In this document: one piece after another, positions 1 to 64,000 of the stretch | How the letters are laid out: each line of letters opens with the position of its first letter | Position numbering within the stretch: position 1 is the stretch's first letter | Source: an uncultured Spirochaetota bacterium | GTDB taxonomy: Bacteria > Spirochaetota > UBA4802 > UBA5550 | Assembly: GCA_963827275.1 (NCBI GenBank) | Contig: CAWHAA010000008.1 | Coordinates: 96,001 to 160,000 of the forward strand | Direction: 5' to 3' | Length of the DNA stretch: 64,000 bases | Notes under the pieces: generated by a model | What the model saw: only the letters and a program-made list of their open reading frames with translations | What the model was told of the DNA's origin: nothing | Databases searched by the model: none | Translations under genes and position numbers: made by a program

Positions 1-1424
1 CGGTCGAAATCCATATCAGGAACAGGGACTTCAGGGCGGCGCGAAACCTCATCCTCCCGGCCCTGGTGGCGAGTGATCGCCCGTCATTATACCGGGCGCT
101 CGGCCTGATCGACCTGCTGCAGTCCGACGACCCGGCCATGTATTTTCAGAAGGCGCTCGACATCGACCCGTCCCGGTATGAGTATTCCGATTATTGCAGA
201 TACCTCGGGAGCGGCATGGTGGAAAATCCGTTCTCGGTGTTCCTGGAGCGAAAGGGCCCCGTCGATTTCTCGTGGTATAAAAAAAAGTATGAGCGCTATC
301 CCTCGGCGGTCCTCTACCGCGGAAGGATCTTCATGCTCCGGAACGACGGCGGTGGCAGGGTGTTTTGCGAAGACATCATCCAGGTGAACGACGGAGAGGG
401 AGCCGCGAAGTACGCTGAGATACCCATCCCCTTCAGAGGCAATGTCCGGCCGGTCAGAATGCGGGTCTATGACGGCACGGGCGCGTTCACTGATTCGTGC
501 GAGCTCCGGACGACCGGGGAAGATTCATTCATCGGGGTCAGGGCGCCCGGAAAAAATTCAATCCTTCACCTGTCATATATCGTCGATGAGCCGGTCATGA
601 CCGCGCGGGGAAGCGCGTTATTTTCACTCCCCGCGGAACATCTCCAGCAGTATGACGAACCCGTGCAGAGCGCGTCGATCAGGGTCGTGGCGCCGGCGGG
701 GATGAAGGTCAATTTCAGGTTCGGGACAGCGGTGCCGGTGCGAACCTCGATGGTCGAAGGGATGCGGGTGCATGCGGCATCAATAGGGGAGATTCCCGCG
801 GTCGCGCATGACCGGCGCGGCGAAGGAACGGGCCGCCTCTATTCATATTCGTTTTCAACAATGCAGGGATTCGACGATTTCGCGACATGGTACGGCGGCC
901 TTATCAATGAGCAGGCAGGGCAGGATGATCCGCCGCCGTTTTCGGCCGGGAGCGGACGCATCGAGGATGCGGTTGCCGGCGTGCATGATTTTATTTCGCG
1001 GGAGATCGCGCCTGACGGCGTCGGCCTTGCAGATCCCGCTGCCCCTGAGACGGTCCTGTTCCGAAAGCGGGGGAGCGCCGAAAACAGGGCCCTCCTCGCC
1101 CGGTCGCTGCTCCGGGGTCTCGGGATCAAGTCATACATCGCGCTGGCCCGGAACAGGTCACTGCCGGACGCCGGCACCTATGTCACGCATGATTATTTTA
1201 CTGCGGTCCTTCTGTACGTGCCGCTGGACATTGAAAACGCTGTCTGGCTTGATTTTTCGAGCGGGTCACACCGGTGCGGGGACGTAGCGGCAAACGTTGC
1301 AGGAACAACCGCGCTGGTGCTGATGCAGGGGTCCTATCGTTTCAGGAAAATCGAAAGTAGCGGGGCCGTCTCCTCGCAGAAAGGCGCAGTTCCGGCGCCT
1401 GGGGCGGTCATGCAGGGGCCATGA
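1..1424 (+). CDS. 5'-truncated TPR + DUF3857/transglutaminase-like domain protein, probably catalytically inactive
   Basis: Frame is open from base 3. TPR-like helix (AMYFQKALDIDP). Transglutaminase-like region VLFRKRGSAENRALLARSLLRGLGI...YFTAVLLYV..VWLD lacks the usual GDC cysteine. Confidence 0.6.
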   Translation, partial: VEIHIRNRDFRAARNLILPALVASDRPSLYRALGLIDLLQSDDPAMYFQKALDIDPSRYEYSDYCRYLGSGMVENPFSVFLERKGPVDFSWYKKKYERYPSAVLYRGRIFMLRNDGGGRVFCEDIIQVNDGEGAAKYAEIPIPFRGNVRPVRMRVYDGTGAFTDSCELRTTGEDSFIGVRAPGKNSILHLSYIVDEPVMTARGSALFSLPAEHLQQYDEPVQSASIRVVAPAGMKVNFRFGTAVPVRTSMVEGMRVHAASIGEIPAVAHDRRGEGTGRLYSYSFSTMQGFDDFATWYGGLINEQAGQDDPPPFSAGSGRIEDAVAGVHDFISREIAPDGVGLADPAAPETVLFRKRGSAENRALLARSLLRGLGIKSYIALARNRSLPDAGTYVTHDYFTAVLLYVPLDIENAVWLDFSSGSHRCGDVAANVAGTTALVLMQGSYRFRKIESSGAVSSQKGAVPAPGAVMQGP

Positions 1425-1450
1425 ACCGGCAGGGCCGGACGGGACGGCGA

Positions 1451-1552
1451 TCAGTATTTCTTCGCAAGTTTTTCTTTCAGCTGCTTTTTCACTCGTTTAA
1501 TTCTTTTTTTTGCCCGAGCGCGTTTTTCTCTCGCGTTATATTGTTTTCCCAC
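1451..1552 (-). CDS. 33-aa highly basic small protein MGKQYNAREKRARAKKRIKRVKKQLKEKLAKKY (not in the ORF track)
   Basis: AGGAGG RBS (1559-1564) lies 6 nt before a GTG start; clean frame to TGA; K/R-rich. Confidence 0.7.
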   Translation of the reverse strand: MGKQYNAREKRARAKKRIKRVKKQLKEKLAKKY

Positions 1553-1807
1553 CGGAAGCCTCCTGTGATTTTGTAATCAAATATTTTTTTAACGCGACTT
1601 TGTCAACATAAAAATTCATGTCCGCCGGCGCGTTCCCTCCAAGGGGAGAATTGCGTCCCGGGATGAAAGTTCGGGCTTCCCTTTGTGAATTTCAATGCGA
1701 CATAAAAAATGAATTGCAACGGCACATTCCTTCGGGTAGTATAGGTCTCTAGGCAGGTCTGAAGACAATGGAGCTCTATGCGATAACGTCTCCAGCGGAG
1801 GGGTGCG

Positions 1808-2682
1808 ATGAAGCTTAACAACGAGGCGCGGGTTGGCCTGATGATAACCGCCAGTTTCACCATTTTTATCATCCTGGTGGCGCTGCTCGCAAAAATAAAT
1901 ATTTCGCGCCAGGGTATACCCTGCGGGTCTATTTCAGCTTCCTCAATGACCTGCGGGTCAGCGCGCCGGTGAAGATCGCCGGCGGCATAAAAATCGGTTA
2001 CGTGGAATCCATCCGGCAGTCAGGTGAAAAGACCGAGATCACCGTGTGGATCGAGAAAAAATACACCCTGGTAAAGAGCACCAAGTTCGCGATATTCACG
2101 TCGGGCCTTATCGGTGAAAAATACATCAACGTGTTTGTCCCGGCGGCGGGCGACGTCGAGGAATTTCTGGCGGACGGCGACAAGGTGTACGGCATCGACC
2201 CGGCGAGCTTTGACCAGATGATGATGACCTTCCAGAGCTTCATGCAGGACGAGAGCGGCGGGCAGGTGCTCGCCGAGATATTCCAGAACTCGAAACGGTT
2301 CGTGGGCAGCCTGAACAGCACCGTTGACGAGAACCGCCCCGATGTACGCCAGTCGATCGTATCGGCGAAAGAGACGATCGCGAACCTGAACCAGCAGACG
2401 AAAGTCATGATGGCCAACATCAACCGCTTTTCGCAAAACATGGCGGAGCTGTCGGATAAAAACAAGGATGACATCAACATCACCCTGCGGAACCTCTCAG
2501 AGACTTCGACCAACCTGAACAAGATCGTGTTCCGGATCGAGAAGGGGCGCGGCACCCTGGGGCGGCTGGTGAACGAGGAGGATATCTACAACAATCTCAA
2601 AGACGCTTCGATCGCGGCCAAGGACCTGTTCCGGCAGCTCAAGCAGGACCCCTCCAAGCTCTTTTTCAGGACGCAGAACTAG
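1808..2682 (+). CDS. mlaD: MCE/MlaD family protein, with a 1-bp frameshift near 1912-1914
   Basis: ATG 1808 gives MKLNNEARVGLMITASF (TM anchor). Adding one G to CAGGGTAT joins it to YTLRVYFSFLNDLRVSAPVKIAGGIKIGYV...GLIGEKYI (MCE domain), followed by a coiled coil. Confidence 0.8.
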
Positions 2683-2684
2683 CG

Positions 2685-4016
2685 ATGGCGCGGCAGAAAA
2701 AATTTTTCGTCTGCACCGCCTGCGGATCGGATTTCCCCAAGTGGCAGGGAAAGTGCCCCGCCTGCGGCGAATGGAACACCCTTGTCGAGGCGGACGCCCC
2801 GTCGCCGTCGAAAGCGGCGCCGGCGGCGGACATCGTACCGCTTTCCAGCGTGGGGTTCGGCGACGTCGAGCGGATCCGGACCGGCATAGCCGAGTTCAAC
2901 CTGGTGTGCGGCGGCGGCGTGGTCCCCGGGTCGGTGCTCCTGATCGGCGGCGAGCCGGGCATCGGCAAATCGACGCTGGCGCTCCAGGTGGCCGGTTTTT
3001 TTAACACGCTCTACATCTCGGGGGAGGAGTCGCCGCGGCAGATACGGCTCCGCGCCGGGCGGCTCGGCAGCCCGCTGGAAAATATACACCTGTCGACCGC
3101 GACCGATGTGGAGCAGATCATCGGCCTGGCGGAGTCATCGCGGCCGCAGTGCATCATCATCGACTCGATACAGACCCTCTATTCGTCGGACATCCCGGGG
3201 CTCAGGGGGTCGGTGAGCCAGGTCCGCGAGTCGGCGTCGCGGCTGGCGGGCGCGGCCAAGGCCCTGAACGCGGTCCTGATACTGATCGGGCACATCACCA
3301 AGGAGGGGGCCATCGCCGGCCCCAAGCTCCTGGAGCACCTGGTGGACACGGTCCTCTATTTCGAGGGGAATTTCTCGCGCGACTACCGCGTCCTGCGCGC
3401 GTTCAAGAACCGGTTCGGATCGGTGAACGAGATCGGGCTCTTCCGCATGGAGGAGCGGGGCCTGGTGGAGGTGACCGACAAGAACAAGATATTCCTCAAC
3501 CCCTACCTTTCGTCAGCGCCGGGGAACGCGGTCTCCGCCGCGGTGGAGGGGAGCAGGATCATCCTGTTCGAGGTGCAGTCGCTGGTGACCGGGTCCGCGT
3601 TTCAGAACCCGCGGCGGATGGCGGACGGCTTCGACCTGAACAGGCTCATCCTGATCGCGGCGGTGCTCGACAAGCACGCGGGACTGAACCTCAATTCGCA
3701 CGACGTGTTCATCAACGTGTCGGGCGGGTTCCAGATCAGCGATACCGCGGCGGACCTCGCGGTGGCAATGTCCATCGCGTCAAGCTTCATGAACAAGGCG
3801 ATCCCGCACGGGACAGGGTTCCTGGGCGAGATATCCCTCTCGGGCGAGATACGCCCGGTGTCGCTGTGCGGCAGGAGGATACAGGAATTCAAGCACTCCG
3901 GCTTCTCCGCGCTGGTCCTGCCGGAGGCTGAAATCAACGAAGCAAAATCGGCCGGCTTCACCGGCGAGGTGATCGGCATCCAGAATATCAGGGACGTGAT
4001 AGGAAAACTATTATGA
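2685..4016 (+). CDS. radA: DNA repair protein RadA/Sms
   Basis: CxxC...CxxC zinc finger, Walker A GEPGIGKST, KNRFG motif, Lon-like C-terminus. Confidence 0.97.
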   Translation: MARQKKFFVCTACGSDFPKWQGKCPACGEWNTLVEADAPSPSKAAPAADIVPLSSVGFGDVERIRTGIAEFNLVCGGGVVPGSVLLIGGEPGIGKSTLALQVAGFFNTLYISGEESPRQIRLRAGRLGSPLENIHLSTATDVEQIIGLAESSRPQCIIIDSIQTLYSSDIPGLRGSVSQVRESASRLAGAAKALNAVLILIGHITKEGAIAGPKLLEHLVDTVLYFEGNFSRDYRVLRAFKNRFGSVNEIGLFRMEERGLVEVTDKNKIFLNPYLSSAPGNAVSAAVEGSRIILFEVQSLVTGSAFQNPRRMADGFDLNRLILIAAVLDKHAGLNLNSHDVFINVSGGFQISDTAADLAVAMSIASSFMNKAIPHGTGFLGEISLSGEIRPVSLCGRRIQEFKHSGFSALVLPEAEINEAKSAGFTGEVIGIQNIRDVIGKLL

Positions 4017-4978
4017 ATAAAAAACCTGTCGTCATAGCGCACCGCGGCGCGTGCGGATACCTGCCCGAGCACACCCTGGAAGGCAAGGCCGCCGCCTTCG
4101 GTATGGGCGCGGATTTTGTCGAGCTCGACGCGATCCTGACAAAGGACAACCGGCCGATCGTCATGCATGACCATTACCTTGACGCGCTGACGAACGTTGC
4201 CGATATCTTTCCGGACAGGAAGAGGAAGGACGGCCGGCACTACGCGATCGATTTTACCCTGGAAGAGATCCGGCGGCTCAGCCTCCATGAGCGGATCAAC
4301 CTCGCGACCGGGATGGCTGAATACCCGGGGCGCTTTCCCGCCGGGTCCGGGACGCGCTTCCGCATTCCCGCGCTGGAAGAGGAGCTCGACCTGATACGCG
4401 GGCTGAACAAAAGCATGGGGAAAAATGTCGGAATCTACATCGAGCCCAAGGGGCCCGCGTATCACCGGGGCGAGGGGAAAAGAATTGAAGACCCGGTCCT
4501 TGGCGTGCTCCGCGATTTCGGCTATACGGACAAGGGCTCCAACTGCTACATCCAGAGCTTCGAGCCGGAGAGCATCCGGTACATGCAGGAGACGCTGAAG
4601 AGCAGGCTCTTCATGGTGCAGCTGATCGGCGACACTGCCTGGGAAGAGACCCCTGGCGTGGATTACCATGCCATGATGACGCCCGGCGGCATGGATGAAG
4701 TGGCGCGCTATGCCGACGGCATCGGCCCGTGGATGAACCAGGTCGCGGCGGATAATAACGACGGCAGCGCGCCTGCGTTCAGCAGCCTCGTCGACATGGC
4801 GCATGAAAGAAAACTGGAGGTCAATCCCTATACCTTCAGGGCGGACGCGCTCCCCTCCTATGTGAAAAATTTTGATGACCTGCTCGATATGTTCTTCGTG
4901 AAGATCGGGGTTGACGGGATCTTTACCGACTTTCCTGACCGTGCCGTCGATTTTCTGAAGCGCACGGGGATGCGCTGA
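4013..4978 (+). CDS. glpQ: Glycerophosphodiester phosphodiesterase
   Basis: IAHRGACGYLPEHT, ELD, HDHYLD, YTFRAD, GIFTDFPD. Confidence 0.92.
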   Translation: MNKKPVVIAHRGACGYLPEHTLEGKAAAFGMGADFVELDAILTKDNRPIVMHDHYLDALTNVADIFPDRKRKDGRHYAIDFTLEEIRRLSLHERINLATGMAEYPGRFPAGSGTRFRIPALEEELDLIRGLNKSMGKNVGIYIEPKGPAYHRGEGKRIEDPVLGVLRDFGYTDKGSNCYIQSFEPESIRYMQETLKSRLFMVQLIGDTAWEETPGVDYHAMMTPGGMDEVARYADGIGPWMNQVAADNNDGSAPAFSSLVDMAHERKLEVNPYTFRADALPSYVKNFDDLLDMFFVKIGVDGIFTDFPDRAVDFLKRTGMR

Positions 4979-5665
4979 TCAGAGGTTCCGCTCGATGACC
5001 GCCAGTATCTCTCCCTTTTCGGCCGCGCGCCCGACCGAGTCGATGTCGAGCGAGAAGGCGCCCCTGCCGCCGTTGTATTCGGACACGGAATAGTAGAAGA
5101 CCGGCCCCGCGCAGGCGGCCAGGTATTTCGCATGGATCTCGAGGGCCTCGCGGAGGATCGTCCTGATCACCTCGTCGCGCTGGAAGGCGATCGGGTACCG
5201 CTCCACGAGCAGGTCCAGCAGCCATGCGGTGGATGCGGGGTCAATGACCGCGATGGTGTAGCAGTACCAGTCGTCGATAAGGGCGATCAGGCTTTTTTTA
5301 TGTTCCGCGGAGAGAAGCGTGTGGGCCGGGCAGAGGAAGCCGTTGCAGATCTGTTCCCCGAAAAAGGACCTGTGCCGCATCGTGTCGGTCCGGTAGCGGG
5401 GATGCAGGAGGCAGCCCGGCCGCTTGTTGAATATGAGCCCCTGGTGCGGGCAGATGTAGGATGTCAGGTCCCGGACGTCCCTGCCGTCGCCCTGGTCGGT
5501 GATGTCGCTGGCGGAGAGGCACGACGAGGAGCGCTCCGCCCCCCGGGCGAGGAACCGGGTGAGCGCTGCCCGCGAAATGTCTACGAAGTTCAGGAGCCCG
5601 CAGCACGCGGAACAGCTTTTAACGGTGTCGGGCTGGCAGAGAATGATTGTTTCATAATAGCTCAT
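4979..5665 (-). CDS. Cys-rich hypothetical protein, probably metal-binding
   Basis: KSCSACCGLLN, YICP, GCLLHP, CNGFLCP; ATGA-type overlap with the aconitase stop. Confidence 0.6.
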   Translation of the reverse strand: MSYYETIILCQPDTVKSCSACCGLLNFVDISRAALTRFLARGAERSSSCLSASDITDQGDGRDVRDLTSYICPHQGLIFNKRPGCLLHPRYRTDTMRHRSFFGEQICNGFLCPAHTLLSAEHKKSLIALIDDWYCYTIAVIDPASTAWLLDLLVERYPIAFQRDEVIRTILREALEIHAKYLAACAGPVFYYSVSEYNGGRGAFSLDIDSVGRAAEKGEILAVIERNL

Positions 5666-7596
5666 GCGCCGAATTTTTTCTTCGTGTAGTTCAGCAGGCC
5701 TCCCTCGAGGAGTATCGCCCGCTGTCTCCCTGTCGCCGCCAGCGTGAAGGGGTATTCCGCGCCGGCGATGGCGACCCTGATCTCGTCGGCCTTCATGATG
5801 CGGTCCCTGAGCCCGGCTAGCATGAATTCGTCGCCGGCATTGATATGCTCGTAATCCCCCGGGTCCCGGAACACGAGGGGGATGATCCCGAAATTGATCA
5901 GGTTGTCAGCATGGATGCGCTCGAAGGATTTCGCCATCACCAGCCGCACGCCCAGGTGCATGGGGCATATGGCGGCGTGCTCGCGGCTTGACCCCTGCCC
6001 GTAGCTTGCCCCGCCCAGTATCGCGGTATAGGTCCCCTTCAGCTTGTCCGCCAGCGCGCGCTTCGCGAACCCCGGGTCAACGTTTTCGAAGACGAATTCC
6101 GAATACTTCGGGATGTTCGACCGGTACTTGAGCCGGGGTCCCGCCGGCATGATGTGGTCGGTGGTGATCTTGTCCCCCACCTTCAGGCCGATGACGCCCC
6201 GGAGGTCATCGAGGAGGGGCGCCGTGCGGGGCGGCTCGCCGATGTTCGGGCCCCTGATGATGCTGACCGGGGTCTCCGAAGGGGGCACTATCATCGAGTC
6301 GTCGATATGGAATGCTTCCGCCGGCGCGATGACCGGGAATTGATTATCGGGCTGATCAAGCGGATTGACCAGCGTCCCGGCGATCGCGGAGAGTGCGGCG
6401 GTCTCGGGACTTACCAGGTAGACCTGCCCGGACGCGGTGCCCGACCGGCCCTCAAAATTGCGGTTATTGGTACGGAGGGAAACGCCGCCGGTCGGGGGCG
6501 CCTGCCCCGCGCCGATGCAGAAGCCGCAGGCGGACTCCATGATGCGCGCTCCGCTGGCGATGATCTCCGCCAGGGCGCCGTTGCGGGCGATCATCTCGAG
6601 TACCTGCCGCGATCCCGGGGCCACGATGAGGCTCACGCCGGGGGCCGCGTTCTTTCCCCTGAGGATCCCCGCGACGGTCATCAGGTCCTTGTACGATGAA
6701 TTGGTGCAGCTGCCGATCGCGACCTGCTGCACCGGCATGCCTTTTATCCCGGCTATTGCTTTGATGTTGTCAGGAGAATGGGGGCAGGCCGCCATCGGCT
6801 CTATTGCCGAAAGGTCGATGTCGATGACGCGGTCATACTCCGCGTCGGGGTCCGGGAGCAGCTCGCGCCAGGAGGCGCCACGGCCCTGCGCGGCGAGGAA
6901 TTGTCGGGTCACATTGTCGCTCGGGAAGAGCGAGGTGGTCACGCCCAGCTCGGCCCCCATGTTGGTGATGGTGGCGCGCTCGGGGACCGAGAGGGTGCGG
7001 ACCCCGTCGCCCGTGTACTCGATCGCGGTGCCGACGTTTCCCCTGGTCGTCAGGATGCCGAGGAGGGTGAGGATCACATCCTTTGCCGAGACCCAGTGGC
7101 GCAGCCTGCCGTGGAGCCGGACATTGATGACCCGCGGCGCGGCCAGGTAAAAGGGGCCGCCGCCCATGGCCACCGCGACGTCCAGGCCGCCCGCGCCGAT
7201 GGCGACCATGCCGATGCCGCCGCCGGTGGGCGTGTGGCTGTCGGAGCCCAGGAGCGTCGCGCCGGGCCTGCCGAAGCGCTCAAGGTGCACCTGGTGGCAG
7301 ATGCCGTTCCCCGCCAGCGAATGGTAGATGCCGTAATTCGCGTTCATGGTGCGGAGATAGGCGTGGTCGTCTGCGTTCTCGAACCCCATCTGGATGGTGT
7401 TGTGATCGACGTAGGACACCGACAGCTCGGTCTTGACCCGCGGGATGCCGAGCGCCTCGAACTGGAGATAGGCCATGGTGCCGGTCGCGTCCTGCGTCAG
7501 GGTCTGGTCGATCCTGATGCCGATCTCGCTGCCCGGCGAGAGGGTGCCCTCGACCAGGTGCTCGCGTAATATCTTGTAAAAAACCGATTGTCCCAT
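5662..7596 (-). CDS. Aconitate hydratase (short Aquifex/Thermotoga-type)
   Basis: TQDATGT, GNGICHQVH, GSDSHT, IGSCTNS, CGFCIG, NRNFEGR, ITTDHI, GQGSSREHA; start taken at MGQSV. Confidence 0.92.
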   Translation of the reverse strand: MGQSVFYKILREHLVEGTLSPGSEIGIRIDQTLTQDATGTMAYLQFEALGIPRVKTELSVSYVDHNTIQMGFENADDHAYLRTMNANYGIYHSLAGNGICHQVHLERFGRPGATLLGSDSHTPTGGGIGMVAIGAGGLDVAVAMGGGPFYLAAPRVINVRLHGRLRHWVSAKDVILTLLGILTTRGNVGTAIEYTGDGVRTLSVPERATITNMGAELGVTTSLFPSDNVTRQFLAAQGRGASWRELLPDPDAEYDRVIDIDLSAIEPMAACPHSPDNIKAIAGIKGMPVQQVAIGSCTNSSYKDLMTVAGILRGKNAAPGVSLIVAPGSRQVLEMIARNGALAEIIASGARIMESACGFCIGAGQAPPTGGVSLRTNNRNFEGRSGTASGQVYLVSPETAALSAIAGTLVNPLDQPDNQFPVIAPAEAFHIDDSMIVPPSETPVSIIRGPNIGEPPRTAPLLDDLRGVIGLKVGDKITTDHIMPAGPRLKYRSNIPKYSEFVFENVDPGFAKRALADKLKGTYTAILGGASYGQGSSREHAAICPMHLGVRLVMAKSFERIHADNLINFGIIPLVFRDPGDYEHINAGDEFMLAGLRDRIMKADEIRVAIAGAEYPFTLAATGRQRAILLEGGLLNYTKKKFGA

Positions 7597-7971
7597 GGCG
7601 TTCCCCCGGCTGTCATTGTTTGCTTCGGATGATATCCAGATGGGTTTCAGGCCTGTTGTTTTCAAGTACTTTTCATGAAAAAGGCAGACGAAATCACCAT
7701 CTATTCATTGCGCCTGATAGAGTGCCGGCCCGGGGGCCTTGAATTATTTTCTTCTGATATGAATAAAATGGGCGTGGTCCATTCGTCACTATGTCAGGGG
7801 ATACCTGAATGCCTGCAGTGCCTCATTGCACCGATGGTTTTTACAAGAATAAATATGTACTCTTTATATCGTCGCGCCGTTCAGGGCCCAATGATCCGCT
7901 TATGCACGAACCATGGACCCGGGCGCGTAATGGCAGAAGAGTGAATCAAACACGAATTTCAGCTGCAGGGC

Positions 7972-8148
7972 TCAATGAACGCTTTTGAATTTCGTTATCA
8001 GATTCTCTATCTGCGTTTCCTCGGCCTTGACGATCTCTTTGTAATCGTTGGTGACCGTATGGTGCCGTTCAACCATGACGGTTTTAAGCTCCCTTTCAAG
8101 CAACAGGGTGATAAACTCAAGATCATTTTTTGATAATTCGAGATTCAT
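7972..8148 (-). CDS. Small hypothetical protein (58 aa)
   Basis: GGAGG RBS before ATG 8148; helical composition. Confidence 0.6.
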   Translation of the reverse strand: MNLELSKNDLEFITLLLERELKTVMVERHHTVTNDYKEIVKAEETQIENLITKFKSVH

Positions 8149-8380
8149 AGAAACCTCCAATTATAATTATAAAAGTGGAGAACCAGTATGTCTCTGCGAA
8201 CTAAGACCTCACTATTAATATATCAATAAAAAACAATAATTCAAAAAAAATGTGGCATATTTCACCAGGCATGGCACGTACCGCAAGAAGGGCCGCTGCC
8301 CGGTATAGGCGATATCAGGCTGATTAGCCGGCGGACTGTGAAATGGAGCCGGCAACTTGCCGCATGATATATTTTTAGGA

Positions 8381-8407
8381 TATATTCCGCAGCAATAGGG
8401 CCGATAA
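8381..8407 (+). promoter_or_regulatory. Putative sigma28 (FliA) promoter
   Basis: TATA-N15-GCCGATAA: perfect -10 and 3/4 match to the TAAA -35. Confidence 0.55.
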
Positions 8408-8432
8408 TGAGTGTATGAGAATATCATCCGGC

Positions 8433-8696
8433 ATGGCCGAAATAACCTTCAATCGCCTTTCAGATGAAACAATCTACGTGTGGCCCCGGTATACGGAGGG
8501 GCGGGTTGAAAATATCAGGAACGTGTCCCGGCGGACCGATCCGTCTTTCGCCTACTATACGCCCTCCCCTGAAGAGAGGGAACGCGTATTCGACCTGTAC
8601 CGCAGCGAATTAAACGCGGAGTATTCTCAAGCAGGCAGAATCACGAGGTCCGCGCCGGGGATCAGGCCCGGTTTGCTCTTTGACGCAATCGCCTGA
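8433..8696 (+). CDS. Small hypothetical protein, likely flagellar regulon member
   Basis: MAEITFNRL...GLLFDAIA; sits downstream of a sigma28-like promoter and converges on flaB. Confidence 0.6.
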   Translation: MAEITFNRLSDETIYVWPRYTEGRVENIRNVSRRTDPSFAYYTPSPEERERVFDLYRSELNAEYSQAGRITRSAPGIRPGLLFDAIA

Positions 8697-8727
8697 CGAC
8701 GGGACCACGACTCAATGTTTTGCCAAT

Positions 8728-8754
8728 AAAAAACCCGCTCTTTCGAGCGGGTTT
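8728..8754. terminator. Bidirectional rho-independent terminator
   Basis: AAAAAACCCGCTC-TTTC-GAGCGGGTTT between convergent genes. Confidence 0.85.
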
Positions 8755-8801
8755 GCTTTGAGAAAGGCGGTATTCCCTTTTGATGTTCAGTCGTTTTTTT
8801 A

Positions 8802-9653
8802 TCAGCCGCCGAGAAGCTGCAGAATCGTCCTCGTCTTCAGATTTGCCTGAGCCAGCATTGCAGTACCACTCTGGACAAGAATCTGGTCCTTGGACAGGTC
8901 TACTAACGTTTCCGCCAGGTCGGCATCCCTTATGCGGCTTTCGGATGCCTGTGTATTTTCGTAGGCGTTCAACAGACCTTTCGCAGCAAACTCGAGCCGG
9001 TTGTAATAGGCACCGAGGTCTGCTCTCTGTTTTGCAATCTTGTGGAGAGAGTCGTCGATGACGCCAATCGCCCTGTTCGAACCGTCGGCGGTGCTGAGGT
9101 TGACAAGGAACTTACCGGTCCTTTCTCTCAGGTTCAGCCCTTCGGCCGTCATGGTGCCGATATAGACGCGCTCACGCTGGTGCATGTTCGGGCCCATGTG
9201 GAACCACATCGAGGCTTTCGGGTTGGTCCGTGCATAATCGCCGAGAAGCAGTTTGAACTTATTGAACTCCGCCTGTGAAGCGATCCGGTCCACTTCGTCG
9301 ATCATGGCCGATACTTCGACCTGGATGAGCTGACGGTCTTCCTGGGTATAGATACCGTTGGAAGACTGGACAGCCAGCACCCGGATCCTCTGGAGGATCG
9401 AAGAGGTGTTGTCGAGATATCCTTCCGTGGTCTGGACGAACGACATACCGTCTTCGGTATTGCGCTCGGCCTGACGGAGGCCCTGGATCTGGGTCCGCAT
9501 CTTTTCAGAAACGGCGAGTCCGGAGGCGTCGTCACCGGCCCGGTTGATACGCATGCCGGATGACATCTTCTCCATAGATTTGTTAACGTCCCAGTGCTTG
9601 AATTTCAACACCCTGTTGGAGTTGATCGCACTCATGTTGTGATTGATTATCAT
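8802..9653 (-). CDS. flaB: Flagellar filament core protein FlaB
   Basis: [57 protein letters not shown] (Leptospira-type), ESRIRDAD. Confidence 0.97.
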
Positions 9654-9660
9654 AGTCTAA

Positions 9661-9700
9661 CACTCCTTTGTTGACTTTTTCCTGATCTCCGTATCAGGAA
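9661..9700 (-). promoter_or_regulatory. Putative CsrA-binding sites in the flaB leader
   Basis: mRNA hairpin UCCUGAU-ACGGAG-AUCAGGA (ANGGA loop), plus AAGGAG overlapping the RBS. Confidence 0.6.
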
Positions 9701-9893
9701 TTTGAATACCAGGTTATTTGATTTTTGTTTATTGGGAATACCCGCTGGCGCATTGCTGCAACCATCGTTATCTAACTCGTAGATCGGGATGCTTGCCGCA
9801 ATTTCTGTGTGACGTGCCAGAGTTTTCAAAGAGCCTGCCCCGCCGGCCTTTCAGCCGGCGGAACAAAAAATATGATTATAAACCACTAAAACC

Positions 9894-10739
9894 CTACTTT
9901 AACAGTTCCAGTATCAGCTGGGACTTGTTGTTCGCCTGGGCCAGCATCGCCGTGCCCGCCTGCACCAGCACGATGGACTTCGTGAAATCGACCATGGTCT
10001 CCGCCATGTCGGCGTCCCGAATCCTGCTCTCCGACGCCTGCGTATTCTCGTAGGCGTTCAGCAGGCCCTTGGCCGCGTGCTCGAGCCGGTTGTAATAGGC
10101 GCCGAGGTCGGCCCGCTGTTTCGATATTATCCGTATCGCCTCGTCGAAGACGCCGATGCTCCGGTTCGCGCTGTCCGCCGTCGAAAGGCTGATGGGGTTC
10201 CCGATGAAGTCCCTGACCCCGAGGCTGATGGCGGACATGGTCTGTATGAATACGCGCTCGCGCTGGTGCATGTTCGGGCCCATGTGGAACCACATGGACG
10301 CCTTCGGGTCGGTCCGCGAAAAGTCGCCGAGGAGGAGGTTCATCTTGTTGAATTCCGCCTGCGAGGCGATGCGGTCGACCTCGTCGACCAGCTCGGAAAT
10401 TTCAACCTGGATGTATTGACGGTCTTCCGCCGTATAGATGCCGTTCGATGATTGTACCGCGAGGACCCTCATCCGCTGGATGATGTTGGTCACTTCCTGG
10501 AGGTAGCCTTCGGTGGTCTGGATGAGCGACATGCCGTCTTCGGTGTTCCGCTCGGCCTGCCGGAGTCCCTGGATCTGCGATCTCATTTTTTCGGAAACCG
10601 CGAGGCCGGAAGCGTCGTCCCCGGCCCTGTTGATCCTCATGCCGGAAGAGAGCTTTTCCATCGCGTGGTCAACGTCCCAGTGCTGGAACTTCAGCACACG
10701 GTGCGTATTGATCGCAGACAGGTTATGATTGATGATCAT
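9894..10739 (-). CDS. flaB: Flagellar filament core protein FlaB (second paralog)
   Basis: Starts [18 protein letters not shown] at 10739 after a GGAGG RBS; flagellin N- and C-terminal motifs. Confidence 0.97.
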
Positions 10740-10740
10740 T

Positions 10741-10786
10741 AAGATTCCTCCATGAATCTTAGCCCGGCCGGCCTCCGTGCCAGCCT
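10741..10786 (-). promoter_or_regulatory. Two ANGGA-loop hairpins (putative CsrA sites), one sequestering the RBS
   Basis: GGCUGGC-ACGGAG-GCCGGCC and AAGAUUC-AUGGAG-GAAUCUU. Confidence 0.65.
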
Positions 10787-10811
10787 GATCGGTTTTCACC
10801 TCTCATGCATA

Positions 10812-10839
10812 TGGTCGGATCAGATATGAAATAAATTGA
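10812..10839 (-). promoter_or_regulatory. Putative sigma28 promoter of flaB
   Basis: TCAA-N16-TCCGACCA, resembling spirochaete FliA promoters. Confidence 0.5.
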
Positions 10840-10840
10840 A

Positions 10841-10870
10841 GGCGATTACAGTCGATTACAGGCGATTAAA
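10841..10870. repeat. Three tandem 10-bp repeats
   Basis: GGCGATTACA GTCGATTACA GGCGATTAAA. Confidence 0.7.
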
Positions 10871-11112
10871 GTGGTTTAATTGTTAATGCAAGGTTTTATT
10901 GATGCTTTTTGACATATTTAGAATTTTTTTGCCTTTTATGCCCATTCAAATTGTCGGAATTTGAAAATTTACTGTTAGCATTTTTTTTATTTTTTTTTAC
11001 AATTTTCACTGTATTATTCATGATAGGGTCATAAATGCTGATAAATCATGTTTTTTTAATATAATAATTCAGTTTAGATGGCGATCTTTTTATAAGAAAT
11101 AAAAAAGGTTTA

Positions 11113-14100
11113 GTGTTGATGGGTTTTATCAAAAAAAACGGCTATGAAGCCATGCCACAGGGGAAATTGATCGATGGCAATAATTTCCTGTCATTTGCAC
11201 TGGTCGGGGCCCTCTTTGCCGATCTCTATTTTCTGCTCAAACATTACTTTTTTTATGACCCCGTGCTGAATATTATCACCGTCTTTGGCCTTGGCGGCAT
11301 CTGCCTCGGCAACCTGGCGGGAAGGGTGCTCTTTCCGCGTTTCAGGAACGCCAGGCTGATAAATATTCTTTCACAGACGATTTTCGCCATTGTATTTCTC
11401 CTTTATTCCATCAGGAACCTTGTAGTTCGCGAGGCGGGTGATTTTTTTATACAGTCGTTTTTTACTTTTAAATACGGGATACCCGTCCTGCTCTTTGTCG
11501 CTTCATTCGCCTTCGGCATTACAATACATCATTCAATCCGGATATCGTGCGCTGAATATTCTGATAAAAAAAGGGGTACGGAGCGGTTTGCGGGGGCACT
11601 GCTTGCGGGGACGCTGCTCGGGGTGCTGCTGTCCGGCGCCTTCTACTCGTATGATGTGCCGCTGCTGTATCTCGCTCCCCTCGCACTTGCCCTTGTCGGG
11701 ACGGGGTTCTTCATCACCCTCCCCTTTGAACCGGCGCCGCTTCGCATGAGCGCACCGGTTGATGAAGGCCCGCTCAGGGAGCGCCCCTCCCAGCCGGAGC
11801 GGCGGGCCGACGCGGTGCTCTACACCTATCTGAGCTTCGTGTCAGTGCTGCTCTATGCGTACCTTGGCTTCATCGCCATCAGCAGGTATTACGGCGACCT
11901 GGTGTTCGTGGGCTCCCTCTTCATGGCGGTGCTCCTGGCATCGCTGCTCGGCGGCTATGCCGCCGGTGGGCTCATACGGGCCCCGTACCTGCACGTATAC
12001 GGCGCCGCCTCCTTCCCGCTCGCGTTTCTCACGTTCCTGGCGCTCCTCATGAACTTCAGCCACGCCCTTCACTTCATGTCCGGCATTCTTCTGTTCGTCC
12101 CGGCGGGGTTCCTGCTGGGGGCGGTGCTGCGACTGGCCATCGGCGCGCTCTGTCGGCGATGGGACAGTAAAAAAAGGTCAACCGTGGTAGAGATATCGTT
12201 CTTCATTCTGCCGGTGCCGATCGTCATTTCGATGGGGTTCATTGACTTCACCAATAGTATCTATTATGCCATCGCCTGCGTGGTCATGCTCATGAACGTC
12301 GTGATCCCGGCGATATCGATGATCAACCATGACATGAAGGTATTCCGGAAAGCGCTCTACTACTTCTTTTCGCTGTTGTTCCTGCCGCTGCTGGTGTTCA
12401 TGGTCCTGTATTTCAGGGTCCCCCTCGACACCGGCCTCTTTGCGCCGCGCGTAAAAAATTTTGACGAGCTGAAGAACGTCAACTATAACGCGGATTATAT
12501 ACGGAGCAACGTGGTCATATCATTGAGCGGGGAGCCGGTATTTGCCCTGTCCGACAGCGTCGTGCGGAACCTGAAGCGGGCGCTCGTGCCGCTTGCCATG
12601 CACCACCCGGAAAAAAAGAAGATGCTGGTCATAGACGGGTACCAGCGGTTTTTCAGAAACCCTGTCATCGGGTATTACAAGAATTCCACCTGCCTTGACC
12701 TGCTCACCGACCGTGACGTTGACTACAACAGGCTCCCCTTTTCGGGGACACAGAAATACGTACCGGACAATCACTCGCTTCTGCTCTACCTCGAGAGGAA
12801 CAGGAACGCGTATTATACCATCGTCGATGTCCCCAACCTGCTCGACCAGGCCATGGGGCGCTTCAGGTTTTCAGAGGAATATTACCGCATCATGAAGGGA
12901 CGGCTTGAGAAGGGCGGCCTTTTCGTCCAGGTGTTCAGCGTCCCCGGGTGCCGGCCGGAGCTTTTCTCGGATGCCCTGCGCGGCCTGAAAAAATCATTCA
13001 AAGCGCATATCATCTATTATTTTTCAAACATCCTTGTCGTGATCGCGTCTGACCATGAAGGGGCGCTGGCGCTCGGGCAGGATTCATATGAGCGTCTCGC
13101 CGGATTTTTCAAATCCCACGAGGAACCGGCCAGAATATTTCTCAATGAACCGCATCTTCTCTCGCACCTTCTCGGCACGCGGCTCGATGACCTGCTCGCC
13201 GCCGCGCCGCACGGGAGCTTCTTCCCCGCCCTGATGCTCACGGCGGCGGGACGGACCGCCCTGTCCCCGGCGCTCGAAGAATCGTTTACAGTGGAAAACA
13301 GAAGGGCATTTGGGCTTATCGGCCCCGGCGACCGTACCCTGTTTCAGCAGGCGCTTGCCATGTCCTTCCAGCCCGATGACGCGATATTCACCCTGCTTAA
13401 GAAGACGGAACTGGCCGAAGCGCGCGAGCGATATAAGGAAGAGACCGTTCTCCTGTTCGAGCTGAAAAAGCAGGCGGAATACCGCATCCCTCTGCAGAAT
13501 TATGTCCGGTCGATGCTCGCCTACAAGGAAAAATATTACTATGCCGCGGCACTGCGCCTCGAAAAGGAGAAGGAATGGGAAGAGGCGCGCGAGCTCTACC
13601 GGGCGGTGCTCAGGATCAACCCCGATAATTTTGACGCCAACTACCGGATGGGCCTGCTCTGCATAACCCTCCAGGACATCGAGGGCTCCTTCAATTATTT
13701 CCAGGAGGCGATGCGCATCAACAAGGACCACCCCAAGGTGCTCTTCCAGATGGGCATTCTCTATTATTCCAGCGGGAAGACCGGGGAGGCCGTCGAGTAT
13801 TTCAATAAGGCGCTCCTCCAGAATGAAAAGATGCCGCAGCTATACCGCTACATGGGCCTCTGCTATGAAAAGCTTGAAAACCTGTACGAGGCCGAGCGGT
13901 ATTACGCCAAGGCGCTGCTCTCCGACCCCAACGACACGGACACGAAAGCCCGGCTGGATGATGTTCGCATGAAAATTGAGAAGGAGAGCAATAAGTGGAA
14001 AACGCCGGAGATGAAGAACGAGATGGACGTCGAGCAGGACTCCGAGATGCCGCTGCCGGTGAGCAAGGGCGCCTACGATATCCGGCTCAAGGACAATGAC

Positions 14101-14199
14101 GGTTCGCTTCCGGTTATTGACCCTGCCACCGGCAATGAGCTACAGACGGAACAGAGCGGCGGCGGCGCGGTCGGCGGCCCGCAGCCTGAACGTAAATGA
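11113..14199 (+). CDS. Polytopic membrane protein with a degenerate spermidine-synthase-like domain and C-terminal TPRs
   Basis: About 13 hydrophobic segments; YYTIVDVPN...FSEEYYRIMKGRLEKGGLFVQ Rossmann-like segment; 4-5 TPRs. True start may be 11152. Confidence 0.65.
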   Translation: MLMGFIKKNGYEAMPQGKLIDGNNFLSFALVGALFADLYFLLKHYFFYDPVLNIITVFGLGGICLGNLAGRVLFPRFRNARLINILSQTIFAIVFLLYSIRNLVVREAGDFFIQSFFTFKYGIPVLLFVASFAFGITIHHSIRISCAEYSDKKRGTERFAGALLAGTLLGVLLSGAFYSYDVPLLYLAPLALALVGTGFFITLPFEPAPLRMSAPVDEGPLRERPSQPERRADAVLYTYLSFVSVLLYAYLGFIAISRYYGDLVFVGSLFMAVLLASLLGGYAAGGLIRAPYLHVYGAASFPLAFLTFLALLMNFSHALHFMSGILLFVPAGFLLGAVLRLAIGALCRRWDSKKRSTVVEISFFILPVPIVISMGFIDFTNSIYYAIACVVMLMNVVIPAISMINHDMKVFRKALYYFFSLLFLPLLVFMVLYFRVPLDTGLFAPRVKNFDELKNVNYNADYIRSNVVISLSGEPVFALSDSVVRNLKRALVPLAMHHPEKKKMLVIDGYQRFFRNPVIGYYKNSTCLDLLTDRDVDYNRLPFSGTQKYVPDNHSLLLYLERNRNAYYTIVDVPNLLDQAMGRFRFSEEYYRIMKGRLEKGGLFVQVFSVPGCRPELFSDALRGLKKSFKAHIIYYFSNILVVIASDHEGALALGQDSYERLAGFFKSHEEPARIFLNEPHLLSHLLGTRLDDLLAAAPHGSFFPALMLTAAGRTALSPALEESFTVENRRAFGLIGPGDRTLFQQALAMSFQPDDAIFTLLKKTELAEARERYKEETVLLFELKKQAEYRIPLQNYVRSMLAYKEKYYYAAALRLEKEKEWEEARELYRAVLRINPDNFDANYRMGLLCITLQDIEGSFNYFQEAMRINKDHPKVLFQMGILYYSSGKTGEAVEYFNKALLQNEKMPQLYRYMGLCYEKLENLYEAERYYAKALLSDPNDTDTKARLDDVRMKIEKESNKWKTPEMKNEMDVEQDSEMPLPVSKGAYDIRLKDNDGSLPVIDPATGNELQTEQSGGGAVGGPQPERK

Positions 14200-14221
14200 G
14201 GCCAACAGGGGACCGGTGACT

Positions 14222-14788
14222 ATGGAGAAGAGCGCACTGAGAAGTGTATACCGGGCATCGGCGCGGAAAAGCGTCTGCCTCGCGGCGCTGGTCTGTGTTG
14301 CGCTGCTGACCCTTATTACATGGAAAATCGACGCCGCACTGGCGGGGGCCGGCGGCGAGGGGGTCCTCCGCCTGCAGCTTTCCTTTACCGAGGGCACCTT
14401 CGGGGCGATTCTCTCTTCGTGGCGGAGCGGCGGCGTTGATCTGATGATGAACACGCTGTGGCTTTATTGCATTTATTATGCCGCATGCGGCGTGTTGTTT
14501 TCGTCCGCCATGGCCTATTTTTCGCTGCTCGGGCGCGGCGAGGACTGGCCGATAGGAACGGCGGACCTCGTCTGTTTTTCTCTCCCGGCCGCCGGCGCGG
14601 CGGCGGGATGGGTGGCCCTCTTCCTGCTGGCCCGGATATTCAGGGGAGATGCCGCGTCCGGCCGCCTTATATGTGCCGAATCGGTCGCCGCATCCCTCTC
14701 CTGGGCGTTCTTCCTGGTATCGCTGGTCCTGGTGCTGAGGAGCTACTTTCTCTTCAGAAAGCGTCAGAAGCCCGGGGCCGTGCAGTAA
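14222..14788 (+). CDS. Hypothetical membrane protein
   Basis: Four hydrophobic segments; follows the previous gene on the same strand. Confidence 0.6.
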   Translation: MEKSALRSVYRASARKSVCLAALVCVALLTLITWKIDAALAGAGGEGVLRLQLSFTEGTFGAILSSWRSGGVDLMMNTLWLYCIYYAACGVLFSSAMAYFSLLGRGEDWPIGTADLVCFSLPAAGAAAGWVALFLLARIFRGDAASGRLICAESVAASLSWAFFLVSLVLVLRSYFLFRKRQKPGAVQ

Positions 14789-14886
14789 ACCGGCAGATCA
14801 TCCGCCTGTCCTGTTCAGCTGTCATGTCATGCCGCTGGTTTTCGATGGTATGAACGGCCGGCCGTGCTCCATCACGGCCGATTGCG

Positions 14887-15855
14887 TTACCGGTTTTCCC
14901 TGACGAGCATCTCGGCCTGTCGCTTCAGCTGGTCCGGAGGAAGGGGGATATACCCCGTTTCAGGAACGAAGCGCTGGCCCTCCCCGAGTATCCAGAGGAG
15001 AAAGCGGATGACCTCTTTTTCGCGGGGTATGCCGCGCGACACGAGGTGCAGGTTCCGCGCCGGCGGAGAGGGGAACCGGTTCTCAGAAATGGCCTTCATT
15101 AGTGAATCACGGTCCGCGTAAAAATTCTCGGCCGGATCGATCATCCCGTTCCCGTTGCTGTCGATAGGGAGGGGAATGATGCCCCGCACGGGGGCTTTTG
15201 TCGCCGCGTCAAAGGCATAGTTCACGTTGTTGTAGCCGATGCCAAAAATGTCGCTGCGCACCGCGTCGGTAATGCCGGGATCACCGTACACCCCGGTCCC
15301 CTTAAGGTCCTCCTGCGAGCCCCCCGCGTATTTCGCCCAGGTCCCGGCAGCCCCGCATGCATCGGAACGGGTATAGACGCGGATGGGGCAGGGCGTGTCG
15401 CTTTTCACGAAGCGGCCCCAGTCCCGGGCGCTGCCGGTGATCCATATCAGCGCGCATTCGTTCCTGGTGAGGCCGCGCTTCAGCAGCGCCTCTTTCTGGG
15501 GGTGGCGTTCATTTATGACCGGGACCACGGCGTCCCTGGCAATGCTGATCCACCAGGCGCCTCTGCCGATTTCTGTACTGGTAACGTCACGGGAAACCAT
15601 GCCGAGGTCGACGGCGCCGGTGAGCGCGTCGGTCAGCCCCTTTCCCGCGCCGCCCGCCGAGATGTCTATCTCGGTACCGGGGTTCTGCCTGCGGTATTCA
15701 GAGGCCCATTTCAGCGCCATCGGGTAGAGGGCCCATGCCCCGGAGATGGTGATTTTCCCGTCCATTGCGGAAGCGCCGTCATGGCCTTTCTTTCCGGAGC
15801 AGCCGGACATGAGGGCCAGAATGATAATGATGCCGATTGTTTTTTTTGTTCCCAT
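14887..15855 (-). CDS. pstS: Phosphate ABC transporter substrate-binding lipoprotein
   Basis: Lipobox MSGC; ISGAWALYP, SAGGAGKG, GMVSRD, YTRSDACGA, IGYNNV. Confidence 0.85.
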   Translation of the reverse strand: MGTKKTIGIIIILALMSGCSGKKGHDGASAMDGKITISGAWALYPMALKWASEYRRQNPGTEIDISAGGAGKGLTDALTGAVDLGMVSRDVTSTEIGRGAWWISIARDAVVPVINERHPQKEALLKRGLTRNECALIWITGSARDWGRFVKSDTPCPIRVYTRSDACGAAGTWAKYAGGSQEDLKGTGVYGDPGITDAVRSDIFGIGYNNVNYAFDAATKAPVRGIIPLPIDSNGNGMIDPAENFYADRDSLMKAISENRFPSPPARNLHLVSRGIPREKEVIRFLLWILGEGQRFVPETGYIPLPPDQLKRQAEMLVRENR

Positions 15856-16043
15856 GGTATCCCTACAGGTCACTAACATCAATGCCCTGTTGGAAATAAT
15901 CAAGCGATTTCTTAAATTCCTGTCAGGGCAGTGCAGGGGAATAATCAGAAGTGTGCCCCATATTATGTCGTATTTATGTGATAATTATATATTTTTTTGA
16001 AATTAATTAAGAAAATTATAACTAAATTTTATAAAATTATTGA

Positions 16044-16053
16044 TTGTATACAA
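16044..16053. promoter_or_regulatory. Palindromic operator TTGTATACAA (GntR-family-like) over a putative -35
   Basis: Perfect 10-bp palindrome, TATAAT at 16068; the same motif occurs at 25408. Confidence 0.45.
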
Positions 16054-16304
16054 CAAATAAAGTACCTTATAATCAGTTTAAAATTACTAATATAACCCAT
16101 TCGGGCGGGTTTTATTCGTTGACCGATTTTGTATAAAATATTATTATTAAAATTTTATAATAAGATTATCGTATGGTTACAGACGACAGTAATATTAGTT
16201 ACCTCCATAGTTTTATGACTCATATGGGCTCATTAACAGGAAAATTTTTCTTCCCGGATTGCCGGGCATCGGATATAAGATATAATCAGCGAGGGTCCAA
16301 CCGT

Positions 16305-19300
16305 ATGAATACGCCAGCCGCAGTAAAAAAAATCATGACCATTATCAGCGTGTTACTCCTGGGGGCAGGGTCCCTCGGTTGTAACGGGAAGGTTTTCAGC
16401 GCACTGCTTAATGATGATACTATTCCTTTTCTTGCAATGATCGCGCTGAACGGAGGCCCGAGTGTATCGTTAACCTCAACGCCGGTGATAAACATCGCGA
16501 ACGTTGGCGGATATTCGATTACCGGCGCCTGTTCCGAGGAGGGCCAGCCGGTAACGGTGGCGATCAGCGACGGCACGCTGACGGCAAGCGCGACGCCTCT
16601 CTGCACCTCCGGGACATTTACCGCAGATACGTGGTCTTCCCCGCTGAGCGGGCTTGCCGACAGCCCGACGATCCTGATCACCGCAGACCACGCGAGCGCC
16701 GAAGGAAGGGCCGCCCGGCAGGCCACTGCCACCGTGGTCAAGGACACGGCCGCCCCCGGGGTAACGATTTCCTCCACCGCGCCTCAGCCGACGAACCTGG
16801 CGATTCCGGTGACCATTACCTTTACCGAGAATGTAACCGGCTTTGAATCAACTGAAATAATCGTAGGCAACGGGACTGCCGGGAGCTTTACGGGAAGCGG
16901 GACAACCTATACGGCGATTATCACTCCTGCGGTCGATGGCCCGGTTACCGTTGATATCAATGCCGGGGTTGCGCAGGACGCGGCGGGGAACCCCAACACT
17001 GTCGCATCGCAGTTCACAAGGACCTATGATACGAGCAGTCTTCTCGTCTCTATTTCTTCAACCGCGTCTGACCCGACAAATGCGGTGATCCCGATCACGA
17101 TAACCTTCTCACGAAGCGTTACCGGATTTGAATCAACTGAAATAATCGTAGGCAACGGGACAGCCGGGAGCTTTGCGGGAAGCGGGACAACCTATACTGC
17201 AGTCATAACGCCTTCGGCCCAGGGAGAGGTGACGGTCGATATCAACGCGGCTGTAGCGGAGGATAGCCTGGGCTATCAGAACACCGCCGCTACCCAGTTC
17301 AGCATAACGTATGATTCGATACCGCCAACGGTAACCATCGGTTCGCCGAGCGACACGCTGATCAATTCGGCGCAGGAACACCATCTATCACCCTGACCTA
17401 TGACGTGGCGCCCACGGGCCTTGATTCAGGCGACATCCACGTGCCGGGGACCGGTGTACCTGCTCCGATGTCGATTGACGAACGCGACGACCGACACGCC
17501 CGATGTGCGGATATCCGGCTGCACGGGGAATGGATCGTTAACGATAACGGTCGACGCCGGCACGTCGCAGGACGCTGCGGGCAATTCTGACCTTGGCGAC
17601 AGCACGAGCGATTCCGTCACCGTGGACAACACACCGCCGACCATAACCTCGGTAGCGACAGCAAAGATAGACGGCACCTACACCATCGGGGAAGTCATCA
17701 ATATTGCGGTTGTATTCAGCGAGACGGTGACCCTGGCGGGCGCGGGCGGGACCCTTGATGTTGCCCTGAACAGCGGTGCGACCCTGAATGTGCCGACTTT
17801 CTCGGGAACATCCACTGACATAAATTACACGGTAGCGGCGGGCGAGTCCACGCCGGTATCGACAGCGCTGGACAGCTCCGGCATCAGCCTGGGCGGCGGC
17901 GCAACTCTCGTTGACGCGGCGGGGAACGCGATTTCAAGCTTCACCCCAGATTCGAACATCTCAGCGACACGGACCATTTACATCGACGCGGTCCTTCCCG
18001 CGATCACCTCCGCTGAGACGATGGACGCGGACACCGACGGCAAGATCGATCACTACAGGGTGACCTTCAACAGGAACATCAACGACAGCACCTTTGTCGC
18101 GGGCGAGTGGTCCGTGGCCGGCTATGCCATCACGGGCCTTGACACGAGTGCGGCCGCGCCGATATCGGACGCCGCGAACGACACTGTACTGTACATAGCG
18201 TTCTCCGAGCTTGGCGGCACCGTGGGCGATACGGGGGCGAAGCCTGATCTGACCACTCCCGGAACATTAACCCTTGCGGATTTCCGCGGAAACCCGATGG
18301 CGGCGGTGCCTGATACCGATGATGTGATTGAAACCGACAGGGCGGCGCCGGTCATCATGAAAGCAACCGGTCAAACCGGGGTCAACGGCCTGTCGATAGA
18401 GTTTTCCGAGCAGGTTGACGCGAACGGTGCCGCCGGCGCATGCCCGGGCGGGGATGGTAATGACCTGACCGCTGGAAGCTTCGTGTATATCGATGACAGC
18501 GGCGATGGGGCCGGCAGCATAAGCAGCATGGGCAGCGACGCAACCGCGTGCAGCACGTCCGGGAACTACGCCGTAAACGTGATACTGAACGTGAACATGG
18601 AAACCAGCGACCTTGATGTTGACCATCTGGCCCCTGCCCTGAACGCAGTCCGCGACATGGGCGACAACCCGGCTGACAGCGGGAGGCAGGTCGCGGTCAC
18701 CGGTGCGGTATCGCCGTACGTGTACGACGTGTACCCGAATTTAAGGACCAAGATACGGGTGGCCTTCTCAGAGCCGGTTGACAATACCGCGGCGACAAAC
18801 GCGACCAGCGCGCTCAACCATGCGAACTATTCGCTTGCCGAGAACCCGGTGGAGTCCGGGTGCTCAGCCGGCGGCGGCGGCGCGGACACGGTCGCTATCG
18901 ACACCGCGACCCCCATCGTGGACGTCAACGGCGACGGCACGGTGTTCGAGCTCACGACCACGGCAACCCAGTGCGGATCGACGACCTACGAGCTGACCGT
19001 GGACCAGGCGATTATAGACCAGAATGACCACGTGGGGCTGGTCCCCCCGTACATCATGACCTTCCTGGGCAACGAACAGCTCAGGGTGGTGAGCGGTTCG
19101 AACCTCAGCATCAACTCCATGGTCGTCGTGTTCAACAAGGCGGTGGAGGCCGGGACCGGGGACGGCGGCGCCGAGCTTGCGACGCGGTACCATTTCAATA
19201 ACACCACCATCGGCTCAGCTCCGACGAGCGCGGTGCGCGGGTCCGCCCCGAACGCGAACCGGGTCACCCTGGGGACGAGCTTCTTCCAGAAGGCCCGCAC

Positions 19301-21149
19301 CTATGTGGTCATAGGCGCGAACGGCGACGACCTCTACGGATTTACCGAAGGAGGGGTCGGGGCTATCAAGACAACGACGAATGTTTCGGAAGGGGCTGAA
19401 ATTCCCCAGGAGAACCTGCAGGCCTATCCCAGGGACCGGGCGCCCTGGGTGGGTTACGGGACCCCCATCCTCAATCTTGACGACGGCCCGCTTTCAGAGG
19501 ACCCGTTCGCGGACACGTCCACGTTCGGCTACCTGGCGTCCTACGGGGGCAAGGTCTATATCGGCCCGAACAACCTGGGGAACGCCACGAGCCGCATGGA
19601 CCCTGACGCGAGCAACCCGGAAGTCGCCTACTTCCAGTTTGAGAAGGACACCTCGGGAACGACCGGCAGTGACGGCGAAACCAACCAGGCGAGCAACGAC
19701 GCTACCACCAGGGACGGCACTATAGCGGTGCCACCCTATGTTACCATCGGACATACGGGGTGTACCGCGGATACCGCGGACATAAATACCGGATGCGGGC
19801 CTGACAACGAGAACGGCAGGGGCGTGTTCAGCTCAGGCATGATCGGCTCGACCGAGTACATATTCCTCGGCGGCGCGCGCACCGTGCCGGACGGCGACGA
19901 CTACTACTGGTTCGATTACGTGTATTACACTTCCGGGACCGGCGACACGCTCACCTTTAATTACGTGGACATGGGGACCATCACCGGCACGGTGACGTCG
20001 GGACTCTCCTCCAACCTGCTCTTCAACGACCGCCTCCAGGTCGGCATGGCGAAATACAACACGAACGCGCCGGATTTCGGCAAGATCAATTTCTCAACCG
20101 GCAGCGCGCAGGGAGACTGCACGCCGGGCGCAAACTGCGACGCGACGGACAACTCATACGGCGACCGCTACTTCATAAACTGCATCGACTACTTCGGCGG
20201 TGTGGACCAGGCGGGTACGCAGAATACCTACACCAACTGGGCCTATTATGTCGGCGTTGACACGATGTATAATTTCCGGGGCAGGCTGTATGCGGCAAAC
20301 GGCGGCCACAATTCCCAGAACCATGACGGAGGCGTGATCCGCTCTGACGGGGCGAATTACGCGAATCCGACCGCATGCCCGTTTGATTCCGGTGATCATG
20401 AATGCACCGGCTCGCCGAACCGCTGCCCGGACTGGCTGGAGATCGCGCCGCGCACCCAGCAGGAATGGTACAACACGGATACCCCTGCGTCCCCGCGGTT
20501 CTCGCTTGAGCTGACCAAGACGGCTGACCTTATCCCGGGGGACAAGGCTTCGCCTGCCTTTGCCGAGTACGAGGGCAAGCTCTACATGATACGGAACACC
20601 TGCCAGACGGCGGCGACAGGATCGGGCGTTGACGGCGCCCAGCATTACACCGCGGGCTGTACCGTTGCATCATACACCTACGTTTCAACGGAAGTCCAGA
20701 ACCGGCAGCCGCAGCTCTGGGTGTGCACGCCGGGCACTACCGGTGATGCCGACGAGTGCGACGCCGGCGACTGGGCACTGGTGGACGACGCCACGCCTGA
20801 CGGCATCACGAACTTCGGCGACGCCGGCAACCACTCGATCACCATGGTGATGAAGAGCGGCAAGTACCTGTACGTGGGTCTGGACAATGTCAACGGCATA
20901 CAGGTATACCGGGTCAATACGGTTGCCGGGGTCCCGGTCGCCAGCCCGACCGAGGATGATTTCGAGCGGATAGGCACCGGCGTGCCCGGCATTGACGGCG
21001 ATATGTACAAGGAGATCTATTCCTACATCTCGATACCCGGCACGGGCATCTATTCGAACTATTCCTTCCTGTATATAAGCGCGGGAAAGAATTCCACGCC
21101 GGTTGCGATCTTCATCGAGATGGGCGGAAACACCGCTCCCTATGAATAG
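16305..21149 (+). CDS. Large surface lipoprotein with Ig-like repeats and a LigB/LigC-like C-terminal region; frameshifted near 17375-17480
   Basis: Lipobox SLGC; tandem Ig-like domains (ITFTENVTGFESTEIIVGNG x2); C-terminal motifs VTIGHTGC, GCGPDNENGRGVF, NAPDFGKI, LYAANGG, FSLELTK, RQPQLW, TNFGD. Split into ORFs 16173-17396 and 17400-21149 by small indels. Confidence 0.75.
16833..17198 (+). repeat. Near-identical ~80-bp intragenic direct repeat (285-bp period) from an Ig-domain duplication
   Basis: TTTGAATCAACTGAAATAATCGTAGGCAACGGGAC..GGGAAGCGGGACAACCTATAC at ~16842 and ~17127. Confidence 0.85.
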
Positions 21150-21170
21150 GAACGAGCCGTACATCAGAAA

Positions 21171-21206
21171 CAAAAAACCGGTCGCATCAAGCGGCCGGTT
21201 TTTTTG
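21171..21206. terminator. Bidirectional rho-independent terminator
   Basis: CAAAAAACCGGTCGC-ATCAA-GCGGCCGGTTTTTTTG. Confidence 0.85.
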
Positions 21207-21223
21207 TAATTTGCCGGGGATGG

Positions 21224-22156
21224 TTAATCCGGTTTTTTCTTCACCGCTTCTTTCCTGATCTTCATCATGTAGCGGAACATCAGGCGCGTGAAATTGCTTG
21301 TGCTCTCGAGGGAGGACATGTCCTGGAAGAGAAACACCATCCAGCGGTACTGGCACAGGGCCCAGGTGCCTCCCTTTTCCTTCCAGTGGACCGCCTCCAG
21401 GGGCGCGCCGGCAACCGGGATAAACCTGGCGGGTGTCTTCCTTTCTTTTTCAAGCCGTCTTTTCTGGGCCTGGTACATGGCCTTCGCGTCCGTCGGGGAA
21501 CCGAACCTCATCACGTAGATCTTCGCGACATTGTACTGCATCTGGTAGGTCGCGCCGTAGGCGTTTGTCACCACGATGCCGTTCACGACGCGGTCCCTGA
21601 TGAAGAAGAGCGAGTCCGCGTACCGGTTCTCCTCAGGCAGGACCTTCCGGTGGTAGGAGGCATCCGGCGCGCTCCTGGCCTGTTCGAATTCCGCGAGCAT
21701 CTTTTCGCCGTGCAGTTTATAATACGGGGTGTAGGTCGACGGATTGGTAGGTGAATAGATCCAGAACACGTATTCGCCGTTGCAGCCCGCGGTATAGGGC
21801 GGCCGGTAGGAGATCTCGCCTTTTCCATAGATAGAGCGGTCGCGCGGCATGGCGGTCAGGGCGGAATAGATGCCGAAGGCGTCGTCCGTGGACGGGCAGC
21901 GCGCCATGCCGAGGTGGATCTTTATCCCCCGGTAGTTGTACGCGCCGGCGCTGACGGCGTCCGGCCTGAATTCGCCCAGGGCCGCGCTGATCACCGGTTC
22001 CTTGGAGAAAAGCCGACGGGCGTCTTTATCATCATATTTTTTGATGAGCCTGATCTCGCCCTTTTCATCAAGCGATTTCGGGAGCATGGCGTCCATCCGG
22101 CCGGAGCAGGACAGAATAATCGAAAGAGCAATTAATTGAGGCAGGATTTTAATCAT
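21224..22156 (-). CDS. Hypothetical lipoprotein (DUF6599-like)
   Basis: Lipobox ILSC; STDDAFGIYS motif; two similar halves. Confidence 0.55.
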   Translation of the reverse strand: MIKILPQLIALSIILSCSGRMDAMLPKSLDEKGEIRLIKKYDDKDARRLFSKEPVISAALGEFRPDAVSAGAYNYRGIKIHLGMARCPSTDDAFGIYSALTAMPRDRSIYGKGEISYRPPYTAGCNGEYVFWIYSPTNPSTYTPYYKLHGEKMLAEFEQARSAPDASYHRKVLPEENRYADSLFFIRDRVVNGIVVTNAYGATYQMQYNVAKIYVMRFGSPTDAKAMYQAQKRRLEKERKTPARFIPVAGAPLEAVHWKEKGGTWALCQYRWMVFLFQDMSSLESTSNFTRLMFRYMMKIRKEAVKKKPD

Positions 22157-22410
22157 AAACAATACCTTGTTATCTCCCCCCCGTCCCCCGATGGGGGCGC
22201 GAAGGATCATGCTATTTGTAATATTTGTATCTTAATAGACGATTTCGTCCAATTCAATTGTATGTTGCTTTTCATTGATGCCTTTTTTATCTTCACATTC
22301 AATCAGCCACCTCATCCGTGCCCCCTTCGGGGCGAGGCACTGAGCCTGCCGAAGTGGACAGGAGGGAATTCAGCCCATTCATCAGTGCCCCCTGCAGAGA
22401 CAGATGGGGA

Positions 22411-22824
22411 TCACTTATTTGGCACCACCGGCGCCATCCACATGTCATGGAGGTTGCACTTGACAATGACCCGGTAATTGCCTTTCACCGGGTCGGGGAG
22501 CGTGAAGCGGGCGCGGGGTTCGTCTAAATTAAAGGAAAATTTTTTGACCGCGATCTGTCTGTCGCCGTCCTTGAGGGCGATGGCCTCGATGTAGTGATAC
22601 GGATTCTTTGTCGGCTTCATAGGCACGCGCACATCAATTTGATTTTTAGAGACAAACGTTATCAACGGCACGTGCGTGCCTGACTGGTTCTTCCAGAGCC
22701 CCTCATCGGAAGCGGTGTGGAACTTCGGGATGGGGATCCTCGCGTTTTCGTCCAGGTCGCCGCAGCGGAGAAGAAGGGAAAGCATGATTGATAAAAAAAT
22801 AAGAGGAAATACTGCTGTTTTCAT
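22411..22824 (-). CDS. Exported superoxide reductase (desulfoferrodoxin C-terminal)-like lipoprotein
   Basis: Signal peptide ending in Cys; HVP, HYIEAI, KCNLHDMW. Confidence 0.7.
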   Translation of the reverse strand: MKTAVFPLIFLSIMLSLLLRCGDLDENARIPIPKFHTASDEGLWKNQSGTHVPLITFVSKNQIDVRVPMKPTKNPYHYIEAIALKDGDRQIAVKKFSFNLDEPRARFTLPDPVKGNYRVIVKCNLHDMWMAPVVPNK

Positions 22825-23080
22825 GGCACCGTCCTCCGGGTAAGTTCTGCCGGTCGATTATGAGAATAAGAACCATGCTGTTTTGTTTCAAGCTTATTTT
22901 ATGGAATGCAGGGATTTAATCATGGTGAAAATAATTAATCCTTTGCCGGGGGCCGTACCCGCCGGTTTCAACGCTGCATATTTTCTGATAAATCAGCAAA
23001 GATGCGGGGAAACAATAGTGCATATATGCCGGGGAATTGCCGAAAATATCATATATCAGGATCATATTGTAAAACAACAA

Positions 23081-23109
23081 TTGACATGACGCCGCGGTTC
23101 ATATATAAT
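23081..23109 (+). promoter_or_regulatory. Consensus sigma70 promoter
   Basis: TTGACA-N17-TATAAT, perfect match, 17 nt before ATG 23127. Confidence 0.8.
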
Positions 23110-23126
23110 TACTTAAAGGACACAGT

Positions 23127-24614
23127 ATGAAAAAATCCACCGTTTTTTTCCTGGCCCTGGGAGCGCTGGTTGTCGGCGCGGGAAGCGCCGCCCTGTTTTC
23201 TCAGGAGAACATCAATGATATCATGAACAACGCGGGCGTCAGGCTGGGTGAGCAAAACAGGCTGGACGAGGCGATAGAACAGTTCGACAAGGCGATCGAC
23301 TTCCGCGAAAAAGCTGCGGCGAAGGCATACCATAACAAGGGATACGCGCTGGAAAAGAAAGGCGATCTGAAAGAAGCGATCAAATATTACGAAGCGGCGT
23401 GGAAGTGGAACCCGAAGCAGGTGCCGACCGGCGAGCGCCTGGGGTACGGCCAGTATAAAACAGAAAATTTCGACCGCGCCATCGAGGTCGGCGAAGCGGT
23501 CATGCGGCTCGACCCCCGCAACACCCAGGTCCCCGTATGGCTTGCCGATGCGTACCGGAGGCGCGGGGACAAGAAAAAGGGCGCAGACACGGCGGCGCCG
23601 GCAGCTGAAAAGCCGCGCGTGTTTTACCTGTCCATCGACGCCATGGCGCGGATGGGGCTCTACTACGGCGCAAAGTCGCACTACGGGGGCCTCTATCACA
23701 CGAATCTGCACGGGTTCAGGTATGTGCCCGATCCGGGGCTCGTCACCAGCATTCCCTATACCATTTTCATAAGCATCACCCCGGTCCCGCTCATCCAGAT
23801 CGACCTGACAGTGGAGAACCCCTGGCTGGGCGGCGTTACGCCGCCGGGGCTGGTAGTGCAGACTGAAAAAGCGGAGTTTCTCTTTAATATCAAGAATTTC
23901 ACGCTGGGCGCCGGTGCGATGGTGAACCACTATGACGACGGCGTGGCGTTTTATAAACGATACAGGCTCACCGACGTCAAGGTCGGCTTCATCTTCGGGT
24001 ACCGCAAGGACGATATAGAGGCGAAAATAACCTGGTATCCCCGGATGCTTGTCATGGACCCGCGTTCATCAACGGGAAAGACCTTCGACGTGGGTTCGCT
24101 CCGCATCGATTATGCCTACCAGGCGTTTCCCGACATCAAGCTTTACGGGCTCTTCCATTTCCGCGATTATTACGTCTTCTGCCACTCCTTCGACTGGCGG
24201 GTATTCTACGCGAGCTACTACCGGTATTCCGAGAACATCGCCAGCTACTGGGGCGTCTATGACATGGGGCTCGGGCTGACCTTCAATAACCTCGCGCGGC
24301 ACGCCGACGGGACCGAGCTGTTTTCACTGAGCGTCGAGTGGCTCGAGCGGTTTTACCTGCGCGACCTGAACAACGACGCCCCCTACACCCTGGCGCCGAA
24401 CGGCCAGGGATGGTTCGGGCTCAACCTCAAGAAGTTCACCAAGGGGAGGCCGTTCTCCGGGTTCTGGGCACTGTCGCAGGTGCTCAGCCTCCGGCTCGAC
24501 GAGCAGCTCACCAGGAATTTTTTCATGTACCAGAAGATCATCGCGGAGCTGGCGGACCAGGACTCGGAGCACCACGAGTTCAATCTCCAGATCGGCATGG
24601 GATTCAAGATCTGA
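23127..24614 (+). CDS. Secreted TPR protein with a probable C-terminal outer-membrane beta-barrel
   Basis: Signal peptide, three TPRs, aromatic amphipathic strands, ends FNLQIGMGFKI. Confidence 0.65.
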   Translation: MKKSTVFFLALGALVVGAGSAALFSQENINDIMNNAGVRLGEQNRLDEAIEQFDKAIDFREKAAAKAYHNKGYALEKKGDLKEAIKYYEAAWKWNPKQVPTGERLGYGQYKTENFDRAIEVGEAVMRLDPRNTQVPVWLADAYRRRGDKKKGADTAAPAAEKPRVFYLSIDAMARMGLYYGAKSHYGGLYHTNLHGFRYVPDPGLVTSIPYTIFISITPVPLIQIDLTVENPWLGGVTPPGLVVQTEKAEFLFNIKNFTLGAGAMVNHYDDGVAFYKRYRLTDVKVGFIFGYRKDDIEAKITWYPRMLVMDPRSSTGKTFDVGSLRIDYAYQAFPDIKLYGLFHFRDYYVFCHSFDWRVFYASYYRYSENIASYWGVYDMGLGLTFNNLARHADGTELFSLSVEWLERFYLRDLNNDAPYTLAPNGQGWFGLNLKKFTKGRPFSGFWALSQVLSLRLDEQLTRNFFMYQKIIAELADQDSEHHEFNLQIGMGFKI

Positions 24615-24617
24615 GCC

Positions 24618-25403
24618 ATGCCTGACAGGATCGCCGTTTTCGCACGGGAGATATCGGTGGAGGCGGGTGAGATCCTCCTGCGGGGATTCAGGTCTGACCG
24701 CACCGTTGTTTCCTACAAGAGCAGGACCGACCTTGTCACCGATAGCGACAGGGCGTCCGAGGCCCACCTTGTCGCCAGGATCGCGGAACACTTTCCCGAC
24801 CACGCCATCATCGCCGAGGAGGGGAGCCGGAAGGACGCAGCAGGCGGGTATGTCTGGTTCGTGGACCCTCTCGACGGCACGAATAATTTTGCGCACGGGC
24901 TCCCTTTTTTTTGTGTTTCCATCGGCGTATTTTCAACAGAGATGCAGAAGGTCGTCGCCGGCGTGGTATACAATCCGTTCCTGGGCGAGATGTTCACCGC
25001 GGTCAGGGGCGGCGGCGCGTTCCTGAACGGGGCGCCGATTCATGTCTCGTCGATCGGCGATATCGGCATATCGCTGGTCGCGACCGGCTTTCCCTACGAC
25101 AAGGCCGTGTCGGAAAACAACAACCTGAAGGAATTCAACCGCATCATTCTGCGTATCCAGGGAATACGGCGTATGGGGTCCGCGGCCATTGACCTCTCCT
25201 ACGTTGCGTGCGGCAGGCTCGACGGCTACTGGGAAGGGAAGCTCAATCCCTGGGACATGGCAGCCGGGAGCCTTATCGTGGAGGAAGCGGGCGGGCGCGT
25301 GACCCGTTATGACGGCGGACAGTTCCACCCTGAGTTCCCTGAAGTCGTTGCCTCAAATGGCAAAATCCATCACCAGCTGATTGAGCTATTGTCATCAAAG
25401 TAG
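24618..25403 (+). CDS. suhB: Inositol monophosphatase family protein
   Basis: DLVTDSD, AEE, WFVDPLDGTNNF, RRMGSAA, WDMAAG. Confidence 0.93.
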   Translation: MPDRIAVFAREISVEAGEILLRGFRSDRTVVSYKSRTDLVTDSDRASEAHLVARIAEHFPDHAIIAEEGSRKDAAGGYVWFVDPLDGTNNFAHGLPFFCVSIGVFSTEMQKVVAGVVYNPFLGEMFTAVRGGGAFLNGAPIHVSSIGDIGISLVATGFPYDKAVSENNNLKEFNRIILRIQGIRRMGSAAIDLSYVACGRLDGYWEGKLNPWDMAAGSLIVEEAGGRVTRYDGGQFHPEFPEVVASNGKIHHQLIELLSSK

Positions 25404-25404
25404 T

Positions 25405-25420
25405 TTATTGTATACAATAA
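25405..25420. promoter_or_regulatory. 16-bp perfect palindrome (putative operator) upstream of the PilZ-LuxD operon
   Basis: TTATTGTATACAATAA, with TATCAT at 25430. Confidence 0.5.
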
Positions 25421-25611
25421 CCCTTCCTGTATCATTATTTTAAAATTGTCTCCATTTTTGAATTTCTGGAACCGAACATTAAATATATATCTTCGATTGA
25501 GCAAGACCTTCCGGCCAATCATTGCTGAATGCCGATGAAGGTGCGGGGATCACAGGCAGTGAAGAGATACATGTATCTGACCTGTAAAAAAGGTCCGGGC
25601 CACGGTGACAG

Positions 25612-28600
25612 ATGAGCAACAAGAGGAAGCATATCCGGGTTGCGTACAATAAAAAGGTCAGGCTTTTCTCGGACGAGCATACCTTTGAAGCACAATCCAT
25701 CAATATCAGCAACAGCGGGATCCAGGTCCGTACCAGCATACTCTCGCACGAGGTGGATGTAGAGCGTATTTCATTGACCCTCCCATCTAATGATGACGCC
25801 ATCCATATCCCCTGCAGAATTGTCAGGAGCCACACCGGCCTTCCGGGAGAGGATGGACACGTGCTCGGACTTGAATTTTCCTATCAGACCGAGGCCGAAA
25901 TGGCACTCGTCGGCAATTTCATCAAGGAGATGAAAAGCTCCCAGCTCGCTGACGACCGCAGTGCTGCCGAGATGAGGATCATCCCGCGCACATCATGCCA
26001 AATTGAGAATGTCGCCTGCAGCAAGCCCGGCGTGGCAATATGTTCTATCGACAATATATCCACGGACGGGTGCCTTGTCAGTTATGAGGGCGAACTCCAC
26101 ACCCATGAACCGATTGAGATTGAATTTTCCCTTCCGGGAGATTCTCAGGTGATTGCCATCCGCTGCAGCGTCGCGTATGCAATGAACAATTATTTTAACA
26201 ATGTCAGCAGGGCCGGCATGTGCTTCGGCGCTATTCGGGACCTCGACAGGATCAAGATATATAATTTCATAGTAAAATCAGCCTCCTCGTCATCTGTCAA
26301 GATTGTCCAGGAACGCAGATATGAAAACATCATCGGGCTTGAGTACCGGATATGCGAGCCGAAGCGTATTGAAGCGCTCTTCGGCCGAATAAAAAAAGAG
26401 AAAAAAAGCATCAATGTTCTTTTTGAAAACAATGCAGGCATGTTCGATGTTGTGCCGACTGATTTTTTTCCGGGCGACCGGTTTGTCACCACGAGACTTA
26501 ACGTCGATAACCGCACATTACACCTGAAACGGTTTCATACCGTGTACTGCTCGGTTATCATCCACGGGGACAGCTATTATTTCAACAGTGAGCTCCTTGA
26601 GCGAGGTGATGAGCAGATGGTGCTCTCCTTCCCTGACACAGTGTATCATTCGGAGAAACGGTCGCATGACAGGAAACCGCTCGGCGGCATGGTCGATTTC
26701 GTCATGATGACGGGCGGCTCGTCGTCTGCCCGGCTCCCCGGCAGGCTTGTCAACATCAGCAGGCGCGGGTTTCTATGCGACTTTCCCCCCGGGAACCTGG
26801 AGCGCGACCTCCTTAAAACCGGACAGGAGGTGTCGTATTTTTTCGGCAAGGACATGGGACTGGCCAATTTTGGCGAGATACGCCACTTGAAAGAAGTGGT
26901 CGGCGATGACGGGCAGATCAGCCTGCAGGTGGGGATCGAGGCGGGGATCAGACGCTCGGAGTTCCAGTTTAAAAAAATATCCTGTTCGCAGTGGAAGAAG
27001 CAAAAGCAGAAACATCCGAAGCGGCCCACGCGTGTACGGGACAGCATGATGCCGGACATCGTCCGGTATGAAAACAGGAGCGGAAGGGAGCTCGTCGCCC
27101 TCCTCAATTATACGAGACTGGGAATAGAATCTCCCGTTGTAATCCTGCCGCCCGCGTTCGGGAAAAAGAAGGAGACGCTGTCGCCGCTGGTGGTGACGCT
27201 ATTTGAAAATTTCATGCACGCGGCCAAAGATGTTATAACCATCCGGTACGATGGCATCAACAGGCCCGGCGAAAGTTATAATGAAGACATGTGCCCGAAG
27301 CGCGGATATGAAATGCTCCATTACCGCATCAGCCAGGGAAGGGACGACCTCGAGGCGACCCTCGATTTCGTGTGCAACAATGACCTCTTCAGGCCTTCAG
27401 CGGTCATCGTGGTCGCGTTCAGCATGTCGGCGATGGACGCGAGAAAGCTGATCATGGAGGACGGAAGGGTGGACTACCTCGTCAGCGTCATGGGAGCGAC
27501 CTGCGCGCGAAGCGCGTTCCGGAACATCACCGGCGGCATTGATATTATCGGGAACTCGCGCATAGGGATTGAAAACGGGGTCTCGGGCGTTCTCGGCCAG
27601 ATCCTGAACCTTGACACGACCGCGCGCGACCTGATCGATAATAAGTATGCCTACATAGCTGACGCACGATATGACATGACGAAGATCGGGATCCCGGTAT
27701 CCTGGATATACGGCAAATTTGACCGGTGGGTCTCCGAGGCAGAAGTCAGGGACATCATGAGCGTCAGGTCCAGCGGCAGGCGCGAGGTAATAGAGATACC
27801 GACAGGCCACAATCTCCGCTCCAGCGAGGACGCGATAAAGGCATTCAAGATCATCGCCGCGCTGATTTTCCGGCAGCTCTACGGGAAGACCATCCGTCCC
27901 TTCGACCCTGACCGGGACGCCATGATTGACCTGATCACCTACGAGCGGGAGCGGCATGCGGCAGACGATGGCATCGACATGCAGGGCTACTGGAAAAATT
28001 ATCTTCTCGGGGAGAAAAAGAACGGCGCCGGCTATGACTTCTATCGAAACCTTGACGAATTCAGGGAGTTCCTGTCTTTTCAGGGGTCCCTCGTTGACCT
28101 GAGGGACGGGGAGCTCATGGCGGACATGGGCTGCGGTACCGGCATCTTTTTTGAGAGGATGATCGCGGACAGGGCGGCCCGGGGCATTGACCTGTCAAAC
28201 GCGCAGGTAGATCTTGTGGACCTTGTACCGGAGGCGCTCGCCCGCGCCAGGGAGAAGTTCGCGGTGCTGAAAAAGATCCACGGGAGCCGGTTGCCGGAGA
28301 GGGTGAATTATATCCAGATGAACCTGGAGCCGAACCGCCTGCTCCCGGTGAAGAGGTTAATTGAGGACAGGGCGCTTGATGTCACGTTCCTGAAAAACCG
28401 CGTGGAAGGATTAAAAAACACGGTCGTGGAACGCCTGGCAGGCCTCGGATACGGCCGGCTCGGCGATATTCTGCGCGGCGGGGCCATAACAGATGACGAC
28501 GACGTATATTTTAACGAGCACGTGAACGGCGAGGAACGCCGGGTCATTTATGATTTGAACCGGGCCGCGCGGTTGTTAACGGGGAATCTCGGGCCATCCG

Positions 28601-29157
28601 ATTTTAAAAAAGGGAAGATGGTGCGGGACAATGTCCGGGAAAACGGCCGACGGGAGCTGCGCGCGGCTGATATCGATTTCAAGGAACTTGTTTTCGGCGA
28701 CCGGGGGCTTGACCTTTCCCTGGATTTCAGGGAAAAGAGGTATGATAAAATAGCGGCGAGCCTGCTCATCAGCTATCTTTTTAATCCCGATGAAATTATT
28801 TTTGATTTTTTCCGCATATTGAAGCCGGGCGGGCTGCTGCTTGTTTCATCGATGAAGCCGGACAGCGACATCTCCGTAATATTTACGAATTATATAAATA
28901 AAGCCAGTGAATTGGAGCGGGAAAAAACCGCGGACATCGGCCCTGAGACCGACCTCGTCAGCGCGCGGGCGATGCTGAATGAAGCGGCATCGCTCTTCCA
29001 GCTTGAAGAGGACGGGTTTTTCAGGTTTTATACCGGGGAGGACCTCGCCGGCATGATGAGGAGGGCGGGCTTTATTGATATAACAATCAATATGTCCATG
29101 GGTGATCCTCCCCAGGCGGTGATCGTTACCGGCACGAAGCCCGGCGGCACCGGATAA
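25612..29157 (+). CDS. Multidomain protein: 3x PilZ (with a YcgR-like linker), LuxD-like acyl-ACP thioesterase/acyltransferase, class I SAM methyltransferase
   Basis: PilZ motif pairs RKHIR/NISNSG, RIIPR/NISTDG, RSHDR/NISRRG. Hydrolase motifs PPAFGKKKE, IRYDG, AFSMSA, FDRWVSEAEV, TGHNL. Methyltransferase motifs DMGCGTG, VDLV, YDKIAASL, LKPGG. Confidence 0.75.
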   Translation: MSNKRKHIRVAYNKKVRLFSDEHTFEAQSINISNSGIQVRTSILSHEVDVERISLTLPSNDDAIHIPCRIVRSHTGLPGEDGHVLGLEFSYQTEAEMALVGNFIKEMKSSQLADDRSAAEMRIIPRTSCQIENVACSKPGVAICSIDNISTDGCLVSYEGELHTHEPIEIEFSLPGDSQVIAIRCSVAYAMNNYFNNVSRAGMCFGAIRDLDRIKIYNFIVKSASSSSVKIVQERRYENIIGLEYRICEPKRIEALFGRIKKEKKSINVLFENNAGMFDVVPTDFFPGDRFVTTRLNVDNRTLHLKRFHTVYCSVIIHGDSYYFNSELLERGDEQMVLSFPDTVYHSEKRSHDRKPLGGMVDFVMMTGGSSSARLPGRLVNISRRGFLCDFPPGNLERDLLKTGQEVSYFFGKDMGLANFGEIRHLKEVVGDDGQISLQVGIEAGIRRSEFQFKKISCSQWKKQKQKHPKRPTRVRDSMMPDIVRYENRSGRELVALLNYTRLGIESPVVILPPAFGKKKETLSPLVVTLFENFMHAAKDVITIRYDGINRPGESYNEDMCPKRGYEMLHYRISQGRDDLEATLDFVCNNDLFRPSAVIVVAFSMSAMDARKLIMEDGRVDYLVSVMGATCARSAFRNITGGIDIIGNSRIGIENGVSGVLGQILNLDTTARDLIDNKYAYIADARYDMTKIGIPVSWIYGKFDRWVSEAEVRDIMSVRSSGRREVIEIPTGHNLRSSEDAIKAFKIIAALIFRQLYGKTIRPFDPDRDAMIDLITYERERHAADDGIDMQGYWKNYLLGEKKNGAGYDFYRNLDEFREFLSFQGSLVDLRDGELMADMGCGTGIFFERMIADRAARGIDLSNAQVDLVDLVPEALARAREKFAVLKKIHGSRLPERVNYIQMNLEPNRLLPVKRLIEDRALDVTFLKNRVEGLKNTVVERLAGLGYGRLGDILRGGAITDDDDVYFNEHVNGEERRVIYDLNRAARLLTGNLGPSDFKKGKMVRDNVRENGRRELRAADIDFKELVFGDRGLDLSLDFREKRYDKIAASLLISYLFNPDEIIFDFFRILKPGGLLLVSSMKPDSDISVIFTNYINKASELEREKTADIGPETDLVSARAMLNEAASLFQLEEDGFFRFYTGEDLAGMMRRAGFIDITINMSMGDPPQAVIVTGTKPGGTG

Positions 29158-29192
29158 AACTATTCTGATCATGACAAAAAGAAAATCATGCT

Positions 29193-30578
29193 ATGAACAT
29201 CACAGATAAAATTTTTGAATCTTTGAGCGCGTGGGGTGAACACCCGGCGTTCATCGATCTTGTCCCCGGCCGGCCGCCGGCGTATATATCCGCATCGGAT
29301 TTCAGCGCGACCGTGCAGGACATAACCGGCGTTCTGAAAAAACACGGGATACGGAACGGCTTCATCGTGGCCCTTTTTTTGAACAACTCGATGGATTTTA
29401 TTTCAGTTTTTATCGCGCTGCTCGGCATCGGCGCAAAGCCGGTCCCGGTCAACATGGCGTTCCGGAAGGTCGAGCTTGACGAAATATTCGCCAATGCCGA
29501 CCCGCACGCGGTCATTACCGAGCACGATCACCTGCCTTTCATCCAGGCGTACCTGGAGGGGAAGATTGTCATTCAACGAAATCGGGGGAAACTGCTCCTG
29601 CACGACGCCGGCGCGGGACGCAGGGATCCGGCGGAGCTGGGTGATGACATCGCGTCGGTCAATTACACCTACCGCGGTTACGGGTACCCCCTGGGCGCGC
29701 TGGTGCCGCACGGCCAGTATCTCGCGGGGGCCGATTTCCTTGAAGCGGCGGTGCAGCTTGAGCGCGGCGAGCGGATAGTGGTGATACTGCCGATGCAGCA
29801 TATCTACACCCTGATCGGGTGCGTGTTCCTGCCCCTGCTGTACGGTGTAACACCGGTGATTTCATACACCAGGAACCCGCTGCGGCTTTTCGAAGCGGTC
29901 CGCGAACACGGTATTCACCATGTCCTGGCGGTGCCGGAGGTGTATGAGCTTTTTTTAAAGCTGCGCGAGGGGGCTGGCGATATCCCTCAGATGAAGGCCT
30001 TTCTTTCCGGCGGGAGCGTCCTGCCGCGTGAGAATTATACGCGGCTGATGGAGGAGTTCAACGTGGACCTGATCCACGGGTACGGCCTGACCGAATTCAC
30101 GCCGGTGAGCAGGAACATCAGGGGCGTCATTCGGCCCGGAACAATCGGTAAAGTCAGCGATGGAGTCGAGTGCAAAATTGACTCCCCGGATGCGAACGGC
30201 TCCGGTGAGATCATGATTAAGACCAAGGACATGGCACGGCACTACTATAAAAGACCTGCCGAGACCCGTGAGGCATTTGACGGCGGGTGGTTCAGGACGG
30301 GTGATATAGGGAAACTCGAGAACGGCCACCTGTTGTTTGAAAGGGAGAAAAAGGGGACCAGGAAAATCAAGGGCAACATGGTGGATCTCGAGGAGATTAA
30401 AAAGGCAATGGAATTGATGAAAGGTGTTCGTGAAGCACGGATTGCCGGTAGTAATAATATGCTTTCAGCTGAAATTGAATTTGATGGATCGGATCAAATT
30501 GACACAATAAAAATTAAACAATATTTAGAGAATATACTTTCTGTGAATAAAATTCCCCAGAACATTTCAATCATATGA
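29193..30578 (+). CDS. AMP-binding (acyl-CoA/acyl-ACP ligase-like) protein with a degenerate P-loop
   Basis: LPMQHIY, GYGLTE, WFRTGDIG and KIKG present; A3 loop reads YTYRGYGYPLG; ends before the A10 lysine. Confidence 0.8.
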   Translation: MNITDKIFESLSAWGEHPAFIDLVPGRPPAYISASDFSATVQDITGVLKKHGIRNGFIVALFLNNSMDFISVFIALLGIGAKPVPVNMAFRKVELDEIFANADPHAVITEHDHLPFIQAYLEGKIVIQRNRGKLLLHDAGAGRRDPAELGDDIASVNYTYRGYGYPLGALVPHGQYLAGADFLEAAVQLERGERIVVILPMQHIYTLIGCVFLPLLYGVTPVISYTRNPLRLFEAVREHGIHHVLAVPEVYELFLKLREGAGDIPQMKAFLSGGSVLPRENYTRLMEEFNVDLIHGYGLTEFTPVSRNIRGVIRPGTIGKVSDGVECKIDSPDANGSGEIMIKTKDMARHYYKRPAETREAFDGGWFRTGDIGKLENGHLLFEREKKGTRKIKGNMVDLEEIKKAMELMKGVREARIAGSNNMLSAEIEFDGSDQIDTIKIKQYLENILSVNKIPQNISII

Positions 30579-30608
30579 TTATAAATAAGGAAAATAGTAA
30601 ATAATATA

Positions 30609-30866
30609 ATGAAGACATTGGACCATGTAACTATTGTTAAAAAGATCATTTCGAAAATTACCAAATTTGATGAAGCTGATTTATCTAGCAATATTCTTCT
30701 CAGGGAAGAACTCGGTATTGATTCGATAATGGCCATGGAGATCATGGTAAATATTGAACGAACCCTTGAAATAAAAATCGAAGAAAAAAAATTACAAACT
30801 GTTAAAACAATTAAAAATTTAACAGATTTAATAAAGGAGGAAATGTCATTACAACGAAAAAGTTAA
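30609..30866 (+). CDS. Acyl carrier protein
   Basis: ELGIDSIMAMEI phosphopantetheine motif; 85 aa. Confidence 0.9.
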   Translation: MKTLDHVTIVKKIISKITKFDEADLSSNILLREELGIDSIMAMEIMVNIERTLEIKIEEKKLQTVKTIKNLTDLIKEEMSLQRKS

Positions 30867-32167
30867 AAATATGCCTGATTTCACCCAAGGGCCATTTATT
30901 AATACGCAATGAATTATTTTCTGAATTTGTTAAAAACTCGCGTGAAATGGCAACATATATGCACTATTGGTCGGGCCTCAGTGTCGCACTTGCAACTATC
31001 GCGGGATTGACTCCCCGGCAGCATGATGTGGTGATTATTGATGAAAACCAGGAAAAAATAAATTTTACCGACTATTATGATTATGACATAATAGGTATTA
31101 CTTCTATGACTCAGACGTCCCTTCGTGCATATGAAATTGCCGATGAATTCAGGGGGAAAGGTCTCTTCGTTGTAATTGGCGGTATTCATGCAACTGTCTT
31201 ACCGGAAGAAGTAAAGAGCCACGCTGATGCGGTTTTTATCGGAGAAGCTGAAAATACATGGCCACAGTTCATAAATGATTTTATCGGAGGTTCTCCAAAA
31301 CAAATTTACAATCAGAAAAATTGTCCTCCCATACAAATGGAGACAATGCCGACACCAAGATTTGATCTGGTTGCCCGTTATAAATATCCCGTTGTGTGGA
31401 TGCAGACAACAAGGGGTTGCCCTCATGATTGTGAATTCTGTGCGGCATCTGTTATATATGGGCGCAATTATAAACATAAAAATATTGAACAGGTTGTTGC
31501 AGAAATAAAAGAAATTAAGAGACACTGGAAGTTTGCACAAATTGGATTTGCTGATGACAATATGTTTGTAAATAGGGAATTTTCGCGGAACCTGATATCA
31601 AATTTTACTAATTTAAATTTCAACTGGTTTGCCCAGACTGATATATCTATAGGCAATGATGAAAAATTTTTAGATTTATTAAAAGAAAACGGCTGCAAGT
31701 ATCTTTTTATTGGATTTGAAGGAACATCAAAAAACAGGCTTGAGAAATTGAATACTAATAATTGGAAGGCAAAAAAATTTGATGATTATAAAATATATAT
31801 TGATAAAATACAGCGAAAAGGTATAGGTATATTCGGTTCTTTTATCCTGGGTTTCGATGAAGATGATGAAAGTATTTTTAATGATACAATATCTTATATA
31901 AATGATAATAATTTATTAGGTGCTTCAATAACAATATTAACTCCATTCCCGGGAAGCCGTCTAAGAGACAGAATGCAGTCTGAAAATAGAATTATGCATG
32001 ATGACTGGAGTTATTATACGGCATGGAACGCGGTCATAAGGCATAAGAACATGAAACCTGAAACGCTTGAAGATGGATTAATGAAGGTCTATTCAGGTAT
32101 TTATAATGACAGGACATATCTTAAAAGAGCAAAATATTTCAAAACAATATTAGAGAGTAATCTTTAA
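30848..32167 (+). CDS. Cobalamin-binding-domain radical SAM enzyme
   Basis: KICLISP N-terminal strand, GGIHAT, GEAE, TTRGCPHDCEFC, FADDN, GFE, FILGFD, TPFPGS. Start inferred at ATT 30848 (ORF track uses ATG 30947). Confidence 0.88.
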   Translation: MTTKKLKICLISPKGHLLIRNELFSEFVKNSREMATYMHYWSGLSVALATIAGLTPRQHDVVIIDENQEKINFTDYYDYDIIGITSMTQTSLRAYEIADEFRGKGLFVVIGGIHATVLPEEVKSHADAVFIGEAENTWPQFINDFIGGSPKQIYNQKNCPPIQMETMPTPRFDLVARYKYPVVWMQTTRGCPHDCEFCAASVIYGRNYKHKNIEQVVAEIKEIKRHWKFAQIGFADDNMFVNREFSRNLISNFTNLNFNWFAQTDISIGNDEKFLDLLKENGCKYLFIGFEGTSKNRLEKLNTNNWKAKKFDDYKIYIDKIQRKGIGIFGSFILGFDEDDESIFNDTISYINDNNLLGASITILTPFPGSRLRDRMQSENRIMHDDWSYYTAWNAVIRHKNMKPETLEDGLMKVYSGIYNDRTYLKRAKYFKTILESNL

Positions 32168-32169
32168 CA

Positions 32170-34740
32170 ATGAATGCAGATCAAAGTTTATCCTTGTTTA
32201 AAGAATTTAATGAGGAAATGAGAGTAATATGCAATGACATGGTGAAACGAGCCATGATTATCGGCATGATTTTATTTCCTATTTTTGGAATCTTGGATTA
32301 CTTTGTTGTTAAAGAAAATCTATCAACTATTTTGCTGATAAGAGGGATTACGGTCGTTCTCTATTTGTTGATATATTTTTTATGCCATTTTGCATTTGGC
32401 AAACGATATGCATTAAATCTTGGAATGGCCGCTTTTTTAATTACCGGGATATCAATAACCATTATGATTCATATGACCGGCGGTTATGAAAGTACATACT
32501 ATGTTGGCTTGAATATAGTACTTTTCGCGATGTATATATTACTGCCGTTGGATATTAAGAGAGGCATTATTGCCGCAACTTTTTTGTATTTAATTTATAT
32601 CGTCCCAATTATTGTTAAAGGTAATATTGCCAATGTTCCTATCCTGATAAATAATAATTTTTTCTTGCTCGCTATTACTGTAATATCATTGGCTTCTCTT
32701 TATTATAATAATAAAATAAAGTACGATGAATTTTCGGCACGTCATAAGATTCAGAAGGCAAACGAAGACCTTGAAAAGCTCACCGACGAACTCGCCGAGA
32801 CCAACCAGAAGCTCCTTACCCATGACCGGCTGAAGACGGAATTCTTCACCAACGTCAGCCACGAGCTTCGCACGCCGCTCACCCTTATCCTTGCTCCCCT
32901 GAAGCCGCTGATCGAGGGGAATTCCGGTATCCTTCCCCCCGTGGTGAAGGAGACCCTGGTGGCCATGCAGAACAACGGCCACCGGCTCCTGAAGCAGATC
33001 AACAACCTCCTCGATTTTTCCAAGCTGGAAGCGGGGAAGCTGCGCCTTAATATCGAAAACATCGACCTCATAGGGTTCTGCAAGGACATCATCAGCGCCA
33101 TGCAGCACGCGGCCACCACCCGCGGCCTCAAGCTTTATTTCCAGTACCAGATGGGGGACCCGATCAAGGTGATGATTGATGCCGAGCAGTTTGAAAAAGT
33201 AATAATGAACCTTCTCCACAATGCCATAAAGTTCACGCCGCAGGGCGGGCGGATCACCCTCTTTCTCGACGAGCGCGATGATGACGTCGAGCTGGTTGTC
33301 CAGGACACGGGGGTGGGCATACCTGAAAACATGCTGGAAACGATCTTCGACCGCTTCGCCCAGGTCGACGGGTCATCGACGCGGAGCAACGAGGGGACGG
33401 GGCTGGGCCTTTCCCTCGCGAAAGAGATCGTGGAGCTGCACGGCGGCGAGATCCGGGCCGAAAGCGTGCAGGGGAAGGGCTCCCGCTTCATCGTGCGGGT
33501 TCAGAAGGGCGAACGCCATATCGGCGAAGATATCCGTGAACGGCGGAAATCGGAGCAGCCGGTGCAATACAAAAAGCGCGCGAGCGACGCCGAGGGCCTC
33601 AAGGTCAGCGACGTGGTGAGCAATTACCGCGACCTCCAGCTCATCGACCTGGAACAGAAGGCCGAGATTGCGACCAGGGAACTCCGGCAGGGGACGCATG
33701 AATACACCCTGCTGGTCATCGACGACAATCCCGACATACTGAAGCTGATGCATTTTCTCCTGAACGACGAGTTTGACCTGATTCTCGCCGGCTCCGGGAA
33801 GGAAGGGCTGAAAGCGTTGCGGGAAAAGAAGCCGGACCTGGTCATCTGCGACATGATGATGCCGGAGATGGACGGCAACAGCTTCTGCCGCGAGGTCAAG
33901 TCTGATCCTGACCACCGGCACATCCCGATCATAATGGTGACCGCGCGCGCCGGTTCGGAGATGCTGGTCGAGGGCATTAATTCCGGCGCCAATGATTACC
34001 TGGCCAAACCCTTCGATGTGGCGGAGCTCAAGGCCAGGGTGCGTTCCCTCCTCCGGACGCGGACGATGGAGGAGGCGCTCGCCCTTGCCAACCAGAACCT
34101 CAAGATCAGGACCGACGACCTGGTGGAGCGCCAGCGCCTGCTCCTTCATTCAACGGTGAAGTCGCTTGTCTCCACAATAGAGGCGAAGGACAATTACACC
34201 AAGGACCACTCCCTCAGGGTAAGCAAGTATTCCATCGCCATAGCGAAAAAAATGGGATATGCCGAGCACGAGCTCAATGACCTGGAGCTGGCGGCCCTCC
34301 TCCACGATGTCGGCAAGATAGCCGTGCCGGAGGACATCCTCCACTATAACGGCAAGCTGACCGAGGAGGAATTCGGCCATATAAAAAACCATCCCGCGAA
34401 CGGCGCGCAGATCATCAGGCCTATCACCGAGTTCAAGAGCGTCGCGTCGATCGTCATCGCTCACCATGAGCATTATAACGGCAAGGGGTACCCCTTCGCC
34501 CTGTACAAGGACGACATCCCCCTCGGCGCGCGCGTCATGGCGGTCGCCGACGCCTATGACGCCATGACGTCAGAGCGTCCCTACCGCGCCGCGCTCTCCC
34601 ACAATTACACCGTCAAGGAGATCGTCCGCTGCTCCGGCACCCAGTTCGATCCCGGGATCGTCGATGTGTTCCTGACTATCCAGGACAAGCTCGGCGAGAT
34701 ACGGAGCAATGACATACAGGGACATGACATGACCAATTGA
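32170..34740 (+). CDS. Hybrid sensor: membrane domain, HisKA, HATPase, REC, HD-GYP c-di-GMP phosphodiesterase
   Basis: About six TM helices with GGYESTYYVGL and NNNFFL; SHELRTPL; NAIKF, DTGVG, GTGLGL; DD..D..KP; LLHDVGK, HHEHYNGKGYP, ADAYDAMTSERPYR. Confidence 0.9.
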   Translation: MNADQSLSLFKEFNEEMRVICNDMVKRAMIIGMILFPIFGILDYFVVKENLSTILLIRGITVVLYLLIYFLCHFAFGKRYALNLGMAAFLITGISITIMIHMTGGYESTYYVGLNIVLFAMYILLPLDIKRGIIAATFLYLIYIVPIIVKGNIANVPILINNNFFLLAITVISLASLYYNNKIKYDEFSARHKIQKANEDLEKLTDELAETNQKLLTHDRLKTEFFTNVSHELRTPLTLILAPLKPLIEGNSGILPPVVKETLVAMQNNGHRLLKQINNLLDFSKLEAGKLRLNIENIDLIGFCKDIISAMQHAATTRGLKLYFQYQMGDPIKVMIDAEQFEKVIMNLLHNAIKFTPQGGRITLFLDERDDDVELVVQDTGVGIPENMLETIFDRFAQVDGSSTRSNEGTGLGLSLAKEIVELHGGEIRAESVQGKGSRFIVRVQKGERHIGEDIRERRKSEQPVQYKKRASDAEGLKVSDVVSNYRDLQLIDLEQKAEIATRELRQGTHEYTLLVIDDNPDILKLMHFLLNDEFDLILAGSGKEGLKALREKKPDLVICDMMMPEMDGNSFCREVKSDPDHRHIPIIMVTARAGSEMLVEGINSGANDYLAKPFDVAELKARVRSLLRTRTMEEALALANQNLKIRTDDLVERQRLLLHSTVKSLVSTIEAKDNYTKDHSLRVSKYSIAIAKKMGYAEHELNDLELAALLHDVGKIAVPEDILHYNGKLTEEEFGHIKNHPANGAQIIRPITEFKSVASIVIAHHEHYNGKGYPFALYKDDIPLGARVMAVADAYDAMTSERPYRAALSHNYTVKEIVRCSGTQFDPGIVDVFLTIQDKLGEIRSNDIQGHDMTN

Positions 34741-34797
34741 GCCGCGCCCGATAATTTTTAATTGATTTATTCCTTGCGCGGGCCATACTGTCCGGTT

Positions 34798-36111
34798 ATG
34801 AATGATACCCTCTCACCGCAGAAGGTCTATACGGTATCCGACCTGACCCGCACCATAAAACGGACCCTTGAAGGGAAGCCGGAGCTGAGCGCACTCTGGG
34901 TCAAGGGCGAAATTTTCAACCTCACCATGCATTCATCCGGACATATCTATTTCAGCCTGAGGGACGATGACGCCGTCATCTCCGCCGTGTTTTTCAGGTA
35001 CGCCAACAAAAATCTTGATTTCAAGCTGAAAGAGGGGATGAACGTACTGGCCCTCGGCAGCATCACTGTCTATGAGCGACGCGGGAGCTACCAGATCAAC
35101 GTGAGCATGCTCAGGCCGGAAGGGGTCGGTGATCTGCAGAAGCGCATCGAGCTGCTGAAGCAGAAGCTCCTGAAAGAGGGCGTCTTCGACCCGGCGCGCA
35201 GGCGGCCCCTCCCGTTTTTCCCGCGGCGGCTCGGGATCGCGACTTCGCCGACCGGCGCCGCGGTGCGGGACATCATCAAGGTGGCGCTCCGGCGCTATCC
35301 CAATATCGAGATCGTGATCGCGCCGGCGATCGTTCAGGGGCTTGACGCGCCCGTCTCAATCGTGCGCGCCATCGAGGAGCTGAACCGGCCCGAATACGGG
35401 ATCGATTGCATCATAGCGGGAAGGGGCGGCGGCTCCTTCGAGGACCTGATGCCGTTCAACGAGGAGATCGTTGTGCGCGCCTTTTACAATTCGCGGGTAC
35501 CGATCATCTCCGCGGTGGGGCACCAGGTTGACCACCCGCTCTGCGATGACGCGGCGGACCTTGCCGCGCCGACGCCTTCCGCCGCGGCGGAGCTCGCCGT
35601 GCCCCTGAAAAAGGACCTCGAGGGTGAAATCGAGTACCTTCATATACGGGCGACCAATGGCATGGCGTCCCTGCTGCGGGAAATAACCATGAGAATCGAC
35701 GCGGTGCGGGCGCGGCGCGTCTTCAGCGATCCTTTTGAAATCGTAAACATGAGAGAGCAGATGCTCGCAGACATGAACCACCAGATGCTGTCGTCCCTGA
35801 AAGAGCTGGTCGCGCGCAATACGAACAGGCTCCTGAGCATCCCCGATATCCGCATGATCATCAGGAATGCACTGGCACATAAAAAGAATTCCTATCTCAT
35901 GGCGCTCAAGGCGCTGGAACAGCTTTCCCCCCTGGGCGTGCTCAGACGGGGATACGCGATCGCCATGGGCGCGGACGAGGCAATTATCAGATCGGTCGCC
36001 GATACCGGAACGGGGGACCTCATCAGGGTCCTTCTTCCGGACGGCTCCCTCGCGTGCAGCGTGAATTCAATCCACCCCGGAGGAGATCATGGAAAAGAAA
36101 AAAACGGCTAA
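34798..36111 (+). CDS. xseA: Exodeoxyribonuclease VII large subunit
   Basis: WVKGEI, SGHIYF, TSPTGAA, RGGGSFEDL, AVGH, APTPSAAAE. Confidence 0.96.
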   Translation: MNDTLSPQKVYTVSDLTRTIKRTLEGKPELSALWVKGEIFNLTMHSSGHIYFSLRDDDAVISAVFFRYANKNLDFKLKEGMNVLALGSITVYERRGSYQINVSMLRPEGVGDLQKRIELLKQKLLKEGVFDPARRRPLPFFPRRLGIATSPTGAAVRDIIKVALRRYPNIEIVIAPAIVQGLDAPVSIVRAIEELNRPEYGIDCIIAGRGGGSFEDLMPFNEEIVVRAFYNSRVPIISAVGHQVDHPLCDDAADLAAPTPSAAAELAVPLKKDLEGEIEYLHIRATNGMASLLREITMRIDAVRARRVFSDPFEIVNMREQMLADMNHQMLSSLKELVARNTNRLLSIPDIRMIIRNALAHKKNSYLMALKALEQLSPLGVLRRGYAIAMGADEAIIRSVADTGTGDLIRVLLPDGSLACSVNSIHPGGDHGKEKNG

Positions 36112-36403
36112 GGGAGTTGCAGATAAAGCTGAGAAGCTTGATTTTGAGAAGGCGCTGAAAGAGCTTGAGGAAATCGCATCGGCGCTGGAAGAGGGTGACC
36201 TGGGCCTCGATGAGTCGATCCGCCTGTTCGAGAAAGGCACGCACCTTGCGAAATTCTGCCGTGAAAAGCTCGATGAGGCGGAGAAAAAGATAGAAATATT
36301 GCAGAAAGGGGAGGGCGCCAGGGTCTCGGCGAAAAAGGTTGAGGTGGACGGCGAATCGGGCGAGATCGCAAACGAGGACGACCTCCAGGGGTCGCTGCTG
36401 TAA
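36089..36403 (+). CDS. xseB: Exodeoxyribonuclease VII small subunit
   Basis: FEKALKELEEI..LE.G.L.LDESI.LFEKG..L...C...L..AE. Confidence 0.95.
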   Translation: MEKKKTAKGVADKAEKLDFEKALKELEEIASALEEGDLGLDESIRLFEKGTHLAKFCREKLDEAEKKIEILQKGEGARVSAKKVEVDGESGEIANEDDLQGSLL

Positions 36404-36567
36404 TTAATATACAGTTTTTCAGTGATTGTCGAAAAAACCGGGGAAAGAATGTTGTGTATTTAAGAATTTTAATATATTATTAATAAATTTATTGACATGA
36501 ATATTTACTTATAAAAAAAATTGTAGTATATTAAAAAACAAACGGTATTCCGTCAGCGAGGCATATC

Positions 36568-37107
36568 ATGGATATACAACAAACGTTAGATTCACTGAAA
36601 GGTGAAATGTCACAGATGCGCGATGAGCGCAAGAACAAGCTTTCGATGGTCGTATTCAGCGGTGATCTTGACAAGCTCTTGGCCGCGTTCATCATTGCGA
36701 CCGGTGCGGCCGCAATGGGGCTTGAAGTCGTGCAATTTTTCACCTTCTGGGCCACCCCGGCCCTCAGGGACCCCAAAAAGAAAGGGAAAGGAAAAGACCT
36801 GTTTGGAAAGATGTTCGGCTTCATGCTTCCCCGCGGCGCCGGCAAGGTCAAGCTCTCAAAGATGAATATGGGCGGAATGGGAACGGTGATGATGCAGTAC
36901 CTCATGAAAAGGAAAAAAGTGGCGTCATTGCCGGAGATGATCAACCTCGCCGCGGAAATGGGGGTTAAGCAATACATCTGCGATATGTCCATGGACCTGA
37001 TGGGCTTCAAGCAGGAAGAGATGATCGATTACCCAGGCAGGGAGTTCGTCGGTGTCGCCAAGTTCCTCGAAGAGGCCGGTGACAGCAAGATACAGCTTTT
37101 TATCTGA
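36568..37107 (+). CDS. DsrE/DsrF/DrsH-like (DsrE2-type) sulfurtransferase
   Basis: VVFSGDLDK, FFTFW, LSKMNMGGMG, ICDMSMDLMG. Confidence 0.85.
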   Translation: MDIQQTLDSLKGEMSQMRDERKNKLSMVVFSGDLDKLLAAFIIATGAAAMGLEVVQFFTFWATPALRDPKKKGKGKDLFGKMFGFMLPRGAGKVKLSKMNMGGMGTVMMQYLMKRKKVASLPEMINLAAEMGVKQYICDMSMDLMGFKQEEMIDYPGREFVGVAKFLEEAGDSKIQLFI

Positions 37108-37208
37108 CAAAACGCACGGTTCTCCGGAGGACCGGTACCGTATTGTCATTTGTATAAAAAAATAGTTGCAAACTTGAGGCAAATAATTAATAATAAAAGG
37201 AGAAACAA

Positions 37209-37451
37209 ATGAGCGACGCAATCAAACCTGATGTTACCATGGATCTCAAGGGACTGGCCTGTCCCATGCCGGTGGTCAAGGTGAGCCAGCAGATTAAAAA
37301 AATGCAGATCGGGCAGGTACTGGCGGCCGAAACAACCGATCCCGGCGCGCACGCCGATTTCCCCGCGTGGGCGAAAAGCACCGGTAACGAAATCATCAAC
37401 ACTGAAAAGAAAGATAACGTATCCACCTTCTATATTAAAAAAATTAAATAG
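37209..37451 (+). CDS. tusA: TusA/SirA family sulfur carrier
   Basis: DLKGLACPMPVVK, TDPG..DFPAW. Confidence 0.9.
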   Translation: MSDAIKPDVTMDLKGLACPMPVVKVSQQIKKMQIGQVLAAETTDPGAHADFPAWAKSTGNEIINTEKKDNVSTFYIKKIK

Positions 37452-37521
37452 CCTGGTCTTGCACCGGGGTGCGGCCACTCCGCGCCCCGGAACATAAATC
37501 ACTACAAATGAGGAATACGAC

Positions 37522-38244
37522 ATGTGGAGCAACGTATTTTATTTTGTCATGGTGCCCATGGTGTATATCGCCTGCGCGGTTTTAGCCGGCGGACTTCTCT
37601 TTAAACTGGCGGTTATACTGTTCTCGAAAAAATTCAAGGGGTCGCTGGCGGCTTATCCGAAACGGCTGCCCCGGCCTGTCGGCGTCGCCGTCGAGGCCTT
37701 CGCGGTCCCGTCCGCCTGGAGGAAGGACAAGGTATTCTGGCTTTTTATCATCGCGTTCCATGTTTCGTTCTTTCTCCTGTTCATCGGCCACCTCGAGCTG
37801 ATCAGGGAGTTCAAGTTCCTCCAGATCATTCCGCACCAGGTGTTCCTCGGAGCGGGCGCGGTGGGGATCATCCTCATGGTGACGGTCCTCTATTTCCTCT
37901 TCAGGCGCTTCCGTTCGCCCTGGCGGGAGATTTCGGTGCCGGAAGACTTCCTTATCCTGATACTCCTTTTCCTGACCATGTTTCTGGGGAGCCACCTGCA
38001 CCTGTCGGCCCGGTTCTATGCGGGTGGCGGCGCCTTTGACATACCGGTGGAGGCGTACCGCGAGTATCTCTCGAGCCTTGTCGCCCTCACCCCGGCAGTG
38101 CCTTCCGGGATCGCCGACTCTCCGCACTACGTCCTGGTGGTGCTCCATATATTTCTCGCAAACCTTGTGCTTATACTGCTGCCGTTCTCGAAGGTGGTGC
38201 ACATGGTGTTCGCATTTCTTGCGCTGAATCTGAAGAGGAAATAG
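37522..38244 (+). CDS. NarI/DsrM-like membrane b-type cytochrome
   Basis: Five TMs; heme-ligand His pairs FHV..GH and LHI..VH; PFSK..H. Confidence 0.8.
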   Translation: MWSNVFYFVMVPMVYIACAVLAGGLLFKLAVILFSKKFKGSLAAYPKRLPRPVGVAVEAFAVPSAWRKDKVFWLFIIAFHVSFFLLFIGHLELIREFKFLQIIPHQVFLGAGAVGIILMVTVLYFLFRRFRSPWREISVPEDFLILILLFLTMFLGSHLHLSARFYAGGGAFDIPVEAYREYLSSLVALTPAVPSGIADSPHYVLVVLHIFLANLVLILLPFSKVVHMVFAFLALNLKRK

Positions 38245-38246
38245 CC

Positions 38247-39494
38247 ATGGAAAAAGAAAAAATTACCGAACTTAAAAAGATCCTCAAGTCACGCCTGAAC
38301 AGGCCCCTGCGCTATTACATGGACACCTGCACGCGCTGCGGACTCTGCTACGACACCTGCCATGTGTACAACGGCATCCCGAAAAAGGAATATTCGCCGG
38401 TCGGCCGCGCCGAGACGGTGCGCAGGCTCTATAAAAAATACACGCGCCCGTCAGGGTTCCTCTTCCCCTACTGGGGCGACGCGGTGAAATTCGACGACAC
38501 GGTGATGGAACAGGTGCGCGAGGCCGCCTGGTCGTGCACCGGGTGCCGGCGCTGCATGGTCAACTGCCCCTTCGGCATCGATACGGGCCAGATCATGGGT
38601 GTTGCCAAGCACCTCCTTGTCCAGAACGGCACGGCGCCGGAGGAGCTGGTAATGCTCGCGGACGCTGCGGTGGAGAAGGGAAAGAGCATCGAGCAGTTCA
38701 AGGACGGGTACCGCCAGGTGATCCATGACCTCGAAAAGGAGGTTCAGGCCAGGCTCGGGCTTTCCTCGCCTGACGGGCTCATCCCGATGGAAAAGAAGGA
38801 CGCAAACATCCTGTACGTGGGGCTCGCGGGCGCGCATTCGATTGTCAATCCCGCGGTCATCTTCAACGCAGCGAAGGAAAACTGGAGCCTGAGCTTTTTC
38901 GAGGCGGTCAATTTCGGATTTTTCGCCGGCGACCCTGAAAAGGCGAATTTTATCGCACAGCGGATCATCAAGGAGGCTGTTTCGCTGAACGTGAAGGAAG
39001 TGGTCATCGTGGAATGCGGCACCGCGTTCAGGATACTGCGCGCGCTTATGGGGAAGCTCCCCTTTAAAGTGTCCAGCATCGTCGAGGTGATCCACCGCTA
39101 TATCGCGGAGGGCAGGATACGGCTGAAAGAAAAAGCGGTCGCCGCGCCGGTCACCTACCACGACCCCTGCCAGCTGGGCAGGAACGGCGGTGTATATGAC
39201 GAGCCGCGGGAGATCATACGGAAGATCGCAGGCGATTACCGGGAGATGTCCCCGACCAGGGAGCAGAACTGGTGCTGCGGGGGCGGCGGCGGGCTGGTGG
39301 CGCTTGACAACGAGGAGTTCAGGATAAAGAGCGGCAAGCCGAAGAAGGAGCAGATCGTCGCCACCGGCGCGAAGGTCGTGGTCACCGCGTGCGAGAACTG
39401 CGTTTCGCAGCTGAATACCATCAAGAGCGGGTACGGGCTGGACGTCGAGGTCAAGTACCTGACCGAGCTGGTATGCGAAAACCTGGTCCTGTAG
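38247..39494 (+). CDS. DsrK/HdrD-like Fe-S oxidoreductase (two [4Fe-4S] motifs plus CCG domain)
   Basis: CTRCGLCYDTC, CTGCRRCMVNCP, ECG, YHDPC, CCGGGGG, ACENC. Confidence 0.85.
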   Translation: MEKEKITELKKILKSRLNRPLRYYMDTCTRCGLCYDTCHVYNGIPKKEYSPVGRAETVRRLYKKYTRPSGFLFPYWGDAVKFDDTVMEQVREAAWSCTGCRRCMVNCPFGIDTGQIMGVAKHLLVQNGTAPEELVMLADAAVEKGKSIEQFKDGYRQVIHDLEKEVQARLGLSSPDGLIPMEKKDANILYVGLAGAHSIVNPAVIFNAAKENWSLSFFEAVNFGFFAGDPEKANFIAQRIIKEAVSLNVKEVVIVECGTAFRILRALMGKLPFKVSSIVEVIHRYIAEGRIRLKEKAVAAPVTYHDPCQLGRNGGVYDEPREIIRKIAGDYREMSPTREQNWCCGGGGGLVALDNEEFRIKSGKPKKEQIVATGAKVVVTACENCVSQLNTIKSGYGLDVEVKYLTELVCENLVL

Positions 39495-39687
39495 CAGATC
39501 GGGAGGAATCAGGCGGCGTGCCCGCATCCGCCCGGTCAAAATGATCAGGTGTTGACAGAAAAAAGCAAAAAAACTACTTGCAATATGTGTTCATGCATTA
39601 TAGCGTACGTTATTCGCAACATGTACCGGCGCAACAAGACGTGAGAGGGATATCCACGTCAAAAAAATTACTCGAGGAGGATTTGTT

Positions 39688-39975
39688 ATGGAAACCTGGT
39701 TGCCAATTATTATCCAGTTGATCAGTGGAGCGGTGGGCGGGAATGCCGCAGGCGCAGCGTTGAAGAACCAGTCTCTCGGCACTATCGGTAATTCGATAGC
39801 GGGTATTGTCGGCGGCGGCCTTGGCGGTCAGCTGCTGAGCCTTATCATCCCGGCGCTGTCCGGCGGTGCGAGCATGGACCCCGGGGCCATAGTCGGCAAC
39901 GTGGCAGGCGGCGGCGTCGGCGGCGCGGTGGTCATGATCGTTGTCGGCCTTATCAAAAAGGCGCTCGGTAAATAA
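39688..39975 (+). CDS. Small glycine-rich membrane protein
   Basis: GAGGAG RBS; glycine zippers GAVGGNAAG, GGGLGG, GGGVGG. Confidence 0.8.
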   Translation: METWLPIIIQLISGAVGGNAAGAALKNQSLGTIGNSIAGIVGGGLGGQLLSLIIPALSGGASMDPGAIVGNVAGGGVGGAVVMIVVGLIKKALGK

Positions 39976-40002
39976 GCAGGGCGCAGTTATCAATGTCTGA
40001 TG

Positions 40003-40041
40003 ACCTGAAGCAGCTGCCTTTTTCAGGGCTGCTTCAGGCAT
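40003..40041. terminator. Hairpin between convergent genes, probable terminator
   Basis: CCTGAAGCAGCT...GGCTGCTTCAGG. Confidence 0.55.
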
Positions 40042-40066
40042 TTGATTCTCCCGGCAGTAAGATCCC

Positions 40067-41611
40067 CTAAATATCCGATACCTGCTTTTTCAGGTTTTCC
40101 GCTATCTGCGCCAGCTTGACCGATGTATCGGAAATCGCTTCTCCCATTTCGGTGTTCGACTGTATGAGTATGCTCGTATTGGCGATGGAACCGGCGATGC
40201 TTTCGATCACGCGGTCCTGGGTGGCCGTGTCCTCGCGCATGGCCTTCGTCCGGCGCTGCAAATCGTCAATATTGACCTGGAGGTCCTTCCTGATTCCCTC
40301 CTGGCGGTTGATGGTGGAAAAGATGTCCTGAGACTTGAGCTCCAGGCGGTTGATCGTTTCGACGATCTTACGGATCAGGTCGATGATGGTCGTAATGCTC
40401 TGGCCCCCCTCGCCGGCGCTTTTCACGTTGGAGCTGATGAGCCGGTTGATCTCCTTCAGGCTGTCCATCGATTTTTCAGAGAGCTTCCCCACCTCGTCGG
40501 CGACCACCGCGAAGCCGCGTCCCTGCTCGCCGGCCCGGGCCGCCTCGATGGCCGCGTTGAGCGCGAGGAGGTGGATCTTGTCGAACAGGTCCTCGAGGAT
40601 CGCCATGACCGATGACAGCTCTGACGAGCTTGCCACCAGCGCTTTCGAGTTGCGCTCGATCAGGGAGATGGCGTCCTCGCCTCTCTGGGTAAGCCCCAGG
40701 ACGGAGCGGAATTCGTCCGCGACCTCGCCGGAGCCGCGCTTCAGCGACTCTATCTCCATGGCCAGGTTCCGGATTGTTTCGATGAGTGAATTCAGCGCGT
40801 CGGACTGCTCCTGCATCGTCTTCCCGACGGCCGCGGCGCTGCTGGATGCGTCCATCGAGGAGCGGTGGATCGTTTCGTTGGAATCGGCCTGCTCCTGGAG
40901 GTTGGTGAGGAACCCGCGGGCGGTGCCGGAGAGGCCTTCCGCCATCGACGACATCTCTGTCGTGTTTTCACGTATGGCGCTGTGGAGCCCGATCAGCTTC
41001 CGGTAGTGATCCTCGTTCTTCAGTTTTTCCTTCTCGATTGAATTGATTGCGTTCTGCAGCACAGAGATAGAGACGAGGGCGATGATGTAGGCAAGGGTCA
41101 GCGCCGCGAGGCTGTCGATCAGGCCCACCTTGATGATGGAAGCAAGCATCGGGTTCTCCTGCCCGCGGTGGAGAAAAAAATAGAGAAGGTCAACCCCGAC
41201 AAACGAGGCCATGATGACTGACGTGATGTATTTATTGGTGAATACGGCGCCAAAGAGGATCACGACAAACATGAAGTAGATCATGGTGACGTACGCGGTC
41301 TCAGGCGGCTTCCTGAAAAAGCCGTAGGAAACGACTAAGGAGCAGAATATAACGAAGACATTTGAAGCGGCGGTGAGTTTCCCCCGCTTCAGCAGGATTA
41401 TCGCTATGATGCAAACGGCTGAAGCTGAAACCGCAGATACGGCGAATTCCCTGAAACGCTCAATGCTCACGGTGAGGGAGAAAAGCATGCCGAGGTTCAA
41501 AACGACTATGACAGTGAGGGCAAACAGGAGGACAAGGAAGGCCTTTCTTCTCGTCAGGTAGTCTTCATTTTTGTATTTGCCAAGGAAAAAATCTCTGAAT
41601 CGTGACAGCAT
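40067..41611 (-). CDS. Methyl-accepting chemotaxis protein with a membrane sensor domain
   Basis: LLALNAAIEAARAGEQGRGFAVVADEVGKL; about six N-terminal TMs. Confidence 0.93.
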   Translation of the reverse strand: MLSRFRDFFLGKYKNEDYLTRRKAFLVLLFALTVIVVLNLGMLFSLTVSIERFREFAVSAVSASAVCIIAIILLKRGKLTAASNVFVIFCSLVVSYGFFRKPPETAYVTMIYFMFVVILFGAVFTNKYITSVIMASFVGVDLLYFFLHRGQENPMLASIIKVGLIDSLAALTLAYIIALVSISVLQNAINSIEKEKLKNEDHYRKLIGLHSAIRENTTEMSSMAEGLSGTARGFLTNLQEQADSNETIHRSSMDASSSAAAVGKTMQEQSDALNSLIETIRNLAMEIESLKRGSGEVADEFRSVLGLTQRGEDAISLIERNSKALVASSSELSSVMAILEDLFDKIHLLALNAAIEAARAGEQGRGFAVVADEVGKLSEKSMDSLKEINRLISSNVKSAGEGGQSITTIIDLIRKIVETINRLELKSQDIFSTINRQEGIRKDLQVNIDDLQRRTKAMREDTATQDRVIESIAGSIANTSILIQSNTEMGEAISDTSVKLAQIAENLKKQVSDI

Positions 41612-41862
41612 AACTATGCCCCCCTTGCATGTGCACTACGCAGGGCGCTCTGTTCTGTCTGCCCTGGGTAGTGGATATAGGATCAGGAAAGAAAAGGGGA
41701 AATTCAAGTATTTTTTATCTTACGAAAACGGATTAATAGCCGGCCCGGGCGGCCATACTGAAATTTTTGATTGTAATGATTTATGTCCCGTGAAATAGTG
41801 GGCGACGGGACATTGCCGGTAAAACTGACGGATTTTATATTTTGCATACCTGGCGGTAGTAT

Positions 41863-42237
41863 ATGAAAAAACTGTTCTTTTTCGTTATGGTTCTCACTCT
41901 CATGACGGGATGCTCGAAATCAAAGGCGGTGCAATTCTGCGAGGGCGTTTCGCCGGAGGGCGAAGGGGTGAACTGCGGCACCAGGTTTGAGGAAGGCGAA
42001 CTGACCGCCGTCATCCGCGCGGAGGCGCCGTTCGGCGTGAAAACCATCTCGCTTCATGTCTTCGAGGTGAATCAGAACAAGGCAGAGAAGACCGCCACGC
42101 TTACGGTCGATGTGAGGCCGGACAGAAACACCGCCTCGGCAACCCTTTCACTCTACACCGAAGGGAAATACCGCGTCAAGGCGATGAGCGGGAACAACGT
42201 CATCGGTGACGGTGAGATATCAATAGTGGAGCGCTGA
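41863..42237 (+). CDS. Hypothetical lipoprotein
   Basis: MKK signal, lipobox MTGC; beta-rich. Confidence 0.7.
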   Translation: MKKLFFFVMVLTLMTGCSKSKAVQFCEGVSPEGEGVNCGTRFEEGELTAVIRAEAPFGVKTISLHVFEVNQNKAEKTATLTVDVRPDRNTASATLSLYTEGKYRVKAMSGNNVIGDGEISIVER

Positions 42238-42245
42238 GGCTGTGG

Positions 42246-42761
42246 CTATCCGGCTTGCTGCGATTTTCGCTTCCGTTCTTCCTGATAAAATACCAGTATC
42301 AGCAGAAACGCCCCCACGACAATAGACGAATCCGCGACGTTGAAGGACGGCCACCGGTATATGCCGTCGACGCCGACCGAGATGAAGTCGACCACGCCGG
42401 GCCTGCCGGGGACAAGCCGGTCAATGATGTTGCCGACCGCCCCGGACACGATGAGGGCCATCGATGCGCTGAAGAGGACGGTCTTGTTCTTCTCAATTAT
42501 ATAATAGGCAACCATCAGGGTGAGCACGATGATCGACACCACCAGGAAGAGGTTCTTGTGGCCCTGCATGATGCCGAAAACGCCCCCCTCGTTGTACACG
42601 AGTGCGATCCTGAAGAACCCGTCAAGGAAATCCGCCCGGTCGCCGAAACCGAAATTCCTGACAACCAGGTACTTGGTCACGACATCCAGCGTGAGGATGA
42701 CGGAAATCAGGCAGAGGGGTAATAGAAAAGAGTTTATTCGTTCCTTGTTCATGTCGCTCAC
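42246..42761 (-). CDS. lspA: Lipoprotein signal peptidase II
   Basis: LDVVTK, NEGGVFG, GAVGNIIDR, VVDFI, FNVADS; follows ileS. Confidence 0.95.
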   Translation of the reverse strand: MSDMNKERINSFLLPLCLISVILTLDVVTKYLVVRNFGFGDRADFLDGFFRIALVYNEGGVFGIMQGHKNLFLVVSIIVLTLMVAYYIIEKNKTVLFSASMALIVSGAVGNIIDRLVPGRPGVVDFISVGVDGIYRWPSFNVADSSIVVGAFLLILVFYQEERKRKSQQAG

Positions 42762-45521
42762 TTTATCGCTTTTATTATGTCAGTACAGCGCCCGCAGAGC
42801 TCGGGGTGGGCCGGGTCCGCGCCGATCGTTTCGAAATAGTTCCAGCAGCGGACGCACTTTTTTCCCGACGTCTTTGCGGCCGATACCGATGAATTGTCGT
42901 AATCGCGCATGGCACCGCTTTTTTCCGGTGCGAGCGTCACTGTCGCCACCTGGAAAAACCGGGCGGCTTCGGTCCCCATCTCCGCTATCATGTTCTTCAC
43001 CGCTTCGTCGCGCACGTGCAGCACGATGTCTGCCTCGAGGGATGATTTCACGATCTTGTCCCTGCGGCAGATCTCGAGCTCTTTCAGCACGTCCTTCTTA
43101 ATGTCAACCAGGCGCTCGATTTTCTGCTCGATCTCCGGGTTATCGTATTTTTTATCAAGGACATGGTAACGCTCCATGTGGATCGATCCCGTGCCGCCGG
43201 TGAACTGCCAGATCTCTTCCATGGTGAAAGCCAGGATCGGGGCCATGAGGCGCGTGAGCGATTTCAGGAGTTCGCCCTGCACCGTCTGGTTCGCGCGCCG
43301 CTTCCTGGAGTCGGGCAGCTCGACGTACAGGATGTCCTTCGAGATGTCGAAGTATATCGATGAAAGCTCCACCGCGCAGAAGTTCAGGAGCTTGCGGTAC
43401 ACCAGGTGGAACTCGAACTTCTCATAGTGCTCGATGATCCGGGCGGAGAGGTGGTACAGCTTGTGCAGGAGCCACCGGTCCAGGTCGGACATTTCTTCGT
43501 AGGGGACCGCCATGACGGGATCAAAGTCGGACAGGTTGCCGATGATGAACTTGAAGGTGTTGCGGAAGCGCCGGTACGAGTCGGCGATCTGCTTCATCAT
43601 CTGTGCGCCGATGCGCACGTCGTTCCGGTAATCCTCCGAGGAGACCCAGAGGCGGAGGATATCGGCCCCGTATTCCTTGATGAATTCCTCGGGGGACTTG
43701 ACGTTGCCGAGCGACTTGCTCATCGCCTTTCCTTCCTCGTCGAGCATGAAGCCGTGGGTGAGGACGGTGTTGTACGGCGCGCGTCCGCGGAGGACCATCG
43801 CGGGCCAGAAGGAGGACTGGAACCATCCGCGGTGCTGGTCGCTCCCCTCGAGGTAGAGGTCGGCGGGCCACCGGTGGTCTTTCCAGGTGATCGAGCACGG
43901 CGAAATGGGAGACGCCTGAATCGAACCAGACGTCCAGGATGTCGAATTCCTTCACGAAAGTTACACCGCCGCATTTGCATGTTGTTCCCTTCGGGATTAG
44001 GTCGCCGATCGGGTCTGTGAACCAGGCGTCGATCCCTTTCTTCCGGGAGATTTCGCCGAAGAGCTTTACGCTCTCGGCGCTCATCATGTTCTCGCCGCAT
44101 TGTTCGCACCGGAACGACGGTATGGGGACCCCCCAGGAGCGCTGGCGCGACAGGCACCAGTCAGGCCTGGTCTCCACCATGCCGAGGAAGCGCGACTGGC
44201 CCCACGAAGGGATCCACTCGGTGTTCTGCACGTTCGCGATCCCTTTTTTCCGAAGATCGTCATGGTCGATGCTCAGGAACCACTGTTCGGTCGCACGGTA
44301 GATGAGCGGCTTCTTGCAGCGCCAGCAGTGGGGATAGGAATGCTCGATCTTTTCGGTCTTGATCAGGGCCTTCTTTTCCTTGAGGAGCTCCACGACTTTA
44401 TCGTTCGCATCAAAGACGTTGATGCCCTTCATTTCCTTGAAGTCATCGGTGAAGCGGCCGTGCTCGTCGACGGGGCAGTACACGTCGAGGCCGTACTCGA
44501 GGCCGACGACGTAGTCCTCGTGGCCGTGGCCCGGCGCAGTGTGGACGATGCCGGTGCCCGCGTCGAGGGTGACGTGCGTGCCGAATATGATTTTTGATTC
44601 GCGGTCGATGAAGGGATGACGGACCGTGAGCTTCCTGATTGCCTCCATATCGACCGGAACTTCGCCTTCCATTTTGCTTCCGACCGCGGACTCGATCTGG
44701 GAGATGAGCTCCTTCGCGACAATATAGTATTCCCGGCCGAACTTCACCGCCGAATACTGGAAGTCGGGATGGAAGCTCACCGCGAGGTTGGCCGGCATGG
44801 TCCAGGGCGTGGTGGTCCAGATGACCACGTACAGGCTGTCCCTGTCGACGCCGGGGATGGCCACGGTCGCCGGGTCCGCCTTGAACTTCACGTAGATGGA
44901 CGGGGAGGTGTGGTTGGCGTATTCCACCTCCGCCTCGGCAAGGGCCGTCACGCAGACGGGGCACCAGTAGATCGGTTTTTTGCTGCGGTATATGTATCCC
45001 TTTTCAAGGATCCCGCCGAACGATTCCACTATGGTCGCCTCGTAGTCGGGGGTCATGGTCTTGTAGGGGTTTTCGTAATCGCCGAAGACGCCGAGGCGCT
45101 TGAACTCCTCCATCTGGATCTTCACGAACCGTTCGGCGAAATTGCGGCACAGGTCACGGATCTTTTCCTTTGGCATGCTTTCCGCTTTCACGCCGAGCTC
45201 TTTCATGACATTGTGCTCTATCGGAAGACCGTGGCAGTCCCATCCCGGCACGTAGGGGGCCTTGAATCCCATCTGGGTCTTGTGCTTGATGATTACGTCT
45301 TTCAGGATTTTGTTGAGGGCATGGCCCATGTGAAGGTGCCCGTTGGCGTAGGGGGGGCCGTCATGAAGGATGTAGAGGTCCGCTCCCTTGCGTGATGCCA
45401 GTATCTTATCGTAAATCTTTTCCTTTTCCCATTTCTTGAGTATTTCCGGCTCGCGTTGCGGCAGGTTCGCCTTCATGGGGAAATCGGTGGTCGGCAGGTT
45501 GACGGTTTTTGAATAATCCAT
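42758..45521 (-). CDS. ileS: Isoleucyl-tRNA ligase, with a 1-bp frameshift near 43890
   Basis: HDGPPYANGHLHMGH, WDCHGLP, WTTTPWT, WCLSRQR, DVWFDSG; other frame continues WPADLYLEGSDQHRGWF, AMSKS, CVRCW..C..C. Confidence 0.95.
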
Positions 45522-45644
45522 TGGGCCCTCTATATTATTTTACATCTGTTCCGGCAGTTGATAGCTCCCCGGAACGATGGATAGCATGAAAATAATATTC
45601 AGACACCTGATTTTAGCGCCTTTTGTCAATGTTTTTTTTGGAGG

Positions 45645-46574
45645 TTACTGCTTCGCGCAGCCGATCTGCATATTCTGGAACATCTCATCAAAAACCGCTC
45701 TGAGATCGGTGTCCCGCCAGTTGTCCACCCGGCGGCCCGACCGGTCGGTAAACGCGGCGCCGTTGTAATACACGACCGCCCAGAAAAAGGCGCCGCTGCA
45801 GCGGAAATAGCGCGCCAGCACCCTTCCCCGTATCAGGACCGGGTGCCACGGCCCGACGCGTTCGTACACCGCCGCGGAAGGGAGGCCGATATAGTTCCGT
45901 ATGGAGGAGAAGAGCTTCATGCCGGTCTTGCCCGTATCGGTCAGGGCGGCCATGGTTTCAAAGTCGCCCGTGATCGAGCGCCATGACATGCCGCGCCGGT
46001 CCGTGAGTATGTTCGTTTCAAGCCCGCTCCCCTTTTTCCGGTAGAAATAGAATTCCCGGTCGAGGTCGGCGCGGGTGTAGTTCTCCTGGTTCTGATGGGT
46101 GGACCAGACGATGATTTTCTGGTCCAGCTCGGGGAGCAGGAGAAGGGAGGGTTCATTCAGGTTCGCGAGATCGTCCGGTTTCCCGTGCGGATCGGCGAGG
46201 ATGAAGCGCCGCCCCATGCCGATATCGTCGTCGAGGATGATGTAGACGCCGAACCAGGCATCCTTGAATTTGCTCTCCGGGTCCAGGAAGTTTGAAACGT
46301 GCGGGTCCGCACCCGGCGCGGTTTTCTGGTAATTGCCCACCGTGTAAATATTGTATGCCGTCACCAGGACACGGCCGTGTGAAATACCGGAGAGCATGCG
46401 GTCGAACCGTATGATGAAGGGCTCCCTGTACAGCCCGGGCGCGACCCTGTCGAACCGTACGTGTATGCCGCTCTCTTCCGGGTCGGCATTTTTGAACAGC
46501 CTGGCGATGTCCGCCGGTCCGCAGTACATATGCGCGGCACACATCGCGATGCAAAGCATTTGTATGGCCCTCAT
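45645..46574 (-). CDS. Hypothetical exported protein
   Basis: 309-aa ORF after a GAGGAG RBS; signal-like N-terminus. Confidence 0.6.
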   Translation of the reverse strand: MRAIQMLCIAMCAAHMYCGPADIARLFKNADPEESGIHVRFDRVAPGLYREPFIIRFDRMLSGISHGRVLVTAYNIYTVGNYQKTAPGADPHVSNFLDPESKFKDAWFGVYIILDDDIGMGRRFILADPHGKPDDLANLNEPSLLLLPELDQKIIVWSTHQNQENYTRADLDREFYFYRKKGSGLETNILTDRRGMSWRSITGDFETMAALTDTGKTGMKLFSSIRNYIGLPSAAVYERVGPWHPVLIRGRVLARYFRCSGAFFWAVVYYNGAAFTDRSGRRVDNWRDTDLRAVFDEMFQNMQIGCAKQ

Positions 46575-46595
46575 GCGCTCTCCTCGATAGATGGA

Positions 46596-48692
46596 TCAGG
46601 CGGTTGCTGCCGCCTGCCGGTATAGCACCGTTCCCGGTTCCCGTGCCGTCCTGTTTGTTATGGTGGTTGCCAGCGTGGTCCTGCTCGCGTAGATGACCGC
46701 AAGGTGCTTCGCACGGGTAAGCCCTGTGTAGAGGATCTCCGTTGTCAGCAATGACCCGGTTATGGTTCCCGGCAGGATGAGGAGCACGCCGTCGTATTCG
46801 GAGCCCTGGCTTTTGTGAACGGTTATGGCGTAGGACAGGTCATGGGGCGGGAGGGTCCCCAGGGGATAGAGGCGCGTGCCGTCGGACCGGTTGAACACGC
46901 CGTAATGATGCCCGTCGCCCGACAGGAGCACAATGCCGGTGTCGCCGTTAAAAAGGCCGCGGGCGTAATCGTTCCTTGTTATGATGATGGGGGCGCCTGA
47001 GTATATGCCCCCCGTACCGGCGGGATCGAGTGTCGCCGCCAGCGTGTTTTGTAAATAGTCGTTGATCCCGGAGGCGCCGGCCAGTCCCGACCTGACAGGG
47101 GTCAGTATCCGCCCGAGGTCCAGCGCTGACATGATTTTTTTCAAAAGGTGTGAGGATTCCCCGCTCCCGGCTGCAATGTCAGTGCCGGATATGCTCCTGA
47201 TCAGCTCACTGAGCGTCATCCCTTCGCTGACCACTGCTTCATACTGGCGGGTCGCCCACGAGCCGATAACCCGGCGAAGATCTGTTGCATAGGGGGCGCC
47301 GCCCTTTCCCGGTTCGATGCGCCAGACCCCGCGCGCGGGGAAGCCGTCACGCGGATCCAGCTCGGGGATGTCGTCTATCACGGAACTATCCTGCGCGATG
47401 ATCTTCCGGGCGACCGCCGTGATGGCCTCCTCTGACCGGTAGCATTCTTTCAGGATGACCACACGGTCGTCCATCGGACCGGCGTGGATGCCGCTGCCGG
47501 CACCCTGATCGTTGGACGGTGCCGGGGATTCAAAGCCCGGGATGGCCGGCGATGACGTGCGTGCCGGCGTCGTGCCGGGCGCGGTCCCGGTGTCGTCGGG
47601 GATCAGGTCGGCGAGCACGGCCCCCGCCTCCACCGAGGGGAGCTGGTTGCGGTCGCCCAGAAGCACCAGGCGCGCCGTCCCGCCAATGGCCTGGAAAAGC
47701 CTTCCCAATAAAACAATATCGATCATGGACGCTTCATCGACGATTACCAGGTCGGCGGGAATCGGGTTGTACCTGTTGTAAAAAAAATCGTCCCGCGACC
47801 GCCCGTATCCGAGCAGGCGGTGAATGGTGACGCCCTGCAGCCGCGCTATGGCGCGGTCATGGTGATCGGGACCGGCAATTGACTCTATGCCGCCGCGGAT
47901 CGAGTCGGTCAGGCGCTGGGCCGCGCGTCCCGTGGGCGCGGCGATCCTGATCCGCTCCGGCAGGGTCCCCGTCCGCGCCATTATGCGCAGGAGCGTCAGC
48001 ACGATGAATGTCTTGCCCGTGCCCGGGCCCCCTGATATGAGCGCAACGTTGTTAAGGAGCGGCAGAAGGACGGCGAGGGTCTGCTCTCGGTTCAGGACGG
48101 CGGCGGCGCCGTTTACCATGACGGGTTTTTCCCGGAGCACCGCCGCCATGGCGGCTGCTATCGCGTCACGGTCGATCCCGGGTGCCGGGGGGCGCGCCAG
48201 TATCGCCGCGAGCGACTCCGCCATGTCGCGCTCGGCGGAGTAGTACTTCTGGAAATAGAGGGATTGCGCGCCGGCCCCCTCCACGAGTACCAGCGGTTTG
48301 TATGCGTCGCCCCGGGTGTCCGCGTCCCGGGGCGCCCCTGCCGTCACGCGGTGCACCAGCCCGGGGTGGCGCACCGGGCTCTCGATGACAGCGCGGTAAA
48401 GCTCCGCATCGACGGGGCCGGCGATCGGTCCGAGCTTATGCGCAAGCGAGCGGGGATCAAGCTTCAGGCAGACGCTTCCCTCCGTCAGGGAAACGAACAT
48501 TGCGATGAGGAGGAGGTGGAGGGGAATGTCGCCGGTTCCGGCGCAGCGTACCAGGTCCCGTATGGTCAGGTAATCAACGGCGCTCAAATTAAGCGTTTCT
48601 GCCGCTGCGCCGTAGATTGATTTCAATTCGGGAGGGTCCCGGTCGGTAACCACTGACAGGTCACAAAGAAGCTGTAAGGTAACGTCGTTCAC
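46596..48692 (-). CDS. recD: Exodeoxyribonuclease V alpha subunit (RecD)
   Basis: LYFQKYY, ISGGPGTGKT, APTGRAA, TIHRLLG, VDEASM, GDRNQLPSV, NGDTG, TVHKSQGSEY, LYTGLTRAK. Confidence 0.9.
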   Translation of the reverse strand: MNDVTLQLLCDLSVVTDRDPPELKSIYGAAAETLNLSAVDYLTIRDLVRCAGTGDIPLHLLLIAMFVSLTEGSVCLKLDPRSLAHKLGPIAGPVDAELYRAVIESPVRHPGLVHRVTAGAPRDADTRGDAYKPLVLVEGAGAQSLYFQKYYSAERDMAESLAAILARPPAPGIDRDAIAAAMAAVLREKPVMVNGAAAVLNREQTLAVLLPLLNNVALISGGPGTGKTFIVLTLLRIMARTGTLPERIRIAAPTGRAAQRLTDSIRGGIESIAGPDHHDRAIARLQGVTIHRLLGYGRSRDDFFYNRYNPIPADLVIVDEASMIDIVLLGRLFQAIGGTARLVLLGDRNQLPSVEAGAVLADLIPDDTGTAPGTTPARTSSPAIPGFESPAPSNDQGAGSGIHAGPMDDRVVILKECYRSEEAITAVARKIIAQDSSVIDDIPELDPRDGFPARGVWRIEPGKGGAPYATDLRRVIGSWATRQYEAVVSEGMTLSELIRSISGTDIAAGSGESSHLLKKIMSALDLGRILTPVRSGLAGASGINDYLQNTLAATLDPAGTGGIYSGAPIIITRNDYARGLFNGDTGIVLLSGDGHHYGVFNRSDGTRLYPLGTLPPHDLSYAITVHKSQGSEYDGVLLILPGTITGSLLTTEILYTGLTRAKHLAVIYASRTTLATTITNRTAREPGTVLYRQAAATA

Positions 48693-48880
48693 CGCTGCCT
48701 GTTTTTAGAGATAGTGTAGGCCGCACGGCCCGGCCCGTCAATATTTATTATTTTTTTTCTTGCATAATTCATGTAATCCGTATCACCATTCAGGAGCGTG
48801 TTGTATAACTATAAGCGTGGTTGTCTGAAAAGCCTGAAAGACTCATGAGACAACCCCGCCGCACGAACTGCGGGGTCTAT

Positions 48881-49729
48881 ATGAAAACTGTCGCAATTAT
48901 CGGCACCGGGCTCATGGGGACTGATATCGCATTTGCGTCGGCCATGGCCGGGTTTGAAGTCCTGTTGGTTGACGCGAGCAGGGACCGCGTGGTTTCGTCC
49001 CTCGGGAAGATACAGGAACGCCTCAAACGCTATGCGGCTTCGGATAAAATTGAGAAGCACAAGGCCGACGGGATTTTGAAACATGTCACGGTCTGCGGCG
49101 CCATGGATGAGATCGCCGGCGCAATGATCGTGATCGAATGCGTGTACGAGGACCTCGAGGTGAAGCGGCGGGTGTTTCTCGAAATGGACCGCGTGTGCCG
49201 CGCCGACGCGGTGCTCGCCTCAAACACCTCTTCCATATCCATCACTGAAATAGCGTCGGTAACGAAGCGGCCCGAATCCGTCATCGGCATGCACTTCCTG
49301 AACCCGGCCCACGTGATGAAGCTGGTGGAGCTGATCCCCGGCATCGCCACCACGCGGGAGACGGTCGAAACCGCGAAGACCTTCGTGAAGAAGCTCGGGA
49401 AGACGCATGTCGAATCGAAGGATTATCCCGGCTTCTTGCTCAACCGGATGCTGGTCCCCATGATCAACGAGGCGGTGTACCTCCTGTACGAGGGGGCCGG
49501 CACCGCGGAATCGATCGACCGCGTCATGAAGGCGGGACTCAATTTCCCCATGGGACCGCTGGCGCTGGCCGACATGATAGGGCTGGACGTGCTCCTGGCC
49601 GTTATCGAAGAGATGTACCGCGGCTATTCCGACGCCAAGTACCGGCCCTGCCCGCTGTTAAAGAAGTACGTGGCGGCAGGATATCTCGGGAAGAAATCGG
49701 GCAGGGGATTCTACATCTATAACGATTGA
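48881..49729 (+). CDS. hbd: 3-hydroxybutyryl-CoA dehydrogenase
   Basis: GTGLMG, ASNTSS, GMHFLNP, PGFLLNR, PMGPLALADMIGLD, GKKSGRGFY. Confidence 0.92.
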   Translation: MKTVAIIGTGLMGTDIAFASAMAGFEVLLVDASRDRVVSSLGKIQERLKRYAASDKIEKHKADGILKHVTVCGAMDEIAGAMIVIECVYEDLEVKRRVFLEMDRVCRADAVLASNTSSISITEIASVTKRPESVIGMHFLNPAHVMKLVELIPGIATTRETVETAKTFVKKLGKTHVESKDYPGFLLNRMLVPMINEAVYLLYEGAGTAESIDRVMKAGLNFPMGPLALADMIGLDVLLAVIEEMYRGYSDAKYRPCPLLKKYVAAGYLGKKSGRGFYIYND

Positions 49730-49834
49730 TCCTTCCCCCGGCCTACGGGTTCTTTCACTGCTTTCCCCATGCGTTCATTAATCGAGAACTTTTTCGGGCA
49801 AAACGAAGTCTATGAGAAAACAGGATAATTAAGT

Positions 49835-49966
49835 TCTGGCAGGGAGTTGTCCCGGCGAGCAGGCGACAGGACGTCGCCGTTTCCGCCGAGTCAATCCCGA
49901 TTCATTAAAAGAAAAGACGGAATCGGGATTATACGAGGCGGACGAGCGGGATAACTCCCTGCCAGA
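49835..49966. repeat. ~132-bp palindromic intergenic element (REP/IRU/MITE-like)
   Basis: Terminal arms TCTGGCAGGGAGTTGTCCCG / CGGGATAACTCCCTGCCAGA (19/20); inner AATCCCGATTC/GAATCGGGATT; side hairpin GGCGAC-AGGAC-GTCGCC. Confidence 0.75.
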
Positions 49967-50016
49967 TTTAATAAAATTCATCCGTATTTAAACCCTTCAC
50001 GACCGCGAGGTTCCGC

Positions 50017-53000
50017 ATGAAAGCCATCAAGCATGCCTTCCTTATTTTTTTGTTAAGCCTGTTAATCGTGCCGTTATACGGCCCTCACACGCGGGGCAAA
50101 TCATCCCCCGCTGAAAAAACAGCCGTGGCGGCGGCCCGGACGGAATACAACGCATATACCGACCGCTGGCAGGCGGTTGAAGAATCGGACGGCGCGGGAA
50201 AGCCCCGGTCCGCGCTTGAAGCGGTTGAGAAAATCCTGATCCTCGCACGCAAGGAGCGCAACGCTCCTCAAATAGTGAAAGCCCTGGTGCACCGGGTCAA
50301 GTACCTCATGGAGGTCGGCGAGAAGGAGCACCCTGACATCCTCCGCATGCTTGAATCGGAGGCGGCGGCCGCCCGGTTCCCGGAAAAGCCGCTGCTCCAG
50401 TCGCTCCTCGCCGAGGCATACTGGAGTTATTTTTCGGCAAACCGCTGGGCCTTTTATAACAGGACCGCGACGGTCACTCTTAAGGAAGACGATGTCGCCA
50501 CCTGGGACCTCGCGAAGATCATGGAGCGTAGTATCACCCTCCACCGTGAATCGGTCCTGGAGGCGGAGCGTCTTAAGAAGGTCCCGCTGGGGCTGATGGA
50601 TGAAATCGTCACCAGGGGGAGCGCGCCGCGGGGGTACCGCCCGACCCTGTATGATTTTCTCGCGCACCGCGCCGTTGATTTTTTCATGACCGACGAGAAC
50701 CAGCTCACCCGGCCCGCGCGGGAGTTCGAGATCGACTCCGCCGGCTATTTCGGACCGGCCGAGAAGTTCGCCGCGCTTGCCATGGCGCAGAATGACCCGC
50801 TGTCGCTGCGCTACAATGCCGCGCGCCTTCTTCAAGAACTCACCCGGTTCCACCTGGCGGACCCCGCGTCCGATCCCGGCGCCCTGGTCGATGTTGAATT
50901 GAAGAGGCTCCGGTTCGCGCGCGAGAAGGCAGTGGTGCCTGACAGGGAGTCCCTGTACATCAACGCGCTGCGCCTCCTGGGAAGGAGGCACGGCAGCCAC
51001 CCGTCGTCGGCGCTGGTCTCGTACGAAATAGCGGAATGGCTCCGGGCCCGGGGCCTTGAATGGAAGGAGGGGAGTCCTGACGACCACCGGTGGTCGATCC
51101 GGAAGTCGGCCGAGATCGCGAGCGGCGTCATCAGCCGTTTCCCCGGCTCGGAAGGGGCGCTCCTGTGCGCGCCGCTCACCGTCATGGACAAAAATCTCTC
51201 GCTCACGGCGGAGAGGGTGAATGCGCCCGGGAGGCCCTTCCGGATACTCGTGAAGTATAAAAACCTTGCCCGGTTACATCTCCGGGCGGTGAAGATCTCC
51301 GCCGACGAATGTGAAACACTGGATTCAGATAATGAAGCGACGGAGAAAAAGATAGAGCGTCTTGTGAAGCGCGCCTCCCTCCATGAATGGAGCGTCGCCC
51401 TTCCGGATGACGGCGACCTGCGCGAGCACGCGGCCGAGGTAGCGGCGCCGCCGCTTGAAGCCGGCTGCTACGCGCTGCTTGCGGGCACGGAGAAGACTTT
51501 TTCATTCAACGGCAGTGCGGTGGCGTTCATGACAACGACCGTGTCAAACCTGGGGTTCGTCCACCGGCTTTCGCTTAAAAAGGGCGCCTTCTTCTGCGTG
51601 ACACGCCGCGACACCGGGGAGCCGCTCGGCGGAGTGAGCGCGGTGATCAGCGGCAGGAAGTACGATTATTCAAAGAGCCGGTACGTCACGAGCGTCCTGG
51701 GGAGGCTTGTTTCGGACAAAAACGGCGTCATCATCTTTCCCATGGATAAAAAGAATGACTATTACCACAGCACCATGAGCATCACGCTCACGAGCGGGAC
51801 TGACCGCCTGAAGTCGGAGTTTTACAGCTACGCCCACGGCGAGGGCTCCCGCAATGACTACCAGACCCACTTTTTCACCGACCGCTCGATCTACCGTCCC
51901 GGGCAGACCATCTACTTCAAGGCGATTCTCCTGAAGCTCGATGGCGACCGGCAGTATAAGATATGTGCCGGCCAGGACACCATCGTGGAACTGCTCGATC
52001 ATAATTCGCAGAAAGCCGGCGAGGTGCGTCTCCGGTCAAACCGGTACGGCACGGTGAGCGGGAGCTTCACGGCGCCGTCGGGGGTCCTCACCGGGCAGAT
52101 GACCATCCGGAACGGGTCCGGGGCCCAGGCCATCAGGGTGGAGGAATACAAGCGGCCGCGGTTCGAGGCGGGATTCACTCCGGTGCGGGGCAATTACCGG
52201 CTCGGGGAAAAGATAGCCGTGAGCGGGTTCGCGCGTTCCTATTCAGGCGCGCCGCTTTCCGATGCCGCGGTCAGGTATACCGTGGTCAGGAAGGTGTGGT
52301 TCATGTACCGGTGGGGGGGCTGGTACTACCGGCACTACAACGGGCAGGAGACGGTCATGGGAAAGGGGGAGGCCAGGACCGATGCGAAGGGCGAATTCAC
52401 GGTCAGGTTTGACGCGCTGCCCGATACGCGGATCCCGAGATCGGAACAGCCCGCTTTTTCCTACGAGGTCCAGGCCGATGTCACCGACATCAACGGCGAG
52501 ACGCACGGGGCGTCAACCGGGATCACGGCCGGTTATACCGCCCTCGTCGTCGATATCCCGAACCTGCCGCAGGCCATTGACACGGGGAAGAGGCTCGCGC
52601 TGGAGGTGAACAGCAGAAATTTCAGCGGCGAATTCGTGCCGGCGAAGGGGACGCTCTCTATTGCGCGGGTGAAGGAGCCCGAGCGCCTTCTCCGCCCGCG
52701 GCTCTGGGAACAGCCGGACCGGTTTGTCATGTCCGCGAAAGAGTATGCCGTGCAGTTCCCGAATGATATATATAAAGACGAAAACGCACCGGAGAACCGG
52801 GGAATAGAAAAAGTATGGTACTCCGCGGCCTTTGATACCGGCAGGGAGCGCACGGTCATCCCGGGTGACATCAGCACCTGGCCCGATGGCGACTACCTCG
52901 TGTCAATTGAGACCCGGGACGCCTACGGAGAAACAATCAGGTACCGGAGATATGTTTCCGCGTACGCGACCCGGGAGGGAAGGACCTCCCGCAAGAAGTA

Positions 53001-56000
53001 CCTGGAGGTAACGCTCCTCGACGACACCGTTGAGCCGGGCGGCAGCGCGTCGCTCCTGGTCGAGTCGGCCGCGAGGGACGCCTTCGTCCTTCTGGACATC
53101 GTGCGCCAGGGCTCGGTGACGGAACGAAAGCTGGTGCGGCCGGCCGGCGGCAGGAAGATCGTAACAGTCCCTGTCCGAGAAAAGGACAGGGGCAACATCC
53201 ATTACCGGTATGCCTGTATCAGGGACGGCAGGCTCCATTCCGGCTCGGGGACCATAACGGTGCCCTGGACGAATAAGGAGCTCAGGGCGGAATTCATGAC
53301 GTTTCGCGACAGGCTCAGGCCCGGCGAAAAGGAGGAATGGCGCATCAAGATAACGGGACAGCAGGGTGAGATGGCGGCAGCGGAGCTTGTCGCGTCCATG
53401 TATGACGCATCGCTCGACGCCTTTTTGCCGCACGGGTGGAGCTTTGGCGTGAACCCCTTCTTTTACCTGTATGAATACTGGCACTCCAACACGACCTTCA
53501 CGGCGGGACAGAGCCGCCTGGCGGCGGAGGAGTGGAACCGGTATCCCGACACCTATGACCGGCATTATGACCAGCTCAACCTGTTCGGCGTGTATTTCTA
53601 TTCCCGGGGGAGGAACTACCGGATGATGAAGAGCGCCGGCAGGGAAGGGGCGGACCTTGCCGCGGATGAAAGCGCGGAACGTTCCGCTGACGGAATCAAC
53701 GCCCCGGCGGAAGCCGAAAAGAAGAAGGATGAACAATCACCGGCGCCGGCCACGAAGGGGGAGCAGAAGATTAACGGCGGCAAGGGCGACGCGCAGGCCG
53801 GCGATGCCGTGCAGGTCAGGCGGAACCTGAACGAGACGGCGTTTTTCTACCCTCACCTTGTCACCAACGAGAAGGGAGAGGTGATCATAGCGTTCACCGC
53901 GCCCGACGCACTGACCCGGTGGAAGGTCCTCGGCTTCGCCCATACCGCTGACCTGAAGTCGGTGGTATTCACTAACGAGCTTGTCACCCAGAAGGAGGTG
54001 ATGGTGACCCCGAACGTGCCGCGGTTTCTCAGGGAAGGGGACCGCGTCGTCATCAGCGCCAAGGTAACCAACATGACCGATAAAGCCCTGTCCGGAAGGG
54101 CGGAGCTCCTGCTCTTTGATGCGGTCAGCATGAAGCCCCTTGACCGGGAGCTTTCGAACGGTACGCCGCGGGCGCCATTCACGCTGCCTGCCAGGGGGAA
54201 CGCGGTCGTGTCCTGGCCGGTGAGGGTGCCGGCATCGGTCGAGGCGGTGACCTGGCGGGTCACGGCGCGGGCGGGCGATTTCAGCGACGGCGAGGAATCG
54301 ACCCTGCCGGTCCTGTCGAACCGCATGATGGTCACCGAGAGCCTGCCGCTTCCGGTGCGGGGGAACCAGACCAGGGATTACACCTTCACGAAGCTGGTCA
54401 ACGCGAAACAGTCGGACACCCTGACCCATTACCGCCTGACACTGGAGTTCACCTCCAACCCGGCATGGTACGCGGTCCAGGCGCTCCCCTACCTGATGGA
54501 ATATCCGCATGAATGCGCGGAGCAGGTCTTCAGCCGGTTTTATTCAAACAGCCTCGCCTCGCACATCGTCGGCTCGAGCCCGAGGATACGGGCGGTGTTC
54601 GACCGGTGGAAGGAGAGCGGTGCGCTCCTGTCGAACCTCCAGAAGAACGAGGAGCTGAAATCCGTGATGATACAGGAGACGCCCTGGCTGCTCAACGGGC
54701 GCAGCGAGGAGGAGAACAAGAAGAGGGTCGCGCTCCTCTTCGACCTGAACAGGATGTCACATGAGCTTGACCGGGCCTTCGCGAAGCTCGGGGAGATGCA
54801 GGGAAGCAACGGCGGATGGCCCTGGTTCACCGGCCTTCCCGAGAGCTGGTACATCACCCAGCATATCCTGGCAGGGCTTGCCAAGCTCGAGGCGCTCGGC
54901 GTGAAGGGCGCCGCGCGCGAGGGGACCGCGGACATGACCGCGCGGGGGCTCGCCTTCATAGACCTCGCCGTCAAGAGGGACTATGATTACCTGGTCGCGA
55001 ACAGGATTGACCTGAAGCAGAAGAACATCGGGTATATACACTACCACTACCTGTATTCACGGAGCTTCTTCAGGGACGTGCCGCTCACGAAGGGGTGCAC
55101 GGAAGCGTTCAATTACTGGAAGGGCCAGGTGGCGAAGCACTGGCCCAAGGACGGGCCCTACGTGAAGGGCCTCGCCGCCGTGGCCCTGTCCCGCTTCGGC
55201 GAGGCGAAGACGGCCGGGGCGATCATCGCGTCTCTCAGGGAAACAGCGATCTACAATGACGAGCTCGGCATGTACTGGAAGGAAAACGTCGGCGGCTACT
55301 GGTGGCACCAGGCGCCGGTGGAGACGCAGGCGCTCCTGATCGAAGCCTTCGAGGAGGTCGCGCGCGACCGCACGGCCGCGGACGACATGCGGACCTGGCT
55401 CCTGAAATCGAAGCAGACGCAGCACTGGAGCACCACCAAGGCCACGACGGACGCCTGCTACGCGCTCCTGATGGGCGGCTCGGAGTGGATTAAGAACGAC
55501 TCACTGGCCGAGATACTGCTCGGCGGCGAGAAGGTCGATCCCGCCGCCGCGGGCGCGAAGACCGAGGCGGGCACCGGCTATTTCAAGATGAGCTGGACGA
55601 AAAGCGAGATACGCCCGAAGATGGGAAGGGTGCGGGTGGTAAATAAAAACAGCAACCCCGCCTGGGGCGCGCTCTACTGGCAGTATTTCGAACAGATGGA
55701 CAAAATCACCGCGCATGAAACGCCGCTGAAGCTCGAGAAGAAATTCTTCCTGGTGGTCTCCACCGATAAAGGGCCGGTCCTTGAGCCGGTGACCGGGACA
55801 ACCAGGCTCAAGCCGGGCGACAGGCTGAAGGTGCGCATCGTGCTGCGGGTCGACCGCGACATGGACTATGTGCACATGAAGGACCTCCGCGCCGCGGGCA
55901 CGGAGCCGGAGAACGTCCTCTCCGGGCACCGGTACCAGGACGGGCTCTGGTACTACGAGAGCACGAAGGACGCGGCTACGCATTTTTTCATCGAGCGACT

Positions 56001-56142
56001 CCCGAAAGGCACGTTCGTGTTCGAGTATCCGCTCGTGGTCAACCTGAAGGGAAATTTTTCGGCCGGGATTACCACTATCCAGTGCATGTACGCGCCGGAG
56101 TTCACCTCCCATTCGGAAGGGGCGCGGCTGACGGTTGAATGA
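50017..56142 (+). CDS. Bacterial alpha-2-macroglobulin family protein
   Basis: FTDRSIYRPGQ, EEYKRP, VRRNLNETAFF, PDALTRW, PRFLREGD, intact thioester motif ECAEQ, MYAPEF. Confidence 0.92.
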   Translation: MKAIKHAFLIFLLSLLIVPLYGPHTRGKSSPAEKTAVAAARTEYNAYTDRWQAVEESDGAGKPRSALEAVEKILILARKERNAPQIVKALVHRVKYLMEVGEKEHPDILRMLESEAAAARFPEKPLLQSLLAEAYWSYFSANRWAFYNRTATVTLKEDDVATWDLAKIMERSITLHRESVLEAERLKKVPLGLMDEIVTRGSAPRGYRPTLYDFLAHRAVDFFMTDENQLTRPAREFEIDSAGYFGPAEKFAALAMAQNDPLSLRYNAARLLQELTRFHLADPASDPGALVDVELKRLRFAREKAVVPDRESLYINALRLLGRRHGSHPSSALVSYEIAEWLRARGLEWKEGSPDDHRWSIRKSAEIASGVISRFPGSEGALLCAPLTVMDKNLSLTAERVNAPGRPFRILVKYKNLARLHLRAVKISADECETLDSDNEATEKKIERLVKRASLHEWSVALPDDGDLREHAAEVAAPPLEAGCYALLAGTEKTFSFNGSAVAFMTTTVSNLGFVHRLSLKKGAFFCVTRRDTGEPLGGVSAVISGRKYDYSKSRYVTSVLGRLVSDKNGVIIFPMDKKNDYYHSTMSITLTSGTDRLKSEFYSYAHGEGSRNDYQTHFFTDRSIYRPGQTIYFKAILLKLDGDRQYKICAGQDTIVELLDHNSQKAGEVRLRSNRYGTVSGSFTAPSGVLTGQMTIRNGSGAQAIRVEEYKRPRFEAGFTPVRGNYRLGEKIAVSGFARSYSGAPLSDAAVRYTVVRKVWFMYRWGGWYYRHYNGQETVMGKGEARTDAKGEFTVRFDALPDTRIPRSEQPAFSYEVQADVTDINGETHGASTGITAGYTALVVDIPNLPQAIDTGKRLALEVNSRNFSGEFVPAKGTLSIARVKEPERLLRPRLWEQPDRFVMSAKEYAVQFPNDIYKDENAPENRGIEKVWYSAAFDTGRERTVIPGDISTWPDGDYLVSIETRDAYGETIRYRRYVSAYATREGRTSRKKYLEVTLLDDTVEPGGSASLLVESAARDAFVLLDIVRQGSVTERKLVRPAGGRKIVTVPVREKDRGNIHYRYACIRDGRLHSGSGTITVPWTNKELRAEFMTFRDRLRPGEKEEWRIKITGQQGEMAAAELVASMYDASLDAFLPHGWSFGVNPFFYLYEYWHSNTTFTAGQSRLAAEEWNRYPDTYDRHYDQLNLFGVYFYSRGRNYRMMKSAGREGADLAADESAERSADGINAPAEAEKKKDEQSPAPATKGEQKINGGKGDAQAGDAVQVRRNLNETAFFYPHLVTNEKGEVIIAFTAPDALTRWKVLGFAHTADLKSVVFTNELVTQKEVMVTPNVPRFLREGDRVVISAKVTNMTDKALSGRAELLLFDAVSMKPLDRELSNGTPRAPFTLPARGNAVVSWPVRVPASVEAVTWRVTARAGDFSDGEESTLPVLSNRMMVTESLPLPVRGNQTRDYTFTKLVNAKQSDTLTHYRLTLEFTSNPAWYAVQALPYLMEYPHECAEQVFSRFYSNSLASHIVGSSPRIRAVFDRWKESGALLSNLQKNEELKSVMIQETPWLLNGRSEEENKKRVALLFDLNRMSHELDRAFAKLGEMQGSNGGWPWFTGLPESWYITQHILAGLAKLEALGVKGAAREGTADMTARGLAFIDLAVKRDYDYLVANRIDLKQKNIGYIHYHYLYSRSFFRDVPLTKGCTEAFNYWKGQVAKHWPKDGPYVKGLAAVALSRFGEAKTAGAIIASLRETAIYNDELGMYWKENVGGYWWHQAPVETQALLIEAFEEVARDRTAADDMRTWLLKSKQTQHWSTTKATTDACYALLMGGSEWIKNDSLAEILLGGEKVDPAAAGAKTEAGTGYFKMSWTKSEIRPKMGRVRVVNKNSNPAWGALYWQYFEQMDKITAHETPLKLEKKFFLVVSTDKGPVLEPVTGTTRLKPGDRLKVRIVLRVDRDMDYVHMKDLRAAGTEPENVLSGHRYQDGLWYYESTKDAATHFFIERLPKGTFVFEYPLVVNLKGNFSAGITTIQCMYAPEFTSHSEGARLTVE

Positions 56143-56169
56143 GGAGCGGGGGGATAGTTTCCCGCCGGG

Positions 56170-56550
56170 CTAGGTGATGCGGTTGTCGGAGATGAACTTC
56201 CGGAATTCGGACATGATCAGTTCCGGGTCATCGACCCTGTCCGCCATGAGGTCCCTGAGCCTGCCGTAGGATTCCAGGGTCATGCGGGTGAGCCTGACCG
56301 CGGTGCCGGCCGGACCGGAGCGTATGACCTCGCCGGGCAGCGTCAGGTTCAGCCGGGAGCCCCCGTTTTCAAGGATGATCTCGACATCGACGACCGCGTA
56401 GAGCGGCAGCTCCACGGGGATGTCGATGCATACGCCGCACAGGCTGATGTTGAGCAGGGTCCCGGCAATCGGCCTCTCCCCGTGCCGGATGACCGCATTG
56501 ATCGAAAAGGGGATCCTGGTGCTTGTCCTTCGTTCCATACGCCTGCGCAC
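56170..56550 (-). CDS. Single PilZ domain protein
   Basis: ERRTSTRIP and NISLCG motifs. Confidence 0.85.
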   Translation of the reverse strand: MRRRMERRTSTRIPFSINAVIRHGERPIAGTLLNISLCGVCIDIPVELPLYAVVDVEIILENGGSRLNLTLPGEVIRSGPAGTAVRLTRMTLESYGRLRDLMADRVDDPELIMSEFRKFISDNRIT

Positions 56551-56672
56551 TGTGTTGTTGTATCAGCGTGGACGCTCATGGCCGCGGGTGCGACGGCGGC
56601 TCTCAGTCACCTGAACGGCCGAAAATTTCCTTGATTAATTTCTGTACCGGTGCAATATAACGGCATATACCG

Positions 56673-57092
56673 ATGAAATTTGCAAGGATTTTTATCATGG
56701 CCGCCGCAGCCTGCCTGGCGGCCGGTTGCGTACGCAGCACGGTACCGAATGCGGGGCAGCGGCACGACACGGCCGCGGAGGTCCGCGATGACGGCGAATC
56801 GCGCGATGAATGCAGGGAAGCGATACGGCGCGCGCGGGTCGACGCGAGAAGCGGCCGGTACCGGATGTACGTGTTCGGGCGGGAGCGGTACGAGCCGGCC
56901 TTCGCGCGCTTTCTCGCAGAATACATGAATACCAGGTACGGCATCGACCTCGTGGTGTCCGCTCCCGGGGACCCCGCCAGAAGCCAGTGCTACAGCAATG
57001 AAATGGATAAGATAATAATGAACACCTTCGGGCCGGATATACTGGCCGACGCGGAGCAGGAAGCCAGGGAACTGTTCGACCCGCAAAAATAA
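56673..57092 (+). CDS. Hypothetical lipoprotein
   Basis: Lipobox LAAGC. Confidence 0.65.
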   Translation: MKFARIFIMAAAACLAAGCVRSTVPNAGQRHDTAAEVRDDGESRDECREAIRRARVDARSGRYRMYVFGRERYEPAFARFLAEYMNTRYGIDLVVSAPGDPARSQCYSNEMDKIIMNTFGPDILADAEQEARELFDPQK

Positions 57093-57165
57093 CGCCGGGG
57101 GACCGGGATATCGTCCCCGGGCCCGGCCGTCCCCGTATCACAATACTGCCGCGAGGAGGTATCGC

Positions 57166-57722
57166 ATGGGGAAAAAAATTCTCTTTTATCAGCCCTGTTC
57201 ATGTTTATTATCATGTCAGTGTCCTGCGCGAAAGAAGGAAATTCTGATAATCCCGGAGGTGCGTCAATGGGTACAATCACGGTAACAAGCAGTGCGTTCA
57301 AGGAAGGGGAGATGATCCCGAAAAAATTCACCTGCGATGACCGCGACGTTTCGCCGCAGCTGTCGTGGACGGGCGTCCCCGCGGGCGCGAAGAGCATCGC
57401 CCTGATCTGCGATGACCCGGACGCCCCGGCCGGCACCTGGGTCCACTGGGTGCTGTTCAACCTCCCGGCAACGACGACCGGTCTTCCGGAAGGGATAGCG
57501 AAGCTCCCGGGCGGCGCCCTGCAGGGTATCAACGACTTCAGGAAGATTACCTACGGCGGCCCCTGCCCGCCGGGCGGCACGCACCGCTACTACTTCAAGG
57601 TATATGCCCTTGACACGATGCTCTCACTGAAGGAGCGCGCCTCAAAGGGAGACCTTCTCAGGGCGATGGAGGGGCACATTCTGGGCCAGGGCCAGCTCAT
57701 GGGGAAGTACAAGCGCAGTTAG
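57166..57722 (+). CDS. YbhB/YbcL (PEBP/RKIP-like) protein, with a probable 1-bp frameshift in the A-run at 57172-57178
   Basis: SPQLSW, DDPDAP, WVHW, GINDF, YGGPCPP, HRYYF; GAGGAGG before ATG 57166, which is out of frame by one base. Confidence 0.85.
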
Positions 57723-58088
57723 TGTAACTTAACTTTACAGATCACCGCCAGGCCAAAGGCCCGGATCCCGGCGATGGGGCAGGGGAGCGCCGGAGGCGCG
57801 TGCGGGGGGGCGGCAAGGGGGAGGGGGCGGAAAAAGCCCGCGAGCCGCCGGGGGGCGATTGATGAATGCCTGGATTACTAAAGATTATTAACGGAGATAG
57901 AGCCAGCGGGCATTTTTCTCATTCTGTCTTTGCCTATTTCAGAATGAAGAAAGGGCCGTGATAATCGATTTCTCTCGCTAATTCCCGAAAATTTATTGCT
58001 ATTTGAACATACCGCTGTTGTACTAATCCGCGGGTAGGCATTCTTTTCGACTTTTCATAAATTTTTCTCAATTTTCTCGGCGCTCGCG

Positions 58089-58138
58089 AAATTTTAAGCT
58101 TCTGTCCAGCGCTTTTTCTGCTGGAGGGGGGCACATTT
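58089..58138 (+). repeat. Palindromic repeat family A, copy 1
   Basis: Core CCAGCGCTTTTTCTGCTGGAGGGG shared with 58757, 60704 and 62995. Confidence 0.85.
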
Positions 58139-58217
58139 ACTAAGGGAGTATCTTGGAAAATAACGGTATGAATACGGTGATAATATACACCATATTTACT
58201 GTATTTGAGGTAACACT

Positions 58218-58733
58218 ATGAGAAAAATTTTAATTATTATTATAATATCTTTTTTCTTTGTGAATTGTAGTAAAAATGAAAACAAGGTATTCTTAATACA
58301 ACCAAAAGATATAATAGGAGTAACACAATCCTCGTTTTATTGTTATGGAAGATCATGGGATTTCCAAGAAAGTTTTAAACCTTTGATTGAGAATAATATT
58401 CTTTATTTGCATTTTAGGGGTTCCATCCGTGATGATTATACTTTTTGTTTTACATTGGAACCCTTTGAAAAACATCTTGATCCCAATCCAATAACTTTCA
58501 CAGGAAAAAAAAATATATCTATTGAATTAGAAAAAAAAATTGAAAAACAAATATCTTTTGACATCTCGATGACCAATGATAAATATTATATTTCCAGCCA
58601 ACGTATTGACGCAAAAAATACATTAAAAATCCAGATGCCATTGCCTTCAAATGGAAAGTCTATTAATAGTATTGTAATATTTTTTGTTGGGGAACCATGC
58701 ATAATAGGGATCAAGTCAATTTATCTGGAGTGA
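58218..58733 (+). CDS. AT-rich hypothetical lipoprotein
   Basis: GAGG RBS; lipobox FVNC; bracketed by family A repeats. Confidence 0.7.
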   Translation: MRKILIIIIISFFFVNCSKNENKVFLIQPKDIIGVTQSSFYCYGRSWDFQESFKPLIENNILYLHFRGSIRDDYTFCFTLEPFEKHLDPNPITFTGKKNISIELEKKIEKQISFDISMTNDKYYISSQRIDAKNTLKIQMPLPSNGKSINSIVIFFVGEPCIIGIKSIYLE

Positions 58734-58756
58734 TGGGACTGTCAGATATTTTGTGG

Positions 58757-58805
58757 AAATTTTGTGCCCCCCCAGCGCTTTTTCTGCTGGAGGGGGGGCT
58801 CTTTT
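58757..58805 (+). repeat. Palindromic repeat family A, copy 2
   Basis: AAATTTTGTGCCCCCCCAGCGCTTTTTCTGCTGGAGGGGGGGCTCTTTT. Confidence 0.85.
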
Positions 58806-58988
58806 GAGAGGGATACCCCTTCACATAAAACGCATTCAGCCGTATCATCCCTAGTACGATAAGGGCCTTTTCTTCTACGATAGAAACAGAGCCCACGACG
58901 GCCCTATACCCACCTAACGCTAGCACTGCAAACAATCGCAAGTACGGTTACCCCAGCCAGTGCCGAGGTCAATAACCAAAATATATAA

Positions 58989-60327
58989 GATAACGTATAG
59001 TATCTTTCGCACATTTTTCATGCAATAAAAAAGTCCTCTAACTGACGAAAATTAAATTACCACACTTAAAAACGTCAGGAGGAGGACTTTTATGAAAGCT
59101 GATAAGATTATCGAGGTGAACGAGGAAAAAATCAAGCAACATTTGGGAGAATTTGTCAGAGGAACTGTGGAAGAAACACTCAATACCCTGCTTGATGCCG
59201 AAGCAGATGCAATCTGTAATGCCCAGAAGTATGAGCATACAACTGAGAGAAAAGATACCAGGGCTGGCTATTATGAACGAAAATTTCATACTAAGGCTGG
59301 AGAAGTAAGCCTGAAGATGCCCAAACTGAGGACTTTGCCATTCGATACGGCGATCATTGAGCGATATAAACGGCGGGAAATCTCCGTAGAAGAATCATTG
59401 GTTGAGATGTACCTGGCCGGTGTATCGGTAAGGCGTGTTGAAGATATTACTGAGGCACTCTGGGGAACTAAGGTTTCGCCAGGCACCATAAGCAATTTAA
59501 ACAAGAAGGTATACCAGCATATTGAGACATGGCGGAATAGGAAGATTACAGGATCCTATGCCTACGTATATCTCGACGGCATATGGCTTAAGAGAAGCTG
59601 GGGTGGCGAAGTACGCAATATATCGGTGTTAATAGCATTTGGGGTCAATTCCGAGGGTTTCAGAGAGATTTTAGGGGTAGCCGAAGGAGCCAAAGAAGAT
59701 AAAGAGAGCTGGCAGGGATTCTTGCGCTATTTGAAAGATAGGGGTTTAACAGGCGTCCGGTTGTTTGTTTCCGATAAAAGCCTTGGTCTTGTCGAAAGCC
59801 TTGCCCATTTTTATCCTGAAGCAAAATGGCAGCGTTGTATTGTTCATTTCTATCGGAATGTATTTACTATGGTGCCTCATGGCAAGGTAAAGATGGTTGC
59901 TACGATGTTAAAAGCCATTCATGCCCAGGAGGACAAGCAGGCCGCCCGGGAGAAAGCCCGGAATGTGGTCGAGAAACTTAAACAAATGAAACTGCAAAAA
60001 GCTGCTGAACTGGTTTCTGAATCTATTGATGAAACATTGAGTTATTATGATTTCCCATATGAACACAGGAGAAGAATCAGGACCAATAATCCATTGGAAC
60101 GAATACTGAAAGAGGTGAGAAGACGTACTCGTGTTGTCGGAGCATTTCCTGATGGCGAATCGGCCTTGATGCTGGTCGCGGCTCGGCTGAGGTATATTGC
60201 ATCTTCTTCATGGGGTGCGAAAAGATATCTTAACATGGATCATTTGAAAGATTTACTCATTGATATAGCATAGGAATTAACGTCAGTTAGAGGAAAAAGA
60301 AAAAAGCGAAAGATTATTGACACTATC
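58989..60327 (+). mobile_element. IS256 family insertion sequence
   Basis: Imperfect TIRs GATAACGTATAGTATCTTTCGC / GCGAAAGATTATTGACACTATC; perfect 14-bp subterminal IR (59034-59047 / 60281-60294); no target-site duplication. Confidence 0.88.
59092..60273 (+). CDS. IS256 family DDE transposase
   Basis: EMYLAGVSVRRV, YLDG, GFREILG, WQRCIVHF, RTNNPLER..E.RRR. Confidence 0.95.
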   Translation: MKADKIIEVNEEKIKQHLGEFVRGTVEETLNTLLDAEADAICNAQKYEHTTERKDTRAGYYERKFHTKAGEVSLKMPKLRTLPFDTAIIERYKRREISVEESLVEMYLAGVSVRRVEDITEALWGTKVSPGTISNLNKKVYQHIETWRNRKITGSYAYVYLDGIWLKRSWGGEVRNISVLIAFGVNSEGFREILGVAEGAKEDKESWQGFLRYLKDRGLTGVRLFVSDKSLGLVESLAHFYPEAKWQRCIVHFYRNVFTMVPHGKVKMVATMLKAIHAQEDKQAAREKARNVVEKLKQMKLQKAAELVSESIDETLSYYDFPYEHRRRIRTNNPLERILKEVRRRTRVVGAFPDGESALMLVAARLRYIASSSWGAKRYLNMDHLKDLLIDIA

Positions 60328-60624
60328 TTGAAAAGCTTGAGCTGTTTGTTCCTCGTCTTCACGGGCTTGAACCAGCATGGCTCCTTCTTACGGACCGGAC
60401 GTATCGTTGGTTGAGCCCTGTCCCCTTTGACCCCGCTCAACACAAATGAACTGTACGTATTGGGAGCATTCAGCCGCATCACCCACTCGTCCTTATAGGG
60501 GACGGGCAGGGGTGACGTGATGCCGTGAACATTGAGATAGATGGCACGCATTTTCTGGACGTCCTCCCAGGTGCCGGAGTAGTCCTCGATGAAATTGTAC
60601 CGCTTATGAAAGCGATTTTCTTTA
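60328..60624 (-). pseudogene. Gene fragment truncated by IS256 and the 126-bp element
   Basis: Open frame KENRFHKRYNFIEDYSGTWEDVQKMRAIYLNVHG...KLFK, without its own start or stop between the two elements. Confidence 0.4.
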
Positions 60625-60750
60625 ACTTTCTAGGAATGTGCCCCCGCCTTAGAGTCGGCCCAGGTGACACAATGCTTTTTATCAGCAATTACTTCCTCTT
60701 AGATTAAGCCCCTCCAGCAGAAAAAGCGCTGGACAGGGGCTTAAAATTTA
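60625..60750. repeat. 126-bp element, copy 1 (contains family A hairpin in inverted orientation)
   Basis: Identical to 62916-63041. Confidence 0.9.
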
Positions 60751-60860
60751 TTAAAGGTGCTCAAGAAGGACGAATCTATCGATCTGTTGAAAAATCGATA
60801 TTACGTGATAATCCTAATGTAACTGGCTATAGATACCACTATTAAGAGAATTATTTATTT

Positions 60861-61154
60861 ATGATGGGATTTAAAAAAATTTATGAAGGTAGAGTGGCTC
60901 ATGATTCTGGCTTTGGTATTTCCTTTGAAAAGAATAAAATAAAGTATTGGGATAATGAAAAATATTTACATGTTCCATATGAGTCGATTTTAGAACCATA
61001 CAAAATAATTATTAACACATATAAATTAAACAAATGGGAAAATCCAACTGATAGGAATATTTCAATAAATGAAAAGAAGCAGATAATTGGTAATATTGAG
61101 TCATCTTTGCAATTTTTAGAAATAGATCATGAGTTTGTAAATAGTAAATACTAA
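60861..61154 (+). CDS. Putative polymorphic-toxin immunity protein (Imm74-like)
   Basis: AT-rich, 97 aa; KWENP..ISINEKKQIIGNIESSL resembles the Imm74 W.PP..I...EK..II..I pattern; preceded by a start-less ORF tail ending at 60845. Confidence 0.5.
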   Translation: MMGFKKIYEGRVAHDSGFGISFEKNKIKYWDNEKYLHVPYESILEPYKIIINTYKLNKWENPTDRNISINEKKQIIGNIESSLQFLEIDHEFVNSKY

Positions 61155-61214
61155 AAAATTCTAAAATGCAGTTTGCTGAAACGCATCCGGCTAAACACTA
61201 AACCCAAACTCCTT

Positions 61215-61300
61215 CCCCCCCCGTCATCCCGGTGACGGCTGGATGAGTCAGATACCGCCCTCCGGGTTATCGCTCACGAAATGTACTGCCCGGCCACAGT
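61215..61300. repeat. Repeat family B, copy 1 (inverted relative to 63078-63170)
   Basis: CCGTCATCCCGGTGACGGCTGGATGAGTCAGATACCGCCCTCCGGGTTATCGCTCACGAA...CCGGCCAC. Confidence 0.85.
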
Positions 61301-61390
61301 GACAACCACCTTCCGTCCCGGCAAGCGTTGTACCTGAACCAGTCCAACCTTTTTCAGTTGATCCAGCGCACGAGATGCGGTGCTGCGGTC
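61274..61390 (-). pseudogene. 3' fragment of a winged-helix DNA-binding protein gene
   Basis: DRSTASRALDQLKKVGLVQVQRLPGRKVVVTVAGQYIS*. Confidence 0.5.
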
Positions 61391-61445
61391 TCCGGCGTTG
61401 TTTTATAACTCGCTTTATTTTTGCCAGTGGAGAGTTAATATCCAT

Positions 61446-61552
61446 TGGGACAAATGGGACAAAGAAATACTATATGCACTATATATTTTTTAAAATAATT
61501 TTTTGTATATAGTATATATGGAAAAACTGTCCCTTTTGTCCCGCCTGTCCCC
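61446..61552. other. Putative replication origin of a prim-pol element
   Basis: GGGACA x2 and TGTCCC x3 converge around an AT-rich spacer. Confidence 0.5.
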
Positions 61553-61679
61553 AAAAACCAACCCTGAAATTTGGCAGAAACTTAAACTTTATTTTAAATT
61601 TAGTTTAAATAATGTTGACATAATAAAAATTGTTTATATTATTAAATATAAAAATATTTGATGGAGTGTATATTTATTG

Positions 61680-61708
61680 TTGACAAATTTTACAGGCCAC
61701 ATTATATT
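61680..61708 (+). promoter_or_regulatory. sigma70 promoter upstream of the prim-pol leader
   Basis: TTGACA-N17-TATATT. Confidence 0.7.
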
Positions 61709-61768
61709 GCTTTTAACCGAGAGGAAAACTATCAAGTAATCCCTCCGTATTAACTTCAACAGCACAGA

Positions 61769-61830
61769 CCGCTGCGAAGGATTAGGAGCCGAAAGGCATT
61801 TTTTAAAAGGTCTAATCTAATTTGCGGCGG
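61769..61830 (+). ncRNA. Putative structured leader RNA
   Basis: CCGCUGCGAA/UUUGCGGCGG outer stem, GAUUAG/CUAAUC stem, GCC-GAAA-GGC GNRA hairpin. Confidence 0.45.
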
Positions 61831-61991
61831 AGGTGTCCTCACACAAAACAACCCATAGTTTTATTGATTCTTATTTATTCGTATTTTTGATTTTTGAGAA
61901 AACAGTTGTACCTATCGATTAACGTAGAAAGGTTTTACCTTATCTCGATACCCTTTGTTCTCATATAAATCAATCTCAAAAATCAAAATTT

Positions 61992-62027
61992 ACCATGTTC
62001 ACGATTCACTGTGGGCATGGTTTTTTT
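61992..62027 (+). terminator. Leader terminator/attenuator
   Basis: ACCATGTTCAC-loop-GTGGGCATGGT followed by a T-run, ~30 nt before the prim-pol ATG. Confidence 0.6.
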
Positions 62028-62056
62028 CAAAATTTAATAATTGAAGGATTGTTTAT

Positions 62057-62998
62057 ATGAAAACAATAAATGAAAAGACTATTTTAGAAAGTGCTATCGA
62101 ATATCACAATTTGGGCTTCTCGGTGATTCCATGTTACCGTTTTGAAGGTTCAACAGATGAAGTAGAAAAGAAAAGACGGAAGCAGCCATGTATCAGTTGG
62201 ACCGTATATCAAAAGGAGCGAGCTTCATTAGCGCAGATAAGGGAATGGTTCGGTAATAATGATTATAACATTGGTGTCATACTCGGTACGATTTCTAACA
62301 ATCTAATTGCAATCGATTTCGACGAGCCTGACCAATTTGATCGTTGGTCTAATAGCTTCAAGCATTTACTTGATAAAACTCCTATTGTCCAAACCGGTAA
62401 ACCCTATGGGCGACATGTCTATTTCCGTTTAAAAAATGGAGTGCAGAAAAAAATCACCAACGCATTTTTCGAGGGACAAAGAATAGGTGAAATAAGGGGT
62501 GAAAAATGTCAAAATTTAATCGCACCCTCAATCCATCCTAACGATACCATCTATAAGATTATTACCCCTTTTGAAGTGGGCATAATCGAAATTGGAGACG
62601 TTTCGGAAATCGGTATTTACGAAGAAGCATCCGGTAAAAAGTCACGAAGAAACAAGGCGGAAGAGTATTTCATAAGCGACGCACCCGAATTTTATGGAAA
62701 AAAGAAAGATAAACCAACTTATGTAAAAAAACTCATTGATGCTCTTGAAGGTACTCCGGCTGGACAGCGGAATAGTGCGCTCAATACCGTTGCTTATAAG
62801 ATCGGACTTTTCGCTTCACAAAATGAAATAGACTCAACCAGCATAATTCATGAACTGGAAAACGCCGGACATTCCATCGGGTTGGATCATCATGAAGTTC
62901 TGCCCACTATTATTTACTTTCTAGGAATGTGCCCCCGCCTTAGAGTCGGCCCAGGTGACACAATGCTTTTTATCAGCAATTACTTCCTCTTAGATTAA
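62057..62998 (+). pseudogene. Bifunctional DNA primase/polymerase (prim-pol), truncated by the 126-bp element
   Basis: LGFSVIP, KQP, YNIGVILG..LIAIDFD, QTG..GRHVYF, APSIHP, GQRNSALN; last ~27 codons derive from the repeat. Confidence 0.8.
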
Positions 62999-63041
62999 GC
63001 CCCTCCAGCAGAAAAAGCGCTGGACAGGGGCTTAAAATTTA
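62916..63041. repeat. 126-bp element, copy 2
   Basis: Identical to 60625-60750. Confidence 0.9.
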
Positions 63042-63077
63042 CAATCAAGAAGTAAGCCCTGATAACGTGTCCCTTTT

Positions 63078-63170
63078 ACCGTGGCCGGGAAGGATGATTC
63101 GTGAGCGATAACCCGGAGGCCGGTATCCGGCTCATCCGGCCGTCACCGGGATCACGGGCGGGGGGATGGA
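63078..63170. repeat. Repeat family B, copy 2
   Basis: Reverse complement closely matches 61215-61300. Confidence 0.85.
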
Positions 63171-63284
63171 TGTCTCAAATTATGTGGGCCATTCATCTAC
63201 TTCAATTACTGCGGACATGTACGTCCATGATCAATTGAAGGTGGAGGATGTGTTTTGAGTCGCCCTGCGGGGCTTTTTGCAGGG

Positions 63285-63728
63285 CTACCGCCCTGCACCT
63301 GGTGAAGATATTAAGTTATTTATTCTATCAACTAATTTTTTTTGAAGAAAAAAACAAACAATAAGAATAATTAAATATGCAATAAGTAAATAATTCAATT
63401 TAGTAATTATAAAAATAAAAACATTGATCACCAATAACAACCAACAATAAAAAAATCCTGATTTAACAATCAATAAAATTATATCTCTGACACAATTTTT
63501 ACCCTTAATATTTTTAGGAACTTGAATAAAAGTGTGATATAAATCTATTATTACAAATAATAATATAAATACTGCAACAGCTCTTGCTTCAAATCCTTCC
63601 ATAGAATACCCAGAAGCTGTTTTCAACTTACCATCGAGCAATATCCAAATATTAACACTACTTAAAAACGGGAATAAATAGAATCCAATATAATTTATAT
63701 CCGATATATTTTGATTATTTTTTTTCAT
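63285..63728 (-). CDS. AT-rich 4-TM membrane protein, candidate immunity protein
   Basis: Hydrophobic segments; follows an ORF tail that runs off the window end. Confidence 0.55.
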   Translation of the reverse strand: MKKNNQNISDINYIGFYLFPFLSSVNIWILLDGKLKTASGYSMEGFEARAVAVFILLFVIIDLYHTFIQVPKNIKGKNCVRDIILLIVKSGFFYCWLLLVINVFIFIITKLNYLLIAYLIILIVCFFLQKKLVDRINNLISSPGAGR

Positions 63729-64000
63729 TTTTATTACTTAGAATATTACTAACAGCATCTTTTATATTACTGATATTATCCAGCACTTTCCCCAATCCAA
63801 TACCTGTTAGTATTCCATAGGCTTCACTTTTTGATGAAGCTGTAGCAGTACCAGTCGGAAGACCTTGCAAAACACCTTTTCCAAAATCAATTTTCGAATT
63901 ATGATTCGGAATCTTGGTTGCTAAATTTGTAGTTTTCTCATTGATAGTTTTGGATATTTCTTTACTAATTGCTTTTGCCTCAGTTGCACCACCTGTTCTT
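63725..64000 (-). CDS. 3' end of a gene entering from outside the window, possible polymorphic-toxin C-terminus
   Basis: Open frame RTGGATEAKAISKEISK...DFGKGVLQGLPTG...YGILTGIGLGK; one added base would continue VLDNISNIKDAVSNILVIK* into an ATGA overlap with the next gene. Confidence 0.45.

Follow-up and report, generated by a model that had tools for sequence, protein, structure and literature searches.

A candidate Phc-type lipid signalling operon with an exchangeable specificity cassette in an uncultured spirochaete

Five co-oriented genes of an uncultured Spirochaetota bacterium appear to make up a self-contained Phc-type lipid autoinducer circuit with exchangeable specificity, a reading to which we assign a probability of roughly 0.6. 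The genes lie on the forward strand at 25612-34740 of the window, namely the whole 64,000 nt stretch analysed (positions 96,001 to 160,000 of contig CAWHAA010000008.1, GenBank assembly GCA_963827275.1), and every catalytic motif is intact there. A low-GC cassette within the operon, which includes only the sensor domain of its histidine kinase, is exchanged as one block both between and within species.

In the proposed circuit, the ligase (gene 2) would activate a fatty acid and load it onto the private acyl carrier protein (ACP, gene 3), as their families suggest. The B12 radical SAM enzyme (gene 4), where present, would alter the chain while it is tethered, most probably by adding a methyl group to an unactivated carbon. 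The LuxD-type domain of gene 1 would take an acyl chain off an ACP, and the methyltransferase of gene 1 may cap the acid to give a diffusible methyl ester, by analogy with PhcB. From the intact motifs, c-di-GMP bound to the three PilZ domains would switch gene 1. The product would enter the membrane and bind the PhcS-type six-helix (6TM) domain of gene 5, and binding would change autophosphorylation, transfer to its own REC domain and c-di-GMP hydrolysis by the HD-GYP domain. This output would close the loop on gene 1, with either sign of feedback. The product, the order of the steps and the sign of the feedback are our inferences, and the hydrolase, like LuxD, may work at an upstream step instead of releasing the product. 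The ACP gene, the radical SAM gene and the sensor domain are swapped together, through recombination in the conserved flanks, and strains would then make and hear different variants.

Gene content and predicted functions

The arrangement of five co-oriented genes between suhB and xseA described in the initial annotation was confirmed by ORF coordinates and Pfam, with the start of gene 1 corrected from 25405 to 25612 (Table 1). Domain matches identified the flanking genes (Inositol_P for suhB; TIGR00237, above cut-off, for xseA), and the Pfam domains of genes 1 to 5 were, in order, PilZ and methyltransferase; AMP-binding; PP-binding; B12-binding and Radical_SAM; and HisKA, HATPase_c, Response_reg and HD_5. 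To call the genes inserted is fair, as suhB and xseA are close together (0.3-2 kb apart) in three of five tested same-genus genomes that lack gene 1; they are on separate contigs in the other two. The promoter candidate upstream of gene 1 is weak, with 29 such sites in the region against 12 expected. No RNA data containing the operon were listed, which has no bearing on its expression.

Table 1. Features of the operon and its surroundings. Positions are those of the window
Feature	Position	Strand	Description
suhB	24618-25403		Flanking gene
Promoter candidate	25389..25418	+	Sigma70-like, TTGTCA-18-TACAAT; 10/12 consensus positions
Gene 1	25612-29157	+	1181 aa; 3x PilZ, LuxD-type alpha/beta hydrolase, class I SAM methyltransferase
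Three PilZ domains	25618..26946	+	RxxxR and D/NxSxxG motifs; R5/R9, R122/R126, R350/R354
LuxD-type thioesterase/acyl-transferase domain	27043..27960	+	Triad S604-D704-H733
Class I SAM methyltransferase	27973..29145	+	Helical insert of ~140 residues; motif I DxGCGTG
Gene 2	29193-30578	+	461 aa; adenylate-forming acid ligase (AMP-binding)
Low-GC specificity cassette	about 30418..32726		Ligase C-terminal tail, ACP, radical SAM gene, sensor domain only
Gene 3	30609-30866	+	85 aa; ACP, Ser39 in GIDS
Gene 4	30848-32167	+	Cobalamin-binding radical SAM enzyme (CxxxCxxC); probable ATT start 30848, first ATG 30947 (406 aa)
Gene 5	32170-34740	+	856 aa; 6TM PhcS/MASE8-type sensor, HisKA, HATPase, REC, HD-GYP
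Exchangeable membrane sensor domain	32170..32726	+	aa 1-186 of gene 5; 6TM

The PilZ part of gene 1 (aa 1-445) consists of two PilZ domains followed by a YcgR-like barrel plus the third, and its Foldseek matches include the c-di-GMP-bound structures 3kyf and 2rde. All three pairs of c-di-GMP motifs are intact, and binding is predicted. The motifs of the second and third domains are kept in 81-82 of 82 aligned rows, and the arginines of the first wherever that domain is present (71/71 rows; it is missing from the other 11).

The initial annotation had proposed HMM and structure searches of each domain, and these gave domain calls for all five genes, the hydrolase being unseen by Pfam in the window's gene 1 and found by fold. 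In the AlphaFold model of gene 1 (pLDDT 81.6), the best structural match of this domain is LuxD, the myristoyl-ACP thioesterase of Vibrio harveyi (1THT; Foldseek E 4e-12), with the same Ser-Asp-His arrangement (Z 28.8, rmsd 2.8, 276 residues aligned). The domain differs from LuxD in sequence (16 % identity), in being fused between PilZ and methyltransferase domains, and in the lack of luciferase or reductase genes in the locus. The next esterase has Z 25.5, and feruloyl and other esterases are just behind LuxD (Z 24-25). The triad is invariant in 82/82 aligned homologues. Some homologues carry PF02273. The NCBIfam LuxD model NF052253 did not reach its cut-off (14 bits against 420 needed, E 0.021), and a sequence search of the domain against the PDB returned nothing. 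A search for stand-alone hydrolases found 12 matches, which are close relatives, many on short contigs; this search was length-limited, so it does not establish absence.

In the methyltransferase, D838, G840, G842 and G844 are invariant (82/82). O-, C- and S-methyltransferases match its fold within about 1 Z unit (20-21), so the acceptor atom cannot be told from them. The initial annotation had pointed to PhcB as a counterpart; orthology is ruled out, with a BLASTP E of 0.25 and a profile match (70 %) of just 63 columns at the SAM motif.

Gene 2 is FadD13-like (PF00501, E 6e-47; FadD13, E 2e-33), with an unusual P-loop, YTYRGxGYPLG, that is conserved across 38 loci. Gene 3 matches PF00550 (E 2e-12) and its ELGxDS motif is conserved. 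Gene 4 combines a B12-binding domain with a CxxxCxxC radical SAM domain, as in cobalamin-dependent class B enzymes, and among the matches listed no named NCBIfam subfamily was above its cut-off. Judged from the sequence, gene 4 probably starts with the ATT at 30848, 7 nt behind AAGGAGG, giving a protein of 439 aa with an N-terminus resembling those of its homologues. A frameshift at the ACP/radical SAM junction was the alternative considered; the ATT start would explain the junction, and no indel was among those listed in four runs, in which cover there is thin.

The membrane sensor and related systems

The description of gene 5 as a membrane sensor-HisKA-HATPase-REC-HD-GYP protein is borne out by Pfam and by intact motifs (HisKA H231, REC D561, HD 712-713 and HHExxxGxGYP 765-775). 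HD-GYP domains are defined by HD plus HHExh[D/N]GxGYP (bioRxiv 2021.11.05.467447). Both motifs are present, predicting a phosphodiesterase. Among 33 homologues, the second motif begins HHE in 13 and HQE in 19, and one is cut off. REC-HD-GYP is encoded by a separate gene in 3/33 loci and at L024. A pseudokinase was considered when the H-box pattern missed 24 of 38 sequences, yet the histidine is present in all 38. LvrA, the top NCBIfam match of gene 5, was rejected as a relative of the sensor, the match spanning only aa 191-646; LvrA itself, which contains a PAS domain, lacks membrane segments (PMC5863495).

By profile comparison the sensor is of the PhcS type, homologous to the sensor domain of PhcS over its full length. 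The comparator was WP_114158448 of Paraburkholderia graminis, from a 90 % cluster named PhcS, and not the Ralstonia PhcS; the gene for this kinase, named PhcS by the sources, stands behind one named as a 3-OH PAME synthase. An HMM of the operon sensors matched it with E 3e-22 over positions 8-199 of 200, and hhalign gave 98.7 % and E 4e-16 over 202 columns. In the window's own genome, gene 5 itself was the sole strong match to the sensor HMM. MASE8 (PF20968) was matched by four of nine homologous sensors (best E 3e-5) and not by the window's sensor; it was also the top match, at 0.96, in an atlas search of the sensor. The literature found on MASE8 amounts to a passing mention. The sensor family comprises 4077 clusters, with members also on phosphatases, chemoreceptors and cyclases.

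The sensor model (pLDDT 93) has short loops and a fold like the 6TM bundles of ImcA and adenylyl cyclases, including AC5 and AC9 (Z 15-16). The sensor alignment had no match in the PDB by sequence, and Foldseek gave none at E 0.001 or better. A bundle of this kind would also suit a protein that reads a modified membrane lipid, or a cell-bound acyl product, in the producer's own membrane and tunes c-di-GMP with no cell-to-cell signal. Lipid regulation has been discussed for such bundles (PMC12414865), the genome contains many B12 radical SAM genes and ACPs, and at one locus (L049) an acyltransferase gene is next to the operon genes. We nevertheless regard such intracellular monitoring as unlikely: the closest homologue that has been characterised responds to a diffusible ester, a ligase, carrier and release/capping enzyme suit a small free product, and ancient alleles within one species suit social selection better than homeostasis.

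Several described systems resemble the operon in part. In Phc (phcBSRQ of Ralstonia, Cupriavidus and Paraburkholderia), PhcB makes 3-OH PAME or 3-OH MAME, and PhcS is thought to perceive the product (PMC13532016, PMC6989110). The likeness to Phc lies in the histidine kinase, whose 6TM sensor is homologous, in the SAM methyltransferase encoded upstream in the operon, and in a product that is likely a fatty-acid-derived ester. Unlike PhcB, the operon's methyltransferase shares one protein with PilZ domains and a LuxD-type hydrolase, and the operon adds a private ligase, an ACP, a B12 radical SAM enzyme and the exchangeable cassette. Phc has separate PhcR/PhcQ receivers, and PhcA, whereas here the HD-GYP is fused, gene 5 ends in REC-HD-GYP and xseA follows.

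The Rpf/DSF system of Xanthomonas (RpfF, RpfB, RpfC and RpfG) uses a fatty-acid signal, an acyl ligase and a membrane kinase that passes the signal to a REC-HD-GYP phosphodiesterase. The operon resembles it, in architecture and motifs only, in having an acyl ligase in the cluster and a kinase to REC-HD-GYP output. It differs in that kinase and HD-GYP are usually one protein and in the predicted c-di-GMP-binding domains on the synthase; no RpfF-type crotonase was among the Pfam or NCBIfam matches listed for the five genes. PixB of Myxococcus xanthus likewise has tandem PilZ domains, shown to bind c-di-GMP, on an acyl-chemistry enzyme (PMC8316039). That enzyme is an acetyltransferase and not a hydrolase with a methyltransferase, and the accessible part of the same report describes no signal-receptor operon. 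CqsS, which can drive a cyclase, has a lipophilic autoinducer as its ligand (PMC4821796). The six short helices and short loops of CqsS/LqsS and adenylyl cyclase 6TM domains are a likeness of fold that shows no ligand. The accessible part of PMC11960443 contains no ligand-site detail.

A cassette exchanged between and within species

The third-position GC content of the cassette is 0.28-0.33, against 0.69-0.81 in the flanking genes, a drop that the initial annotation does not mention. Within the same species, read depth collapses over the cassette in 4/4 metagenome runs from four studies; the window's allele is at low depth, and these metagenomes mostly lack it. One contig of 3838 bases bridges the cassette slot with other DNA. 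A same-species ligase allele (P0325) is 94 % identical over aa 1-408, but its final 53 residues are only 30 % identical, and same-species alleles share 30-45 % identity. The right breakpoint is codon 186 of gene 5, at the end of the last membrane helix. A transposon-like origin is unsupported, no terminal repeats being among those listed.

Trees of nine same-genus loci, for which the AU test groups were picked from the identity tables, are discordant: the cassette clades are incompatible with the trees of the core and of gene 1, and the five-species core clade with those of the radical SAM gene, the sensor and the ACP (AU p < 0.001). Identities of the radical SAM gene and the sensor, compared in 28 close pairs, were both high in 15, both low in 13 and mixed in none. 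The same radical SAM/sensor pairings turn up with unrelated versions of gene 1, Desulfobacula-like loci among them (7/7 and 3/3 loci). That the sensor moves with the tailoring genes, and not with its own kinase, is as expected of a cognate signal-receptor pair. Against this, across 31 loci (kin not being independent) the sensor follows the kinase core (r 0.46) more closely than the radical SAM gene (r 0.21, p 0.003).

The cassette genes are contiguous, and linkage alone predicts co-transfer. The sensor could then be a passenger that responds to an unrelated cue and swaps with the ACP and radical SAM genes simply because recombination finds its closest conserved anchor in the kinase core, the product being a c-di-GMP-controlled secondary metabolite. 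The missing terminal repeats would fit such plain homologous exchange, as would exceptions in the deep pairings: the loci of one sensor clade carry two radical SAM types, a single radical SAM type is found beside four sensor groups, and of two loci with sister sensors (L069 and L072) one has the radical SAM gene and the other does not. Yet same-allele sensors are conserved like gene 1 (0.86-0.95 in the closest pairs), so that these are distinct alleles and not merely fast-evolving sequences; the sensor accompanies the ligase in 40/44 loci whatever the order of the other genes, and PhcS homology predicts a lipid ligand. A passenger sensor is thus quite improbable. The proposal in the initial annotation that gene 5 is the cognate receptor for the operon's lipid gains from the PhcS-type sensor and its travel with the tailoring genes, and is weakened by the pairing, which at depth is not one-to-one.

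The private ACP moves without gene 1, though often with the tail of the ligase, so that gene 1 perhaps has no contact with this ACP. Ligases of the RpfB type break down fatty-acid signals. With the esterases close behind LuxD, these points would fit a reversed flux, in which the hydrolase acts first, off a housekeeping ACP or on foreign methyl esters, and the operon imports, edits or quenches the signals of others while the sensor eavesdrops. We doubt this. An upstream supply would still yield a self-made signal, changing the order and not the function, and quenching leaves unexplained both the SAM- and B12-consuming tailoring fused to carrier loading and the PPTase genes that adjoin gene 1 in three loci.

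A self-made signal with exchangeable specificity recalls comQXP of Bacillus subtilis and agrBDC of Staphylococcus, in which the hypervariable block takes in the genes for signal maturation and, of the kinase, no more than its sensor end. The same is found here: the block covers maturation-type genes and just the sensor part of the kinase, and it is polymorphic within a species. The signals there are peptides and no part is homologous, the variable enzyme here being a B12 radical SAM enzyme with an ACP. Polymorphism of ComQXPA splits isolates into privately communicating pherotypes (PMC12935306), and exchange of the cassette suggests private chemical dialects among strains. More tentatively, and with less than even confidence, we propose a quorum circuit of anaerobes in which c-di-GMP gates synthesis and the receptor degrades c-di-GMP. 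The signal would be written by B12 radical SAM enzymes that are interchangeable and work on a fatty acid bound to the carrier, each packaged with its own PhcS-type sensor domain. Strains within one species, or even bacteria from different phyla, could then switch lipid dialects by one recombination, as small-molecule pherotypes.

If correct, this would provide a cell-to-cell signal for uncultured spirochaetes and sulfate reducers of sediments and bioreactors. The allelic series would give several B12 radical SAM enzymes that are so far uncharacterised a defined carrier and a readout of their own, making their chemistry testable, and the matched sensor alleles would be natural ligand-receptor pairs for a 6TM fold common to mammalian adenylyl cyclase anchors. 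Ligand recognition by PhcS is described as unresolved in the accessible part of PMC13532016, and no ligand site is mapped for the mammalian anchors in that of PMC12414865.

Distribution of the operon

Co-occurrence in other genomes, on which the initial annotation had staked its proposal, was found: the five-gene set is present in 9/16 same-genus genomes, and in each of the nine same-genus loci that contain gene 1 the set is complete and the gene order is kept. Among 44 long loci (at least 3.6 kb downstream of gene 1; not dereplicated), the ligase is present in 41, the ACP in 40, the sensor in 40, the radical SAM gene in 35 and all four in 34. The radical SAM gene, which had been counted in the set, is therefore frequent and optional, not core. 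The ligase, ACP and sensor are absent nearby in three gene 1 loci.

That no such system was known in spirochaetes holds for the literature as far as searched, and this synthase type is not described there for any autoinducer. Searches joining PilZ, LuxD, methyltransferase and quorum sensing, or radical SAM, ACP, cobalamin, quorum sensing, histidine kinase and fatty acid, found nothing, and none of the matches listed joined PhcB and Leptospira. However, phcB-like genes stand beside PhcS-type sensors in other genomes of the phylum, where 11 of 23 other sensor-family loci have a PhcB-like ORF within 1.5 kb and 12 have none. The 11, like the PhcS homology of the operon's sensor, speak for signalling, and the 12 against.

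Gene 1 is present in 8/401 genomes of its own phylum, all of one genus, and in 2/401 genomes of the phylum of genome G404. As metagenome relatives, named as Spirochaetales, Spirochaetia and Anaerolineales, extend beyond the sampled genomes, these samples undercount gene 1. A gene 1 homologue is also encoded by a cultured bacterium, Desulfotignum phosphitoxidans DSM 13687.

Operon layout and recurrence

The initial annotation had placed five co-oriented genes between suhB and xseA, an arrangement borne out by the open reading frames (ORFs) and family matches. At three junctions the genes are separated by 35, 30 and 2 bases, the remaining gap being that between genes 3 and 4. Because AAGGAGG is found 7 nt upstream of an ATT at 30848, in a frame that resembles homologue N-termini, gene 4 may start there, which would turn this gap into an overlap.

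Genes of the operon, with window positions, strand and Pfam families
Gene	Position	Strand	Families
Gene 1	25612-29157	+	PilZ, class I methyltransferase
Gene 2 (ligase)	29193-30578	+	AMP-binding
Gene 3 (ACP)	30609-30866	+	PP-binding
Gene 4 (radical SAM)	30947-32167	+	B12-binding, radical SAM
Gene 5 (sensor kinase)	32170-34740	+	HisKA, HATPase, receiver, HD

Close homologues are named as Spirochaetota MAGs, with further ones from Desulfobacula, Desulfotignum and Anaerolineales. Forty related genomes, 16 of them from the same genus, were screened for gene 1, which is full length in 9 of the 16. A check for recurrence of the five-gene set had been suggested; in all 9 same-genus loci the five genes follow suhB in the same order, with xseA next in 7 and a contig end reached in the other 2. 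A Desulfotignum MAG includes the same gene set, but its copy appears frameshifted and encodes REC-HD-GYP separately. Among 77 related loci, 44 have 3.6 kb or more of sequence following gene 1 (redundant loci included), and these contain the ligase (41), ACP (40), sensor (40), radical SAM gene (35) or all four (34). In some loci the radical SAM gene is absent; in others it precedes the ACP or the ligase, or lies divergently upstream. The operon is real and conserved. The gene 1 system is patchy, occurring in 8 of 401 genomes of its own phylum and 2 of 401 of the phylum of genome G404.

In three loci (L077:13525-14262, L080:7603-8346 and L083:13498-14235), a 4'-phosphopantetheinyl transferase gene lies behind the gene 1 homologue, and no ligase, ACP or sensor was found within 10 kb. 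suhB and xseA are <2 kb apart in 3 of 5 operon-free same-genus genomes tested. In two operon-free genomes of the genus, an unrelated PAS-like/HD-GYP gene, as read from sequence, fills the suhB-xseA slot (L145:299-1303 and L151:3386-4264), so this site may collect c-di-GMP genes.

Predicted enzymes and receptor

Gene 1 was aligned with 81 of the 120 homologues listed (82 rows). Its AlphaFold model (pLDDT 81.6, pTM 0.69) has LuxD, 1THT, as top Foldseek match (E = 4e-12) and as best match in a wide structural aligner (Z 28.8, rmsd 2.8 over 276 residues; runner-up esterase, Z 25.5). Hydrolase residues S604, D704 and H733 and the SAM motif are invariant in all 82 rows. The window protein has three intact PilZ motif pairs; the first PilZ domain is absent from 11 of the 82 rows. 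In fold comparison, the methyltransferase domain resembles O-, C- and S-methyltransferases to a similar degree (Z 20-21), and the fold therefore singles out no acceptor. Sequence and profile comparison ruled it out as a PhcB orthologue. The Desulfotignum phosphitoxidans homologue (P0034) is labelled 'tRNA-specific adenosine deaminase TadA' by NCBI/UniRef, apparently a mis-annotation.

FadD13 is closest to the ligase among solved structures (E = 2e-33). Ligase residues 157-167 (window 29661-29693) form a P-loop, YTYRGxGYPLG, where TSGTTGxPKG is usual. It is strongly conserved in the operon's ligases, of which it is a family signature, and may denote altered ligase chemistry. Gene 4 matched no named NCBIfam radical SAM subfamily at cut-off among the 25 matches listed. 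The kinase, receiver and HD-GYP motifs of gene 5 are all present in the window protein. Among 33 HD-GYP homologues, 13 have HHE, 19 HQE and one is cut off; HQE is a conserved variant among gene 5 homologues of L036-L087. A pattern search of the own genome found at least 8 GGDEF-like and at least 8 HD-GYP-like ORFs, indicating that c-di-GMP signalling is in place.

The top plasmid match of the sensor domain lies within an operon of Paraburkholderia graminis; the encoded proteins belong to clusters that bear the names 3-OH PAME biosynthesis protein, PhcS and PhcQ. Profile comparison with this PhcS gave 98.7 % (E = 4e-16), and an HMM built from the operon's sensors alone matched it at E = 3e-22, spanning positions 8-199 of 200. 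Against six-frame ORFs of the own genome, this HMM found gene 5, one match at E = 0.002 and nothing else. By homology, the predicted gene 5 receptor is PhcS-like. The domain may also be MASE8-like, and its modelled fold resembles the 6TM bundles found in ImcA and in adenylyl cyclases (Z 15-16 versus 10 for the next row).

The sensor family is large, comprising 4077 clusters; of 301 genomes from the phylum, 43 encode it, and its output domains differ among loci. A PhcB-like ORF lies within 1.5 kb in 11 of 23 non-operon sensor loci (best per genome), and one is present in 11 of 16 wider, hand-picked regions. Modules resembling phc seem to be common across the phylum. In other Spirochaetota (L129-L134, L136, L138-L140 and L144), PhcB-like methyltransferase genes directly adjoin PhcS-type sensors, frequently with a pair of small uncharacterised ORFs (~170 and ~124 aa) in front; of three L129 sensors checked, two are SpoIIE phosphatase fusions and one an Hpt/HATPase fusion. 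Solo PhcS-type sensor genes in L142 (a SpoIIE fusion) and L143 lie amid fatty-acid-synthesis-looking genes, with ketosynthase-like starts around them and an ACP match in L143. In the own genome, a PhcB-like gene (L158; G000:C7:263470-264723, E = 1e-32) overlaps a membrane-protein gene outside the PhcS-type family, a possible second methyl-ester system.

Exchange of the cassette within and between species

GC content drops from ~0.57 to 0.29-0.35 across the ligase tail, the ACP and radical SAM genes and the sensor region, recovering inside gene 5. Over the 9 same-genus loci, kinase cores are 73-92 % identical, and the ACPs, radical SAM enzymes and sensors form separate types. Between L014 and L019, identity is 60 % for gene 1, 82 % for radical SAM and 85 % for the sensor; for the window and L012 the values are 74, 43 and 40 %. 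In AU tests, with groups chosen after the identity tables of these 9 loci were known, the trees of the core and of gene 1 rejected the cassette clades, and all three cassette trees rejected a five-species core clade (p < 0.001); the window/L012 split was rejected on the radical SAM tree only.

Metagenome contigs came from four runs in four studies, the long ones mostly 97-99 % identical to the window and hence from the same species. In all four runs, depth collapses between ~30418 and 32726. A 3838-base contig departs at 30418, carries 23 letters of the radical SAM gene and returns at 32726; a contig from another run likewise loses its match at 30418. Two contigs have an end at 32726. The window's own allele is carried by short, low-depth contigs. 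A database ligase, P0325, matches that of the window near-exactly up to residue 310 and is 30 % identical to it over the last 53 residues, and the ligase tail is replaced in some swaps and kept in others. The block is exchanged both within and between species.

Across the 38 loci left after dereplication, two radical SAM types each occur with a single sensor type (7/7 and 3/3) across unrelated gene 1 backgrounds. Among 32 close pairs, which are not independent and represent ~5 separate swaps, 4 had no radical SAM sequence fit for comparison; radical SAM and sensor identities are both high in 15 of the other 28 and both low in 13. Against the signalling reading, linkage alone predicts that contiguous genes co-transfer, and some deep radical SAM/sensor pairings break down. 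In a comparison of 31 loci, the correlation of the sensor with the radical SAM gene (0.21) is lower than with the kinase core (0.46) or the ACP (0.49). A passenger sensor is a reading we consider very unlikely.

A candidate lipid signalling system

A pathway through the observed domains, motifs, co-occurring genes and PhcS homology would begin with the ligase loading a fatty acid onto the private ACP, where the B12 enzyme would tailor the chain. Gene 1, controlled by c-di-GMP, would take the chain off the ACP and methylate the acid, and the ester would bind the 6TM domain and set HD-GYP activity via His231 and Asp561. Since gene 1 and the ACP are not exchanged together, the gene 1 hydrolase may work upstream instead, on the housekeeping ACP. 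We put the probability that the operon is a signalling system at roughly 0.6, and on this reading it would be a lipid autoinducer system with probable dialects. The same parts could serve membrane monitoring, which appears improbable, as, to the same degree, does reversed flux or quenching.

The output of the operon is Rpf-like, and its cassette is agr-like. The homologous receptor and a predicted methylating synthase recall Phc; a synthase test rejected membership of the Phc or Rpf family. The combination of parts is undescribed in the literature searched, which took in few subscription journals and no supplements; as signalling, it is a variant of lipid autoinducer signalling. One report on AHL concerns Leptospira (PMC13515436). 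The accessible portions of PMC6989110 and PMC13532016 give methyl 3-hydroxy-palmitate or -myristate as the PhcB product, thought to be perceived by PhcS, and hold no settled account of PhcS ligand recognition. The cassette is also comQXP-like, by comparison with ComQXP pherotypes in the accessible portion of PMC12935306.

Elsewhere in the window, a 1249-aa ORF (17400-21149), rich in Gly, Thr, Asp and Cys and with Ig-like-looking repeats, probably encodes a surface protein. A second low-GC stretch (58001-64000, 0.35-0.44) is probably a mobile island, with a transposase-like ORF (59092-60273) and a primase/polymerase-like one (62057-62998).

Follow-up and report, generated by a model that had tools for sequence, protein, structure and literature searches.

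A block within a five-gene operon is exchanged as a unit between near-identical strains of an uncultured Spirochaetota bacterium, carrying with it the last 52 codons of an AMP-forming ligase gene, an acyl carrier protein (ACP), a B12-binding radical SAM enzyme and the six-helix sensor of the receptor (Table 1; positions are those of the window, the whole stretch of 64,000 nucleotides that was analysed). The operon as a whole encodes a triple-PilZ/LuxD-like thioesterase/methyltransferase protein, the ligase, the ACP, the radical SAM enzyme and a sensor kinase-REC-HD-GYP receptor. We consider it probable that it constitutes an undescribed quorum-sensing system with an acyl signal, strain-specific signal types and c-di-GMP feedback, in which the exchanged block would set the private signal type. 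In the literature searched, that outside subscription journals and supplements, we found no description of the operon, and "undescribed" is to be read within that range.

Table 1. Features of the operon and of the exchanged block in the window.
Feature	Positions	Strand	Evidence
1,181-aa PilZ/LuxD-like thioesterase/class I SAM methyltransferase; not exchanged	25612..29157	+	Pfam PilZ, methyltransferases
AMP-forming ligase, 461 aa	29193..30578	+	PF00501 (E 6e-47)
Exchanged cassette, 2,307 bp	30419..32725	+	strain contigs, G+C changepoints
Stand-alone ACP, 85 aa, GIDS motif (S39); within cassette	30609..30866	+	PF00550 (E 1.9e-12)
B12-binding radical SAM, CxxxCxxC intact; within cassette	30848..32167	+	PF02310, PF04055
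Six-helix membrane sensor, MASE8-like; within cassette	32170..32725	+	structure model, fold matches
Receptor core: coiled coil, HisKA (H231), HATPase, REC, HD-GYP; not exchanged	32726..34740	+	Pfam, motif positions

Exchange among near-identical strains

Contigs of near-identical strains depart from the window at 30418 (ligase codon 409) in seven of eight public runs and at 32726 (kinase codon 186, the end of the last membrane helix) in five of the eight, and contig 27 of run X4 follows the window over 29155-30418 and again over 32726-32799, the two stretches being separated in it by 2,500 bases of other sequence. Near-identical strains thus carry different alleles between the same edges, and at least three very different versions of the cassette exist among them. 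The receptors of three strain alleles are 26-36% identical in their sensors and identical at 654-658 of 662 positions in their cores (654-660 in the comparison of strains); each of these sensors is nearest to the sensor of another species (78%, 80% and 59%), and a tree grouping the three together is rejected (p-AU 2e-44). The ligase is likewise identical among strains at 308 of 310 positions over residues 1-310, as against 16-21 of 57 at the exchanged end (residues 409-461), a three-strain comparison in which the second and third alleles are covered by ligase, sensor and core, and the 1,181-residue protein upstream is identical at 1158/1181 and 1163/1181 positions in two other strains. Divergence across the operon is therefore not uniform; uniform divergence was one of two observations that an earlier note on this DNA had named as speaking against an exchange.

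The other was a chimeric assembly of the block, which we regard as having a practically negligible chance of being correct. Among the contigs listed in the eight runs none crosses the right junction as it stands in the window, nor does any reach across the whole block, but contig 13 of run X2, which starts 35 letters left of the left junction, bridges it, covering 30383-30760 with one difference. Pieces of the window allele occur with 0-2 differences in five of the eight runs, and such pieces are found together with the second allele's junction in the same runs, X1-X5. Both hybrid genes, moreover, are open and full length, and nine relatives share the identical layout with alleles of their own.

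Composition of the block and its edges

G+C is 32.8% in 30410-32750 against 55.4% in 28000-30409 and 57.7% in 32751-35000, and the best two-changepoint fit places the steps at 30395 and 32735 (log-likelihood gain about 172 over a fit with none). GC3 falls from 0.72 to 0.21 at about codon 409 of the ligase and rises from 0.33 to 0.81 at about codon 202 of the kinase, while both reading frames stay open. Fit and GC3 steps agree with the abrupt drop in the 3' end of the ligase gene and the return inside the kinase gene from which the earlier note had started; its spot counts (18/60 and 43/60 G+C) are reproduced exactly and both of its breakpoints are indeed in frame. Its placement of the right edge at the junction of membrane domain and HisKA needs amending, as the edge does coincide with the end of the last membrane helix but lies at a helix/coiled-coil junction about 45 residues before the phospho-histidine H231.

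It is the exchange and not low G+C that sets the block apart, since the same 4.13-Mb genome holds 20 blocks of at least 2 kb in which 1-kb windows fall below 38% G+C. Nor does low G+C prove one recent import, a reading that was rejected because GC3 of the radical SAM gene is at least 0.10 below that of the upstream gene in nine of ten genomes, whichever allele is carried. The 80-base stretches at the junctions have no repeat or insertion-sequence signature (longest common word, 8 letters direct and 6 inverted). Exchange likely takes place through homologous recombination within the conserved stretches that flank the block, in the RKxKGNMVDLEE region of the ligase and the EFSAR/coiled-coil region. 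An Rfam search of 24000-37000 gave no match, and a promoter scan (29 matches against 12.6 in shuffles) is uninformative because most matches fall within the AT-rich block.

Shared history of carrier, tailoring enzyme and sensor

Across ten genomes, AU tests reject the flank tree for the radical SAM (p 3e-31), the sensor (3e-185) and the ACP (1e-5) and accept the cassette tree for all three (0.52, 0.14 and 0.67), and the flanks in turn reject the cassette tree. ACP, radical SAM and sensor hence have one history unlike that of the flanks, in line with the proposal that tailoring genes and sensor were exchanged together, and where the earlier note had expected incongruent trees for sensor and HisKA/HD-GYP, the sensor is at odds with the flank tree. 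The N-terminal part of the ligase has a third history, which fits neither tree. Partial rank correlations over 27 complete loci, among which kin are not independent, are 0.55 for radical SAM and sensor, 0.43 for ACP and sensor and 0.41 for ACP and radical SAM. The ligase C-terminus had been counted as part of the specificity module as well; all three strain alleles have it replaced, yet it fails to track the sensor (partial correlation -0.05; one pair has sensors 78% and ligase ends 26% identical, another ligase ends 73% and sensors 28%). It was rejected as a specificity part and most probably rides along with the crossover.

Unlike sensors also stand beside similar radical SAMs: G009 and G010 are 61% identical in the radical SAM and 30% in the sensor, and the comparison of loci holds 11 pairs of this kind. 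In 13 of 52 loci the radical SAM is missing between ligase and sensor, so that tailoring is optional. ACP and sensor stay together in loci that lack the radical SAM or have it inverted or relocated, and in comparisons of strains and of relatives alike the right edge always leaves the kinase core intact.

Synthesis genes

The 1,181-residue protein is predicted to be a release and finishing enzyme. It bears three RxxxR..[DN]xSxxG motifs of the PilZ type for c-di-GMP, all three of which are kept in 55 of 65 full-length relatives. The S, D and H of its hydrolase triad (S604, D704, H733) are invariant in 72 sequences and have the Ser-Asp-His pattern that we take to be LuxD's own. The best match of the hydrolase, by sequence (E 0.0046) as well as by the fold of its model (E 1e-12), is 1THT (Z 29.6, rmsd 2.7, 274 aligned), and we call it LuxD-like and not LuxD because it scores 14 bits against the NCBIfam LuxD model, the cut-off of which is 420. 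The methyltransferase domain has generic relatives only.

The ligase carries an unusual YTYRGxGYPLGA motif and stays below the cut-off of every one of the best 25 of 90 NCBIfam families matched. The ACP is 29-41% identical to those of nine genus relatives, and the thioesterase-methyltransferase, which is not exchanged with them, would have to accept ACPs that are only about 30-40% alike. For the radical SAM the first ATG is at 30947; a homologous frame without ATG, GTG or TTG extends about 33 codons further upstream and matches the N-termini of relatives. A frameshift error at this start was considered and rejected; contig 11 of run X5 covers 30819-31041 gap-free. Among the NCBIfam models nearest to the radical SAM are HpnJ, the ladderane B12 radical SAM and HpnR, all far below cut-off.

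Receptor

As modelled (pLDDT 95), the sensor is wholly membrane-embedded and has the fold of adenylyl-cyclase membrane anchors, matching ImcA (Z 16.8), AC5 (16.2) and the membrane adenylyl cyclase 6R3Q (16.1) ahead of the next match at 10.2. MASE8 (PF20968) is found at E<=0.01 in 16 of 45 relatives (best 2.2e-5), with no match in the window's own copy; it is also the top Atlas cluster for the sensor (0.97) and is precomputed on many relatives. The fold need not imply a small-molecule ligand, since a membrane protein that partners ImcA, the closest structural match, reportedly controls it (in part of PMC10904736). The bacterium's own genome holds no second sensor of the same family. In the core, the HD-GYP motif HHEHYNGKGYP is intact.

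Distribution

The operon is accessory, being present in nine of 16 other genomes of the genus and missing from the corresponding site in G013. An alignment-based search of genome contigs places it in several phyla, unlike a single-protein search of genome contigs, which gave no match; of 401 genomes sampled from the window's phylum, eight match, all within its genus. One 55% relative of the hydrolase-methyltransferase bears the name of a cultured bacterium, Desulfotignum phosphitoxidans DSM 13687. A metagenome pattern search returned seven loci, none near-identical to the window and four of them repeating known genus genomes, and a tblastn of the hydrolase-methyltransferase against plasmids gave no match. 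A representative-protein search was dominated by NRPS proteins and supplied no further context. These organisms are found in samples from bioreactors, wastewater and sediment.

Discussion

We infer every chemical step of the following route, as well as export, ligand binding and the direction of the feedback. An acid would be activated by the ligase and passed to the ACP, on which the B12 radical SAM would alter the tethered chain (class B radical SAM enzymes usually perform C-methylation), and release and methylation of the chain would fall to the LuxD-like thioesterase with its fused methyltransferase. Within the membrane the six-helix sensor would take up the lipophilic product as its ligand, the kinase-REC-HD-GYP core would alter c-di-GMP, and c-di-GMP would act back on the synthase via the three PilZ motifs. 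Recombination would move tailoring enzyme, carrier and matching sensor jointly, while chain supply and output would remain. The putative molecule and its signalling role would make of these parts a signal/receptor pair with pherotypes, as the earlier note had suggested. Points against this reading are the third history of the ligase N-terminal part, the similar radical SAMs beside unlike sensors, the loci that lack a radical SAM at this place, the control of ImcA by a partner protein and the demand on an unexchanged thioesterase-methyltransferase to handle such unlike ACPs.

Other roles can be imagined for such an operon. Its product might be a modified membrane lipid or anchor that is kept in the cell and monitored by the sensor as a private feedback loop, with alleles differing by habitat and not by social group, and this we consider rather unlikely: lipid enzymes are among the distant models nearest to the radical SAM, the operon has no exporter gene and the sensor lies wholly in the membrane, but different alleles of a single species turn up together in samples and are common to several species, thioesterase and methyltransferase point to a released product, and an internal loop gives little reason for 21 clusters among 49 sensors. 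We judge as distinctly unlikely that the operon makes a compound for antagonism or for use between species, with the matched sensor as an immunity or early-warning part and diversity kept by competition instead of kin counting. The accessory distribution over several phyla, with the empty site in G013, agrees with antagonism, as does the AT-rich exchangeable block, such blocks being typical of conflict loci, whereas a c-di-GMP phosphodiesterase output together with c-di-GMP motifs on the synthase is a closed autoregulatory design, and the operon lacks a transporter or resistance-type gene.

The genes might, finally, co-travel merely as neighbours between two conserved recombination anchors, with sensor and enzyme not functionally matched. 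The ligase tail, carried without tracking the sensor, demonstrates that hitch-hiking happens here, and linkage by itself would also yield shared trees. We nonetheless hold this to be very unlikely, as it leaves unexplained why a single species maintains sensors with no more than 26-36% identity, why the right edge never cuts into the kinase core and why ACP and sensor remain associated despite an absent, inverted or moved radical SAM.

The acyl-signal quorum-sensing reading has a wider form, to which we give somewhat better than even chances: a new non-peptide family that extends over anaerobic Spirochaetota, Desulfobacteraceae and further phyla. In it, an acyl signal tailored by a radical SAM would be exchanged in one cassette with the membrane sensor for it, and the result would be many private languages, shared between species and all wired to c-di-GMP. 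Peptide systems are the textbook case of allele cassettes that pair signal with sensor; in these anaerobic Gram-negative bacteria the peptide-style design surrounds an acyl-carrier pathway, and strains likely use it to produce and sense a private chemical signal of fatty-acid type. The within-species alleles, natural ones with 99% identical output cores, offer ready matched and mismatched pairs for a ligand search with orphan six-helix sensors, could teach what each radical SAM adds and, if the reading is true, could provide the first ligands for MASE8-type sensors of the adenylyl-cyclase anchor fold. c-di-GMP-controlled aggregation matters in the bioreactor, wastewater and sediment habitats.

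Comparison with known systems

The operon is not an agr, Rpf or Cqs member, but it shares parts of its design with several systems. The Xanthomonas Rpf/DSF system consists of RpfB, RpfF, RpfC and RpfG, with a crotonase-family synthase (RpfF) and a relay from membrane kinase to REC to HD-GYP. As there, an acyl ligase adjoins a membrane hybrid kinase that signals to REC-HD-GYP, and a Desulfobacula-titled locus (L023) has kinase and REC-HD-GYP split into two proteins, the RpfC/RpfG arrangement. Unlike Rpf, the operon has a private ACP, a radical SAM and an allele cassette; Pfam finds no crotonase-type synthase on the operon genes, and the hydrolase has an alpha/beta fold. The LuxD myristoyl-ACP thioesterase (1THT) is the best profile and fold match of that hydrolase, with nucleophile and acid motifs aligned, although identity is 13-16%, the hydrolase is fused to PilZ and methyltransferase domains and there are no lux genes.

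CqsA and LqsA are PLP-dependent synthases, of which Pfam detects none among the operon genes. Their receptors CqsS and LqsS have been described as of the same six-helix design as adenylyl-cyclase anchors, with lipophilic acyl ligands (in part of PMC4821796). The sensor may resemble these Vibrio and Legionella receptors as a six-helix, loop-poor protein, a likeness that runs via the cyclase-anchor fold match of its model (PMC4821796); two structure searches with the sensor matched cyclase anchors and ImcA, and no CqsS chain is among the matches listed. Ralstonia Phc, whose strains produce different fatty-acid methyl esters, likewise has a methyltransferase (PhcB) and a membrane sensor kinase (PhcS) in one operon (in part of PMC8578825), a likeness of layout; the NCBIfam matches include no model named PhcB or PhcS, and such models may not exist. 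The operon departs from Phc in having a ligase, an ACP, a radical SAM and a thioesterase of its own, in its PilZ control and in its HD-GYP output, and its methyltransferase lies outside the swapped block.

The earlier note's agr-like module stands as genetic layout, as an analogy and not as agr membership: Pfam finds no peptide precursor (AgrD or ComX), AgrB or ComQ in the five operon genes and three neighbours. In contrast to agr and ComQXPA, the operon has no DNA-binding regulator, varies in its ACP and B12 radical SAM, and has HD-GYP as its output. The hypervariable region of agr lies within agrB, agrD and agrC (in part of PMC10482373), and in agr and ComQXPA, as is predicted for this operon, the polymorphic block of a signalling operon spans signal-making genes and part of a membrane receptor (PMC10482373 and PMC4408185, each in part). 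A hypervariable block of this type, with putative signal genes, sensor and alleles inside one species, is found here, and its alleles coexist, as selection by minority advantage would predict (in part of PMC6461992).

Structure and exchange of the block

Five same-strand genes sit between the inositol monophosphatase gene and xseA (table). Gene 1 carries its three PilZ-type motifs in 55 of 65 full-length relatives; its hydrolase has the myristoyl-ACP thioesterase LuxD as top profile match (E 0.0046) and, as a model (pLDDT 87.8), as top fold match (E 1e-12; Z 29.6), with Ser, Asp and His invariant across 72 sequences, and its methyltransferase keeps an invariant DxGCGTG. The ligase loop stands in place of the usual phosphate loop, YTSGTTGxPKG. 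The receptor's sensor model resembles ImcA and membrane adenylyl cyclases (Z 16-17; next row 10.2), which again lead in Foldseek, at E >0.001; MASE8 (MASE naming as in 10.1101/2021.11.05.467447) is matched by 16 of 45 relatives and not by the window's copy. The radical SAM gene possibly uses a non-AUG start or a -1 shift; no indel was seen at its start in contig 11 of public run X5.

Features of the operon and related loci (positions of the window unless a locus is named)
Feature	Position	Observation
Gene 1, PilZ/hydrolase/methyltransferase	25612-29157	three PilZ-type motifs, LuxD-like hydrolase, methyltransferase
Gene 2, AMP ligase		does not reach the cut-off for any of the 25 named families shown
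Ligase loop	29661-29696	YTYRGxGYPLGA, nearly invariant in ten genomes
Gene 3, ACP		
Gene 4, B12 radical SAM enzyme		
Radical SAM extension	30815-30946	homologous N-terminus ~33 codons 5' of first ATG; overlaps ACP end; without ATG/GTG/TTG
ATT, radical SAM start region	30848	strong ribosome-binding site 7 bases 5'
Gene 5, receptor		six membrane helices, HisKA, HATPase, REC, intact HD-GYP
Exchanged block	30419-32725	ligase tail, ACP, radical SAM, sensor
Further stretches below 40% G+C	10751-11250, 15751-16500, 58001-59000, 60501-63750	
Second low-G+C block, same genome	L098:738-6825 (G000:C5:684237-690324)	in a kinase-REC-SpoIIE gene the 7TMR-DISM sensor third (GC3 0.33 vs 0.78); 78-aa ORF, B12-type radical SAM, methyltransferase
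Inverted radical SAM	L039:9862-11190	cassette enzyme between ACP and sensor
Different radical SAM	L023:3232-4911	560-aa B12 enzyme in cassette position, Desulfobacula-titled
Swapped radical SAM/ACP order	L036:9383-10971, L051:9178-10759	sensors mutually closest (53%; others <=38%)

The earlier note had described an abrupt, in-frame G+C drop, and this is borne out: its spot counts (18/60 and 43/60) were reproduced, its block has 32.8% G+C and the flanks 55.4% and 57.7%, and the ligase and kinase frames are both open across the edges. The best changepoints fall at 30395 and 32735; GC3 is 0.72 before and 0.21 after ligase codon ~409, and 0.33 before and 0.81 after kinase codon ~202. A low G+C content does not by itself set the block apart, because 20 such blocks of at least 2 kb occur in the genome. 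AT-richness, which the note took as part of its case for a swap, is not in itself the mark of one recent import, for radical SAM GC3 lies at least 0.10 under that of the upstream gene in nine of ten genomes, with any allele; the cassette is AT-rich regardless of the allele carried. The second low-G+C block of this genome may be another swapped sensor-plus-enzyme cassette.

Between the window's genome and its closest relative, G009, the flanks are 74-90% identical, against 28% for the ligase tail, 34% for ACP, 43% for the radical SAM and 40% for the sensor; the pair G014 and G016 is the opposite case (upstream gene 60%, kinase core 78%, radical SAM 82%, sensor 87%). The incongruent trees that the note had expected were found in AU tests on ten genomes, with candidate trees drawn from the same data as tested: radical SAM (3e-31), sensor (3e-185) and ACP (1e-5) reject the flank tree and accept the cassette tree, which both flanks reject, while the ligase tail barely rejects the flank tree (0.047) and the ligase N-terminal part rejects both trees.

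Exchange is also seen within the species, for which eight of 24 listed runs were examined. Contig 27 of run X4 aligns to 29155-30418 (35 differences) and to 32726-32799; these edges enclose 2,500 other bases, where the window has 2,307. Contigs depart at 30418 in X1, X2, X3, X4, X5, X7 and X10 and at 32726 in X2, X3, X4, X7 and X10, and X8 showed neither edge. Pieces of the window's allele with 0-2 differences occur in X1-X5, but could stem from another species that shares it. Among strain receptors, the kinase cores of P0271/P0512/P0514 and of P0511 are identical to the window's at 654-660 of 662 residues, and their sensors at 52/185 and 66/184 (48/186 mutually). The three strain cores form a starred clade; grouping the three sensors is rejected (p-AU 2e-44), each pairing instead with another species' sensor (78%, 80%, 59%). 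The strain ligases P0516 and P0391 match the window at 308/310 residues of the N-part and at 21/57 and 16/57 of the tail; their pairing with receptors is an assumption from equal contig size and source, and loose contig ends, read by hand, encode the P0516 tail and the P0271 sensor end. The left edge is variable: both ligases depart from the window around residues 314-330, as P0391 does once more around 377-390, there agreeing with P0392. The block is real and is exchanged as a unit down to strain level.

The ligase C-terminus, which the earlier note had counted into the specificity module, does not follow the sensor: the window and c9171 are 78% identical in the sensor and 26% in the tail, G010 and c21165 28% and 73%. 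Across 27 complete loci, ACP, radical SAM and sensor correlate with one another at 0.41-0.55 (partial correlations with hydrolase, kinase core and ligase N-part removed, figures that related genomes inflate). The tail, at -0.05 to 0.08, looks like a passenger of the exchange.

Distribution of the operon

Ligase and hydrolase-methyltransferase co-occur in the same nine of 16 other genus genomes, gene order being kept in all nine, and the ligase was found in none of the 44 genomes searched from the rest of the family and order. Five operon-less genomes were inspected at the site: in G013 the two flanking genes lie ~300 bases apart, G008 and G015 hold an unrelated HD-GYP gene, G005 has one past the first flank, and the flanks of G005 and of G006 lie on separate contigs. 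In L088, L089 and L092, from three genus genomes that lack the operon, the unrelated HD-GYP gene (~345 aa) directly follows the inositol monophosphatase gene, so that the site hosts alternative c-di-GMP modules.

An alignment scan gave 61 operon loci, most titled Spirochaetota and others Desulfobacteraceae, Eubacteriales, Aminicenantes and Bacteroidota; dropping L080 (26% match) and adding the window, L016 and L083-L085 made a set of 65. Where ACP and sensor are both in view (52 loci), a family radical SAM lies between them in 34, before ACP in two and inverted in one; a different one or a fragment is present in two, and 13 have none. L057 has a second radical SAM inverted 3' of the receptor and L058 inverted pieces upstream. 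The L023 sensor shares 58-60% identity with one spirochaete allele group; its receptor carries a pair of kinase modules, REC-HD-GYP being separate.

A proposed signalling loop

Most likely, the cassette serves as specificity module in a signalling system not described in the literature searched. We favour, with some reservation, an acyl-signal quorum-sensing loop, its chemistry argued from family knowledge: the ligase would load an acid, the chain would be tailored on ACP, the product released, methylated and sensed in the membrane, and the receptor would change c-di-GMP, feeding back through PilZ. Strains share both the substrate-binding portion of the ligase and the release enzyme, so what distinguishes the alleles would be the radical SAM step.

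Several points speak against such a loop: the signal molecule is hypothetical, ACPs that differ widely would all have to be accepted by one release enzyme, a radical SAM is missing from 13 of the 52 loci, similar radical SAMs are sometimes paired with unlike sensors, and ImcA is reported to be regulated via a partner protein (PMC10904736). Sensing of an internal lipid instead of quorum sensing is an unlikely alternative, antagonism marginally more so, and hitch-hiking of neighbouring genes is improbable. To a chimeric assembly we give next to no credence. Contig 13 of X2 bridges the window's left junction; no contig among those listed bridges the right.

Comparison with known systems

No description of the operon turned up in the literature searched, which comprised main texts outside subscription journals. 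Rpf resembles the quorum-sensing loop proposed here in its HD-GYP output. In its genetics the operon works like agr (PMC10482373) and ComQXPA (PMC4408185; PMC6461992). Phc, too, combines methyltransferase and kinase (PMC8578825), and the predicted receptor design is like that of Cqs/Lqs (PMC4821796). By the test of the synthase, the operon parts company with agr/Com, Rpf and Cqs.
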